From Orbicella franksi (taxonomy: Eukaryota), in the NCBI GenBank assembly GCA_964199315.1, contig OZ116705.1:30132001-30196000 (forward strand): a stretch of 64,000 nt of DNA, read 5' to 3'. The notes below the pieces were generated by a model. The model saw only the letters and a program-made list of their open reading frames with translations, ran no database searches and was not told the DNA's origin. The position numbers and the translations under genes were made by a program. This document shows positions 1 through 64,000 of this stretch, one piece after another. Position 1 is the first letter of the stretch; each line of letters opens with the position of its first letter.

Positions 1-659
1 GTATTCGAAACAAATATTTTTTAGGGGATAAATATCTGAGTACGGAATATTTCTCAATAACTGAAGAAAAACACTAAAAAGCCACCTCCCTTGAAAACAA
101 GTTGCCTTAAGTAGAACAATTGCCTTGTAATTCAAATAAAGAGTCCAAAAACATAAGACTAAGCCTAAACAGAAAACTTTTCATGTCAATGCAATCGAAA
201 AACATGAGTAAAATGTCACTATTTTGAAAATTGTTGAAATTAAACAGCGTTTTTAATTTATCAATTGAGACTAACTAAAAATATTATTTTTCCTCATCAA
301 ACGCAAATATTCCTAATGCAAAAGATCAAAACCGATTAACAATAAGCTGATTAGTAGTTTTCGGATTTAAGCGTATTGTTCCCTTTTAATTAAAATATCC
401 TCGGCGGACTCTGATTGTGAAAATATTTACACTTTCTGCGGCGTGTAACGTGTTGCGTGACTCACTGTTAAATATTAATTTGTTATTTGAGGCATTTTGT
501 ATTTTTAAAATGCCAGAACATTTGATGGCTCAAACAAACATTCACGCATTCTCTCATTATTGGTCATTTACATATTCGCTGATCTGTTCATGCGGTCATT
601 CACCTAGGCATGCACTCGATTAATTTACTAATCTAACTTCTCTCGTTATTTCATTTCAG

Positions 660-3600
660 CGGTTTTCTACTCCTCCAACCATATTTGTAACTGCTAGCCA
701 CCAAGTTCCCAAGAGACCTCAGGATGCCATGGCCGTGTGGGTGGAGGAGTTGCACGTGGACAATTTCAAAATTTGTCTCAGAGAAGCAAAGATTTTCGAT
801 GGACCCCATAAAGGCATAAAGATAGTGAGTAAATTTAAATTTCGTTTTCTGTCAGTCGTCAGTCTAATGAACCATGCTCTGCCAAAGATATACACTTCAT
901 CAAAGTTGAATGAAAATCATGATGACCCCTGACTAAAGAGCAGCATTCTAAAATTTTTACATCCGTTACGATGTTACCAAATATATCAGAGGTCAACTTC
1001 CCCTGTGACGTGCCTGATCATCTTCCATTTTCAAGCTGTTCCAGATGAGTCTTTTTTGTACCAGTATGAAACATCAATCGTTGGCTTTCAAAAGAAAACA
1101 ATACAAAGAAAATATGTGTTTGTTAGCTCTTTAATAAACCTCAAGCTACTTGTAGAAACCATGTGGTAGAAAGCGTTGACTGGAAGCAGTTGAATGCAAA
1201 CACAAGGAGAGTTGTTTGTTTTATAGATTTTTTCCTGAAAAAAGGCTAATTATCAACATCTTACTGGGTTTGCGTATCTTGCCGATAATTTCATGTACTC
1301 TTTTACGTTGGTTAAAACAGTCCTTAATTGTGCATGTTTTTATCTCTTTCATAATTGCCAGGTTTTATCTACAATTTCTTTCTTTTTGTTTTCTGCAGAA
1401 TTGGATGGCGTTTACAAATCTGAGTGTTGACAATTTTACCATAACCGACAGTCTCGTGTTTACCAATACAAACGCACCATCTGATCAGGATAACTACGCT
1501 TTCTGTCAAGTAAGAATAATTATTGCCAGCCCGCGGCATTATTGTTTCTTATCTAAATCCTCTTTATAATAGGGCATCAAAAGGGCAACAACAGCCATGC
1601 TATCATAACAATGGAGGAAGTTAAAATTGACTGTTAACATGGACCTATTTGAACTGTGGGCCCACAAAATCTGTCATAAATAGTTTCTGAGACCCAATTT
1701 CATTTTCGGTGATCAATTGATCAAACATACTTTTCCTCTTGTTCAAACAGATGACCTGTACCTCATTAAAACTTCTATTTGGGTTCATTCTTGTTTATCT
1801 GCACCTCTTTGGTTCTAGGGCTAGGGGCATCGTTTGTGTTGTATACCTATTGTTTCGTTTGGCCAATCATGAAGACCCTTGTAAACGGTGCAGGTCGGCC
1901 CTGTTCAAATCAAACCCGCTTTGATTTCAAATCTAAACATTAGAATCAGCGCATTATAAATACCAATACGAATTATTTATCAACCTTACCTCTACAAGAG
2001 ACTCGCGGAAATACAGTCGATATTAAATTATTTTTTTCTTTTACATTGTAGACAGTGAACTTCACAAAACCATTTTATGCTGGTCCTGTTGTGTTAGTGA
2101 CGCCAAAACGCACTGACAACAACAACAATGCGAACCTTTCTGGGTCACGTTGTAACGCTGTCACCGCTTGGGTTGAGGTAAGGAATACCTGTTGTGATCT
2201 TTGTGTGATTTCCGCAAACACTCAGGTAATGGCACAAATATCCCAAGTTCCTCGGGACCCATGAACTTTATATGACATTGCGTAACAACGTAAATATAAC
2301 AGTTTGTATGGGAACATATACATATAACAGCTCGAGATATAGAAACAATAAAAACAATTAGTTTAACTCTTCTGTTTTTTACTTGTGTTTCTATGCTGCT
2401 TTGGGGCCGTTTCAAAGCGATTTCAGTAACTTTTAGTTTCACTGTAACTTTCGTTTATATGAGTTCTTTAAAACTAATCGGGCGGTATAGCAACTTGAAC
2501 CAGGCCGGGTTTAATTCATCTTTGATTTTATTCAGCATACATCTACAACTGACGCACAAGTGTGTGTGAAGAATTACAACAGCGACTCCAACAATAAAGA
2601 TGTTATCACTGTCGACTACATGGTCACTGGAGGTAGGCAAAAAGATTCCATCTGGAGATAGAAAAAACACTTGGTATATTTAGCATTCTCTTTCCTGTAT
2701 GCATTTTCCCCCTCTTCAATGTTGCTCATTGGAGTTATCTTTGTAAAAGCTGGCAAACCCACAGTGGGAGGGCAGAAGTGTGTATAACTATCAAGCAAGT
2801 GTGTACTGAAACAACATCAGATCGTTTCGTGACAATTGTTTATATGTCTTGCCAGACTTGGATCCTTGCATAGACGTGACATGTCATTATCACTGCCTGT
2901 GTAAAGCGTCTGGACCAAATGATGCTCGCTGCGTTGCTGTAGACAGTTGTCCATCCTACCAAGAACCAGTCTGCTCATCAAATGGCACAACATACGACAA
3001 TGAGTGCTTGTTTCGACAGGAAATGTGCATTCAGCGACTGAATTTCTCTGTGCAACACCCTGGTAGTTGTGAAGGTTAGAAATTGTTTTACTCTGAAATT
3101 TCTGACGATGTCGAAGAAGATGATGATGATTACGATTAAAAAACCTGGGAAGTTAATTAAAAATTTTTTTGTACTGATTTGTGTTTTGTACTGTTATTTT
3201 CTTGAAGGATTTCCTTTCCAGCGAGGTCGCCGTCACATGCCACACATTCCTTCACTCGGATATTCTCACTGTGAAGTAATTCGCCTCAAGCCTTATATAT
3301 TTTATCCTGACAAACCACTTGAAGTTCAGATCACTGTCAATCATATTGACACCAGTGACAAGTCATATGTACATGATGCCGCTGTGTCGTGGGTCGAAAA
3401 TGTCAGTTATGATCGATTCACTGCATGTGTGATGGCGGCAGGCTACAATGAGCGGAAATCAAAAGCTAACGTGACAGTTGATTGGATGGCGTACCAAGGG
3501 GCTCCAGTGGGTGGTGTTGCCGGGGAAGTAAGGATATCACAGTGGTGGACTGGAACGACTTGTAAATCTGTCAATTTTCCATCGGTAGGTACTTTTTCGT

Positions 3601-6600
3601 TTCATTTTACAAATCAAGTTCACGAAGAATAAATTCGAATAGCTTACAGTCATCGGAGTTAGTTCAATATAATATGATTTCCTTTGGATCAATGGAGCTA
3701 AAATGTCACGTATCACTCAACCATGAAAGCATTAGCCATCCCTAGATTTCCAAATCTTCGCTAATGTTAAACAGCAGTAAGGCAACAATAACAACAGTAG
3801 TAGCACGAGTAACATCAACAGTAACAGCTTGTGTGTTTTTTTCTATGCAGGGAAGGTTTTCAGTGATACCTTCAGTGTTTGTTACTGCTGCGCACTATCG
3901 TTTAGGACTCAAGCGTGACGCTGCCAGTGTGTGGATTGAAGACGTCACGCAATCCTCGTTTAAAGTTTGTTTGAGAGAGCTTCAGAACTACGCAGGATCT
4001 CACGACGATGTTTATACTGTAAGTGTCTACACCTTTTTTACGTACCAACCATAAGAAACTAATAGATCCTTATCACTTACTTTAGCCTCTTAACACTGGT
4101 CTTTAGCATTGGCAGCTAATTCTCTAGCATACTTTAACATTGGCATATCATACATCAAGAAAAAATATAATCTTGACTTAGACCTTTTCTTATGGTTAAT
4201 TGTCTTGTTAACATTTATTTATATTCTCTTTTAGAAATGGTTGGCGTTTTCTTCTCTCCACAAGCCTCTTTTTACAGAACACAGTTCAGTCTATTTTGCT
4301 AACGCCCAACATCCACCTGCAGATTACAACAATGCCTATTGTAAGGTTGGTATCTTCTTTTTTTACTAGAGAGTTTGCCCAGAATTACGTATACTTTTTT
4401 AAAAATTTCAAGAGTTAGTGTACAGATCCTACAAAACAACGTCAATTTAAACAAAACTGACTCAGTAGGTTATTACAAAATTCCGGTTTGGTGGTGGTTA
4501 AAGCTAGTGGTCAAAGTTGGATTACACTCCGCTTACTTAATGAGAGTTTTTCTTTAGGATATCCGCTTCACTGAAAAGTACAACAGCACCCCGAATGTGT
4601 TTGTTTCGGCGAATCATTCATCTAGCGGTGGAAATCGACAACCAGTACACAATGGAATAACTGCTTGGGTGGAGGTAATTCTGTTTCTTTACTTCTTTAG
4701 GCATTTCCATAGAAACTGCATTTTTGACAAGCCAGTCGAACCAAATCTCATCTATTTGACAGAGTTCTTAGTTTCTTTGAATTTTCTTAAACGTCGATAC
4801 AGAATTAGTTTCGTACCTTTTTACAGCCATTATTTTCCATCAAATTGAATGCCGGGAAAATCGTAAAATCCAAGATGGCGTCTCCAAGACGGCTGAAGTC
4901 ATAATCGACAAAACATTAATTTCATGTTGTACAGAAAGTTGAGGAATATCTGCTACAGGCAAATAATATGATATTGATATGTCTTACCAGAACAAAAACC
5001 CAAGGGAGGTATGAGTTTGCTTTTTCTCCCGATGAGTAAATAATATTCAGAATATTACCGGAAGCGAAGTGAAAATTATCTTTTGGACTAAGAGTCTAGA
5101 AGACCACTGATTATATTTGTTCTTTTTTTGCAGTACATCAATACAACCGATGTGCGAGTTTGTTTAAAAGAATTGTATGACACAAAGTATGATCCACTGT
5201 CTATCTCATACACTGTCCTGTCAGGTACGGACAAAATAGTTCATTTTTAATTTTATTATTCTCTAGATCGGTAGTTTAGCTTTTTTGATATTCATATTTT
5301 ATTAACTTCTATCTCCTACGCTTTTTAAAGGAGCTACGTCACAGTTTGCCCATGTTGAAAAGTTTAGGTTAAATATTTCAAATCCGTCGTTTGTAATCCG
5401 TGTTAACCTCCATTCTGGCCATCCTTGTTCCTTGATTGTTTATTATTACCTCTTTGAAACCTGTATCTTAGTATACGACGATTTTCAGGTCTCTTTCAAT
5501 TTAGTGGTAATTTTTTACGTGGCCAAAAATAACTCAAGATACTGTGACTGTGCCCCTTTAAAAATGAGATCGTATCAGCCTAATTTTTTTCTAGTTTGAT
5601 GGTCAGAAGTTGATTTCATCACAAACGAAGTCCAATGTTTCAGTCAGGAGTAAAGTGCCAAAACATGTAGAGGTTTCTCAGAAACATGACAAGCAACGAT
5701 TTCCTTTAAAAACACTCAAGACATTCTTAATGATTTCTCTTACTTTTTATGGAGTTATTGTTGTTTACATCTACAGACATTTGCCAGCCAGGATGGACTT
5801 ACTTTGGTGGTTATTGCTACTTTTCAAGCCACGCATGCGCCACATGGTTAACCGCTGAGTCAAACTGTTCTGAGATGAACTCTGATCTGGTTACAGTGCA
5901 CAACCAGGAGGAAAACGTATTTATTCAACACCGTCATGCTGGCGATAGATCATGGATAGGGCTGAATGACCGCAGTGTTGAAGGCTCTTTTGTGTGGACA
6001 AACAAAGAAATTAGCAGTTTTAGGTTCTGGGCTCCAAAGCAACCAAACAACTGGAACAACGAAGACTGTGTGCACACTCTTGGCGTGAGGCACGGATATA
6101 CTTGGAATGACGTGCCATGCGATAACTGCTTCAACTTTACTTGCTTTACAGGTGATAAATCTCTTGCTTAATGCGGTTAAAATACATTGTAAACTACTAA
6201 TAAAAAAAGGTAAACTTCCCATCATTTAGTCACGATAATCTTTCGCGCTTTAAAAGGTTCCATGGTTCATTTTCAAAATAATTTATTATAAACCAGTACT
6301 GTAAACACTATTCATGAATTTGATGACTATTTCATGTTTTTTTTCCTAATTTAATTTTTGCAGATCTGGAGGAATGCTCCACCAACACTCATAACTGTGA
6401 CGTGAATGCAGATTGTGTGAATACCGTGGGCTCATATTCCTGTAAGTGTAGAGCTGGATATACCGGAGATGGACAAATTTGCAATGGTAAGAAACCAACC
6501 AATAACAACAAAAAAGTCAAAGATGAATACATTTGATGCTGATGCTGAATGTGATAACAATGTCACTTTATTTTCTGCAACCATGAAATTTCTTCTGCAT

Positions 6601-6887
6601 TAATGTCCTTAGAAGAAAACTGTTAAGTAAAAACCGCTCTTGTGCAATAAGAATAATGATAGACTGAAAAATTCAACCCTTTAATAACCTTTGTTTTTTT
6701 TAAATTTCGATACCGGTGCCAGTGGTTTAGAACCTGGGTAATTGCTGGTTTTCACATGACGTCACTAAAATTCAAGCTGCAAAACTATTGATCTTCCGGA
6801 GATTTTGCTTTAATGATGTATAAGAGCAGCTGAAAACTAATATTCATACAAATTTTCGCTCCGAATGCGTTCTTGGTTTTGTGATAC

Positions 6888-6920
<33 letters not shown>

Positions 6921-9900
6921 CGGCATTTACATGACGGCCTAGAGAGCTGTCATGATGGTTTAAAGTGTGACTTATTTCGGGGAATTTGGCTATCTGAACA
7001 GTTCATGTCTTAGAAAAAGTATTCTTTTAATGTTTTAGAGTTCCTCGAGGGATAAATTCACGCTTTTGTAGCCAAACTCAGTGACAGATGTTTCTGTTGG
7101 TTTCCTGCTGCCATGTTAGTGCCCATACGGATGGGCACCAGCATGGCGTCTCCATACAAATCTCTATAAATCTGGGTAAAATATTTCTCCGCATATTTTG
7201 CATAAGAAAAATTGCTGTGATCAGAATCTTGGCGAGAGCCTTTGCATATTTACCTTCTTTCAATTTCCAGATTCTGGACTTTATTTATTGAACGGTTTTA
7301 ATTTCAGTTGATCTATTTCAATGGCGTGACACTGAAAACCAGCAATATAAATCATCCAAAAGCAGAGAATGAGTTAGAGGTTGTGGAAAGTAAAAGAAAT
7401 CTATTTTTCAGGAAAAGATACTGTCTGTGCTTACCGTAACTGTTCGACGGACTGTCCTCAAGCTGTTTGCTCCTTTGGTGAAATGGTCAGACTAACGATA
7501 ACTCAACTTTTTTCCATATTTACTCCTTTAATCTTGTTTTAGACATGGACGAGTGCTCTTCAAACTCTCATAGCTGTGATGTGAATGCTGTTTGTAACAA
7601 TACTCGTGGGTCTTACACTTGCGCGTGTAAACTTGGATATTCAGGCGATGGCAAAAATTGCACTGGTAAGTTATTTTCACTTACAGGAACTATAAAGTCA
7701 TCAGTTGAAAACAACAACAACAACAACACTGCGAAATGAGTTCAGACGTACTATCATAAAGTAATACTTACATCAATACGAACAAAAACACCTTACTCAA
7801 GAACATATAGAGCACTTTTGGTGAACATGTACAACATAATTTATGTTTGTTTACTAACTTTGCCGTGTTCATTATTATCCAAGTCATCGATGAGTGCGTC
7901 AGCGGTGTACACGACTGCCACCGTTTAGCTTCATGTACAAACACCGTAGCATCCTACACATGTACGTGTAACCAACCTTACACGGGAGATGGGAAAACTT
8001 GCAGGTCATCTGCGCCAGGTGAGTATTTCATGTTAATTGTGCTTCAATTCAGGCTGAAGACGTTCCACCAAACATGATGTCTAAAAAGCAATCAAAAACC
8101 TCAGACTTCGTCAAACCCAACAAACTACTTTCTTTTGTAAAACTGTTTTCAAGAAAAGCAATACGCCAAACTAATTAGGGAACCAATCAGAATTCTCCTT
8201 TCCATCTTGGATCAGTTTGCCATATTGGAAGGACTTACTGCTGAAAATAAAAAAAGGACACGACTCAGTAATGTTGTTTGCTATCTCCTCGCTACTACGG
8301 CACGCTTTAACATTAACATTAACAACACTTAGAAAGGACAGGGGTGGGGTGTGGAGCTAAAAGAGCCCACGTGGACTTAAACAATTAAAAACACTTTTCA
8401 AAATTTCAATATTTACAAAAGCTGTCAAATTTCGTGACTTTATCTGCCGCTGGTTTTTCCATTGAGAATTCTGACGTCGGCGCGGAGCGTTCGTAATGAT
8501 ATTACGTTTTCCTGATAAATACTCTCCGAATATTTTCCTGTTCAGGATTTAAAATCATCTATTAAGAGTATTGATCACTGCGACCCAAAATTTAAAACGA
8601 GATATTCCAGGAAAAAAAAAAAATTAAGCTGCACGATGGAATATAACCACCACATATAAAATATCTTTCCGAACAAACAGTGCATCCAGTTTAGTTAGCG
8701 TCACATTTAGGGTCCAAGCAATGATGGTCATCTTATAACTGGTGAAGATGGCAGTGTTATTTATTCTTAGCAAAACCAACTTTCAACATAGTCCACCAAA
8801 ACAAGTGCTAAGTACAAAATTGATCCAAAGAACGTTCTTATATGTTATTTTTGCAGCGGGTCTTAAATATTCCAGAATTGTGGGAAACAGCCAGAATTTT
8901 TTGACATGGCTGGATAAATGGTTAAAGCCTGTGACTCGCCAATCCTCTTACTGGAATCGCTGTTACCAAGCAACTGTAAATGGCTGGTCTTCCTCTACCT
9001 TCCATTCAAACTGTGACGGCAAAGGTCCAACTGTCACAATAATCCGTGTTGGGAAATATATTTTTGGAGGATATACAAGTCTCTCGTGGAGTAAGTGACA
9101 TGATCAATTTCATCTTATCACAGACAACCCAAGCGCAAGCTGTGAGTCAGCCATGATTATATTTCGCAGTAGCGGTCACGGAGAAATATGGAAAAAGAGT
9201 TTTAAAAAGAATTAAAAAAAGAAATATTTACAATATGATGTGGGATAGTTAAGTGCTAGAGAAAATTCTTAACAAAATGCCTTATCTTACTTCCATGGTG
9301 TATTACTTGCTGTGTTTACGTGCCTCTTTTCTGATTCGTGACGGTTTTAGAGAGATATCGGGATGGAAGAACTTTATAGGAAGCGGTACAACCGCTTCGA
9401 ATCATTAAGCAACGAAACAAAAAAGGTTAATACCAAAGAAAGGCAAATAAGTCAATGATATTAAGAATTTTCTGGATAACTCAACGAGATAAACAGGCCG
9501 ATAGAAACAATTGCATTTTTTAAAAACGCCTTGGTGTTCCTGGCTAACTGACAGCTTTAAAGCTCGATATTAATTTTTATGAAATTTATAAAACAGGGCA
9601 TGAAAATTATGTTCAGTCTGAAATGGGGAGAGCTGTTTCCAGTCTCCCACCAGCCTTGCTTTTCCCAGATTTTAAGTTATTAAAAACTCAGGAGACATTT
9701 AACATAAAGGAGCCGAAGAACTTAAGATTAACACTGCAAGAAATAATGCCGAGCTACAAATAATAGTAAAATTTTGTGGGCCAATCAAATTAACGTTGTC
9801 GGCAATACGTCATTAATGTTGGACTTCTTTTTCCATTGTGTATTTCAAATTAGGTTACAGTTGTGTTGGATATCGCTACGATTCAGCAGCCTTTCTCTTT

Positions 9901-10197
9901 TCATTGGTTAACAAGCCTGGTTGGCAGCCACTAAAGCTAGACCAAACAGGAATCGCTAGTTCTTCCAAAGCACATTCCATCTACAGCTGCTCTTCCTTTG
10001 GACCAACATTTGGAGGAGGACACGGTATTTACATTGCCAACAACGCTGCATCAAACACCAATTCATACTCAAACCTTGGATGGACCTACAGCCCGCCAGC
10101 TGGTTACAGCTATGGATCCTCCTTCACACAATCTTTCCTGGCGGGTGGTTACAACTTCCGGCCTGACGAAGTCGAAGTCTTTTATGAAACTACCTGA
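660..10197 (+). CDS. Copy A: secreted H-type-lectin-like x6 / follistatin-Kazal / C-type lectin / cbEGF x3 / TLDc protein (5'-partial; exons 1-2 upstream of window)
   Basis: Exons 3-18, all with AG/GT boundaries, compatible phases and no stops: 660-824, 1399-1509, 2052-2177, 2536-2632, 2856-3074, 3208-3584, 3851-4018, 4235-4345, 4558-4674, 5134-5224, 5777-6151, 6364-6486, 7543-7665, 7884-8018, 8857-9090, 9854-10197 (TGA). Exon lengths match copies B and D, except that exon 18 is shorter in B. Bases 1-659 align with intron 2 of copy B. Confidence 0.9.
5325..5561. mobile_element. TTAA-flanked MITE (Kolobok-like termini) in intron 12 of copy A
   Basis: TTAA-AGGAGCTACGTCACAGT ... ACTGTGACTGTGCCCCT-TTAA imperfect terminal inverted repeats. 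The element is absent at the same site in copy B (26661, cgctg-ttaa-aaataagat) and in copy D. The superfamily call is inferred from the TTAA target plus AG..CT termini. Confidence 0.75.
6743..7344. mobile_element. 602-bp MITE with 2-bp AT target duplication in intron 14 of copy A
   Basis: TIRs TGCTGGTTTTCA / TGAAAACCAGCA, flanked by AT (6741-6742, 7345-7346). The empty site gggtaATataaat is present in copy B (~27775-27787) and copy D (~55015-55030, minus strand). Confidence 0.85.
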
Positions 10198-11277
10198 AGA
10201 AATCGCGGAGCTTGCAGTATTAGTTTTACACACCCTGTACAGAACAACTAAACCTTTGCAATTATTCAAGTATATATAGAAACTGTTGGCAAATTATAGA
10301 AGCGCAATATAATCAGAAAATTTCAATATCGCCGATGATATCTCAATCAATAGGTTAGTACAAAATCGAGTAGTCACGTATCCTTAGTCGAAGATAAACA
10401 GTTTACTTTGAGCGGCTTACTTGTTTGGTAATTGCCATTAAAGGATGGTTTCATGGCTCCGTGTTATAACAAGCTATAACGTTAGCCGAGCTACTGACTT
10501 CTGCGAGAACTGAATTTCCTTTGAGACTTTATCCTCAGTCACAGTAACAAGGTGATAGCAGTAATGTTTCTTATTAGAATTTCTTACTCTATGTTTTAAT
10601 TAATACCTATATTGTTTATCCACCAATCGAATAAAAGTAGCTAACGTGTGTGTGTGTGTCCAGAGTAAGACCTTAGCCGCCGAATGAAAGAATTTAACGT
10701 TTAACTGACTAAACTGAATTCGTTTGATAAAACGATAAATCCGCTGACATCTTGATAAAATTTGGGCATCAGTCTTTCTGGTTTCACAAATTATAGTATG
10801 TAGTTGCTGAACTACATGTGGCTCAGTAAAAAAAATGAACAAGGTAGTAGTTTATAGTCACGCTATAACTTGTACACGCGCTGAACCGTGAAATTATCCC
10901 TTAAGAAGGAGAATCTTGATGCTGAGTTTCAATTGTTTGAATTCCACGAACATCATACCAGGATAAGTAGCAAGTTACAGGATTCCAGCTGGTTTTGATT
11001 TCTTATTTTATTCAAGTAAAGGGGATTTAGAAAAAGGATATTGAGAAAGTATGATAGAGTAAGCATTTTTTTGTTTTTTTTCTTTGTTTGTAGTAATTAT
11101 GAATTGTCTTTTGAGAGTGCTAACGTAGAAAATAAATACGTGTCAGGCACACCGTTATAAAAGCTTGGAACAATAAAATAGAGCAGGGTGAAAATAACGC
11201 GTTGTTTTGTGTTTGTGTTCGTTCTTATCTAGGCGAAAAGAAATCTTTTTTATCACTGTTATTGAGAATTGTCAAAG

Positions 11278-11375
11278 TCTAATTGCCTCTGCTAAACCTG
11301 CCTTTAGGGAAATCATGGTAGTCGTATCTAATTGCCTCTGTGAAACCCGCCTTTAGGGAAATCGTAGTAGTTGTA
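11278..11375 (+). repeat. 49-bp tandem duplication in the 3' flank of copy A
   Basis: tctaattgcctctg...ctttagggaaatc..tagt.gta occurs twice (11278-11326, 11327-11375); copy B has a single unit (~32093-32140). Confidence 0.8.
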
Positions 11376-12334
11376 TTTAAAGTTTGCAATGAAGTCTTGA
11401 ACTTGTTTCGGTACAACATATGGAAACAACTCTTCAGACGGTGATCAGAGTGATCACTGTGCCAACAATCGCTGAGATAGACCTCAATTCTATCTCAGCT
11501 ATCGTAGCGCGACGGTTGACCATGTAATTTATCACCAAGTGTCCTTAACTTTTATAGCAAGTAAAAGTTTAAAACTCTCTTTTATTTTAAATTTTGCATC
11601 AAAAATTGCTTACGATTTAACAACGATTTCAAATTGACTCGTTTTGCTCTCGACGTCGTGCGTCAGAAATTTAAAGCCGTTAAGAAATGAAAGTGATGTT
11701 AACAACTTCCACAAAAGGCTTTTCTTGGAGTCATGACACTCAACTTTGGACACTGTCGCCTTCCACGGGAGGAAACCGCTCGTACGAGCTTACTTGCCGT
11801 CGATTTTAAAACAACAACAACAACAACAATAAAACGATCGACAGCAAGCGGGGTTATAGCATGAGCAGTGACGAACAGAAGACAACGAAAATTCAGTAAA
11901 GAAAAGCAACCGGATCTTATTACAAAAGATCTTGGAGAAATATAAATAGCCTGCTTGAACAGTTCGCCCGGGCAGGATGTCGTGAGAAGAACTGTCTTAG
12001 CTTACCGGGAAATGCTCGAAGATTCTCTTTGCCCATTTAATAACAGTTCAAAATTCAATTGAGACATAATAACCAAAAGCCTTCTGGTTCGGTCTATGCT
12101 TTATCATATCGCTGAACACGCGTTACAGCGAGCAAATGATTTCTCTAGTAAGTCGATCCCTTGTCACTTTGTTATCGAGGTTTCAATCAAGTTAAAAATT
12201 ACATGTGTTCGTAAGCTAAACAACTCCTTAAACTATGCAGTTCGACGTCATAAAGTGCTTTCTTTTCTTTCACTGAGCTTCGAAAATATGTGTTCTATTT
12301 CTGGCTTTTAAAATAAGTAATGTCTTCCAAAATG

Positions 12335-15110
12335 TATCTCTACCACTTCACAGGAGACTGTTGTCTGCAACTGCGACTACTATTTTTAGATTTTCTCAGA
12401 AAACTGTCCATAAATGGGCATTCTTAGGTCAAAGACTGTTCTGTCACAGCGTGTCTGTTATCCTTTGGGCTGCAATAATACTAAGAGGATTTCGGATCAA
12501 TTTTGGAACGTTTCAATATCTTTTCAGGGTGCCAATCTCAGAGTGATATTACTTAACCCGTAAAACAGTTGCTACAAAATTAGATCATATTATTAGATTA
12601 TAATTTCCTAGTTTTCTTGCGTTAATTTTGACTTTTTGAACTAAATATTAGCTATATTTCACGGGTTAAATAAAATCACTCTACCAAGAAAAATGTCAAA
12701 GAATTGAATTAAAATGCGTGACGATAAAAAATGCAGCAATGCCAGCTGAATAAAGAGGCGAACGCGCATGGCACGGGTACAAAATTTAAAGAGCTTCTAC
12801 AAAGAAAAAAATACGGCCTAACCTAGAGCATGAATTTCATCATTCATGAACTGACAAACTATAAAACTGCGAGAAAGAAGAAAATAGAAAACCGTTCTTT
12901 TCTACCCCCTTAAACACTTCCCCAATACTATGTTAACTAGTCCACGTAAGTACCTAGCGCATCATCAAAATGCAACAAGTTAAGATAACCACAATTAAAC
13001 ACGGTGGAATTTCATCGGACACCAGCCCCAAAGTACAGGCTTCCTGATTGTCTCAGATCCATACAAACACTCAATCTTTAACCTTGCATAAGTTCTCTCG
13101 TCACAGCTCAATTATTTAGTGGCCCCACTGAAGGTCACCGCTTACAGAAAGTTCGTTCGCTTATATATTTAGTTAAATCCACGCTAACTACAGTCAAAAT
13201 GAAATAGAACACACATCAAATGAATAAACAAATGATCAAATGATCAAATTAGCCAAAAAATACATCAATCAATTGAAATCCATCTCCTAATGTGATGACC
13301 TGGTGTCTTGAAACAATAATTAAGAATAACCGAAGTACTTAAGAAGGTCTAAGAACAGGAAGAACAACAAGTGAGTCTGATGACAGCAAAATAATGACGA
13401 CTCTGACGAAAATAATCCTTTCGCAGGTGATTTTATCATCTATGGAAGAAAATGATAGAAGAGAACGCCTTCGCAACCTTTAAATCTCCAGTTACTTTAC
13501 GAGTTTTCCTCTTTGAAAAGATAAGCTAAAATTTGACATAATTTCCTCTAAAACTGGGTTGAAATTAAATTGGCATGAAAACAATTCAAAACAGAAATGA
13601 ACTGAAAATTTGCTACAAAGCGTAAATTGGAAAAGCGAAACTAAGAACGTTAATCGATCAGAATTGAAATGTGTAAAGTTTAAACTGGAAAATTTGATAA
13701 ACTTAATTTTGGTTTCTTGTGAAGTATACGTGGGCACCGCGGAGGACTGGGCAGAGGGGACATGGGCTAAAAAAATGTATCTCTACCACTTCACAGAAGA
13801 CTGTTGTTCAAAGACTGTTCTGTCACAGTGTGTCTGTTATTCTCTCAGCCGTAATAATACTAAGTGTATTCAGGATGAATAAGGTGTCAATCTCAGAGTG
13901 ATTTTACCTAACCTGTGGAATAGTTGTTGCACAATTAGATGCTATTGAATACCAATTTCATGGTTTTCTTTTATTAGTTATGACTTTTTTTGACTTACTG
14001 CTACAGTACATGTTGTTTCACGGGTTAAATAAAATCACCCTCCTGCGGAAAAATTTTACAGAATGATTAAAATGCGTTACCATAAAAACAAAAGGAAAAA
14101 AGCAGATTAAAGAGGCGAGCGCTCATGGCACGCTTCCTTACTGTTACAAAATTTAAAGAACTTCCACGTGCACAAAGAAACAAAAACCACCCGACACTTA
14201 CAGAATGAATTTAGTTATTCTCGAACTGAGTAACTTTACAACAGCCGAGAAACAAGGAAATAGAAAACCGTTCTGTTAAACTCCCCTGGAACACTTCCGC
14301 AAAGCCTCTCCAGCCGCAAAAAAACACCTGATTATGTTTGGTTGTCCACGCGAGTACATAGTGCATCACCAAAGTACAATAAGCTAAGATAACAACAACT
14401 CAACACAGTCGAATCTCATTGCATACCATAACCCGTAAGTAGACGCATCGTGATTTTCTCAGATACGTACAAACACTGAATCTTTAACCTTGTGTAAGCT
14501 GACAGCTCTCGTTACAGCTCAATTGTTTAGTGGCTCGACTGAAGTTCACCACTTACGGAAAGTTCGATTCCATATATATCAAGTGAAGTCCACATTTCCA
14601 GCAGAGTTGAAACTAGATTTTACACAAGAGGCTTTCAATAAATGAAAAATACAAAATGCGTCAGAGGAAGGTAATGGCAAATTCCGCCATTAGCTTCGAT
14701 CTAAAGAAACGAGACTCCGTCAAAAAAAATAAATGACGGCTCTGACGAAAATAACTTACGACCCTTTTAAATGATATTATCATCTATACAAGAATATGAT
14801 GGAAGAGAACGCCTTCGAAACTTTCAAATCCCTAGTTACTTTATGAGTTTTCCTCTTTGAAACTGATAACCGTATAAATAAAAAAATCAAACATAATCTC
14901 CTCTGTAACTGGGCTGAAATTCAATTGGCATGAAAAAATTCAAAATTGAAATGAACTGAAAATTCGCTACAAGGCATAAATTAGGAAAGCGAAAACCGAA
15001 CATTAATCGATCAAAATTGAAATGTGTAAAGTTCAAACTGGAAAATTTAGTTAACTTAACAAGTTTGGTTTGTTGTGGAGGATACGGGGGCACTGCGGGG
15101 AATGGGAAGA
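12335..15110 (+). repeat. Diverged ~1.4 kb tandem duplication upstream of copy B
   Basis: taccacttcacag.agactgttg...tcacgggttaaataaaatcac...gagaacgccttcg...aaattgaaatgtgtaaagtt.aaactggaaaattt occurs twice (~12335-13770 and ~13775-15110). The homologous region upstream of copy C (~46150-47800, minus) has one unit. Boundaries are approximate. Confidence 0.7.
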
Positions 15111-15127
15111 GGGGACATGGGGTGGGG
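15086..15127 (+). promoter_or_regulatory. G-quadruplex-forming motif ~360-400 nt upstream of the copy B start codon
   Basis: GGGGG-cactgc-GGGG-aat-GGG-aaga-GGGG-acat-GGGG-t-GGGG. A homologous G-run cluster lies upstream of copy C (46146-46188, minus strand). Function is not demonstrated. Confidence 0.4.
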
Positions 15128-15309
15128 TCGGTAGTTTTCATTCACAAAGCAACAGCGATAATGATCAATTTAGTGTTATTTAAAACAATTCTTGTATTGT
15201 AAATTGATGGAAATAAACTACGCTCCTCGGATAGGAGAAGTATCGTCAATTTCTAAGGAATCCGTCTTATTTTTTTACACTGGTCATTTTCCTTCTGCCT
15301 GTCATCCTC

Positions 15310-15485
15310 AACCTCGTCACTTATATGCGTCACCCCCAAGATAACTCATTTTTGTGAACGTGCTGTTTAAAATTTGTTAATATCCTATAATTCGACATGT
15401 CTTAACAGGTACATTCCAGTCACGCATTACCCTTGTGATGATTATAATGTGCATGAGAGTGAAGTTCCCTTTCAGTCGGAGCAAG
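15310..15485 (+). promoter_or_regulatory. Conserved proximal promoter / 5' UTR block of copy B
   Basis: Nearly identical to 45785-45960 (minus) upstream of copy C. Contains cacttatatgcgtcacccccaag (TGACGCA CRE/AP-1-like on the reverse strand) and a TATA-like cctataat. The TSS is unknown. Confidence 0.5.
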
Positions 15486-16419
15486 ATGTCGTCTGAGCAC
15501 CAATACGCGATGCACTTCTTTCTCATTTTTTTGATGATTTGCCTGGGCGTTCCAGCCACTGAAGGTATGGTATCTACTCTCAGTTGCATTCTCTGAATAT
15601 AAACCTTAATCCAACTTCTCACAACAAGCTCAAACGTTTTTATGTCTTGTTGATCAGAGAAGAAGCGAGCTGAAAGATGGGGGGAGGGGCGCACAGATCA
15701 AGGAAATTGAGAATTAAATCTCTTCCCAAAGCAATCAACATGTCCATTCCTAGGATATCGGCTGCGCATTCAGTTAAAACTTTGCAGATGCGATCATTTT
15801 GAAGAAAAACGTTTTTTTTATTCCTTTACAGCACTCGGATTCAAGGCCGGAAAAGAAAACGTAACAACAAGCTCACCAGGGCTGTTCGGTTGTAAGAAGA
15901 TTTACTTTCAAACGCCATTTTACAGCGGACAGCAAGTGACGGTTCTCGCCTCAGTTGGCCATACCGTGAAGAGCCAAACCCCTCGGAACGGCGCTGCAGT
16001 CTGGGTAGAAGATGTTAAAGCGAGTGAATTTACAATCTGTGTTTTAGAATTTGCTAACGGTTCAAATAAGTCCATTGAGGTAAACTATCTCGCATTTGAA
16101 ACGAAACCCCATGGATCTCAAACTGGCACCACATCCTTAAACTCTTGGACAACTGGAACGGAATGCAAGAGGATCGATTTTCAGCAGGTTAGAATTTGTT
16201 TTGTTAAGTGATTTAGAAAGTAAAGAGATATATAAAAAGTTCATGAAAAAGGGAGCCTCGATTGTGGATGTGGATGTAAGAAAGAAAAAATACAAAATAC
16301 AAAATATTAATATCGTCAGTTAACACTAAAAAATGATGATTGTAGTATACGAATTAATCTAATCAGTATGACAAAAGATGAAGAAATAGTGTGCAGAAAT
16401 TTTAGATCAACCGAAGAAT

Positions 16420-17830
16420 TAAACCTGGCCATACACGCAGAAATTCCTCAAAAATACAAAAGAGACAAAGAAAGAAATGCCAAAAAGTTGCCAAATATTG
16501 GCAGAAACTGCCAAAGACGGTTTGCCAGTCTTTTTTGTGTGCAGAATTTGTCAAAAAGTTGCGAATATATTTAAAAGGAATTAGTGCGGAAAAGAGTTTT
16601 ACTTTATGCAACGAGGTTGTTTAAAACATCAAAAGCGCCGGTCTTGGCTACCAAGGCGAAGTATTTAGCTTGAAATTACGATTCTAAGAACAAGAGTTTG
16701 CGTGATCGTTCACTGGTGCGACAGAAAAAAAACAAAAGTGACCTTTTAATCATGTTGCAAAATCATTGCCGCAATCTACGGAGCTAAAAACAAGCACAAG
16801 TCTTTTTCAAAGTGAAAATGAAGTTTCTCCCTGCTTTGAACTGAAGTACAACTTTTTAGAGAGATATAAGAAGCCGCTTACGATTCCGAGTACCAGAAAA
16901 CGACAAAACCATAACGGCTTGGACAAGAAAACGGCCGAAGCACTGAAACGAAGGAAATCCGCAAGGCAAAGTTCAGCAGCCGAAGAAGCTCCAGTGCCGA
17001 TTGTGACATATGTAGAAGACGAAATCAATGGCAGCTTTCAAGGAGAACGTTACCTCACCAACTACAAAGAAAAGCACAGCTACAGTACAGCATTCATTTG
17101 TTTCACATGTTTCTGGTATCATGTTATCCTCACTCCAGTTAAGAAACCAACATCAAAATATCTTGTATAAATAAGATGGTTCCACTCGGGCGAAATACAC
17201 TTGCAAAGTAGACGTTGGACATCGCCTCAATTGCGTCCTTGGATGGCAAATTCACAAACTCAAGCGGCCGTAAAACAGTCATACTCAAAGCCTACGCGAC
17301 GACTTTCATCCGCTTAAAATCTCGGAGCTGAAAGGTCACGCTAACCCAGATTCAACTGCAAGTTACAGCCTCTGAAAGAACGACGAAGGATGTCAAACAA
17401 GCTGGCTGGGTTTGCATTTAGTGCTACTTCTTAACTGGGGCATCGATTCCCCAGTTAATATTTCTATCAACTTGCAATCTGGTACAACGGCAGTCCACGA
17501 TCGGTAAGCTTTTCTACTACGAGAAATACATTTCGACTTTTTTATTCTTGACTCGATGTTATTTCGAAGAATTTGAACATTGAAAATTTGGCTGGTATTG
17601 AAATTTTAATTTGAGTGTAAAAATAGTTCTTACTTAAAACTGCCCGTTTGCTCAACGTTGTTGAATACCAGTGAATGCTTTCTGGTTTCACTTCGCGATT
17701 TGTGCGATATCGGTTCCTCGCGTGAAATTTAACGTGGAAATCACGAGTCAGGTAATCAATCTTCTTTACTGAAACTTGTCAATCATCTGCCCTTTTCAAA
17801 CGTGACTTGTGCAAACGCTGACCATTAAAA
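16420..17830 (+). repeat. Decayed interspersed element in intron 2 (present in B and D, duplicated in C)
   Basis: Homologous to ~61480-63010 and ~41925-44870 (minus). Part of it recurs outside the duplicated units at ~32480-32720, so it is an interspersed repeat. No intact ORF; boundaries approximate. Confidence 0.45.
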
Positions 17831-20800
17831 TATAGCGTGATAGCTCAGCAGAAAGTATTGGAAACAAATAGCGTCAGGGGATAAATATCTAAATTCGGAA
17901 TATTTCTCAACAACTGAAGAAATACACTAAAGAGCCGCCTCTCTTGATGAGAGGTCGCCTCAAGTAAAACAATTGTAATTCAAAAGTTGCCAAGCAACGC
18001 AAGGCTAAGGCTAAACAGAAAACTGTTTCAATGCAATCGAAAAACATGATGTTACTATGTTGAATTCTGTTGAAATTAAGAATCGCTTATCAATTGAGAC
18101 TAACTACAAAGATTAGTTTTCCTCATCAAACACAAATGTTCCTAATGCGAAAGATCAAAACCGATAACAATAAGCTGATTAGTGGTTTTTGGACTTGAGC
18201 GTATTTTTCTTCTTTTGAATATTTAAAATATCCTCGGCGGGCTCTCATTAAGAAAACATTTACACTTTCTGCAGCGTGTAGCGGGTTGCGTGACTCACTT
18301 TTGAATGTTAATTTGTTATTGGAGTCATTTTGTATTTTTACCATCTCAAACGTTCCGTCAGTTTTTGAAAAGATCTGTTGCAATCTCAAAATGTCTGTAA
18401 GTTGAAGAACCTTTGAAGGCTCAAACAAGTATTCTCCCATTATCGGTCATTTTCTTTTCCCTGATCTGTTCATTCGGTCATTCACCCACTCACTCGCTTA
18501 ATTTACTAATCTTAACTTCTCTCATTATTTCATTTAAGCGGTTTTCGACTCCACCAACCATATTTGTAACTGCTAGTCACCAAGTTCCCAAGAGACCTCA
18601 AGATGCCATGGCCGTGTGGGTGGAGGAGTTGCGCGTGGACAATTTCAAAATTTGTCTCAGAGAAGCAAAGATTTTCGATGGACCCCATAAGGGCATAAAG
18701 ATATTGAGTAAATTGAAATTTTGTTTTCTGTCAGTCGGCAGTCGAATGAACTAGACTCTGCCAAAGATATACACTTCGCCAAAGATGAATGAAAACCATG
18801 ATGACCCCTGACTAAAGAACGGTATTCTAAAATGTTTACATGCGTTACGATGTTCCAAATATATCAGAGGTCAACTTCCCATGTGACGTGCCCGATCATC
18901 TTCCATTTTCAAGCTGTTCAAGATGAGTCTTTTTTGTACCAGTATAAAACATAAATCGTTGGCTTTCAAAAGAAAATAATACAAAGAAAATATGTTTTTG
19001 GTAGCTCTTTGATAAACCTTTAGCTACTTGTAGAAATCATGTGGTAGGAACCGTTGACTGGAAGCAGTTGAATGCATACACAAGGAGAGTTGCTTCTTTC
19101 ATAGATTTTTTTTTCTGAAAAAAGGCAAATTATCAACATCTTACTGGGTTTGCGTATCTTGCCGATAATTTCATGTACTCTTGTACGTTGGTTAAAACAG
19201 TCCCTAATTGTGCATGTTTTTATTTCTTTAATAATTGGCAGGTTTTAACAACAATATCTTTTATTTCTTCTGCAGAATTGGATGGCGTTCACAAATCTGA
19301 GAGTTGACAATTTTACCATAACCGACAGTCTCGTGTTTACCAATACAAACTCACCATCTGATCAGGATAACTACGCTTTCTGTCAAGTAAGAATAATTAT
19401 TGCCAGCCCGCGGCATTATTGTTTCTTATCTAAATCCTCTTTATAATGGAGCATCAAAAGGGCAACAACAGCAATGCTTTCATAATAATGGAGGAAGTTA
19501 AAGTTGACTGTTAACATCTATTTGAACTGTGGACCCACAAAATCTGTCATAAATTAATAGTTTCTGATCAATTGATCAAACATACTTTTCCACTTCTTCA
19601 AACTGTTCAAATCAAATCCGCTCTGATTTGGAATCTAAACATTGGAATCAGCGCATTATAAATACCAATACGGATTATTTCTCAACCTTACCTCTAAAAG
19701 AGACTCGCGGATATACAGTCCATATTAAATTATTTTTTCCTTTTCCATTGCAGACAGTGAACTTCGCAAAACCATTTTATGCTCGTCCTGTTGTGTTAGT
19801 GACGCCAAAACGCACTGACAACAACAACAATGGTAACCTTTCTGGGTCACGTTGTAACGCTGTCACCACTTGGGTTGAGGTAAGGAATACCTGTTGTGAC
19901 CTTTGTGTGATTTTCGCAAACACTCAGGTAACAGCACAAATACCTCAATTTCCTCGGGACCCGTGAACATTATATGACATTGCGTAACAACGTAAATATA
20001 ACAGTTTGTATGGGAATGTAACAATCGCATATAACAGCTCCAGATATGGAAACAAAATTCAATAAAAACAATTACTTTAACTCTTCTGTTTGTTACTTGT
20101 GTTTCAAAGCGATTTCAGCAACTTTTAGTTTCAGTAAAACTTTCGTTTATATAAGTTCTTTAAAACTAATCGGGCGGGATAGCAACTTGAACCAGGCCGG
20201 GTTTAATTCATCTTTGATTTTATTCAGCATACATCTACAACTGATGCACAAGTGTGTGTGAAGAATTACAACAGCGACTCCAACAATAAAGGTGTTATCA
20301 CTGTCGACTACATGGTCACTGGAGGTAGGCAAAAAGATTCCATCTGGAGATTGAAAAAACACTTGGTAAATTTAGCATTCTCTTTCCTGTATCCATTTCC
20401 CCCTCTGCGATGTTGCTCATTGCAGTAATCTTTGTAAAAGCTTGCAAACCCACACTGGGAGGGCAGAAGTGTAGATAACTATCAAGCAAGTGTGTACTAG
20501 AACATCAGATCGTTTTGTGACAATTGTTTATATGTCTTGCCAGACTTGGATCCTTGCATCGACGTGACATGTCATTATCATTGCCTGTGTAAAGCGTTTG
20601 GACCAAATGATGCTCGCTGCGTTGCTGTTAACAGTTGTCCATCCTACCAAGAACCAGTCTGCTCATCAAATGGCACAACATACGACAATGAGTGTTTGTT
20701 TCGACAGGAAATGTGCATTCAGCGACTGAATTTCTCTGTGCAACACCCTGGTAGTTGTGAAGGTTAAAAATTGTTTTACTCTGAAATTTATGGCGATGTC

Positions 20801-22628
20801 CAAGACGATGATGATGATTACGATGAAAAAACCTGGGAAGTTTAAATATTTTGTACTGATTAGTGTTTTGTACTGTTATTTTTTTAAAGGTTTTCCTTTC
20901 CAGCGAGGTCGCCGTCACATGCCACACATTCCTTCACTGGGATATTCTCATTGTGAAGTAATTGGCCTCAAGCCTTATGTGTTTTATCCTGACAAACCAC
21001 TTGAAGTCCAGATCACTGTCAATCATATTGACACCAGTGACAAGTCATATGTACATGATGCCGCTGTGTCGTGGGTTGAGAATGTCAGTTATGATCGATT
21101 CACTGCGTGTGTGATGGCGGCAGGCTACAATGAGCGGAAATCAAAAGCTAACGTGACAGTTGATTGGATGGCGTACCAAGGGGCTCCAGTGGGTGGTGTT
21201 GCCGGGGAAGTACGGATATCACAATGGTGGACTGGAACGACTTGTAAATCTGTCAATTTTCCATCGGTAGGTACTTTTTTGTTTCATTTTACAACTCAAG
21301 TTCACGAACAATAATTTCGAATAGCTTACAGTTATCGGATTTATTTCAATATAATATGATTTCCTTTGGACTAATGGGACTAAAATGTCACCTATCACTC
21401 AGCCATAAATTAGAGCACTAACCCGCGCTAAGTTTTCAAATCCTCGTTACTGTTAAACAGCACTAGGGCAACAGGAACAACAACATCAGTAAGCTGAACG
21501 TCAACGGTAACAGCTTGTTTTTTTGTTTTCTATGCAGGGAAAGTTTTCAGTGATACCTTCAGTGTTTCTTACCGCAGCGCACTATCGTGCAGGACTCAAG
21601 CGCGATGCTGCGAGTGTGTGGATTGAAGACGTCACGCAATCCTCCTTTAAAGTTTGTTTGAGAGAGCTTCAGAACTACGCAGGATCTCACGACGATGTTT
21701 ATACTGTAAGTTTCTACACCTTTTTTTATGTACCAACCATGAGGCACTGAGAGATCTTTATCACTTACTTTAGCCTCTCAACACTGGTCTTTTGCATTGA
21801 CAGCTAATTAAGTCTCTAGCATACTTTACCATCGAGACATATTAATAAGAAACAGAATCCTGATTTAGACGTTTGCTTATGGTTATCTCACTTAATTTTG
21901 TGAAAAAATACTATTTTCGTCTCGATTTTCTAGTTAACATTTATTTATTTTTGTCTTTTAGAAATGGTTGGCATTTTCTTCTCTCCACAAGCCTCTTTTT
22001 ACAGAACATGATTCAGTCTATTTTGCCAACGCCCAACATCCACCAGCAGATTACAACAATGCCTATTGCAAGGTTGGTGTCTTTTTCGTCTTACTAGAGA
22101 GCTTGCCTAGAATTAGTTTTTTAAAAATTTCAAGAGTGGCTGTACAGGTCCCACAGAACAGCGTCAGTTTAAACAATACTCACTCCGTAGGTTATTGTAA
22201 AATTCAGTTTGCTAGTGGTCAAAGTTGAATAACAACCCGCTTACTCAATGAGAGCTTTTCTTTAGGATATCCAGTTTACTGAAAAGTACAACAGCACCCC
22301 GAATGTGTTCGTATCCGCGAACCATTCGTCTAGCGGTGGAAATCGACAACCAGTACACAATGGAATAACTGCTTGGGTGGAGATAATAGAGTCCTAAAGT
22401 GTGACGTCACGTTACCATGGCGCTGAAATATTGGGTTCTAAACAACTCGGATTATCTCTTGCGCGTAGGTCACGTAGTCTTTGTCATCGCTTTGTCCGGA
22501 GGTCAAAACCCTTCATAACCCTGTGTTTTGCAACAAAAGACGCCACGAAGAAGGACAGAGGGTGAAAAGGTCAATTGCTATTGCGAAATTACCGCTTTGT
22601 CATAGGAAATAGATCTAAAGGGAAGGAA

Positions 22629-24357
22629 ATGGTCTACTGCTTTGCCCCGTCGTGCAACCATTCTTCGGAGAGCCATACTTGCAAATACTTTAAATTTCCG
22701 AGCGCAGAAAAGGAAAAAGACGAATACAAACGATGGATCCGTCTGATAAGGTTCGTAACGGTATTCATCATTATCTTGCTGCTTGAATACAACATAAAAT
22801 ACGGCAGTTTTGAGTGAATGTGCGATTTTCACCGACTCGAAATGTTGTACCGCAGAAGCGACGAATGTCTCAACAACCGCATGCAGTGTTTTTTTATATA
22901 TCATTTTAGTTTGTGAGTGCTTTGATTACGATATTTTTCGTACATTTTGCGTTACCTTGTATTATGAACCTTGAGAAAGCTTGAATATAACTGTGAACGG
23001 AACATGCATTTGTTTTCACTACGCATTAGTAAAATGTGTATGTATAAACATTATAATCACGTAATTCTCACATCAGATCACAAACTAAATGGCGATTTCT
23101 TAATCTTACTTCTACAGGAGAGAAGACAGAATGCCCGGCAAGCACTCAAGGGTGTGTAGCTGTCATTTTAGAGAGGGCAAGAAGTCGAATGGCCCAGAAA
23201 TTTTTGAGCGGAACAAAGACAAACTATTCGCTGAGCAAAGGGGACCTCCTCCAAAGAAAAAGAAGAGTGTGCCCAAGGAGAAGACTTTAAGTGAGTTGGT
23301 AGAACAGGCTCAAAGAAATGAACCACCATCTGTTGAAAAGGAGAATGAACTAAGACCAAAAACAACACAGGAGGTTATCCTTGAGGCAGAACTGGACCTA
23401 GCAAAAAGAGAGTTAAAGAATCTAGAGGATAGATTACACTACAAGAACAGGTGTTACACTGTGACAGAGCTTCCAGGAGATGTTATTAGAATGGAAACTG
23501 GGCTTCCAACAAAAGAAGTCTTTGACATTGTGGTGAGACATGCCTTGAGGTTTAAAGATTCCATTAACTATTTTGCGGGCTGGAAGGTGGAATCTATCAC
23601 CTTTGAGGACCAGATTTTTATTAGTTTGATGAAAGTCAAACAGAACTACACAAACCTACACTTGGCCCAGCTATTTAACTGTAGTGTTGCTACAATTGCT
23701 AACATTGTTACAACATTTATTCATGTGTTGCATGAAATTTTATTTAAAGACATTATGACATCAATTCCATCACGAGACAAAAGCAAGCTATCAGCGCCAT
23801 CATCCTTTAGTCAGTATGGATCTTGTCGTATAGTCATAGACTGCACTGATATCGAGGTTGCAGCACCTGGACTGATGAGTCAGCAAAATGCAACATACTC
23901 ATCCTATCGTGGAATGAATTCATTTAAAGTCATTGTTGGTGTTGCACCAAATGCTGTCATAACCTATGTAAGTAAGCTTTTCCCGGGGTCTATTTCAGAC
24001 AAAGCCATCGTGCAGGAGTCGGGCCTCCTCCAACACTTAACCCCTGGGGACATGATACTTGCTGACAAAGGATTTCTCATCCAGGACATTGTCCCCCATG
24101 GAGTTTCAGTTAATGTACCACCATTTCTGAACAAAGGAGCTTTCACTGAAAGCGAGGCAAGGGCTACAAAGGCTATAGCAAGGTGTCGGATCCACGTCGA
24201 AAGAGCCAATGCCAGGCTGAAAGACTTTAGAATTTTGAGTTTTATCCCCTCCTACTTACGTTGTTATGCTGATGTACTATTTCAGTTGTGTGCTGCTCTT
24301 GTAAATTTGCAATTCCCATTAATTAAGGAGGGATGTGAAGATATGGTTTTTGAATAG
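22629..24357 (+). CDS. THAP-domain DDE transposase (DDE_Tnp_4/Harbinger-like), 453 aa, apparently intact
   Basis: join(22629-22750, 23118-24357). THAP signature MVYCFAPSC...FKFP...W...VCSCHF; catalytic motifs IDCTDI, LADKGF and RIHVERAN; no stops. Confidence 0.88.
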
Positions 24358-24990
24358 TTTTGTTCATAGCATACAAGTGAATGTAAGATTATATTTCAAA
24401 GCTAAAACAACATTTAATTACAAATGTCATGTTGAACTCAAATATAAATTGAATATTTACCGGTATGTTACTCACATCCCATATGCTACATATTTTAAGA
24501 GTGACCATACAACAGACAACACTGTTGCCTTACTTCGAACAGAACTTCTATTACTTAAATGCTTTGTCATAAGAAGTCATTACACTGAAAACTCAAATAC
24601 TATTTTCAATCATCTGTGAAATTATGAAAAATGATCTTAATCATTGCTTGGTAAATGACAAGGGGAAATCCCCCACCTCCCCCTTCCCCAAAGAAAATAA
24701 GTGGAGCTCTACCTCCCAACTTTCTTTCTTGGAAAACTTAATGGAAAGAAAATACTATCAAGCTATTTCAGTGCAATTATAGAATTCTAATATGTTTTCA
24801 TGTTTAAAAGTTTATCTCGAAATCACTCATGGATATATTAGCTGGCTTGCTTTAAAGACTAAGTATCAACCAACCACAATACTCTCCTTCCACTAATTTT
24901 GGGAATGAAAAATTACATGAGTTCTCCTTTGACTACTTTTGGGAATTACAAAGTTAAAATTTCTCTTCCTGATTTGGGGAATTAAAGAAA

Positions 24991-25923
24991 TTACAATTCT
25001 CCTTCCACTACTTTTGGGAATAAATGGTCATGGTAAAATTGAAGTAAGCACGGAATGTTTTCTACCCATGTGTCGTCCCTTTGTATCAGTAAAATAGCTA
25101 CATCTTTTGTAGTCCATACAACAAAATAACAAAACTTCCTACGTGAAAAGTACATTTCTCCCTGTACTTGGTGCCAGTAGACATGCTCTTTCTTCAATGC
25201 ATAACCCCGCCCACTTTCACTTTTCTTAAGGCAAAATGTTCTTGATTTCAAAGCCTCTTCTATTGTAACGTTTCGTTCTGTGTACGGGCACTTCGCTTCC
25301 AAAACAATTTCGTCATCAACAATGCCATCTGGGGATGCCCCAAGGATTCCAGAAGAATCGAACCAGATAGCACAGTAATCTTTTGGCGCAGGAAACAGTT
25401 CAGAAACCGCTTGATTTGAGAGCGATGTGTTGGATTTTCTCTTTCTCCACCGACATTCCACGTCTGTACGGCTTAGATGGTAAATCCCATGAATGAAAAG
25501 GGCGGCCGCGTGACTACATTTAAACGCTCCTCTTGGACATTCGCATTCGGTTGTTTTTATGTTTTGTTGTTCATCCAAGTAAATCTGCAATTGTTTAAAA
25601 TAAAGGATTATTCGTATGGCAAACAAGTTTTTAGAAGAAAAAAAGTTGTGGCAAGATTACACATTGGCCGTCGTTATGTAAACGAAAGTCAACCTGTGAT
25701 ATATACATGTACTTGAGCGTAACCAACAACTTTCGAAAGAGTAACTCACCGTGACTTTATAAACCTTCTTTTTCATACTTGCGTGTACTTCACCGCGTAA
25801 AACTCCCTCGTGATAACTAAATGACTCCACATGATCAGACTTACAATGATTTTCTCCCTTCTTTATCGATTTCTTTTCGTCTGAAAAATAGGAAAGCAAC
25901 GACGCGATAGAAAGCGTCGCCAT
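24991..25923 (-). CDS. SWIM-finger / YqaJ (lambda-exonuclease-like) second ORF of the transposon, 255 aa, probably internally deleted
   Basis: join(complement 25750-25923, 24991-25584). SWIM motif CECPRGAFKCSH; PD-(D/E)xK core GASPDG...EAKCPY, YWHQVQG. The N-terminal YqaJ motifs expected before SPDG are not seen. Confidence 0.75.
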
Positions 25924-28900
25924 TTTGAAAAGCAATACGAGTTTGTTTAGAACCGACTTTTTCGGCGTCATGGTAACGTGACGTCATCGCTTTAGGACTC
26001 TATTCTGTTTCTTCATTTCTTTAGGCATTTCAAAAGCAACTGCATTTTTGACGCGCCAGTCGTACCAAATCTCTCCTATTTGAAAGAGTTCTCGGTTTCT
26101 TCCAATTTTTTCAGGGGAACATGAGTGCAGAATTAGTATCGTACCCTTTTACATCCGTTATTTTCCATCAAATTGAATGCGGGGAAAATGGTAAAATACA
26201 AGATGGCGTCTCCAAGACAACCGAAGTCAACATCAACAAAAACATATCCTGTTGTACAGAAAGTTGAGGGATACCTACAAGATGCAAATGATATGATGTT
26301 GATATGTCTTACTAAAACGAAAACCCACGGGAGGTACATCGATATGAGTTTCCTTTTTCTTCCGAAGATTAAATAATATTTCAGAATATCACCGTGAGCG
26401 TTGCGAAAATTATCTTTTCGACTTCAGTTAGAAGACCACTGATTATTTTTGTTCCTTTTTTTTTTTGCAGTACATCAATACATCCGGTGCGCGAGTTTGT
26501 TTAAAAGAGTTGTACGACACAAAGTATGATCCACTGTCTATCTCATACACTGTCCTTTCAGGTACGGACAAAATAATTAATCGTTAATTTTACTAATGTC
26601 TCGTTCAGTAGTTTAGCTCATTTAGTATTCATATTTTAGTAACTTCTGTCACTTACGCTGTTAAAAATAAGATTTTATCAGGCAATTTCTTGAATTTGAT
26701 TGTTGTTCATAACAAATGACGTCCAGTGTTTCAGTCAGGAGTAAAATGCCAAAACATGTGGAGGTTTTTCAGACAAATGAAGAGCAACTATTTCCTTTAA
26801 AAACACTCAAGACATTCGTAATGATCTCTCTTACTTTTTAAGGATTTATGTTTGTTTACATCTACAGACATTTGCCAGCCAGGATGGACTTACTTTGGTG
26901 GTTATTGCTACTTTTCAAGCCCCGCATGCGCCACATGGTTGACCGCTGAGTCAAACTGTTCTGATATGAACTCTGATCTGGTTACAGTGCACAACCAGGA
27001 GGAAAACGTATTTATTCAGCACCGTCATGCTGGCGATAGATCATGGATAGGGCTGAATGACCGCAGTGTTGAAGGCTCTTTTGTGTGGACAAACAAAGAA
27101 ATTAGCAGTTTTAGGTTCTGGGCTCCAAAGCAACCAAACAACTGGAACAACGAAGACTGTGTGCACACTCTTGGAGTGAGGCATGGATACACTTGGAATG
27201 ACGTGCCATGCGATAACTGCTTCAACTTTACTTGTTTTGCAGGTGATAAATCTGTTGTAATCTTCTAATAAAAAATAGGAGACTTTCCAGAATTTAGCCA
27301 GGAATAATCTTGCGCGCTCCAAAAGGTTCCATGGTTCACTTTCAAAACAATTTCTTACAAGCCAGTACTTAAAACATTATTCGTGTATTTGATGACTATT
27401 TCATTTTTTCCTTATTTAATTTTGCAGATCTAGAGGAATGCTCCACCAACACTCATAACTGTGACGTGAATGCTGATTGTGTGAATACCGTGGGCTCATA
27501 TTCTTGTAAGTGTAGAGCTGGATATACCGGAGACGGAAAACCTTGCAATGGTAAGAAATCTACCAACCGACCATCAAACAAACAACATTAGATGTTGATA
27601 CTGAATTTAATAACAATATCAACAACTGTGAAATTTCTCCACCATTGATAGGCTTAGAAAAAACTGTAACCAACTGCACTTGTGCAATAAGAAAGCTAAT
27701 AGAAAAAAGGTTCAACCCTGTAATAACTTTATTTTTCTAACAGTTTCGAAGCCGGCGCCAGTGGCTTCGAGCCTGGGTAATATAAATCATCTAAAAGCAG
27801 AGAGTGAGTCAGAGGGTGTGGAAAGTAAAATTAATCGTTTTTTTGTTAAAATATTCTGCGCTTACTGTAAATTTTCGACGAACTGTTCTCAAGCTGTATG
27901 CTTCTTTTTTAGTTTTGGTGAAATGGTCAGACTAACGATAACTCAAAGTTTGTCCATATTTACTCCTTTAATCTTGTTTTAGACATAGATGAGTGCTCTT
28001 CAAACTCTCATAGCTGTGATGTGAATGCTGTTTGTAACAATACTCGTGGATCTTACACTTGCGCTTGCAAACTTGGATACTCAGGAGATGGCAAAACTTG
28101 CTCTGGTAAGTTATATCTGCTTAACAAGAACTACAAAATCTGATGATTGAAGAAAAAAAAAAACTGCGAGAGGACACCACATGAAAATCAGGCTATTCGC
28201 CAAGAGTGTGGGACAAGACTTTTCTGGTCCTAATTTTTTCCATTTTCAAGTTGCATTTTTATTAAAACAAGCCTCATACGCAGAATCTTGTTGATGCATT
28301 TATTTAAAACTTCTCTTTAAATGAAATGATGAAATTGCTTATAGCACACGACAGGTGTAGTTGCTAAAACTTGACCGAAAAGGATCATCTGAAGGCACTA
28401 TAAGCCACACTGGGGCAGAAATCTGAAAATTGCAAAAATTGATACCCAGGACGAAAAAGCAGTCCTTTACAATCCCAAATCTTTTGATATGCAAACATGT
28501 TCTGTTGACCAGGAACAGCAATATGGCTTCCATGACAACGCTCTACAACAAGGGTTACTTCCCTTGAGAGGTTTTATTAATAAACATGGTGAACCTTTAA
28601 TCACGACACGTACCACCAAATTTACGATAAAGTACTTTTAAAGTACTACCAACGAAAACTCCTTACTTCAGAACATAAAACACTTTTTGCGGCGACAAAG
28701 TACAAGATAATTTATGTTTGTTTTCTTCCTCTGCCCTGTTCATTATTACCCACAGATATCGATGAGTGTGTCAGCGGTGTACACGACTGCCACCGTTCAG
28801 CTTCATGTACGAACACTGTAGGATCCTACACATGTACGTGTAACCATCCTTTATCAGGAGACGGAAAAACCTGCAGGTACACCGCGGCAGGTGAGTAGTT

Positions 28901-31900
28901 CACGTTAATTGTGCTTCAATTCAGGTAGCAGTGGTTAGAATTAAGTTCAACTTGTCCACCAAATATGAGGTCAATAAAACAAACAAAAAACTGAGATTTC
29001 TTCTTCATTGCTTTCTTTTGTTGGATGGTTTGGAGAAAAGCAATTCGCCAAAACTACTTCGTGAATGGTTCATCTCAGCCGCCGATGTTGCAAATTCGAA
29101 CCGCTCAGGAAACCAATCAGAATTCTCCTTTCCATCTTTCATCAGTTTGCCATATTGGAAGGACTGTTATATTTGCAATTAGAAAATAAACGACTTAGTA
29201 ATGTTGTTTGCTACCTTCTCGCTACTACAGACACACTTTGACATTAACATTAATCACACTTAGAAAGGACAGGGGTGAGCTACAGCCCACGTGGACCTTA
29301 ACCATTAAAAACATATTTCAAAATTTAAATATTTACAAAAGCTGTCAAATTTCGTGATATTACTTACCGCTGGTTTTGCCATTGAGAATTCTGACGTCGG
29401 CGCTGAGCTTTGGTAATGATATAACGTTTTCCTGACAAATACCATCCTAATATTTTCCTGTTCAGGATTTTAAGAGTATTGATCTCTGCGACCCAAAATG
29501 TAGGAACTTGATATTCCAGATAACAAATATTTTAAGTTGCACGGTGGCATATAACGACCACATATAAAATATGTTTCCGAAAAAACAGTACATCCAGTTT
29601 AGTTAGCGTCACATTTACGGTGGAAGCCGAATGATGGTCACCCTATAACTGGTTTCAACATGGTCCACTAAAACAAATGCTAGGTACAAAATGGATGCAA
29701 CGAACGTTCTGATATGTTATTTTTGCAGCGGGTCTTAAATATTCCAGCATTGTGGGAAACAGCCAGAATTTTTTGACATGGCTGGATAAATGGTTAAAGC
29801 CTGTGACTCGCCAATCTTCTTACTGGAATCGCTGTTACCAGACAACTGTAAATGGCTGGTCTTCCTCTACCTTCCATTCAAAGTGTGACGGCAAAGGTCC
29901 AACTGTCACAATCATCCGTGTTGGAAAATATATTTTTGGAGGATACACAAGTGTCTCATGGAGTAAGTGACATGATCAATTTCATCATATCACAGGCCAC
30001 CCAAGCTCAAGCTGTGAGTCAGCCATGATCATATTTCACAATAGCAGTCAAGGAGAAATATGGGAAAAGAGTTTTAAAAAGAATTTTAAAAAAGGAATAT
30101 TTACAATATGATGTGGGATAGTTAAGTGCTGGAAAATTCTTAACCAGATGCCTTATCTTACTTCCATGGTGTATTACTTGCTGTGTTTACGTGCCTCTAT
30201 TCTGATTCGCGACGGTTTTAGGGAGATATCGGGATGGAAGAACTTTATAGGAAGCGGTACAACGGCTTCGAATCATTAAGGAAGGAAACAAAGAAGGTTA
30301 ATACCAAAGAAAGGCAAATAAGTCAATGATACAAGAATTTTTCTGGATAACTCATCGAGATAAACAGGTCGATGGAAACACTTGCATTTTTTAAAAACGC
30401 CTTGGTGTTCCTGGCTAACTGACAGCTTTACAGCTCGATATTAATTTTATGAAATTTATAAAACAGGGCATGGAAATTATGTTCAGTCTGGAATGGGAGC
30501 AGCTGTTTCCAGTCTGCCACCAGACTTGCTTATCCCAGAATTGAAATTATTAAAACCTCAGGAGACATTTAACATACAGGAACCAGAAAACTAAAGATTA
30601 ACACTACAAGAAATAATGCCGAGCTACGAACAGTAGTAAAATTTTGTAAGCCAATCAAGTTAACGTTGTCGGTAATACGTCATTAATGTTGGACTTCTTT
30701 TCCATTGTGTATTTCCAATTAGGCTCCAGTTGTGGATATCGCTACGATTCAGCAGCCTTTCTCTTCTCATTGGTTAACAAGCCTGGTTGGCAGCCACTAA
30801 AGCTAGATCAAACAGGAAGCCATTCCATCTACAGCTGCTCTGATCGTGGACCGACGTTTGGAGGAGGACACGATATATACATTGTAAACAACGCTGCATC
30901 AAGCACCAGCTCATACTCAAACCTTGGACACGACTATGGTCCGCCAGCTGGCAACAGCTATGGATCCTCCTTCACAGGATCATTCCTGGGGGGTAGTTAC
31001 TACTTCCGACCTGACGAAGTCGAAGTCTTCTACGAAACCACCTGAGGAAATCGCGGAACTTGGATTCTTAGTTTTACACACCTTGCTCAGTAAAATTAAA
31101 CCTTTGCAAATATAAAAGGATTTATACCAACTGTTGGTAAATTATAGAAGCGCAATATAATCAGAAAATTTCAATATCACCCATGATGTGTCAATCAATA
31201 GGTCAGTACAAAATCGAGTAGTCACGTATCCTTAGTCTAAGATAAACAGTTTACTTTGAGCGGCTTACTTGTTTGGTAATTGGCATTAAAGGATAGTTTT
31301 ATGGCTCCGTGTTATAACAAGCTATAACGTTTGCCGAGCTAATGACTTCTGCGAGAACTGAATTTTCTTTAAGACGTTCACCTCAGTCACGGTAACGCGG
31401 CGATAGGAGTAATGTTTCTCATTAGAATTTCTTACTCTATTGTTTAATTAATACATATATTGTTTCTCCACCAATCGAATAAAAGTAGATAACGCGTGTG
31501 TGTGTCCAGAGTAAAACCTTAGCGGCCGAATGAAAAAAAATTAACGTTAACTGACTAAACTGAATTCGAAGTTTTGCTCGATAAATCCGCTGACATCTTG
31601 AGTAAAATTTGGGCATCAGTCTTTCTGGTTTCACAAATTATAGTCTGTAGTTGCTGAACTACATGTGGCTCAGTAAAAAAATGAACAAGGTAGTAGTTTA
31701 TAGTCACGCTATAACCGTGAAATTATCTTAAGAAGGAGAATCTTGATGCTGAGTTTCAATTGATTGAATTCCACGAACATCATACTAGGATAAGTTCCAA
31801 GTTACAGGATTCCAGCTGGTTTTGATTTATTATTTTATTCAAGTAAAGGGGATTTAGAAAAAGGATATTGAGAAAGTATGATAGAGTAAGCATTTTTTTT

Positions 31901-32479
31901 TCTAGTAATTATGAATTGTCTTTTGAGAGTGCTAACGTAGAAAATAAATACAAGTGTCAGACACACCGTTATAAAAGCTTGTAACAATAAAATAGAGCAG
32001 GGTGAAAATAATGCGTTGTTTTGTGTTTGTGTTCGTTCTTATATAGGGGGAAAGAAATCTTTTTTTATCACTGTTATTGTGAATTGCCAAAGTCTAATTG
32101 CCTCTGTGAAACGCGCCTTTAGGGAAATCATGGTAGTTGTATTTAAAGTTTGCAATGAAGTCTTGAACTTGTTTCGGGACAACATATGGAAACAACTCTT
32201 CATTCGGTGATCATAGTGATCACTGTACCAACAATCGCTGAGATAGACCTCAATTCTATCTCAGCGATCGTAGCGCGATGGTTGACCATGTAATTTATCG
32301 CCAAGTGTTCTTAACTTTTATACCAAGTAAAAGTTTAAAACTTCTTTTATTTTAAATTTTGCATCAAAACTTGCTTACGACTTAACAACAAGTTCAAACT
32401 CAATTTTGACTCGGTTTGCTTTCGACCTGCGCCAGAAGTTTGAAGCCGTTACTGAAAGAACGAGATTGTACGAGATTGT

Positions 32480-32720
32480 TTACGGCCTAAAATCGCCAAA
32501 GAATCCCATAGCTCGGAGAATTCAGATTGGTTGCCAAGGCGAGGTTTTTAGCGTGGGATTGCGACTCTTGAAAGCAAAGCCTTGCGTGATATTGCACTGA
32601 AGTAACCTTTTAATCATGTTTTTAAAACCATTGTCGCCGTCTACAAAGCCTAAAACAAACTCAAGTCTCTTTTAAAGTGGAAGTGAAGTTTAATTCTCCC
32701 TGCTTTGAACTGAACTCATA
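32480..32720 (+). repeat. Fragment of the intron-2 interspersed repeat in the central spacer
   Basis: gattggttgccaaggcgagg...gcgactcttgaaagc...ccttgcgtgatattgcac...ctccctgctttgaactgaa matches 16640-16850 and the reverse complement of ~62570-62770. Confidence 0.65.
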
Positions 32721-33769
32721 ATTCTTTGAGCTGAGATTATAGATTCAAGATCCAGCATCATTGCTTCTGAGCCATTATCGCCCTCTGTACCTCGGTCGAG
32801 TCTTTCTGATGTTTATTCCTAACCATTTCGAACTCTTTAAAGGCTTGTTTTGGTTCTAGGTACAGAAGTTTGCTGTCTATTAGAGAACCAGGACAAACAT
32901 CGGCATGCTCAAAAAATTACATTCTTATACTTTACTAGCCCCATAGAATATGCAAATGACCAAAGCACACTCAATACCAAAAAATACTCTGGGGAGTGGA
33001 AAAGAGGCAATTTCTAAGTAGTTTTGTCAAAGGGCCACTTGCCTCAACTACTCTGTGAGAGAGTTTAAATGCTCCCTCTCTCACCCCGAACACGAAGTTA
33101 ACAACTTTTACCGTTAGTATGTTGTCATATCGTGTCCAACAGACAAAAATATTGACATCTTGAGAGCCACGTTTTCGATCAGGAATTAGCATTTCGCTTA
33201 CTTGAAGCTCCTTTCCCGCTTTTCCAATATTCTTTGGACTTCGCACTAAAAATATACGTTAAAAAAATGATTGATTTTTGGAACTTTACCCAACAGGGCT
33301 TCATTCGTACCGAATTTGACAAAATTCAAAATTTTTGTTATCTGGTGTGGTACTGTTTTATTATGTTGTACTTAGTTTGTCCATATACCCTCCAGTGTGT
33401 CTTGAGTTCGTTGAGATCGCCAGCTTAGCGAATTATTAACCCGCCGCGTGGGACCACGCACACTAAAACACAGCGGGGTGTAGCTGGGGAACGGAAGAAA
33501 AACGTCTGTGTACAGATTATGTTCTACAAGGTGATTCTAACTTTTATGTCTCTGGATGAAACCCTAGTTAGTGTGTGACAATTCAATAACTAGCTATTGA
33601 ACAGAACTTTCAAGTGGTGTTTATTACGCCGTGTCAAGTTTTTCACACTTTGCTTGTCAGCCATTGACGAACAAACAATCGTAAATAGTGCACAACAGAG
33701 TTTTAAGTCATTGGGCCCCTTTTCCTACACGCATGCGCTTCTGTACTCAAGCAAATTGTTAATAAATAT

Positions 33770-33988
33770 GGGTTGTTGACCAAGTGTGAGGTCAAGATGG
33801 CTGGATATTGGCCAAGTTCCTTTTTTGCGTGTTTATGGACCGAGACGATGTCGAGGTACATAAACTCGCAAAAAATTAAAAGAACGTGGCCAATATCAAG
33901 CCATCTTGGTCAATAAAGGATTCATTATATGGCTTTCGGGGAAATTTTTCTTGCGGGACACGGCGGGTAGTCCTAAGCGGGCAAGATA

Positions 33989-34019
<31 letters not shown>

Positions 34020-34070
34020 CAGCGCAGGATTTGATTTATCTTGACCGCTGACGGAGCTAACCATATAATA
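33770..34070. repeat. Multi-hairpin non-autonomous repeat (MITE-like)
   Basis: Inverted repeats 33793-33813/33888-33908, 33976-33987/33994-34005 and 33924-33932/34061-34069. It resembles an abundant scleractinian repeat (from memory, not searched). Confidence 0.55.
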
Positions 34071-35089
34071 AATTACGTATACCTTACTCTTTAGTTACAG
34101 TAAATTCACCGAGTGTTTGTGGTTATGTATTTACATGTGTCTAGGTCAATGTATACCAGTGTAGCGTTCGGTTGGCGACACTGTACTTTCGTCATTTGCT
34201 GTGCTACATTGGAATATTTGCTGTCTTTCCCACGGTCAATGAAGTTGTGTTGATTTATTCGAGCTATTGCGGTCGAGCCTTGCAACTTCATTCTCACAGA
34301 GAAGTTGAATCGCCGAGAAAAGCAGCTGACTCCTAAAGGACGACACAGATCACAAATCGATATGTTACCCACGCAGTTTCGGAGAAAATACAGCACTACA
34401 CAGCTTTCTGGTGCTTGGATAAGTACCTTTAAGCATTTTAGCTTGTAATAGTTCGAATAAATCAACACAACTTCACTAACATTGGGGAAAACTGCGACGA
34501 TTCCTACGTAGGACAAAGAACGAAGAAAAGCAGGTGGAAATGCACGGGTAGCACCTCATGTAAGACCTCACCATTATTCAAAGCGAGGCATCACATCAGA
34601 CCGAGGCTATGTGTGCCACAATGCCAGTCCAAAATGGCGTCCAAACTATGAAATCATCTGGCATCGCGGAAAATCGCGGGACATAAACCTACGGGAACGA
34701 CCCGATTAGTATGCGTTCTCCTAACGTCGAACGCGATTAAAGGCTGTTAGACCTAGCCGGGTTCGTACCACGCAAGGTCACACTTATATATATATCTCAC
34801 AAAGCGTAGGGCTTTTTTCGTTGGCTTTTGTCGCATACATATCACAGAATAGCTAGGGGGGCAAAAGTGCAGCTGAACATGGAGTGGTAAGGGGTTCTTG
34901 GGTCACAGAGGACACTCCTACCAAAAAACGCATAGTGTACCCACCCACACGCCCCCCCCCCCCACCACACCCACATCTTGATGTTAAAGTTTGTGTTCCT
35001 GCTGGAAAAATTTGCATGTATTCAAGTCGTACAAGCTTACAGACCTTTCTCATTCCATTTCACTCAAGGTTTCTTATGAGACACTTCTT

Positions 35090-35280
35090 TTCCAATGTGG
35101 AACCGCTTGTCTCTATAAATATTGCACGTAAAATACAAGGACCCACACACTGATCGAAAAGAGTAGGGGACGTAGTTCCCTGTGTGGTGGTCTATCTCTC
35201 ATCTAATAGTTAAATGTTCGGAGATATTGGCTGCGTAAGCTATTCTGAAATCCGAGGGTAAATAAAGTAAATATGTATGA
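35090..35280 (+). repeat. Possible SINE 3' fragment
   Basis: cccacacactgatcgaaaagagtaggggacgtagttccctgtgtggtggtct followed by an aaataaagtaaa / tgtatgattgtatgt tail. This resembles cnidarian SINE bodies; recalled similarity only. Confidence 0.3.
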
Positions 35281-38200
35281 TTGTATGTACATCAAAATAA
35301 GTAGCCTCTTTTGCAAGCGTTTTCAGTATTGATCCAAAAAATCTCGCGTGTATTCCAACAAGCTCACAGGGTTTTATTTTCCCTTTGTTATCTTTTCAGT
35401 CTGGAAGCAAAATTGTCAACAAAAGACAGGGTAAAAAACCAAGTATATGGATATTTCTTTCCAAGTCTGTATGCATTTCGCATCCCACTCAGAGTTCAGA
35501 TCAGTTCAGATGTACTAAAATAAACAGGACAAGTATACAGAACACAACTTTAACATAAAGTTAGCTCGATGTCAGTTGAACGTGGACGACTGAATTACCG
35601 GACAACTCAACATGAAAAACTTACAGTAAGTGCTATAAACTGCAAAGCTGTTATTACGATATTATTAAAGGACTGGTCAAAAAGTATTTGGGGATGGGCC
35701 GGAGCAGAGAGGGGGTGCGTCATCAGTTTTTGAGCCCTTAGAAAGGGGTGGGTCATTCGATTTTCAGCGACACGTGGGGGTGGGTCATCATATTTTAAAG
35801 CAGGAATAGGCACTTACTTAAAAGTACTGTTTTTAAAAATGGAAAGCTTGCTTCTGCTGCAAAAGTTGGCCACGCATTTACATGGAAAGCGTTGCAGCGT
35901 TACCGATGAGTAATTTATTTTTGAACGCATTTAAATTACATCTAACCGAAATTAAAACGATAAAAAAACCTCTCTTTTATGTCTTTTTTTAACATATAAA
36001 AAGTATGAATTGTAGACAATATGAAAGGAGTGCCTTTTTTGCATTTCACAGCTATATAGTTCCTTCTACGGGACTACAAATTAAAGCAACTTAAATTTAC
36101 CATGGTTTATAAGCAAGAACTGTAACTGGCTATTATGTATTTCTCATCGTGAACTTTTCATAATTGTTAAAATTACCGAAAAAAATCATTTCTGTACTGT
36201 TCCATAAACTCTGCCTGCTCAACCGTCATCAGTTTCTCTTGCTCTTCAACTTCAGCTATGCTACCTTCTCCGCTGTCTTGATCACAGCCACATGAAATAA
36301 CGAAAGATTTGAATTTCTTGAAATTCGGCCAGAATTAATGAAGCCCTTCGGGCACTAGTTACAAAAATATTGGGTTAAGTTCCAACAATCGATCATTTTT
36401 GTAATGATTTTATTTTATTTTCCACGCCCCAAATCGGCCAAAATCAACCGAACTGAGCGGTATATATTCAGAAGCACGTAAACTCGAAAGTAGAGATTAT
36501 TATTGAAAATTTATTGTAGGTCGTATTTGTACTTCCGTTCTTGTGTATTTAGAGCTAAATAAATCGTGATTTGATTAAAAATAAATATTTCACGTAATTT
36601 TGAAAACTAATTACACAAGACAGCTAAACGAGAGCTCTTCAATTAGCCTTTTTCAGATTTCTCAAAGTACAGTGTTATACTCTTTTTCTTCGAAACTCCG
36701 CGTTCAAATACAATGCTGATAAATCTCCAATTCATTTTTTTTTTTTGCTCTCTCCTTCACATTGCTAAATCTTTAACTGAAAAGAAAAAGGTTCGTGTGG
36801 CGGAATTTCTAGTTTATCCAATAAATCGTGACAGTAGATAATCATGGTATATATGTATTCAACAAAACAAGTTCAAGACTTGATTGGAAACTTTGAATAC
36901 AACTACCATGATTCCCTAAAGGCAGTATTAACAGAGGCAATTGGACAATGAGAAGTCATAGCAAAAGTAACAAAAAAGATTTCTTTCCGCCTAGATAGGA
37001 ACGAACACAAACAGAAAACAACGCGTTATTTTCACCCTGCTGTATTTTATTGTTACAAGCTTTTATAACTTGTACTTATTTTCTACGTTAGCACTCTCAA
37101 AAGACAATTCATAATTACACAAACCAAAAAAACTGTTTACTCTATCATTACATTCTCAATCTACTTTTTCTAAATTCACTTAACTGGAATAAAATGAGAA
37201 ATCAAAACCAGCTGGAATCCTGTTACTTGGAAACCTATCCTGGTATGATGTTCGCGGAATTTAATCAATTGACACAGAGCAACAAGATTCTCCTTCTTAA
37301 GGGATAATTTCACGGTTCAGCGCATGTACAAGTTATGACATGACCATAAACTACTACCTTGTTCGTTTTTTGCTGAACCACATGTAGTACAACAACTACA
37401 GACTGTGATTCGAAAGAGCAGAATGACTGATACCAAAATTTCACAGAAGATGTCAACGAATTTATTGAGAAAATTTCTATTTTAGTAATGAACATTGAAC
37501 GTTTTTGTTCGGCGCGAAGGATTTAATCTAGACACACTCGTAATCTACTTTTATCCGATTGTTGGATAAACAATTTTGTGTTAATCAAAAACGTACGAAA
37601 GGAATTGTAATGAGAAACATCGCTACTGTCGGCGCGTTTTCGTGACTGACGTGAAAGACTTAAAGGAAAATTCCTTGCAGCAGTCATTAGCTTGGTTAAC
37701 GTTATAGTTTGTTATAACACCGAGCCATAAAACTATCCTTTAATGGCAATTACCAAAGAAGTAAGCCGCTCAAAGTAAACTGTTTATCTTAGACTAAGGA
37801 TACGTGACTACTCGATTTTGTTCTAACCTATTGATTGACATATCCTCGTTGATATTGAAATTTTCTGATTATATTGCGCTTCTATAATTTACCAACAGTT
37901 GGTATAAATCCTTTTATATTTGCAAAGGTTTAATTTTACTGAGCAAGGTGTGTAAAACGAAGAATCCAAGTTCCGCGATTTCCTCAGGTGGTTTCGTAGA
38001 AGACTTCGACTTCGTCAGGTCGGAAGTAGTAACTACCCCCCAGGAATGATCGTGTGAAGGATGACTGATTGCTGTTGCCAGCTGGCGGGCTGTAGGTGTA
38101 TCCAAGGTTTGAGTGTGAGTTGGTGTTTGATGCAGCGTTGTTTGCAAGGTAAATATCGGTTCCTCCTCCAAAGTGTGGACCACGATCATAGCAGCTGTAG

Positions 38201-39645
38201 ATGGAATGGCTTCTGTAATAACTATACTGTCCTGTTTGATCTAGCTTTAGTGGCTGCCAACCAGGCTTGTTCACCAATGAGAAGAGAAAAGCTGCTGAAT
38301 CGTAGTGCCATGAACAACTGTAACCTAATTTGAAATACACAATGGAAGAAGAAGTCCAACATCTGAATGATGTTTACTGACACTTAATGACGTATTACAA
38401 TTTATTTTGTTTGGTTCACAAAATTTTGCCATTATTCTAAGCTCGGCATTATTTCTTGTAGTGTTAATTTTAAGTTCTCTTGTTCCTGTATGTAAAATGT
38501 GTCCTAAGTTTTTCATAATTTCAATTCTCGGATGAGCAAGGCCGGTGGGAGACTGGAAACCACTGCCCCGATTTCTGACTACATTGATTTCCATGCGACA
38601 TTTTATAACTTACGTAAAAATAGTTTTCTCAGCTTTGCATGCATGAAACATCATTCTTCAGATCAAAACCACTCAAATCCATTACTTTGTCGTCTGAAAT
38701 CAGTCATACAACTTATGATACCCAGTTCTGAAAATGCAAGTTTCTATTCGCCTGTTTATCACGATGTGTTAACCAGAAAATTCTCAGTATCATTGACTTA
38801 CTTTCCTTTCTCTGGGTGACCCCTTTTTTCTATTCCCTTCCTTTAATGATTCGAAGCTATTATAGTGAGTTACCGCTTCCTATAAAGGTCTTCCATGCCG
38901 CAGTTTTCTCCCAAAATCGAATGAGTTATGAGATATGTAAACCGAGCAAATTATACATCGTGGAAGTAAGGTAAGCAATTTTGTTAAGAATTTGCCACCT
39001 CTGAAATTTCCTAAACTATATTGTAAAATATTCCATTTTAAAACTTCGTTTTAAAATTCTCTGAGACCGCTATTGTGCAATATGATCATCGCTGACTCAC
39101 AGTTTGAGCTTGGGTGGCCTGTGATAAGATGAAATTGATCATGTCACTTACTCCATGAGACACTTGTGTATCCTCCAAAAATATATTTTCCAACGCGGAA
39201 GATTGTGACAGATGGACCTTTGCCGTCACAGTTTGAGTGGAAGGTAGAGGATGACCAGCCATTTACAGTTGCCTGGTAACAGCGATTCCAGTAAGAAGAT
39301 TGGCGAGTCACAGGCTTTAACCATTTATCCAGCCATGTCAAAAAATTCTGGCTGTTTCCCACAATGCTGGAATATTTAAGACCCGCTTCAAAAATAACAT
39401 ATAAGAATGTTCTTTGCATTAATTTTGTACCTAGCATATGTTTTAATGGGTCATGTGGAAAGCTGGTTTTTGTAAGAATTATTAACACTCTCATCTTCAC
39501 CACTTATAAGGACACCATCTTTACTTGCACCGTAAATGTGACGCTGACAAAAGGTGTATTTGTTAGGCGTATTTATTTGTTACTGTTATTGCCACGGTGC
39601 AACTTAAAAGTGTGGTCAATTTTAATGCCAAAGCGTGTCTGTAGT

Positions 39646-40131
39646 ATTAGAAGAAACAAAACACAAACCGCGGTGATAAACATGGAACCAAAACGCATGT
39701 TAAACAAAGTTAATTTCCTTGACGTTTCGTATGTACAGCATACATCTTCAGAAGTGACCGTTAACTAGATTACAATCGAAATTTAAACGCGAAGAGAAAG
39801 AAAAAGACTGGTATCTAATAATATGTAACAAGACTAATAGTTAATAACAAACAGATGAGTGAAAAAAAAATTACCATAATAATAACAATATAAAATGTTA
39901 GTAAAGAAAAAGTTTTTCACTGCCAACGTTTTCATTCAAGGCTGGCTTAAAATCACGAATTAACAATGTTTCCTTAATTTTACAATGTATATCTGACCTA
40001 CCAGTTGCTAAGATATCAAAATTGTCCCATTCAATATTATGACCCGTGGAAGTAACGTGATCCGCAGTGGCTGAGGTGTGACCGCTTTTAGCAAGGGCCT
40101 TAAAATGTTCAGTTTTTCTATCGTGTAGTCG
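39646..40131 (-). mobile_element. 5'-truncated Penelope-like retroelement (C-terminal GIY-YIG endonuclease region + 3' UTR)
   Basis: 40131->39898 reads RLHDRKTEHFKALAKSGHTSATADHVTSTGHNIEWDNFDILATGRSDIHCKIKETLLIRDFKPALNENVGSEKLFLY* (not in the ORF track), a typical PLE GIY-YIG C-terminus. The 3' UTR carries a minimal hammerhead. The right-hand 3' boundary (~39646) is approximate. Confidence 0.85.
39718..39754 (-). ncRNA. Minimal (dimer-type) hammerhead ribozyme in the Penelope 3' UTR
   Basis: 5'-CUU CUGAAGA U GUAUG-CUGUA-CAUAC GAAA CGUC AAG-3': conserved core, 5-bp stem II, palindromic ACGU stem III, 3-bp stem I. Confidence 0.7.
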
Positions 40132-40314
40132 ACTCTTCAGAGACCTTTAGAATTCAAAAACAAACTCGTTGAGCATCACGCCCAAAGTCCCGTTCGCAAA
40201 TTCTTGATGTTGACAGTCTGGCCCTCAACTGTCAACATCAAGAATTTGCGAACGGGACTTTGGGCGTGATGCTCAACGAGTTTGCCTTTGAGTTCTAAAG
40301 GTCTCTGAAGAGTC
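40131..40314. repeat. Fold-back inverted repeat: 87-bp arms, 10-nt loop
   Basis: Arms 40131-40217 and 40228-40314 are reverse complements with 3 mismatches; loop ctggccctca. Confidence 0.95.
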
Positions 40315-40345
40315 TCTTGGCCGAGACGAAACGCCGCGTCAGACT
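40300..40345 (+). ncRNA. Type I hammerhead ribozyme
   Basis: 5'-GGUCU CUGAAGA GUCUC-UUGGCC-GAGAC GAAA CG-CCG-CGU C | AGACU-3': stem I 5 bp (one G-U), stem II 5 bp with G10.1-C11.1, stem III 3 bp; predicted GUC cleavage after 40340. Confidence 0.8.
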
Positions 40346-41924
40346 AGCCACGAACATTTCACAAGTATTTGACAATTGTTTGCTTTTGTATAAACCGGGC
40401 AGTTATCAAAGAAATAAAAATATGTCATTTCCTTTCAGATCGTCCATTTTATGATTGATTTCACCAACGCATAAGAAAAATTATAAGTAAGATACACAGA
40501 CCAAGTAAGATGTTAATATATATATATATTTTTTTTTTTTTTTTTCAGAAAAAAATTCTATAAAAGTAGCAACTTTCTTTCCTGTGTGTATATTCAGCTG
40601 CTTGCAGATTAGCTGGGCCTATTTACGGTTTCTATCACATGGTTTCTACAAGTAGCTTGGAGTTTATCGTGAGAGTTACCAGAAACATATTTCTTTATAT
40701 TATTTTCTTTAGAAAGCCAACGTTTGATATTTAATACTGGTACAAAAGAGACTAATCTGGAACAGCTTCAACATGGAAGATGATCAGGCTCGTCACATGT
40801 TAAGGTAGCCTCTGATATATTTGGTAATACAGTAACACATGTAAATATTTCACAACACTGTTTTTTAGACAGGGGTCATCAAGGTTTTCATTCAACTTTG
40901 ATGAAGTGCATATCTTTGGCAGAGCCTAGTTGATCAGAACGACAACTGACGGAAAACGACGTTTAAATTTACTCACTATCTTTATGCCTTTATGGGTTCC
41001 ATCGAAAATCTTTGCTTCTCTGAGACAAATTTTGAAATTGTCCACGCGCAACTCCTCCACCCACACAGCCGTGGCATCTTGAGGTCTCTTGGGAACTTGG
41101 TGACCAGCAGTTACAAATATGGTTGGAGGAGTCGAAAACCGCTGAAATGAAATAATGAGAGGAGTTAAGATTAGTAAATTAAGCGAGTGAGTGGGTGAAT
41201 GATCAAATAAACAGATCAGCGAATATCCAAATGACCAATCATGGAAGAACGAGTTAATGCTTGCTTGAGCGTCATTTGTTCCTCAACTTACAGACATTTT
41301 GAGATTGCAACAGATCTTTTGAAAAAACTGACTAAACGTTTGGGATGGTAAAAATACAAAATGCCTCAAATAACAACAAAAGCGAGTCACGCAGCACGTT
41401 ACACACCACAGAAAGTGTACATATTTTCACAATGAGAGCCCTCCGAGGATATTTTAATTATTCAAAAGAACGCTTAAAGCTAAAAACCACTAATCAGCTT
41501 ATTGTCAATCGGTTTTTCATCTTTTGCATTAGGAATGTTTGTGTTTAAATCTTTGTAGTTCTTCTCAGTTGATAAACTCTTCTTAATTGCAACAAATTTG
41601 AACATTGCGACATTTTACTCATGTTTTTCGACTGTCTTGAAACAGTCTGCTATACAGGTTTAGCCTCCAGTTGCTAGGCAACTTTTGAATTACAAGGCAA
41701 TTGTTGCACCTTCTCACTAAGAGAGGAGCCTTTTCAGTGTTTTTCTTCAGTTATTGAACAATGTTCCGTATCAGTTAAATATTTGTTTCCAATACTTCTT
41801 GCTGAGCAATTACGCCATATTTTGATGCTGAGCTTTCGGACGAGTCATGTTTCAAAATGGCAGAATATTCACAATTTTCAGTAAAGGAAAATTCATTACC
41901 TGACTCGGGAATTGCACGTTGAAT

Positions 41925-44870
41925 TTCACGAGAAAAACCGATATTGCACAAATCGCGAAGTGAAGCGAGAAAGCGAAGCAAGAAAACACTGAGTGACATT
42001 TAACAACGTCGAGCAAACAGTTGTAAGTAAAAAATAATTTTATACTCAAATTCGAATTGAAATACAAGCTAAATTTTCAATATTAAAGTCTTTCGAAAGA
42101 ACAACGAGTAGAGAATTAATAGTCTCTCAGCAGAAAAGCTTACCGAGAACTGCCGTTGTACCATATTGCAAGTTGACAGATATATTTACTGGGGAGTTGT
42201 TAAACGATGACAGGCCAGTAAACAGTCAACTGAGAGCTCTCGCTGTAAATCACAAGTGATTGTTGCGTTAACTGCTGTTGGCGAGGCAGGTCCGCTGTTG
42301 ACATCGCAATTTCTCGTAAAACCTTAAGTGGAGCCGGAGCCCCTTCAAGTGTTAGCAGTAGCACTAAATGCAAACACAGCCCGCTTGTTTGACATCCTTC
42401 GTCGTTTTTCCAGAGGCTGTAACTTGAATTGAATCTCCGAGATTTCTGAGCGGATGAAAGTCGTCGTTTTTTCTTTGAATAAGACTGTTTTACGGCCGCT
42501 TGAGTTTGTGAATTTGCCATCCTAGGACACAGTTGACGCGATGTCCTTCGTTTGCTTTGCAAGTGTATTTCGGCCCACTGGAACCATATTATACAAGATG
42601 TCGGATGTTGGGCCTTCACAGGAGTGAGGGAAAAATTTCCAGGAACTCAAAATCAATGCTGTACTGTAGCTGTACTTTTCTTTGTATTCAGGTGAGGCCG
42701 GTAAAGTTCACTTTGAAAGTTGCCATTTCGTAATCTATATATGTCACAATTGACACTGGAGCTTCTTCGGCAGCTGAACTTTGCTTTGAGGCTTTCTGTT
42801 CGCTTGCTTCGGCCATTTTCTTGTCCAAGCCGTTATGATTTTGTCGTTTTCTGGTACTCGGAATCGTCAGCGGCTTCTTATATCTCTCTAAAAAGTTGTA
42901 CTTCAGTTAAAAGCAGGGAGAAACTCCATTTTCACTTTCACTTTGAAAAAGATTTGTGCCTGTTTTTTGCTTCGTAGACTGCGACAGTCGTTTTGAAAAC
43001 ATGATTAAAAGGTCAATGTTGTTTTGCTGTCACTCCTGTGAACAGTCACGCAAAGTATCGTTTTCAAGAGTCGTAATTCCACGCTTAATACCTCGCCTTG
43101 GTAACCAGTCAGAGTGCGAGAATTCTGTGCTATGTTATTCTTCCAATTTGGCAATTCTAGACCGGCGCTTTTGATGCTGTAAACAACCTCGTTACTTAAA
43201 GTAAAGCTCTTTTCCGCACTAATTCCCTTCAAAAGTATCACCAATTTTTTTGACAAATTCTGCACACAAAATACTGGCAGACTTATAGGCAGTTTTTGCC
43301 AATAATTGCCAACTTTAGACATTTATTTATTTATCTTTTTGCATTGTTGGGGAAAAATCTGAGCGCGTGGCCAGGTCTTATTCTTTGAATTGTTTTAATT
43401 TTACGCGAAAAACTGATATATCGCACAAATCGCGAAATGAAACGAGAAAGCGAAGCGAGAAAACTGATATTCAACAACGTCGAGCTAGCAAACAGTTTTA
43501 TAAATTAAGAAATATGTTTACACTCAAATTAAAATTTAAATGCAAGTTAAATTTTCACTGTTCAAGTTCCTCGAAAGAACAACGAGTCGAGAATAAAAAG
43601 TCAAAACGTATTTCTCGCAGCAGAAAAGCTTACCGAGAACTGCCGTAAACAGTCAACCGAAAGCTCTCGCTGTAAATGAGAAGTGATTGTTGAATTGACT
43701 GCTGGTGGTGACGTGGCCCACCGTTGACATCGTAACTTCTCGTTAACTTTGCGTGAAGCCGGAGACGATGCCCTTCATCTCCTTTGCAAGTGGAGCCGGC
43801 GGAGCCACTTCTAGTTTTAAGCAGCAGCACTAAATGCAAACCCAGCCAGCTTCTTTGACATCCTTCGTTGTTTTTCCAGAGGCTGTAACTTGCAATTGAA
43901 TCTGGGCTATATAGCGTGACTTGTCGGCTCCGAGATTTTGGGCGGTTGAAAGTCGTCGCGCACGCTTTGAATATGATTGTTTTACGGCCGCGTGAGTTTA
44001 TAAATTTGCCATCTAAGGACGCGGTTGAGGCGATGTCAGTTCGTCTGCTTTGCTGTGTATTTCGGCCGAGCGGAATCATTTTATACAAGATATTTGATAT
44101 TGATTTCTTTACTGGGGTGAGGAAAAAAATTCCCATGGCCAGGAAAATTGTGACTTTTAAGAGATGGCCTACATCCTCAAAATGAATGCTGTGCTGTAAT
44201 TGTACTTTTTGTTGTATTTGGTGAGGTAATACTCTCTTTGAAAGCTTTCGTTTTGTCTTCCATATGTGTCACAATTGCGGCTGGAGCTTCTTTGCCTTGA
44301 AGCTTTCTCCTCGTTTGCTTCGGAGATTTTCTTGTCCAAGTTATGATTTTGTTGTTTTCTGGTAGTCGCTAGCGTAATCAGCTTTTTCTATCTCTCTGAA
44401 AAGTTGTACTTTAGTTCAAAGCAGAGCGAAACTTCATTTCCATTTTGAAAAAGCCTTGTGCTTGTTTTTGGCTTTGTGAAACATGATTAAAAGGTCACTG
44501 TTAAGGTTTTTTTGTTGTTTCGGTGCAATATCACGCAAGGCCTCGCTTTCAAGAGTCGCAATTCCACGTTAAATGCCTCACCTGGGTAGCCAATCAGAGT
44601 GGGAGAATTTTCTGAGCTCTGCGATTCTTTTGCGATTTTAAAGCGGCGTTTTTGACGCTGTAAACAAACTCGTTACTTTAAGAACAATTCTTTTCTGTGC
44701 TATTTCCTTTCAAAAATATTGACAACGTTTTGACCAATTCTTCAAACAAAAACACTGGTTAAATATAAGGTAGCTTTTTCCAACTGCCTGGCAACTTTTG
44801 GCTTTTATTTAATTATTTATCTTTTTGCAGTTTTTTAGGAAATTCTGATTGCGTGGCCAGGCTTAATTCT
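41925..44870 (-). repeat. Diverged ~1.47 kb tandem duplication inside intron 2 of copy C
   Basis: Units ~41925-43390 and ~43400-44870 each run from aaaaac.gata..gcacaaatcgcgaa to gcgtggccagg. Intron 2 is 3954 bp in C versus 2351 bp in B and 2510 bp in D. Confidence 0.75.
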
Positions 44871-45784
44871 CCGCTTTTCAATTTTCCCACACCATTTCTT
44901 CATCTTTTGTCATACACATTAGTTTACTTTGTATACTGCAATCATTTTTTGCGTTAACTGACCATCTTAATATTTTTTGTTTGGTGTAACTGATTTGTTT
45001 CTTTTTAGTCCACATCCACAATCGGGGCCCCCTTTTTCATGAACTTTTTATATATCTCTCTACTTTCTAAACCACTCAACAAAACAAATTCTAACCTGCT
45101 GGAAATCGATCCTCTTGCATTCCGTTCCAGTTGTCCAAGAGTTTAAGAATGTGGTGCCAGTTTGAGATCCATTAGGTTTCGTTTCAAACGCAAGATAGTT
45201 TACCTCAATGGACTTATTTGAACCGTTAGCAAATTCTAGAACACAGGCTGTAAATTCACTCGTTTTAACACCTTCCACCCAGACTGCAGCGCCGTTCCGA
45301 GGGGTTTGGCTCTTCACGGTATGGCCAACTGAGGCGAGAACCGTCACTTGCTGTCCGCCGTTAAATGGCGTTTGGAAGTAAATTTTCTTACAACCGAACA
45401 GCCCTAGTGAGCTTGTTGTTACGTTTTCTTTTCCGGCCTTGAATCCGAGTGCTGTAAAGGAACAAATAAGACTCTTTTCGTCAAAATGATTGCACCTACA
45501 AAGTTTCAACTGAATGTACAACCGATATCCCAGGAATGGACATGTTGGTTGCCTTAGTAGGAGATTTATTTCTCAATTTTCTTGTTTTGTGCGCCCCTCC
45601 CCCATCTCTCAATTCGCTTCTTGTCTGATCAACAAAACGCCTGAACTTGCCGTGAGAAGTTGAATTAATGTTTACAGTCACAGAACGTAAAGAGTCGACC
45701 CATACCTTCATTGGCTGGAGTGCCCAGGCAAATCAACAAAAAAATGAGAAAGAAGTGCATCGCGTATTGGTGCTCAGACGACAT

Positions 45785-45960
45785 CTTGCTCCGACTGAAA
45801 GGGAACTTCACTCTGGCGTATATTATAATAATCACAAGGGCAATGCGTGACTGGAATGTACCTGTTAGGACATGTCGAATTATAGGATATTAACAAATTG
45901 TAAACAGCACGTTCACAAACTGAGTTATCTTGGGGGTGACGCATATAAGTGACGAGGTGG
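45785..45960 (-). promoter_or_regulatory. Conserved proximal promoter / 5' UTR block of copy C
   Basis: Nearly identical to 15310-15485 upstream of copy B and overlaps the homologous sequence at the window end (63948-64000, copy D). Confidence 0.5.
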
Positions 45961-48130
45961 AGAATGTCAGGCAGAGGAAAATGAGAAGTGTAAAAAAATA
46001 TGGCGGATTCCTAAGAAATTGACGTGACTTCTCTTATCCAACAATTGTATCTTATTTCCATCAAAATAAAATACAAGAATTGTTAGAAATTAAATAACAC
46101 TGAACTGACTATTATCGGAGTTGCTTTGTGAATGAAAACTACCGACCCCACCCCATTTCCCCCCTCCCCAGTTCCTCGCGGTGCCCCCGTATTCTCCACA
46201 AGAAACCAAAATTAAGTTAATCAAATTGTCATCTTGAACTTAACACATTTCAATTCTGATCGATTAATGTTCTGTTTTCGCTTTTCGAATTTATACTGCT
46301 TCACAGTAAATTTTCAGTTCATTTCAATTTTGAATTGATTTCATGCCAGTTAAATTTTAACCCAGTTATAAAGGAGCTTATGTCGAATTTTAGCTTATCG
46401 TTTCAAAGAGGAAAACTCGTAAAGTAACTAGAGATTTGAAAATTAGGAAGGCGTTTTCTTCGAGGATTTTCTTGTATAGATGATAGAATACCATCTCAAA
46501 AGTTTCGCAAGTTATTTTCGTCAGACTCGTCATTTATTTTGCTGTGTGAAGTCTTCCTGCTCTTAGACCTTCTTAAGTTCTTCGGTTGCTCTTAAGTATT
46601 GTCTCAAGACCCCAGGTCATTACATTAGGCGATGGATTCTAATTGATTGATGTATTTCTTGCCTAATTTGATCATTTGCCAGTTTGTTCATTTGATGTGT
46701 GTTTTACTTCATTTTGACTAGTGTCGTTTCTTTTAATCAGGCTCGAAGCTGATGGCGGAATTTGCCATTGCCTTCCTCAACGCATTTTGTTCTTGTAGTT
46801 CTTGAAAGCTTTCTGTGTAAAATCTAGTTTCAACTCTGCTCGAAAGTCGCGTGGATTTAACTTTGTATACATGCATTCCAACTTTCCGTAAGTGGTGCCT
46901 TCAGTGGGGCCGCCAAACAATTGAGCTGTGCCGAGAGCTGCCAGCTTATACAAGGTTTCAGATTCAGTGTTTGTATCTACCTGAGAAAATCACGAAGCGT
47001 CCACTTACGGATTGGTATGCAATGAGGTTCGACTGTGTTTAGTTATTGTTATCTTAGCTTATCGCACTTTAGTAATGCACTATGTACTCACGTGGACTAC
47101 TAAAATGACCACGTGCTTTTTGCGGATGGAGAGGTTAGGGGAAAGTGTTCGAGGGGAGCATAACAGAACAGTTATCTGTTTCCTTGTTTCTCGGCAGTTT
47201 TATAGTTTGTCAGCTCATTAATAATCCAATTCATGCTCTTAGTTAGGCTGTTTTTCATTCTTTGTAGAAGCACTTTAAATTTTGTAACAGTAAGGAAGCG
47301 TGCAATCCATGAGCGCTCACCTCTTTAATCAGCTTATTTTTCTGTTGTTTTATACTTAGGCATTTTAATACAATTCAGTGATATAATTCCAGGTAGAGTG
47401 ATTTTATTTAAGCCGTAAAACAACATCCAACAATTAGTCAAAAAGAGCCAAAACTAATTAATATAGTAAACTAAAATAAGTAAATTAGCATCTAATAGTA
47501 TCCAATTGTGTAGCAAGTATTTCATGGGTTAGGTAAAATCACCCTGAGATTGACACCTATGAAAGATCATGAAACGTTCCAAAATTGATCCTGAATGCAC
47601 TTAGTATTATTGCGGACGAAAGAATAACAGACACGTTGTGACAGAACAGTCTTTGAACTAAGAATGCCCATTTATGGATAGTTTTCTGGGAAAATATAAA
47701 AATAGTAGTCGCAGTTGCAGGCAACAGTCAGCCTGTGAAGTGGTAGAAATACATTTTGGAAGACATTACTGATTTTAAAAGCCGGGAATAGAACATGCAA
47801 TTTTTACGCACAGTGAAAGAAAAGAAAGCACTTTTTGCCGTCGACTGTATAGTTTAAGGAGTTGTTGAGCTTACGAACATAAGTAATTTTTAACTTGATT
47901 AAAACCCCGATAAAAAAGTGACAAGAAAAATCATTTGCTCGCTGTAACGCGTGTTAAGCGATATGATAAAGCATAGAGCTGTACCAGAAGACCTTTGGTT
48001 ATTATATTTCAGCTGAATTTTGAACTGTTATTGAATGGAGAAATCTAATCTTCGAGCATTTCCGGGTACGGCAGTACTATTCGAGACATCCTGCTGGGCG
48101 AATTTCGAGCAGGCGACAGTCAAACCTCTA

Positions 48131-48743
48131 TTAAGCACGTTCGCGTTAATTGTTTCTGCGCATCCTTACTGCGCATAATTCACACGCAACGTCATGCATC
48201 GATGCGCGCGCTAAGTCCAAAATGAACAGTGATAGGGCAGATGGTCATTGCTACAGCTTTGCCTGGATTTAATGATTTTGGACGTTCGGTGACCCCCATA
48301 TTTCTTTGATGGATCATTTTCTCAACCGATTTTCTTCGTTTGGCGAAAAAATAAAGAAAAACTATGGATTAGAAGTTTGAATTCTTTTGCAAAATGCACT
48401 ATCGAGTTCCGTTATTTTTAGCTCTTTACTTGTCTGTGCGATGGTTTCAAATGCCTCTTGAAGGGTTAAGTTTGTGAAAACATTGGCAACATTTGGAATT
48501 ATTTACGCAATAGACCCACAAAATATGAGTAAGATCGTTTCCCTCCGTTGACTATAAACCCCTGTAGACCATGCTGAATCACGTGACCCAATTTTTCTAA
48601 ATCAGGGTAGTTTTCCACACGGTGAAACGAAGTCGGTGACCCCCCAATTTTTTTGGATTTCTGACAAAAGTAACTCATTATCTGACTGCGGTAAAAATTT
48701 AAAAAATCTTTCGAGTGGAAGATTTTTGCGCGAACGTCCTTAA
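48131..48743. mobile_element. TTAA-flanked MITE (Kolobok-like) nested in the left TIR of the host MITE
   Basis: TTAAGCACGTTCGCG ... CGCGAACGTCCTTAA; TTAA duplicated. Confidence 0.75.
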
Positions 48744-49270
48744 GCGTTCGGCCTCAGGAAATAGCCAGGTGACCGCTTAATAGAGGTTGACCGTTTAAGA
48801 GAGGTGATAAAAATTTAACGCATTATGGGGCAAAAATTGAACGAGAAAATGAAAGTAAGCGCACAATTAAAACTAGATCTATTGTTCGTAACATCTGTGG
48901 CGCGGAATATATTTAAGCCACGCACTTATTGCCAACCAACAGATTTTATAGTAATGTTGTTCGTAAGGTAAGCGAGGGGCGCCTTTGCTTTAAAGCGGTC
49001 ATTGACAGTTTTGGCATCTCATTTAACATGAAGTGAAAAAACAGTGATGTTCGTCTGTGATTTAGCGTTGCATTTCGAGTAGCTTCATTTGGTGAAGCAA
49101 GTCATTGACTTTGTTCAGCGCCAACGAGAGTTCTTCGTCACCATAAAAGTGTGCTTCTGTTGAGCACCTAATGTAGCAAGGTGACCGTTCAACGGAGGTA
49201 AATTACAATAAAATTAGCCAATTGGGAAGTCCAAATGGTGACCGCGTCCACTGAATATATAGTAAATATG

Positions 49271-49385
49271 TGAAGAATATAAAAGCAGAAACCGACACAA
49301 CGGAGGATAATTTTTTGAAGGTGTACTTTATTTCATCCATAAATCATCCCACGTTGTACCGCGGTTTCTCCTTTTATATTCTTCA
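49271..49385. repeat. Small inverted-repeat element nested in the host MITE
   Basis: Perfect 15-bp IR TGAAGAATATAAAAG (49271-85) / CTTTTATATTCTTCA (49371-85); no clear TSD. Confidence 0.45.
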
Positions 49386-50072
49386 TTTTATATGTGAAGC
49401 TGATTAGATCACAATTGACCCAAAGTATACCAGCAGGATCATTGTTCCGTTTGTTTGCTTAAACATTTCATAAATACGTGAAGCGAATTTCGGGAATTTA
49501 AATAGTGACCTCTTAATAGAGGGTTACCACTTAACAGAGGGTCGTTTAGTAGAAGTTTGACTGTATTTGTATCTCTCTCAGATTTTTTGTAGTCCAACCT
49601 GTTGCTTCTCTTTTGATTCGCTGTTGCTCGCACGGCCTGGATCATGCTCGGCCCCGCGCGAACTCCACGAGTGCTTGCTTTCCCCGACGTAGGTGAATGC
49701 ACGGTCTTGGGCTTCTTAGATATCTGACCTAATCATAGTTTTTAGTGCCCTAAAAGCTGGCACTCAACTTTGCATAGCGCTTACTTACCGTTCAGGATTC
49801 AAGAAATCAATAAAACGACAGCACTGAAGCAGGGTTAAAACGCTAGCAATTACAAACTTTGATATCGCAACCCTTATGAAGGTGGACAGAAGGCACAGAA
49901 AATTCAGAAAAGAATAGCAACGGATCGATTACAAAAAATCTTAGAGAATGTCCATCACCGATCACAACACTGGAAGCAGTATTTTCAGTCACATCTATTT
50001 ATAGTTATCTATTTGTATTTTATCTTTAAAATCACCAACAGGGTTTTTTCTTTATGTAGTTAACAATCTGGT

Positions 50073-50257
50073 CAGGGCCGTAGCTAAGTAACAGGCAAAC
50101 CGAGGCAATTCCCTCAGTCATTTTTTTCGTTTTTGTTGTTTATAGTCAAAAACACCCTAAATTCCCAGGAATAGAATTAAACCATGGACATTGCTTCAGT
50201 CACAACTCATTTCTTGGACACTGCCTCGGTCATAATTTGTTTCTGGCTACGGCCATG
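50073..50257. mobile_element. Short hAT-like MITE
   Basis: CAGGGCCGTAGC ... GCTACGGCCATG imperfect TIRs; no 8-bp TSD found. Confidence 0.4.
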
Positions 50258-51612
50258 CAGGTTGTGGCTCCTGATATCAATTCAATGATTTTGTAAAAGA
50301 AAATCATTCAGTTCTATCTGATCCTTTATTTTTTTTTTTTTTTTTTTCAAAAAAACTCCGTACTCAAATAAAATGCTGATATATCTCAAATTATATATTT
50401 TTGTTTTTTCTTTCAAATAGCCAAATCTTTAACTGAAAAAGAAAACGTTCTTGTTGGTGCAATTTCTAATTTTCTCAATAAACCGCGTCAGAAAATAATC
50501 ATGGTATATGTATTCAACAAAACAAGTTCAAGACTTGATTGGACACTTGAATACAACTAACATGATTCCCTAAAGGCGGGTCTCAAAGAGGCAATTGGAC
50601 ATTGGGAATCAACAGTAAAAGTAATGGAAAAAGATTTCTTCCCGCCTAGATAACAACGAACGCAAACAGAAAACAACGCGTTATTTTCACCCTGCTCTAT
50701 TTTATTGTAACAAGCTTTTATAACGGTGTGTCTGACACTTGTATTTATTTTCTACGTTAGCACTCTCAAAAGACAATTCATAATTACTACAAACAAAAAA
50801 AATTCTTACTCTATCATACATTCTCAACCTACTTTTTCTAAACTCACTCAACCGAGACAAATGAGAAATCAAAACCAGCTGGAATCCTGTAACTTGGAAA
50901 CCTATCCTGGTATGATGTTCGCGGATTTCAATCAATTGAAACTCAGCATCAAGATTCTCCTTCCTAAGGGATAATTTCACGGTTCAGCGCGTGTACAAGT
51001 TATAGCGTGACTATAAATTACTACCTTGTTCATTTTTTTACAAACCCATATGTAGTTCAACAACTACAGACTATGATTTGTAAAAGCAGAATGACTGATA
51101 CCAAACTTTAACAGAAGATGTCAACGAATTTATCGAGAAAATTTCGAATTTAGTAATGAACATTGAGTTTCTTATTCGGCGCGAAGGATTTAATCTAGAC
51201 ACACACACGTGTTATCTACTTTTATCCGAATGTTGGATAAACAATATATGTATTAATCAAAACATACAAAAGGAATTCTAATGACAAACATTACTCCTAT
51301 CGCAGCGTTTTCATGACTGACATGAAAGACTTAAAGGAAAATTCCTTCCAGCAGTCATTAGCTCGGCAAACGTTATAGCTTATTATAACACGGAGCCATA
51401 AAACTATCCTTTAATGGCAATTATCAAACAAGTAACCCGCTCAAAGTAAACTGACATATAGATTGACATATCTCGGTGATATTGAAATTTTCTGATTATA
51501 TTGCGCTTCTACAATTTACCAACAATGTTTGCTTATACCCTTATATAATTGCAAAGGTTTAGTTGTTCTGTACAGGGTGCGTAAAACTAAGACTCCAAGC
51601 TCCGCGATTTCT

Positions 51613-53015
51613 TCAGGTAGTTTCATAAAAGACTTCGACTTCGTCAGGTCGGAAGTTGGAACTACCCGCCAGGAATGATCGCGTGAAGGAGGATTGATAG
51701 CTGTAGCCAGGTGGCGGGCTGTAGGTGTGTCCAAGGTTATCGGCGTATGAGTTGGTATTTGACGCAGCGTTGTTGGCAATGTAAATATCGTGTGCTCCTC
51801 CAAATGTTGGTCCATAGGAAGAGCAGCTGTAGATGGAATAGCTTCTCCGATAACTATACTTTCCTGTTTGATCTAGCTTTAGTGGCTGCCAACCAGGCTT
51901 GTTAGCCAGTGAGAAGAGAAAGGCTGCTGAATCGTAGCGATATCCACAACTGTAACCTAATTTGAAATACACAATGGAAAAAGAAGTCCAACGTTAATGA
52001 TGTTTATTGACACTTAATGACGTATTACAATGTTAATTTGATTGGTTCAGAAAATTTTGCTATTATTCTAAGGTCGGCATAATTTCTTGTAGTGTTAATT
52101 TTAAGTTCTCTTGTTCCTGTATGTAAAATGTGTCCTAAGTTTTTCATAACTTCGATTCTCGGATAAGCAAGGCCGGTGGGAGACTGGAACCACTGCCCCG
52201 ATTTCTGACTACATGTGATTTCCATGCGACATTTTATAACTTACGTAAAAATAGTTTTCTCAGTTTTGCATGCATGAAACATCATTCTTCAGATCAAAAC
52301 CACTCAAATCCATTACTTTGTCGTCTGAAATCGGTCATACAGCTTATGATACCCGGTTCTAAAAATGCAAGTTTCTATTCGCCTGTTTATCACGATATGT
52401 TAACCAGAAAATTCTTAGTATCACTGACTTACTTTGCTTTCTCTGGGTGACCCTTTTTTCTGCACCCTTTCTTTAATGATTCCAACCCATTATAGCAAGT
52501 TACCGCTTCCTATAAAGGTCTTCCATCCCGGAGTTATCTCCCAAAATCGAATGAGTTATGAGACATGTAAACAGAGCAAATTATACATCGTGGAAGTAAG
52601 GTAAGCAATTTTGTTAAGAATTTCCCAGCTCTGAAATTTCCTACACCGTATTGTAAAATATTCCATTTTAAAACTTCGTTTTAAAATTCTCTGAGACCGC
52701 TATTGTGCAATATAATCATCGCTGACCCACAGCTTGAGCTTGGGTTACCTGTGATAAAATGAAATTCATCATAGCACTTACTCCATGACAAACTTGTGTA
52801 TCCTCCAAAAATATATTTCCCAACACGAACGATTGTGACAGTTGGACCTTTGCCGTCACACTTTGAATGGAAGGTATAGGAAGACCAACCATTTACAGTT
52901 GCCTGGTAACAGCGATTCCAGTAAGAAGATTGGCGAGTTACAGGCTTTAACCATTTATCCAGCCATGTCAAAAAATTCTGGCTGTTTCCCACAATGCTGG
53001 AATAGTTAAGACCCG
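51613..53015 (-). other. TLDc domain (exons 17-18; equivalents A 8857-10197, B 29729-31045, C 37984-39385)
   Basis: W.RCYQAT.NGW....[26 protein letters not shown] / FLFSL / GPTFGG..DI.I / F...EVEVF, the canonical TLDc motifs. Confidence 0.9.
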
Positions 53016-56000
53016 CTGCAAAATTAACATATAAGCACGTTTTTTGGATCCATTTTATACCTAGTGTATGTTTTAATGGGTCATGTTGAAAGTTGGTTTC
53101 GCTAAGAATTAATACCACTGTCATCTTCACCAGTTATAAGGTGACCATCTTTACTTTCACCGCAAATGTGACGCTGACCAAAGGTGTATTGTTTGTTCGG
53201 AGACATATTTTAAAGGTGGTCGTTTTATGCCACCGTACAACTTAAGATATTTTTATCTGGAATATCACGTCCTACATTTTGGGTCGCAGTAATCAACACT
53301 CTTAACGGATGATTTTAAATCCCGAACAGGAAAATATTCGGATAGTATTTGTCAGGAAAACGTAACATCATAACCAATGCTCAGCGCCGACGTCAGAATT
53401 CTCAATGGAAAAATTACCGGCAGACAAACTCACGAAATTTGACAGCTTTTATAAATATTAAAATTTTGGAAGATGTTTTTTTATGATTCAATTTCACATA
53501 GGTTCTTTTCGCTCCACCCCAAACCCCCACCCCTTTCTATCTGAATAGGGTTAATGTTAATGTCAAAGCGTGTTTGTAGTAGCAAGGAGGTAGTAAACAA
53601 CATAACTGAGTCGTGTCCTCTTTTTGTTGCAGCTGTAACAGTCCTTGCAATATGGCAAACTTATCCGAGATGGAAAGGAGAAATCTGATTGGCTCTCTGA
53701 GCGGTCCGAGTTTTGTAATATTAACAGCTGAGATGCACCATCCATGAATTAGTTTTGGCGAATTGTTTTTCTTCAAACCATCTCACAAAAAAGCAGTTTG
53801 TAACTAAGATGAAATCTCAGGTTTTTTTGTTCGTTTTTTGACATCATATTTGGGGGACAATTTTAGCTTAACTCTAACCACTACTACCAAAATTGAAGTA
53901 CAATAAACGTGAAATACTCACCTGCCGCGGTGTACCTGCAGGTTTTGCCGTCTCCTGATAAAGGATGGTTACATGTACATGTGTAGGATCCTACAGTGTT
54001 CGTACATGAAGCTGAACGGTGACAGTCGTGTACACCGCTGACACACTCATCGATATCTTTGGGTAATAAGGAACAGGATAAAACATAAATTGTTGTTTCC
54101 TTGTTCAACAAAAAGTGCTTTATGTTCTGAAGTAAGGAGTTTTCGTGCTATTGATATAAATAGTACTTTATCGTAAATTTGATAGTACGTGTCGTAATTG
54201 GAGGTTCACGATGTTTGTTAATAAAACCTCTCAAGGGAAATAGTTCTGGTTGTAGAGCGTTGTCATGGCAGCCATATTGCTATTCCTGGTCAGAGGAATA
54301 TGTTTGCATATCAAAAGAACCCGTTTTCCAAAGGAAGGTGAGAAGTTTTATTATTTGGGAACCGTGACTTCCATGAGCCGTGTTGGTTCTCAGTTAGTTA
54401 TCTTTGTGAAAATTCCTAAAAGGGCGTCGTTTCTTAAGATGTGAGATCTCTAAATTTTAAACAGCATATTGACCAGCAATTAAATGTACAAATAGACAAA
54501 ACTGATTGCTAATTGTTCACACCTTAGATGTTGCCCGTGAATAGAACCAAAACACATGTAAATATCCCCCTTTTCATGTTTTGCATCCAAAAACCAGACC
54601 AAAAAAAACATAAGTATATTTTACATGCTATAAATTTGTAAGGCGAATAGCCTTTTCAACCAATACCTTTTGTAGTTCTTGTCAACTGTAAAAATAACTT
54701 ACCAGTGCAATTTTTGCCATCGCCTGAGTATCCAGCTTTGCACGCACAAGTGTAAGATCCACGAGCATTGTTACAAGCAGCATTCATATTACAGCTATGA
54801 GAGTTTGAAGAGCACTCGTCTACGTCTGAAACAGGATTAAAGGAGTAAATAAATAAACGTTGAGCTGTCGTTAGTCTAACCATTTCATCTAAGAAGCATA
54901 CAGCTTGAGAACAGTCCGTCAAAATTTTACGGTAAGTAGTCAGTACCTTTCAATGAAAAGTAAATTTATTTTACTTTCCACAATCTCTAACTAATTCTCA
55001 GCTGCTTTGGGATGATTTATATTACCCCGGTTCTAAGCCATTAGCGCCGGCTTCGAAATTGTTAAAAAAAGGTTGAACTTTTCTCTATTGTTATTCTCAT
55101 TGCACAAGAGCTGCTGATTACAGTTTTTTTAAGCCCATCAAAGGAGGAAAAAATTCATAGTTGTTGAAAATGAAGTGAGATTGCTCAGTACATTCAGCAT
55201 CAATATCAAATGTATTGCTGCTTAGGTGTTGTTTGTTTGATGGTTGGTAGATTTCTTACCATTGCAAGTTTTTCCGTCTCCGGTATATCCAGCTCTACAC
55301 TTACAGGAATATGAGCCCACGGTATTCGCACAATCTGCATTTCCGTCACAATTATGAGTGTTGGTGTAGCATTCCTCCAGATCTGAAAAAATAAAATTTG
55401 GAAAAAACATGAAATAGTCATCAAATGAACGAATAATGTTTACAGTATTGGTTTGTAACAAACTATTTTGAAAATTAACCAAGGAACCTTTTTGAGCGCG
55501 CAAGATTATTCCTGGCTACATTCTGGGGAGTCAAATCTTTTTTTTTTAGTAGATTTACAGAATGTAAATTAACCACATTAAACAAGAGATTTAACACCTG
55601 TAAAACAAGTAAAGTTGAAGCAGTTATCACATGGCACGTCATTCCAAGCGTATCCATGCCTCACGCCAAGAGTGTGCACACAGTCTTCGTTGTTCCAGTT
55701 GTTTGGTTGCTTTGGAGCCCAGAACCTAAAACCGCTAATTTCTTTGTTTGTCCACACAAAAGAGCCTTCAACACTGCGGTCATTCAGCCCTATCCATGAT
55801 CTAGCGCCAGAATGACGGTGTTGAATAAATACGTTTTCCTCCTGGTTGTGCACTGTCACCAGATCAGAGTTCATCTCAGAACAGTTGGACTCAGCAGTCA
55901 ACCATGTGGCGCATGCGGGGCTTGAAAAGTAGCAATAACCACCAAAGTAAGTCCATCCTGGCTGACAAATGTCTGTAGATGTAAACAAAAATAAATCCTT

Positions 56001-59000
56001 AAGAAGTGAAAAAAAGCATTAAGAATGTCTTGAGTGTTTTTTAAAAAGGAAATAGTTGCTTGTCAAGCCTTCACATGTTTTGGCATTGTACTCCTGCATG
56101 ACTAAAATATTGGACGTCGTTTGTTATGAAATTAACTTCTGACCATGAAAATAAAAGACCCTGCTCAAATCTTATTTTTAACAATATAAGACACAGAGGT
56201 TACTAAAACATGAATACTAACTGAGCTAAACTACTGATCTTGAGAATAATAAAATTAACGTTCAATTATTTTTGTCCGTACCTGACAGGACAGTGTATGA
56301 GATAGACAGTGGATCATACTTTGTCCCGTACAACTCTTTTAAACAAACTCGGACACCGGTCTTATTGATGTACTGCAAGAAAAGAACCAAAATAATCAGT
56401 GGTCTCCTAAACTGAAGTCGAAAACTGAAATAATTTCCACAAGATTAACGGTGATATTCTGAATACTATTTAATTTCGTGAGTTTTCATTCTAGTAAGAC
56501 ATATCAATATCATCTTATTTGCCCCTAGTAGATATCCCTCAACATTCTGTACAACAGGAAATGTTTTTATCGATTATAACTTCCGCCATCTTGGAGACGC
56601 CATTTTGGATTTTAAGATTTTCTCGCGATTTAAGACAATGCAAATTAAAACAATATGATAATGGATGTAAAAAGGTACAATATTAATTTTGCATTGTTGT
56701 TTAAGAAAATTGGAAGAAACGAACAACTTTTGTCAAATAGACGAGATTTGGTTCGACCGGCGTGTCAAAAATGAAGATGCTATGGATATGCCTAAAGAAG
56801 TGAGGAAACAGAATTACCTCCACCCAAGCAGTTATTCCATTGTGTACTGGTTGTTGATTTCCACCGCTAGATGAATGGTTCGCGGAAACAAATACATTCG
56901 GTGTGCTGTTGTACTTTTCAGTGAAGCGGACATCCTAAAGAAAAACTCTCATTAAGCGAGCTGTTATCTAACTTTGATTCTGCTCGCAAACGAAATAATA
57001 ACCTACAGTATAGTTTTAATTTACATTTTTTTTTCTGTAGGATCTGTACACTAACTCTTGAAACTTTTGAAAAAGTAGTTCTAGGCCACCTCTCTAATAA
57101 GAAGAAAGAGATACCAACCTTACAAAAGGCATTGTTGTAATCTGCAGGTGGATGTTGGGCGTTAGCAAAATAGACTGAACGGTGTTCTGTAAAAAGAGGC
57201 TTGTGGAGAGAAGAAAACGCCAACCATTTCTAAAAGAGAGAAAAATAAATAAACATTAACAAGGAAATTAAGATAGAAATAGTATTTTTTTTTTCGCAAA
57301 ATTAATCGAGATAACCATTCAGTAAACGTTTGAATCCAGATTCTGTTTTCTCTAAATATGTAAGCATGCATGGTAACTGACATTAGAAACTAAGTTCGCA
57401 GTCCATAAGACCAGGTTCTGGAGATAAACTAACTTTTAATAAGCTATAGTAAGTGATAAAGATCTCTCAGTTTCTCGTGGCTGGTGAGTAAACGAAGGTG
57501 TACACACTTACAGTGTAAACATCGTCGTGAGATCCTGCGTAGTTCTGCAGCTCTCTCAAACAAACTTTAAACGAGGATTGCGTGACGTCTTCAATCCACA
57601 CACTCGCAGCGTCACGCTTGAGTCCTGCACGATAGTGCGCAGCGGTTACAAACACTGAGGGCATCACTGAAAACTTTCTCTGCATAGAAAACAAAAAAAC
57701 AAACAAACAAACACAGGTTGTTACCATTGACGTTCATCTTACTGATGTTGTTGTTGTTGCTGTTGTCCTAGTGCTGTTTAACAGTAACGAGAGTTTGGAA
57801 ATCTAGTGCGGATTGATGCTCTAATGGCTTAGTGCAAAGCAACATTTTAGGTCCATTAGTGCAAATAAAATCATATTATTTTGACCTGAATCCGACCACT
57901 ATATGCTATTGAACACTACTCTTCGTGAACTTGAGTTGTAAAATGAAACAAAAAGTACCTACCGATGGAAAATTGACAGATTTACAAGTCGTTCCAGTCC
58001 ACCATTGTGATATCCGCACTTCCCCGGCAACACCACCCACTGGAGCCCCTTGGTACGCCATCCAATCAACTGTTACGTTAGCTTTTGATTTCCGCTCATT
58101 GTAGCCTGCCGCCATCACACATGCAGTGAATCGATCATAACTGACATTTTCGACCCACGACACAGCGGCATCATGTACATATGACTTGTCACTGGTGTCA
58201 ATATGATTGACAGTGATCTGGACTTCAAGTGGTTTGTCAGGATAAAACACATATTGCTTGAGGCCAATTACTTCACAATGAGAATATCCCAGTGAAGGAA
58301 TGTGTGGCATGTGACGGCGACCTCGCTGGAAAGGAAATCCTTTAAAAAATAACAGTGCAAAACACTAATCAGCACAAGCGATTTAAACTTCTCACGTTTT
58401 CTCATCGTAACCATCACCATCTTCTTCGACATCTTCAGAAAATTCTGCCTAAAACAATTTCTAACCTTCACAACTACCAGGGTGTTGCACAGAGAAATTC
58501 AATCGCTGAATGCACATTTCCTGTCGAAACAAACACTCATTGTCGTATGTTGTGCCATTTGATGAGCAGACTGGTTCCTGGTACGATGGACAACTGTCAA
58601 CAGCAACGCAGCGAGCATCATTTGGTCCAAACGCTTTACACAGGCAGTGATAATGACATGTCACGTCGATGCAAGGATCCAAGTCTGGCAAGACACAAAC
58701 AATTGTCAGTAAACGATTTGATATTCTAGTACACACTTGCTTGATAGTTATTCCCACTTCTGCCTTCTCAGTGTGGGCTCGCAAGCTTTTTTAAAGATTA
58801 TTGCACTGAACAACATCCCGGAGGGGAAAAGGGGGTACCGGAAAGAGAATGTTGAATATACCAAGTGGGTTTTGAATATCCAAATGAAATCTTTTTGCCT
58901 ACCTCCAGTGACCATGTAGTCGACAGTGATAACATCTTTATTGTTGGCGTCGCTGTTGTAATTCTTCACACACACTTGTGCATCAGTTGTAGATGTATGC

Positions 59001-62000
59001 TGAATAAAACCAAAGATGAATTAAACCCGGCCTAATTCAAGTTGCTATACAGCCCGAATAGTTTTAAAGAACTCGTGTAAACGAAAGTTACGGTGAAACT
59101 AAAACTTACTGAAATCGCTTTGAAACGGCCCCAAAACAGCATAGAAACACAAGTAACAAACGGAAGAGTTAAAGTAATTATTTTTTTATTGAATTTTGTT
59201 TCCATGTCTCGAGCTGTTATATGCGATTGTTACATTCCCATACAAACTGTTATAATTACGTTGTTGCGCAATGTCGTCTAATATTTACGGGTCTCGAGGA
59301 ACTTGGGATGTTTGTGCCATTACCTGATGAGAGTTTGCTAAACTCGCACAAAGGTCACAACAGGTATTCCTTACCTCAACCCAAGCGGTGACAGCGTTAC
59401 AACGTGACCTAGAGAGATTTGCATTGTTGTTGTTGTCAGTGCGTTTGGGCGTCACTAACACAACGGGACGAGCATAAAATGGTTTTGTGAAGTTCACTGT
59501 CTGCAATGTGAAAGAAAAAAATTTCTTTATATCGATTGCATTTCCACGAGTCTCTTTTAGAGGTAAGCCGGGTTGATAAATAATCCTTATTGGTATTTAT
59601 AATGCGCTGATTCCAATGTTTAGATTCCAAATCCGAGCAGCTTTGATTTGAACAAGAGGAAAAGTATGTTTGATCCGTTGGTCACCGAAGATGAAATTGA
59701 GTCTCAGAAACTATTTATGACAGATTTTGTGGGCCCACAGGTCAAATAGTTCCCCGTTTAACAGTCAATTTTAACTTCCTCCATTGTTATGAAAGCATTG
59801 CTGTTGTTCAGTTGCCCTTTTGATGCCCTATTATAAAGAGGATTTAGATAAGAAACAATAATGCCGCGGGCCGGCAATAATTATTCTTACTTGACAGAAA
59901 GCGTAGTTATCCTGATCAGATGGTGAGTTTGTATTGGTAAACACGAGACTGTCGGTTATGGTAAAATTGTCAACACTCAGATTTGTGAACGCCATCCAAT
60001 TCTGCTGAAGAAATAAAAGATATTGTAGTTGAGACCTGTCAATTATTAAAGAAATAAAAACATGCACAATTAGGGACTGTTTTAACCAACGTACAAGAGT
60101 ACATGAAATTATCGGCAAGATACGCAAACCCAGTAAGATGTTGATAATTAGCCTTTTTTCAGGAAAAAAAATCTGTAAACGAGGCAACTCTCCTTGTGTA
60201 TGCATTCAGCTGCTTCCAGTCAACGGTTTCTACCACATGGTTTCTACAAGTAGCTTGAGGTTTATTAAAGAGTTAACAAAAACATATTTTCTTTGTATTG
60301 TTTTCTTTTGAAAGCCAACGATTGATGTTTTATACTGGTACACAAAAAAGACTCATCTGGAACAGCTTGAAATGGACGGTGATCAGGCACGTCACAAGGG
60401 GAAGTTGACCTCTGATATATTTGGAACATCGTAACGCATGTAAATATTTCAGATTACTGCTCTTTAGTCAGGGGTCATCATGATTTTCATTCAACTTTGA
60501 TGAAATGCAATTCTTTGGGAGAGCGTAGTTGATTAGAGTGACGACTGACAGAAAACGAAACTGAGATTTACTCACTATCTTTATGCCTTTATGAGGTCCA
60601 TCGAAAATCTTTGCTTCTCTGAGACAAATTTCGAAATTGTCCACGCGCAACTCCTCCACCCACACGGCCATGGCATCTTGAGGTCTCTTGGGAACTTGGT
60701 GACTAGCAGTTACAAATATGGTTGGAGGAGTCGAAAACCGCTGAAATGAAATAATGAGAGAAGTTAAGATTAGTAAATTAAGCGAGTGAGTGGGTGAATG
60801 ACTGAATGAACAGATCAGGGAAAAGTAAATGAACGATAATGAGAGAATGCGTGAATGCTTGCTTGAGTGTCAAATGTTCTTCCACTTTAGGGACACCATG
60901 AGATTCCAACAGATCTTTGAAAAACTGATTGAACATTTGGGATGGTAAAAATACAAAATGACTCAAATAACAAATTAATAATTAATATTCAAAACTGAGT
61001 CAAGCAACACGTTTCAGGTAACTAAAAGTGTAAATATTTTCTCAACAAGAGCCCGCCAAAGATATTTTAATAACAGAAAAAATACACCTCAATCCAATAG
61101 CCATTAATCAGCTTATTATTAATTGTTTTTAATCTTTTGCATCAGGAATATTCGCGTTTATGAAGAAAAATGGTCTTTTTAGTTGGTCTCAGTTGATAAA
61201 CGCTTCTAATATTCTACAAAATTTCAACATAGTGACAGTTAACTCATATTTTTCGATTGCATTGAAATAGTTTTCTATACAGGCTTAGCCTCAAGTTGCT
61301 TGGCAACTTTTTAATTACAAGGCAATTGTTCCACTTGGGGCAACTTCTCACTAAGAGAGGCAACTTTTTAGTCTTTTTTCTGCAGTTAAATTGTGAAATA
61401 TTCCGCATATCAATATTTATCCTCTGACGCTATATATCTCCAATACTTTATGCTGAGCAATCACGCCAAATTACAGTGGTCAGTGGTTGCGCAAGTCGCG
61501 TTTCAACATGGCAGATGATTGACAATTTTCAGTAAAGGAAAATTCATTACCTAACTCCGCGTGACTTGCACGGTAAATTTCACGCGAAAAACCGATATTG
61601 CACAAATCGCGAAGTGAAGCCAGAAAGCGAACCTAGCGGAAAACACTATTCAACAACTTTGAGCAAACATTTTGAAGTAAAGAATAATTTTACACTCAAA
61701 TTCAAATTTAAATACAAGCTGAATTTTCGATGTTCGTGTCTGAACAACGCGCGAGTTAAGAATACTGAAAAAGTCCAATTCTATTTCCCTCAGCAAAAAA
61801 GCTTACCGAAAACTGACGATATACCATATTGCAAGTTGATGGAAATATTTACTGGGGAGTTGTCAAACGATGCCCGATCAGTAAACAGTCAACCGAGAGC
61901 TGTCGCCGTAAATCACAAGTGATGACTGCTGGTGGCGAGGTTAGCCCGCTGTTAATTTTGCGTGGAGCCGAAGGCGCCTCAAGTGTTAAACAGAAGCACT

Positions 62001-63947
62001 GAATGCAAACCCAGCCACCTTGTTTGACATCCTTCGTCGTTTTTCCAGAGGCTGTAACTTGCAGTTGAATCTGGGTTAGCGTGACCTGTCAGCTCCGAGA
62101 TTTTCAGCGGATGAAAGTCGTCGTGTAGGCTTTGAATACGACTGTTGTACCGCCGCTTGAGTTTGTAAATTTGCCATCCAAGGACGCGGTTGAGGCGATT
62201 TGCAAGTGTATTTCGGTCGACTTGAACCATTTTATACAAGATATTTGATGTTGGTTTCTTTACTGGAGTGAGGAAAAACTTGGTAAGATAATTGAGACTC
62301 TTAGGAGATGGACTACATACTCAAAATGAATGCTGTACTGTAGCTGTGTTTTCTTTGTATTTGGTGGGGTAATGCTCTCTTTGAGAACTGCCATTTCGTC
62401 TTCTGTGTATGTCACAATTAATTGACACTGGAGCTTCTTCGGCTGCTGAACTCTGTCTTGCGGCTTTCTCCTGGTTCGCTTCGGCAATTTTCTTGTCCAA
62501 GTTATGATTTTGTCGTTTTCAGGTAGTCGCTAGCGTAATCAGCTTTTTCTATCTCTCTGAAAAGTTGTACTTTAGTTCAAAGCAGAGCGAAACTTCATTT
62601 CCATTTTGAAAAAGCCTTGTGCTTGTTTTTGGCTTTGTGAAACATGATTAAAAGGTCACTGTTAACGTTTTTTTGTTGTTTCGGTGCAATATCACGCAAG
62701 GCCTCGCTTTCAAGAGTCGCAATTCCACGCTAAGCACCTCGCCTGGGTAACCAATCAGAGTGCGAGATTTCTCTGAGCTCTGCGATTCTTAAGCAGTTTT
62801 AAACCGGCCCTTTTGATGCTGAAAACAATCTTTAAGGACAACTCTTTTCAGTGCTATTTCCCTTCTAAAATATTGACAACTTTTTTTACGAATTTTTCAA
62901 ACAAAAAAACTGGTTAACTGTAAGGAAGCTTTTTCCTATTGATTGGCAACTTTTGGCTTTTATTTAATTATTTATCTTTTTGCAATTTTTAGGAAATTCT
63001 GAGTGCGTGGCCAGGCCTAATTCTTCGATCTTCAATTTTTACACACCATTTCTTCATCTTTTGTTATACACATAAGATTACTTTGTATAGTGCAATCATT
63101 TTTTGGGGGCTAACTGACCGTCTTAATGTGTTTTGTGTAACTGATTTGCTTCTTTCTAGTCCACATCCACAATCACGGTTCCCTTTTTCATAAACGCTTT
63201 ATATATCTCTTTGCCCTCTATCAGTACCACTTAACAAAACAAATTCTAACCTGCTGGAAATCGATCCTCTTGCATTCCGTTCCAGTTGTCCAAGAGTTTA
63301 AGGATGTGGTGCCAATTTGAGATCCATCTGGTTTCGTTTCAAACGCAAGATAGTTTACCTCAATGGACTTATTTGAACCGTTAGCAAATTCTAGAACACA
63401 GACAGTAAATTCACTCGCTTTAACATCTTCTACCCAGACTGCAGCGCCGTTCCGAGGGATTTGGCTCTTCACGGTATGGCCAACTGAGGCGAGAACCGTT
63501 ACTTGCTGTCGGCCGTAAAGTGGCGTTTGGAAGTAAATCTTCTTACAACCGAACAGCCCTAGTGAGCTTGTTGTTACGTTTTCTTTTCCGGCCTTGAATC
63601 CGAGTGCTATAAAGGAATAAATAAGACTTTTTTCTTCAAAATTATCGCACTTACAAAGTTTTAACTGAATGCACGGCCGATATCCTAGGAATGGACATGT
63701 TAGTTGCTTTAGGAAGAGATTTAATTCTCAATTTCCTTGATCTGTGCGCCCCTCCCCCAACTTTCAGCTCACTTCTTGTCTGATCAACAAGACGTAAAAA
63801 CGCCTGCGCTTGCCGCGAAAAGTTGAATTAAGGTTTACAGTCACAAAATGTAAAGAGTCGACCCATACCTTCAGTGGCTGGAGCGCCCACGCAAATCAAC
63901 AAGAAAATGAGAAAGAAGTGCATCGCGTATTGGTGCTCAGACGACAT
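51613..63947 (-). CDS. Copy D: complete, intact secreted H-type-lectin-like x6 / follistatin-Kazal / C-type lectin / cbEGF x3 / TLDc protein, 1116 aa
   Basis: 18 exons (minus): 63869-63947, 63251-63606, 60576-60740, 59891-60001, 59375-59500, 58903-58999, 58466-58684, 57963-58339, 57512-57679, 57119-57229, 56818-56934, 56282-56372, 55598-55972, 55260-55382, 54703-54825, 53922-54056, 52782-53015, 51613-51956; total 3351 nt. All sites are GT-AG, with no internal stop. N-terminus [26 protein letters not shown]; no transmembrane segment seen. Confidence 0.92.
53922..55382 (-). other. Three calcium-binding EGF domains (exons 14-16; A 6364-8018, B 27428-28890)
   Basis: D(L/V/I)(E/D)EC...CxN(T/A)xGSYxCxCxxG/Pxx GDG; one domain per phase 1-1 exon. 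Confidence 0.92.
55598..55972 (-). other. C-type lectin domain (exon 13; A 5777-6151, B 26868-27242)
   Basis: [13 protein letters not shown]...W..A...C...L...WIGLND...F.W....QPNN...EDCV....WND.PC. Confidence 0.95.
56282..58339 (-). other. Lectin-like module 2: three ~95-aa H-type-lectin-like repeats (exons 8-12; A 3208-5224, B 20890-26561)
   Basis: Repeated C..(V/I).F...F...P.V.V...H......A..W(V/I)E.V....F..C......V.W.A pattern. The repeat is seen directly; the H-type lectin fold is inferred from motif similarity. Confidence 0.6.
58466..58684 (-). other. Follistatin-N + Kazal domain (exon 7; A 2856-3074, B 20544-20762)
   Basis: DPCIDVTC...C...[20 protein letters not shown]......C........GSC; 10 Cys. 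Confidence 0.9.
58903..63606 (-). other. Lectin-like module 1: three H-type-lectin-like repeats (exons 2-6; B 15832-20324)
   Basis: Same repeat motif (AVWVEDV, AVWVEEL, TAWVE|HT). Exon sizes and phases parallel exons 8-12. Confidence 0.6.
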
Positions 63948-64000
63948 CTTGCTCCGACTGAAAGGGAACTCCACTCTCATGCACATTATAATCATCACAA

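Follow-up and report, generated by a model that had tools for sequence, protein, structure and literature searches.

To our knowledge, corals lack adaptive immunity and yet tell apart symbionts, pathogens, and the colonies next to them, through receptors that are largely unknown. The characterised TLDc proteins that we are aware of (OXR1/OXR2, NCOA7, TBC1D24/Skywalker, and mEAK7) are conserved V-ATPase-binding regulators of the cytosol, each present in a single copy, and we know of no case in which the TLDc fold acts as a diversified recognition surface. Millectin is grouped with the germline-diversified recognition families of invertebrates. The same kind of family is represented by snail FREPs, amphioxus VCBPs, and bivalve C1qDC proteins (PMC6835236), as well as by coral tachylectin-2 (PMC2880987). 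In the 64-kb window analyzed here (the whole stretch of DNA under study), four gene copies (A to D) end in a TLDc domain, and the initial annotation had proposed that diversifying selection acts on one face of the TLDc in the final exon and that the TLDc, rather than the lectins, is the variable recognition end of the protein.

Methods

Exons were defined by RNA joints together with splice sites and reading-frame phase, and the per-exon comparison of the copies, which omits the 5′ module (exons 1–6), was based on NG86 estimates. An external set was collected from coral metagenomes and metatranscriptomes with a 20-nt search pattern, and contained 102 loci that gave 90 unique exon-18 cores. This set mixes paralogues, alleles, and species; at least seven of its contigs are spliced cDNA, and a single locus (L080) extends back to the C-type lectin exon. 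Site models were run with our own GY94 code, not with codeml or HyPhy, with all FastTree branch lengths multiplied by a single scaling factor.

Results

Four intact copies in the window

The copies form an inverted pair of tandem pairs (A and B on the forward strand, C and D on the reverse). A haplotig mis-assembly of the two arms was ruled out, as non-coding DNA differs by 10–35% between them. The final exons (exon 18) are the following:

9854..10197, + strand: exon 18 of copy A (344 nt; acceptor AG, phase-1 start, TGA stop, PF07534 match)
30723..31045, + strand: exon 18 of copy B (323 nt; loop SH, 6-codon deletion)
37984..38324, – strand: exon 18 of copy C (341 nt; loop QYSYYRSH)
51613..51956, – strand: exon 18 of copy D (344 nt; loop KYSYRRSY)

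The acceptor AG, the stop codon, and the translation were checked in all four, which are intact, germline-encoded paralogues. Their lengths were the same when re-measured, every length difference is a multiple of three, and the loops after KLDQTG read as annotated (IASSSKAH in A, the other three as listed). The hand counts of amino-acid differences between A and D could also be reproduced, with 18 differences in 112 aligned codons plus two indel codons in exon 18, versus 5/124 in the C-type lectin exon, 3/125 in exon 8, and 5/77 in exon 17.

The remainder of the gene was delineated in copy A as follows:

2856..8018, + strand: body exons 7–16, constant (Pfam matches, RNA joints, phase-consistent splice chain)
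2856-3074, + strand: Kazal domain (Pfam)
3208-3584, + strand: exon 8
3851-4018, 4235-4345, 4558-4674, and 5134-5224, + strand: H-lectin-like repeats (Pfam)
5777-6151, + strand: C-type lectin (Pfam)
6364-6486, 7543-7665, and 7884-8018, + strand: three EGF-CA domains (Pfam)
8857..9090, + strand: exon 17, constant N-terminal half of the TLDc (Pfam TLD match, splice sites)

The splice from exon 17 to exon 18 (9090|9854) and five other introns are backed by RNA contigs, which cover exon 18 with exon 17 spliced to it. None of the raw RNA reads of run X24 aligned to the window. A representative search for full-length homologues of the gene model gave only proteins that share the TLDc and have other N-termini. 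No signal peptide is evident in 244-620, and the true exon 1 (5′ end) of copy A probably lies upstream of the window. Judged from its predicted Kazal, C-type lectin, and EGF-CA composition, the protein is apparently extracellular.

Fold of the terminal domain

Exon 18 carries the last ~60% of the TLDc domain (~110 residues), followed by the stop codon. The exons 18 of A–D score 26.4–33.9 bits against PF07534 (gathering cut-off 24.5) and exon 17 scores 48.7 bits, the two matches spanning profile positions 80–167 and 10–76 of 170, respectively. An AlphaFold2 model of the homologue P0156 (85% identical to A) reached a pLDDT of 94.3 and a pTM of 0.91, and the top 15 Foldseek hits of this model were all TLDc chains (E 1e−8, TM 0.6–0.83), including the solved structures 7OBP, 4ACJ, 6R82, and 7U4T, with NCOA7 and OXR2 among the matches (TM 0.7–0.8). 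According to this model, the domain adopts a genuine TLDc fold. By sequence, the N-terminal half can be aligned to mEAK7 and Skywalker, and the C-terminal half is no longer alignable to the solved TLDc chains.

Layout of the variable exon

In copy A, framework and variable positions are distributed as follows:

9877..9951, + strand: framework before the loop, an invariant stretch of 25 residues (column entropy ~0–0.9 in the 90 variants)
9952..9975, + strand: hypervariable loop IASSSKAH, which varies in length and sequence
9994..10155, + strand: 17 hypervariable codons scattered among invariant framework residues (entropy; M2a posteriors > 0.95), starting at 9994, 9997, 10006, 10015, 10021, 10030, 10060, 10066, 10072, 10081, 10099, 10111, 10114, 10126, 10129, 10150, and 10153
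10156..10194, + strand: C-terminal strand, 13 invariant residues identical in A–D

Across the 90 variants the entropy profile is sharply bimodal, with ~24 of 95 codons hypervariable in addition to a loop of 2–9 residues that occurs in 80 distinct versions. Seven of the eight loop columns had P(omega > 1) > 0.99 in the site model, and purifying selection was significant at many framework codons in 9877..9951. The C-terminal strand supplied the 20-nt search pattern, so that ascertainment accounts in part for its lack of variation in the external set. The richness in Tyr, Ser, Arg, Gly, and His noticed earlier in the substitutions holds for the variable positions of the 90 variants (Y 27.7%, S 12.1%, N 9.6%, H 8.7%, R 8.3%, G 6.9%). 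In the P0156 model, DSSP assigned 16 of the 24 variable sites to coil, 4 to short helices, and 4 to strands of 2–3 residues.

Extent of the family

With four copies in 64 kb, 90 distinct cores, and 481 short proteins found at E ≤ 1e−20, the genes belong to a large, tandemly arrayed germline family. Proteins from Oculina and Pocillopora have the same framework and the same variable positions. The variation falls on identical positions in 86 independent sequences, and external-set omega was 1.77 at the sites that vary in A–D vs. 0.54 at those invariant in A–D; on these two grounds the pattern of variability is far beyond chance. A literature search for papers linking TLDc with coral, cnidarian, lectin, or selection returned nothing relevant.

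Divergence and mosaic history

Among A–D, whole-exon-18 dN/dS lies below 1 (0.37–0.74; dN 0.10, dS 0.19–0.27), while exons 7–17 have an omega of 0.15–0.19 (dN 0.023–0.032, dS 0.14–0.16). The excess of dN in exon 18 (3–4×) nevertheless far outruns that of dS (just 1.2–1.7×). Omega is 0.04–0.58 in the lectin, Kazal, and EGF exons (0.15–0.19 when pooled) and 0.17–0.33 in exon 17, which upholds the view that the TLDc and not the lectins is variable, the variation residing in its exon-18 half. At the variable sites defined from the external set, where synonymous sites are few, pooled omega of A–D was 1.23 (range 0.58–2.26). Given the whole-exon values and the raised dS, the window alone would not have proved selection.

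A site-pattern map and sliding divergences revealed one tract with a history of its own:

9994..10280: tract of differing history

In this tract the informative sites support an AD|BC pairing of the copies, in contrast to intron 17 and the downstream flank, where the pairing is AB|CD; divergence between B and C is 1% in 10210-10307. The inverted arms have exchanged sequence here, across the variable exon and the 3′UTR, and the raised dS of exon 18 in the window stems in part from this separate conversion history.

In the external set, four gametes were found in 34% of site pairs and r2 was ~0.02, i.e., linkage among sites is close to equilibrium over 340 bp. This family-level pattern may reflect recombination or recurrent mutation, and a PHI-like test for distance-dependent incompatibility was not significant (469/500 permutations ≤ observed; only 32 biallelic sites). 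Binned by the pS of a pair, a procedure that is biased and makes the figure descriptive only, pN stayed at ~0.10–0.15 throughout.

Separately, contigs from other colonies were seen to diverge from A exactly at 9952, and A-like sequence gave way in them to D- or B-like sequence at the patch borders (9952 and 9999); such contigs could be assembler chimeras.

Selection on individual codons

The M7/M8 comparison suggested in the initial annotation, run on the 90 variants, favoured M8 (LRT 419), and M2a (lnL –7735.1) was preferred over M1a (lnL –7939.5; LRT 409), placing ~27% of sites at omega ~3.5–3.6; framework omega was ~0.2. Recombination inflates likelihood-ratio tests of this kind. With a separate tree for each of four segments of the exon, significance persisted throughout (LRT 30–119), and the exon 17 control gave an omega of 0.35 with an LRT of 6.7 (omega 0.29–0.35 across 33 linked loci). 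Parsimony counts per site were 14.3 (dN) vs. 8.5 (dS) in hypervariable codons and 1.1 vs. 4.55 in the framework. Synonymous change was thus ~2-fold higher in hypervariable codons, and part of the excess there could be mutational, conversion-driven, or an artefact of multi-hit counting. A split-sample cross-validation returned an omega at variable sites of 1.8–2.2 with local dS and ~4 with framework dS. As estimated by home-made codon models on recombining sequences, positive selection is limited to some of the sites of a single domain. The claim of diversifying selection is accordingly well supported for this defined subset of exon-18 codons, on the grounds of the site models, the segment trees, the cross-validation, and the exon 17 control; for the exon as a whole, the A–D ratios speak against it.

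Discussion

These genes are probably best regarded as a germline multigene family in which TLDc sites of exon 18 are under diversifying selection on an otherwise conserved body, with conversion reshuffling the variants, and in which the diversified residues form a putative ligand-binding surface. The product is a multi-domain stony-coral protein in which H-lectin-like repeats, one Kazal domain, one C-type lectin, and three EGF domains of the Ca-binding type precede a terminal TLDc. In this reading, ~24 codons and the loop diversify (omega ~2–4) amid framework positions that are under strong purifying selection, and short gene-conversion or recombination tracts further reshuffle variants between paralogues. 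The variable residues are candidates for contacting a ligand, and each paralogue may, atop a constant stalk of lectin and EGF domains, present its own specificity towards microbes, symbionts, or allogeneic non-self. In this sense, the "recognition end" of the initial annotation is a functional inference. A wider scheme is conceivable but doubtful, namely a coral-wide combinatorial repertoire in which short conversion tracts between paralogues, aided by the invariant framework blocks among the variable codons, would reassort the ~24 specificity positions and the loop, giving each colony an individual set for symbiont/pathogen discrimination or allorecognition; if true, the TLDc would be a new variable-receptor scaffold beside Ig, LRR, fibrinogen, and C1q.

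Selection could be real and serve a function outside immunity, if the protein were a secreted arms-race effector (venom, anti-predator, competitor- or prey-directed, or a protease-inhibitor carrier by virtue of its Kazal domain) or worked in matrix or adhesion with partners that differ between paralogues. The Kazal inhibitor domain and the EGF-CA modules would suit such roles, and the fact that cnidarian EGF-TLDc architectures are uncharacterised leaves room for them. By analogy, however, multiple lectins combined with variable sites rich in Tyr, Ser, Arg, and His are found more typically in recognition proteins than in toxins, and we regard a non-immune function as unlikely.

Relaxed constraint combined with a mosaic history would mean that the surface loops are simply unconstrained (omega ~1) and that the excess divergence in the window reflects an older or different genealogy of exon 18, brought about by conversion among many paralogues, instead of selection for change. 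The low whole-exon omega of A–D with its raised dS, the AD|BC site patterns of the exon against the AB|CD flanks, the very low linkage disequilibrium, and the elevated local dS of the variable codons are all compatible with this. Such a history is quite unlikely, though, to account for models with positive selection being preferred by an LRT > 400 at omega ~3.5, for a signal that survives a separate tree per segment, or for a cross-validated omega above 1 even against the inflated local dS. In 33 linked loci, moreover, dS is 0.119 in the exon 18 core vs. 0.152 in exon 17, while dN is 3-fold higher (0.132 vs. 0.044), and changes in the variable codons rank position 1 > 2 > 3, so that the first two positions change more than the third.

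That the variation arises, in the germline or somatically, by targeted mutagenesis or templated patch conversion with little selection would agree with the doubled synonymous rate at hypervariable codons, with a pN independent of pS, with near linkage equilibrium, and with contigs of other colonies switching exactly at the patch borders, but is very improbable given that per-base rates in variable codons are alike (A 7.8, C 7.5, G 8.2, T 6.9), that third positions change least, that omega exceeds 1 even over local dS, that the window variants are all germline-encoded in intact paralogues, and that the switching contigs are explicable as chimeras. A DGR- or deaminase-like process was rejected for want of any base-specific bias.

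Under the favoured reading of a selected germline family, an expressed set of proteins with a constant lectin/EGF body and a diversifying TLDc tip is a testable candidate for the receptors of corals. Should a receptor role prove true, the TLDc fold would gain an extracellular role far from cytosolic V-ATPase regulation. With ~24 defined positions and a high-confidence model at hand, binding experiments and population surveys can be designed directly.

Comparison with known systems

The coral domain belongs to the same Pfam family (PF07534) and has the same fold as OXR1/OXR2, NCOA7, TBC1D24/Skywalker, and mEAK7. In contrast to these, it ends an apparently extracellular lectin/Kazal/EGF protein and occurs in at least 90 variants with a hypervariable C-terminal half, and judging by this sequence context its role probably differs from the V-ATPase role of the characterised members. 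The C-terminal order of EGF-CA followed by TLDc is shared with cnidarian EGF-TLDc proteins. An ESM Atlas cluster of this type (TLD 98%, EGF 94%, EGF_CA 89%, automatic annotations only) is commonest in Cnidaria, and our search found no paper describing a function or variability for these proteins.

Like the CDR loops of antibodies and VLRs, the exon 18 product combines a length-variable loop and scattered contact-type positions (Tyr, Ser, Arg, Asn, His) with an invariant framework. Unlike them, its fold is neither Ig nor LRR and its variation is germline, spread across paralogues. A CDR of the Ig type implies an Ig-V fold and somatic diversification; here we found a TLDc fold and germline variants, with no evidence of somatic assembly or hypermutation, the mutational signature being absent at the variable codons. 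"CDR-like", as the loop was called in the initial annotation, is an analogy only.

In mode of evolution there is a likeness to FREPs, VCBPs, C1qDC proteins, tachylectin-2, and millectin, with which the coral genes share tandem expansion, a conserved scaffold with few positively selected positions, and gene conversion among paralogues. Families of the FREP, VCBP, and C1qDC type are secreted, and the coral protein would be extracellular by its predicted domain composition. Unlike in those families, whose variable scaffolds are fibrinogen, Ig-V, C1q, tachylectin, or C-type lectin domains, the variable scaffold of the coral protein is the TLDc, and its lectin domains are the constant part.

Gene layout and domains

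Self-comparison of the window revealed four paralogous multi-lectin genes (copies A to D) sharing one final exon, exon 18, which encodes the C-terminal part of a TLDc domain. The exons of copy A were set from RNA joints, conserved splice sites and reading phase, with domain names backed by Pfam.

Gene copies
3' end at 10197, + strand, copy A
about 17.8 kb to 31045, + strand, copy B
37984 to about 41.3 kb, - strand, copy C, with an internal deletion
51613 to about 61 kb, - strand, copy D

Exons of copy A
2856-3074, + strand, Kazal exon
3208-3584, + strand, unassigned 125-codon exon (exon 8)
3851-4018, 4235-4345, 4558-4674 and 5134-5224, + strand, four H-lectin-like exons
5777-6151, + strand, C-type lectin (CTL) exon
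6364-6486, 7543-7665 and 7884-8018, + strand, three EGF-CA exons
8857-9090, + strand, TLDc exon 17
9854-10197, + strand, exon 18

Copy B has GAG/AT in place of GAG/GT (22375-22390) at the donor of its counterpart of the H-lectin exon 4558-4674 of copy A, a site that coincides exactly with the start of a ~3.6 kb insertion (22387-26002) absent from A and D, so that copy B may be mis-spliced or decaying. The intron between the first and second EGF exons of copy A contains a very high-copy repeat or transposon (6701-7300; contig word depths: DNA run, 2e5-6e5; RNA runs, 2e3-2e4). A second repeated unit is found upstream of copies B, C and D (11949-17435, 42351-48114 and 61985-64000; 78-87% identical to one another), and one of its ORFs (15819-16190, 45093-45470 and 63248-63619) shares 28-30% identity with exon 8 of the multi-lectin genes; these units probably represent 5' exons of the multi-lectin genes themselves or else a related gene next to them.

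A hypervariable final exon

Exon 18 lies on the + strand in A and B and on the - strand in C and D. In every copy a conserved ...TTAG acceptor precedes it, its first two bases finish a split codon and it ends at a TGA stop, and all four translations matched Pfam TLD (PF07534) above threshold. Its expression and splicing, assumed in the initial annotation, were borne out by its presence in RNA runs labelled coral metagenome and by RNA contigs joining 9090 to 9854, which also assign the window to a stony coral. The lengths (344/323/341/344 nt in A/B/C/D) and the loops following the invariant KLDQTG (IASSSKAH in A, SH in B, QYSYYRSH in C, KYSYRRSY in D) were likewise as originally described, and the hand counts of A-D differences were reproduced, with 18/112 in exon 18 versus 5/124 in the CTL exon, 3/125 in exon 8 and 5/77 in exon 17.

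Among A, B and D (Nei-Gojobori, per exon), pooled exons 7-17 gave dN 0.023-0.032, dS 0.14-0.16 and ω 0.15-0.19, and exon 18 gave dN 0.10, dS 0.19-0.27 and ω 0.37-0.57, rising to 0.74 once copy C was included. Within the window, dN of exon 18 is thus 3-4 times that of the remainder of the gene, ω over the whole exon does not reach 1 and dS moderately exceeds that of other exons. Part of this raised dS is due to exchange between the inverted arms: informative sites group A with B and C with D throughout both flanks, but A with D and B with C in 9994-10280 (and the matching stretches of the other three copies), a switch marking a conversion tract centred on the variable exon, of which it takes in the greater part together with the beginning of the 3'UTR. 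Divergence in intron 17 is 4-10% for A-B, 1-11% for C-D and 20-35% between pairs; inside exon 18 it reaches 11-18% for both A-B and C-D, and for B-C in the 3'UTR it falls to 1% (99% identity in 10210-10307). Consequently, the four copies cannot be safely treated as a simple tree. Contigs of other colonies (sequencing runs X1, X2 and X15) agree with A as far as the loop border at 9952, or from 9999 on, and carry D- or B/C-like sequence beyond these borders; they could be natural mosaics joined where the patches meet or chimeras made by the assembler.

The wider family

With exon 18 as query, phmmer retrieved 2052 proteins at E ≤ 0.001. In the 90%-clustered database, E ≤ 1e-20 was reached by 481 short proteins, with 80-89% identity for the best; some homologues in this database come from Oculina patagonica and Pocillopora damicornis. 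The invariant 20-mer CCTGACGAAGTCGAAGTCTT, used to scan metagenome contigs of JGI and ENA, identified 102 loci, which together with the window copies gave 90 unique cores (YDSAAFLF to stop). Their alignment is sharply bimodal: framework columns are invariant or almost so, and 6-16 residue types per column occur at positions 27-35 (loop), 43, 44, 47, 50, 52, 55, 57, 65, 67, 71, 74, 81, 87, 92, 100 and 101. The loop has 2, 4, 7, 8 or 9 residues, with 80 distinct loops in 90 sequences, and variable positions are rich in Tyr (28%), Ser (12%), Asn (10%), His (9%) and Arg (8%). The short stretch leading from the acceptor to YDSAAF likewise differs in residues and in length from one variant to another. 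The hypervariability of exon 18 is real and generalises strongly.

The family includes pseudogenes, as an in-frame stop or frame break was found in metagenome loci L077 (exon 17) and L024 (upstream of the core). Some relatives (homologous proteins P0002, P0051, P0079 and others) carry 2-7 tandem TLDc domains (e.g., 1833 aa with 7 matched stretches), so the apparently extracellular TLDc module was also multiplied within proteins.

Diversifying selection

Substitutions were counted by parsimony on a FastTree tree, and site models were fitted with our own GY94 implementation (F3x4 frequencies, fixed topology, one-parameter branch-length scaling).

Table. Selection estimates for exon 18 across the family
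Framework sites (parsimony, changes per site): dN 1.1, dS 4.55, ω 0.24
Hypervariable sites (parsimony, changes per site): dN 14.3, dS 8.5, ω 1.7
Hypervariable sites without loop (parsimony): ω 2.0
M0: ω 1.23
M1a: lnL -7939.5
M2a: lnL -7735.1, ω 3.6 at 27% of sites
M8: ω 3.45 at 28% of sites

The likelihood ratio (LRT) was 409 for M2a vs M1a, with posterior > 0.95 at 24 sites, and 419 for M8 vs M7, the comparison proposed in the initial annotation. As recombination inflates site-model tests, four segments were refitted with separate trees, and all remained significant (LRT 30-119, ω 2.6-4.2). For 33 linked loci, the control exon 17 gave M0 ω 0.35 and LRT 6.7, and exon 18 gave ω 1.27 and LRT 151; tree-free pairwise estimates were dS 0.152 and dN 0.044 for exon 17, and dS 0.119 and dN 0.132 for the exon 18 core. 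In split-sample cross-validation, with variable sites chosen on half the sequences and ω estimated on the rest, ω was 1.8-2.2. Sites variable among A-D reached ω 1.77 in the external set, and externally defined variable sites ω 1.23 among A-D vs 0.24 at the remaining sites.

A mutational hot spot or a base-specific mutator is disfavoured, since variable codons changed at positions 1 > 2 > 3 (430/305/215), the opposite order to the framework, and at equal rates at all four bases. Local dS is ~2-fold higher at variable codons, pN between the 90 sequences is almost flat (~0.10-0.15 for pairs with pS 0.02-0.19) and linkage between sites is almost nil (r2 0.01-0.05), from which it follows that conversion-mediated reshuffling or recurrent substitution is pervasive in exon 18, the variable positions behaving as if combinatorially reassorted. 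Diversifying selection, first proposed from the window copies, is thus well supported by the wider family for a defined set of codons, the magnitude of ω being provisional in view of this reshuffling or recurrent substitution, the raised local dS and the near-absent linkage.

Structure

An AlphaFold2 model was built with a 70-sequence alignment for P0156, which is the product of a spliced transcript and shares 85% identity with A (pLDDT 94.3, pTM 0.91). Its top Foldseek matches were all TLDc structures (TM 0.6-0.83), among them NCOA7-AS (7OBP), zebrafish OXR2 (4ACJ), Skywalker (6R82) and mEAK7 on V-ATPase (7U4T), while sequence alignment to solved chains was limited to the exon 17 half and the first strand of exon 18. 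Judged by sequence and predicted fold, the exon 17-18 domain is a bona fide TLDc. The 24 selected sites fall in coil (16/24), short helices (4/24) and 2-3-residue strands (4/24) of the model, and may lie on one face of the domain, as initially suggested.

Comparison with known systems

To our knowledge, all characterised TLDc members are conserved cytosolic V-ATPase-binding proteins, and the coral multi-lectin TLDc differs from all of them in context and behaviour. An automatically annotated cnidarian EGF-TLDc cluster is present in the ESM Atlas, and our full-text literature search found no paper on TLDc in connection with corals, lectins or diversifying selection.

The variable TLDc exon could act in recognition, and we rate the coral multi-lectin genes as a diversified, putative recognition family. 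FREPs, VCBPs and bivalve C1qDC (PMC6835236) as well as coral tachylectin-2 (PMC2880987) are germline-diversified invertebrate recognition families; the exon 18 pattern is alike, but it is carried by a different scaffold, and TLDc would be a new one for a family of this kind.

Follow-up and report, generated by a model that had tools for sequence, protein, structure and literature searches.

Interlocus gene conversion between nearby paralogs of tandem gene families is familiar from vertebrates, where examples include the globin, opsin, and MHC genes and CYP21A2/CYP21A1P. Conversion between inverted copies is known from palindromes P1 to P8 of the human and primate Y chromosome, as well as from X-chromosome palindromes: in these, one arm converts the other, and the arms are more than 99.9% identical throughout. 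Pseudogenes can also act as templates for diversification, as in the psi-V donors of the chicken IgL and IgH loci, the mosaic VSG genes of trypanosomes, and the vlsE cassettes of Borrelia. In corals, gene conversion has been proposed for the fluorescent-protein genes (PMC4657232). Our literature search found no paper on the coral lectin-TLDc family that is the subject of this report.

We analyzed a 64-kb stretch of the Orbicella franksi contig OZ116705.1 (the window). Self-alignment of the window identified four diverged copies (A to D) of one gene. They are paralogs from a tandem array of coral genes that encode a putative secreted multi-lectin protein with a TLDc domain. Copies B and C, which are in opposite orientations, share a nearly identical tract of 202 bp. 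In our main reading, to which we give a probability of roughly 0.8, this tract reflects a single recent non-allelic gene conversion between B and C, of short length (139-202 bp) and without crossover. The gene copies and the inverted repeat that B and C form are as follows; the limits of the four copies are from self-alignment, and those of the arms are from self-BLAST and an inverted-repeat scan.

Copy A: ends near 11.7 kb, plus strand
Copy B: 17.4-32.45 kb, plus strand
Copy C: about 45.8-36.7 kb, minus strand; truncated, without a counterpart of B 19.2-29.65 kb
Copy D: 64.0-50.35 kb, minus strand
Last exon of B: 30723-31045, plus strand; encodes the C-terminal half of TLDc (ORF 30686-31045; PF07534, E = 2.7e-8)
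Last exon of C: 37984-38318, minus strand; open frame with an approximate 5' limit (ORF 37984-38340; PF07534, E = 7.7e-6)
Arm B, inner part of an imperfect inverted repeat: 30442-32174, plus strand; 82.5% identical to C 36865-38622
Arm C, inner part of the same repeat: 36865-38622, minus strand
Spacer between B and C: 32175-36864 (4.69 kb); the array changes orientation here

The 497-Mb assembly contains at least 22 full copies of the family, most of which sit in a single array (29.83-30.47 Mb of this contig). Within that array, the plus-strand series ends with B and the minus-strand series starts with C. Because every copy upstream of B is on the plus strand, and C, D, L015, and L013 are all on the minus strand, the spacer between B and C is the point where the array flips its orientation. 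This spacer contains no ORF of more than 136 amino acids. B and C are convergent (tail to tail), with their copies of the tract 6.7 kb apart, and they are the closest inverted pair within the array. The last exon of B is preceded by a splice acceptor (AG at 30721-30722), and the truncated copy C still has an open TLDc last exon.

Copy B also carries a 3.6-kb insertion (22388-26001) that is missing from A and D. The insertion includes an intact ORF for a PIF/Harbinger-type DDE transposase of 408 amino acids (23131-24357, plus strand; PF13359, E = 1.8e-37, plus HTH_Tnp_4) and a second ORF of 211 amino acids with a SWIM zinc finger (24991-25626, minus strand).

An earlier reading of this DNA, made from the sequence only, held that B 30978-31179 and C 37850-38051, with one of them reverse-complemented, match at all but one position, that this stretch covers the last codons and the start of the 3' UTR, and that on both sides of it A groups with B and C groups with D. 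We confirmed all of this: the match is 201/202, the ORFs and the stop codon place the tract as described, and the informative sites on both sides join A to B and C to D. The limits of the tract are given below.

Maximal identity tract in B: 30978-31179, plus strand; matches the tract in C, in reverse complement, at 201/202 positions and is bounded by mismatches at 30977 and 31180
Maximal identity tract in C: 37850-38051, minus strand; 201/202 identical to the reverse complement of B 30978-31179
Minimal converted segment under the main reading: 30990-31128, plus strand; 139 bp, from the first to the last site at which B and C differ from A and D
Near-invariant block: 31129-31179 (51 bp), plus strand; nearly invariant across the family alignment, so that the right end of the tract must fall here

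The tract takes in the final 22 codons along with the stop codon (31043-31045) and then runs 134 nt into the 3' UTR. The single mismatch is at 31070, where B has an A and the copy in C has a C that is absent from all other family copies. Beyond the tract, identity between B and C falls to 76.8% in the intron, 86.6% in the remainder of the exon, and 82.5-85.5% downstream (in sliding windows, the flanks overall are 77-86% identical). Among the sites that are informative for the four copies, 169 group A with B and C with D, 28 group A with D and B with C, and 8 group A with C and B with D. In the four-way alignment, 17 consecutive sites at B 30990-31128 join B to C and A to D, and the sites on either side join A to B and C to D. 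We scanned B against C for exact matches and for matches with one mismatch, and these scans identified no other near-identical patch that is specific to this pair: the only other long matches are in exon 17, which is conserved in every copy.

We considered whether B and C might be held alike by conservation of, or convergent selection on, a functional element. The tract is partly coding, and the block that adjoins the minimal segment (31129-31260) is nearly invariant across the family. However, the states that B and C share are private to them, and few of them affect the protein. Just two codons set B and C apart from the versions in A and D: a change of A to G at 30990, which is unique to B and C, and a change of N to Y at 31001, which B and C share with 6 other copies. 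The other differences between B/C and A/D (15 of 17) are either synonymous (3) or in the UTR (12), so selection or convergence is not credible. Furthermore, 9-15% of the tract positions differ between the B/C version and other copies. A search of the 497-Mb assembly gave 37 matches to the tract, and none of the about 35 other family copies exceeds 91% identity; thus, conservation of this region does not reach the similarity that B and C show. We consider an explanation by conservation or convergence to be next to impossible.

For comparisons across the family, the homologous 3' ends of the other copies were taken from the same assembly. Among 16 copies of the array, the tract includes 74 consecutive polymorphic sites, 73 of which have the same state in B as in C, versus a background agreement of 0.62-0.65. 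When sites were permuted for this pair, none of 100,000 permutations matched the observed run (the permuted maximum was 51), and the analytic P value was about 4e-10. With a mismatch-penalized score, the pairwise P value for B and C was 0.0005 or less. A GENECONV-like global test gave P = 0.77 for B and C, but this score is dominated by the kilobase-long segments that close copies share. It is therefore unsuitable for B and C, and we relied on the pair-specific permutations and on phylogenetic trees.

In a maximum-likelihood tree of the tract, B and C form a group with 100/100 support and a stem of 0.072. The flanks disagree: in the left flank, the best tree constrained to group B with C was rejected with a delta lnL of 330 (p-AU = 2.5e-55), and the right flank had the same outcome, with a delta lnL of 222 (p-AU = 2.4e-4). 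Six states within the tract (at 30990, 31033, 31039, 31115, 31122, and 31128) are exclusive to B and C, being absent from 20 other aligned copies; across 1,699 bp of flanks, no state is exclusive to B and C relative to the same 20 copies. Thus, the locus shows the marks of interlocus conversion, namely, a sharply bounded near-identity, a conflict between the trees of the tract and of the flanks, exclusive derived states, and an excess of concordant sites.

The sequence-only reading had proposed a recent gene conversion between B and C, had suggested formal conversion tests as a check, and had pointed out that whole-unit trees grouping B with C throughout would speak against it. The permutations (0 of 100,000), the conflict between trees, and the six exclusive states strongly support the proposed conversion, and B does not group with C throughout, as the trees of both flanks reject that grouping.

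The corresponding segments of A and D carry the common version of the family, as follows.

Counterpart of the tract in A: 10130-10331, plus strand; common family version, 85.6% identical to B
Counterpart of the tract in D: 51477-51680, minus strand; common family version, 88% identical to B/C

A and D had been described as sharing a different version of this segment. This is correct in that both have the family-majority state at 13 of the 17 sites that separate A and D from B and C, but the tract tree does not pair them: A is placed with L014/L008 and D is placed with L006. Over the tract, A and D are 91% identical. Since they retain majority states and occupy separate positions in the tract tree, there was one event, between B and C, and not a reciprocal pair. 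A reciprocal conversion between A and D was rejected for the same two reasons.

Recombination has made a mosaic of the whole family. The PHI test gave significant results (P <= 0.003) for each of the three partitions (intron, exon, and flank), and Rm was 36 for 138 informative sites in the intron, 13 for 37 in the exon, and 45 for 165 in the flank. Six copies (C, L004, L006, L010, L012, and L016) switch partners between the trees of intron 17 and of the 3' flank. In particular, C groups with L015/D in intron 17 and with L012/L016 in the 3' flank. When we compared pairwise distances among L001-L019 along B coordinates 30000-32200, their coherence collapsed at about 30650-31350, even if B and C were left out. 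Homogenization specific to the exon was tested but not upheld: between sub-arrays, the dS of the last exon (0.18) equals the divergence of the far flank (0.175). Only the proximal UTR is flattened, with a divergence of 0.097 between sub-arrays versus 0.080 within a sub-array, and constraint could explain this equally well.

Several smaller patches were seen along the way. First, B equals L002, which lies 84 kb upstream (at about 30.079 Mb), over 31129-31282 (154 nt with 1 mismatch). This second recent patch begins in the invariant block 31129-31179, abutting the tract shared with C, and B and L002 have in common two states that are otherwise private to B (31182C and 31188G). Second, across the boundary between exon 17 and intron 17, C 39091-39224 (corresponding to B 29890-30023) has the majority states of the plus-strand copies at sites where its relatives D and L015 share derived states. 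In this segment, B and C are 95-96% identical, versus 87-89% for C and D; it looks like an older second patch that C received. Third, the upstream regions of C (44361-44568) and D (62522-62729) match over 208 nt with one mismatch, against a background of 86.5%, and the counterpart in B is about 88% identical. This stretch is either a conserved promoter or other 5' element or another conversion patch. Fourth, the motif GATCG at 30842-30846 is found in B and L010 (plus strand) and in C and L015 (minus strand), and almost all other copies have TCCTA or close variants. This pattern is a motif-scale patchwork across the two sub-arrays.

In such a family, B and C might each have received the tract, in separate transfers, from a third donor that is not among our sequences, such as a haplotype that was not assembled, a copy since lost, or one within a collapsed region. 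In keeping with this, the B/C version has a long branch of its own (0.072) and is grouped only weakly (72/90) with distant copies at 28.4 Mb and with L010, and the mosaic family has exchanged sequence over more than 100 kb, as the grouping of the 3' flank of C with L012/L016 illustrates. However, none of the 37 matches found in the 497-Mb assembly is such a donor. A third donor would also require two events with left and right limits that agree within a few bases, and B and C are already the closest inverted pair of the array. We consider a third donor to be unlikely, and we prefer a direct transfer between B and C.

We also asked what reads and contigs from other runs say about the tract. Reads and Logan contigs, the latter about 100 nt long in this multi-copy family, were aligned to B 30300-31900. 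In run X15, a 119-nt contig covers 30902-31020 with zero mismatches and spans the left junction of B: it joins exon letters that are unique to B (…ACGACTATGGTC…) to the tract-unique letters 30990G and 31001T. The mosaic in B is therefore real in independent material. Runs X15 and X16 each contain a 105-nt contig that covers 31009-31113 with zero mismatches. The right junction of B sits in a block that collapses across paralogs, and none of the listed reads or contigs bridged it or either junction of C. Raw Illumina data from run X22 gave 47 reads, nearly all of them 95-99% alike and mostly from paralogs, with a depth of zero at 30840-31001.

This evidence bears on the possibility that only B or only C truly carries this version, with the other copy having been overwritten in the consensus or during short-read polishing. 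A length of 139-202 bp is on the scale of a read, junction contigs with tract letters were seen for the left side of B only, and the private letter of C at 31070 is in no contig of any of the three Logan runs. However, the native loci would differ at about 20 of the 202 sites and by about 20% in the flanks, so reads would not have been misplaced, given a true locus that is part of the assembly. The patch demands two switches in each copy, while a mis-join would swap the flanks instead. B and C differ at 31070, where the state in C is unique in the family; the left junction of B was confirmed in the independent run X15; and the length of the patch also agrees with what is generally known of non-crossover tracts in animals. 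There are no runs of N in the window. Overall, an assembly or polishing artifact is quite unlikely.

Searches of public data yielded no independent copy of B or C. Exact look-ups of the last-exon ORFs of B and C in public assemblies gave no record, and exact-pattern scans of metagenome contigs for the left junction of C and for the tract core gave 0 matches. A protein search with the last-exon ORF of C had a best match of 84% identity, and the tract signature LGGSYY was in 0 of the 120 proteins listed.

With one difference in 202 bp, the tract is the youngest coalescence within the 2.4-kb alignment. The branch leading to the B/C version is 0.072 long, versus 0.02-0.055 for the terminal branches of B and C in the flanks. 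Branch lengths, boundary states, and nearest relatives gave no direction for the transfer. Contig depths in X15 are 205-207 for the tract and 180-193 for contigs found in B only, which suggests that X15 has one copy of the tract version and that this copy is linked to B. These depths, the lack of the private letter of C at 31070 in every run, and the X1 depths given below hint that the version is native to B and that C is a recent acquirer, on the weak basis of fragmented contigs with holes left by a filter. We therefore lean only slightly toward B as the donor and C as the recipient. The proposal that damaged copies act as donors was not supported: the weak depth evidence from X15, which is another individual, favors transfer from the intact copy to the damaged one (B to C).

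In run X1, which bears a different organism label than X15, the core of the tract (31002-31109) has a depth of 0-20, and the variable part of the exon of B (30823-30925) is present without a mismatch; holes of this kind prove nothing. Individuals may be polymorphic for the tract or for the version that it came from; this version looks absent from X1 and single-copy in X15.

The exchange might instead be one product of a programmed or recurrent diversification system, in which truncated copies such as C are donor cassettes that rewrite a recognition exon, possibly in somatic cells. The genealogy of the family's last exon and proximal UTR is scrambled, B, C, L010, and L015 have GATCG at 30842-30846 in common across sub-arrays, and C is truncated but has kept its TLDc exon open. 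On the other hand, the hypervariable stretch of this exon, at about 30815-30975, lies to the left of the tract, and B and C are 82-88% identical there. The sequence-only reading had suggested that conversion shuffles variants of the hypervariable exon, but this fails here, as the tract consists of the conserved C-terminal strand and UTR. In addition, the four copies show just one recent event, the weak evidence for polarity runs from B to C, and there is no sign of somatic events. Per informative site, the exon has much the same recombination signal as the intron and the flank and is thus no special target. We consider programmed diversification to be very improbable.

A milder proposal is that, in this array with its approximately 20 copies, the last exon and the proximal 3' UTR form a zone of frequent short-patch exchange between the plus-strand and minus-strand sub-arrays, with truncated copies as a reservoir, so that colonies or cell lineages would have different mosaic TLDc ends. 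This seems quite improbable to us. If it were true, it would be a conversion-driven mechanism of diversity for a cnidarian innate recognition protein, and the tract in B and C would be its youngest visible product.

Under the reading that we prefer, a single conversion between B and C, the event would have begun with a DNA break or gap in one copy, close to the end of the last exon. The inverted paralog, at a distance of 6.7 kb on either the same or the sister chromatid, would have been the template from which 139-202 bp were copied during repair, probably by synthesis-dependent strand annealing without a crossover. Repair of this type keeps the flanks and the orientation of the spacer as they were, and tracts of this size fit the natural lengths of non-crossover tracts in animals. 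The right end of the patch would have been resolved within the 51-bp near-invariant block at 31129-31179. Since the conversion, there would have been one substitution, or else one mismatch was left unrepaired. The event presumably took place in the germline or in a stem cell.

On this reading, the tract is a clean and datable case of ectopic gene conversion in a coral, and the two halves of the lectin-TLDc array still exchange sequence despite their opposite orientations. Because exchange occurs within the last exon of the family, trees, dN/dS values, and orthology calls based on this exon will mislead unless recombination is modeled. The six diagnostic bases can be typed in populations, which would give the frequency of the event and its polymorphism.

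How does this locus compare with the described systems? As in interlocus conversion in vertebrates, a patch of a few hundred base pairs lies within diverged flanks, the trees conflict, the partners are close together, and one of them is damaged. Unlike the vertebrate cases, B and C are inverted relative to each other and lie where the array switches orientation, and the host is a coral lectin-TLDc array. The analogy to palindrome arms, which the sequence-only reading had drawn, is loose. Like the palindromes of the Y chromosome, B and C are inverted arms with a short spacer (4.69 kb) and a non-crossover exchange. However, these arms are just 77-86% identical and a single patch of 202 bp has been homogenized, instead of whole arms at more than 99% identity, so the sustained homogenization of a palindrome is not seen. 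The comparison with the psi-V, VSG, and vlsE systems is also partial: a damaged copy (C) and an intact copy (B) of a putative recognition family share a patch, but this patch is on a conserved C terminus and UTR rather than on a variable region, and nothing points to one-way transfer from a silent to an expressed copy or to a somatic or programmed event. The tract in B and C works like ordinary interlocus gene conversion, and it is a new instance of that process rather than, by itself, a new mechanism.
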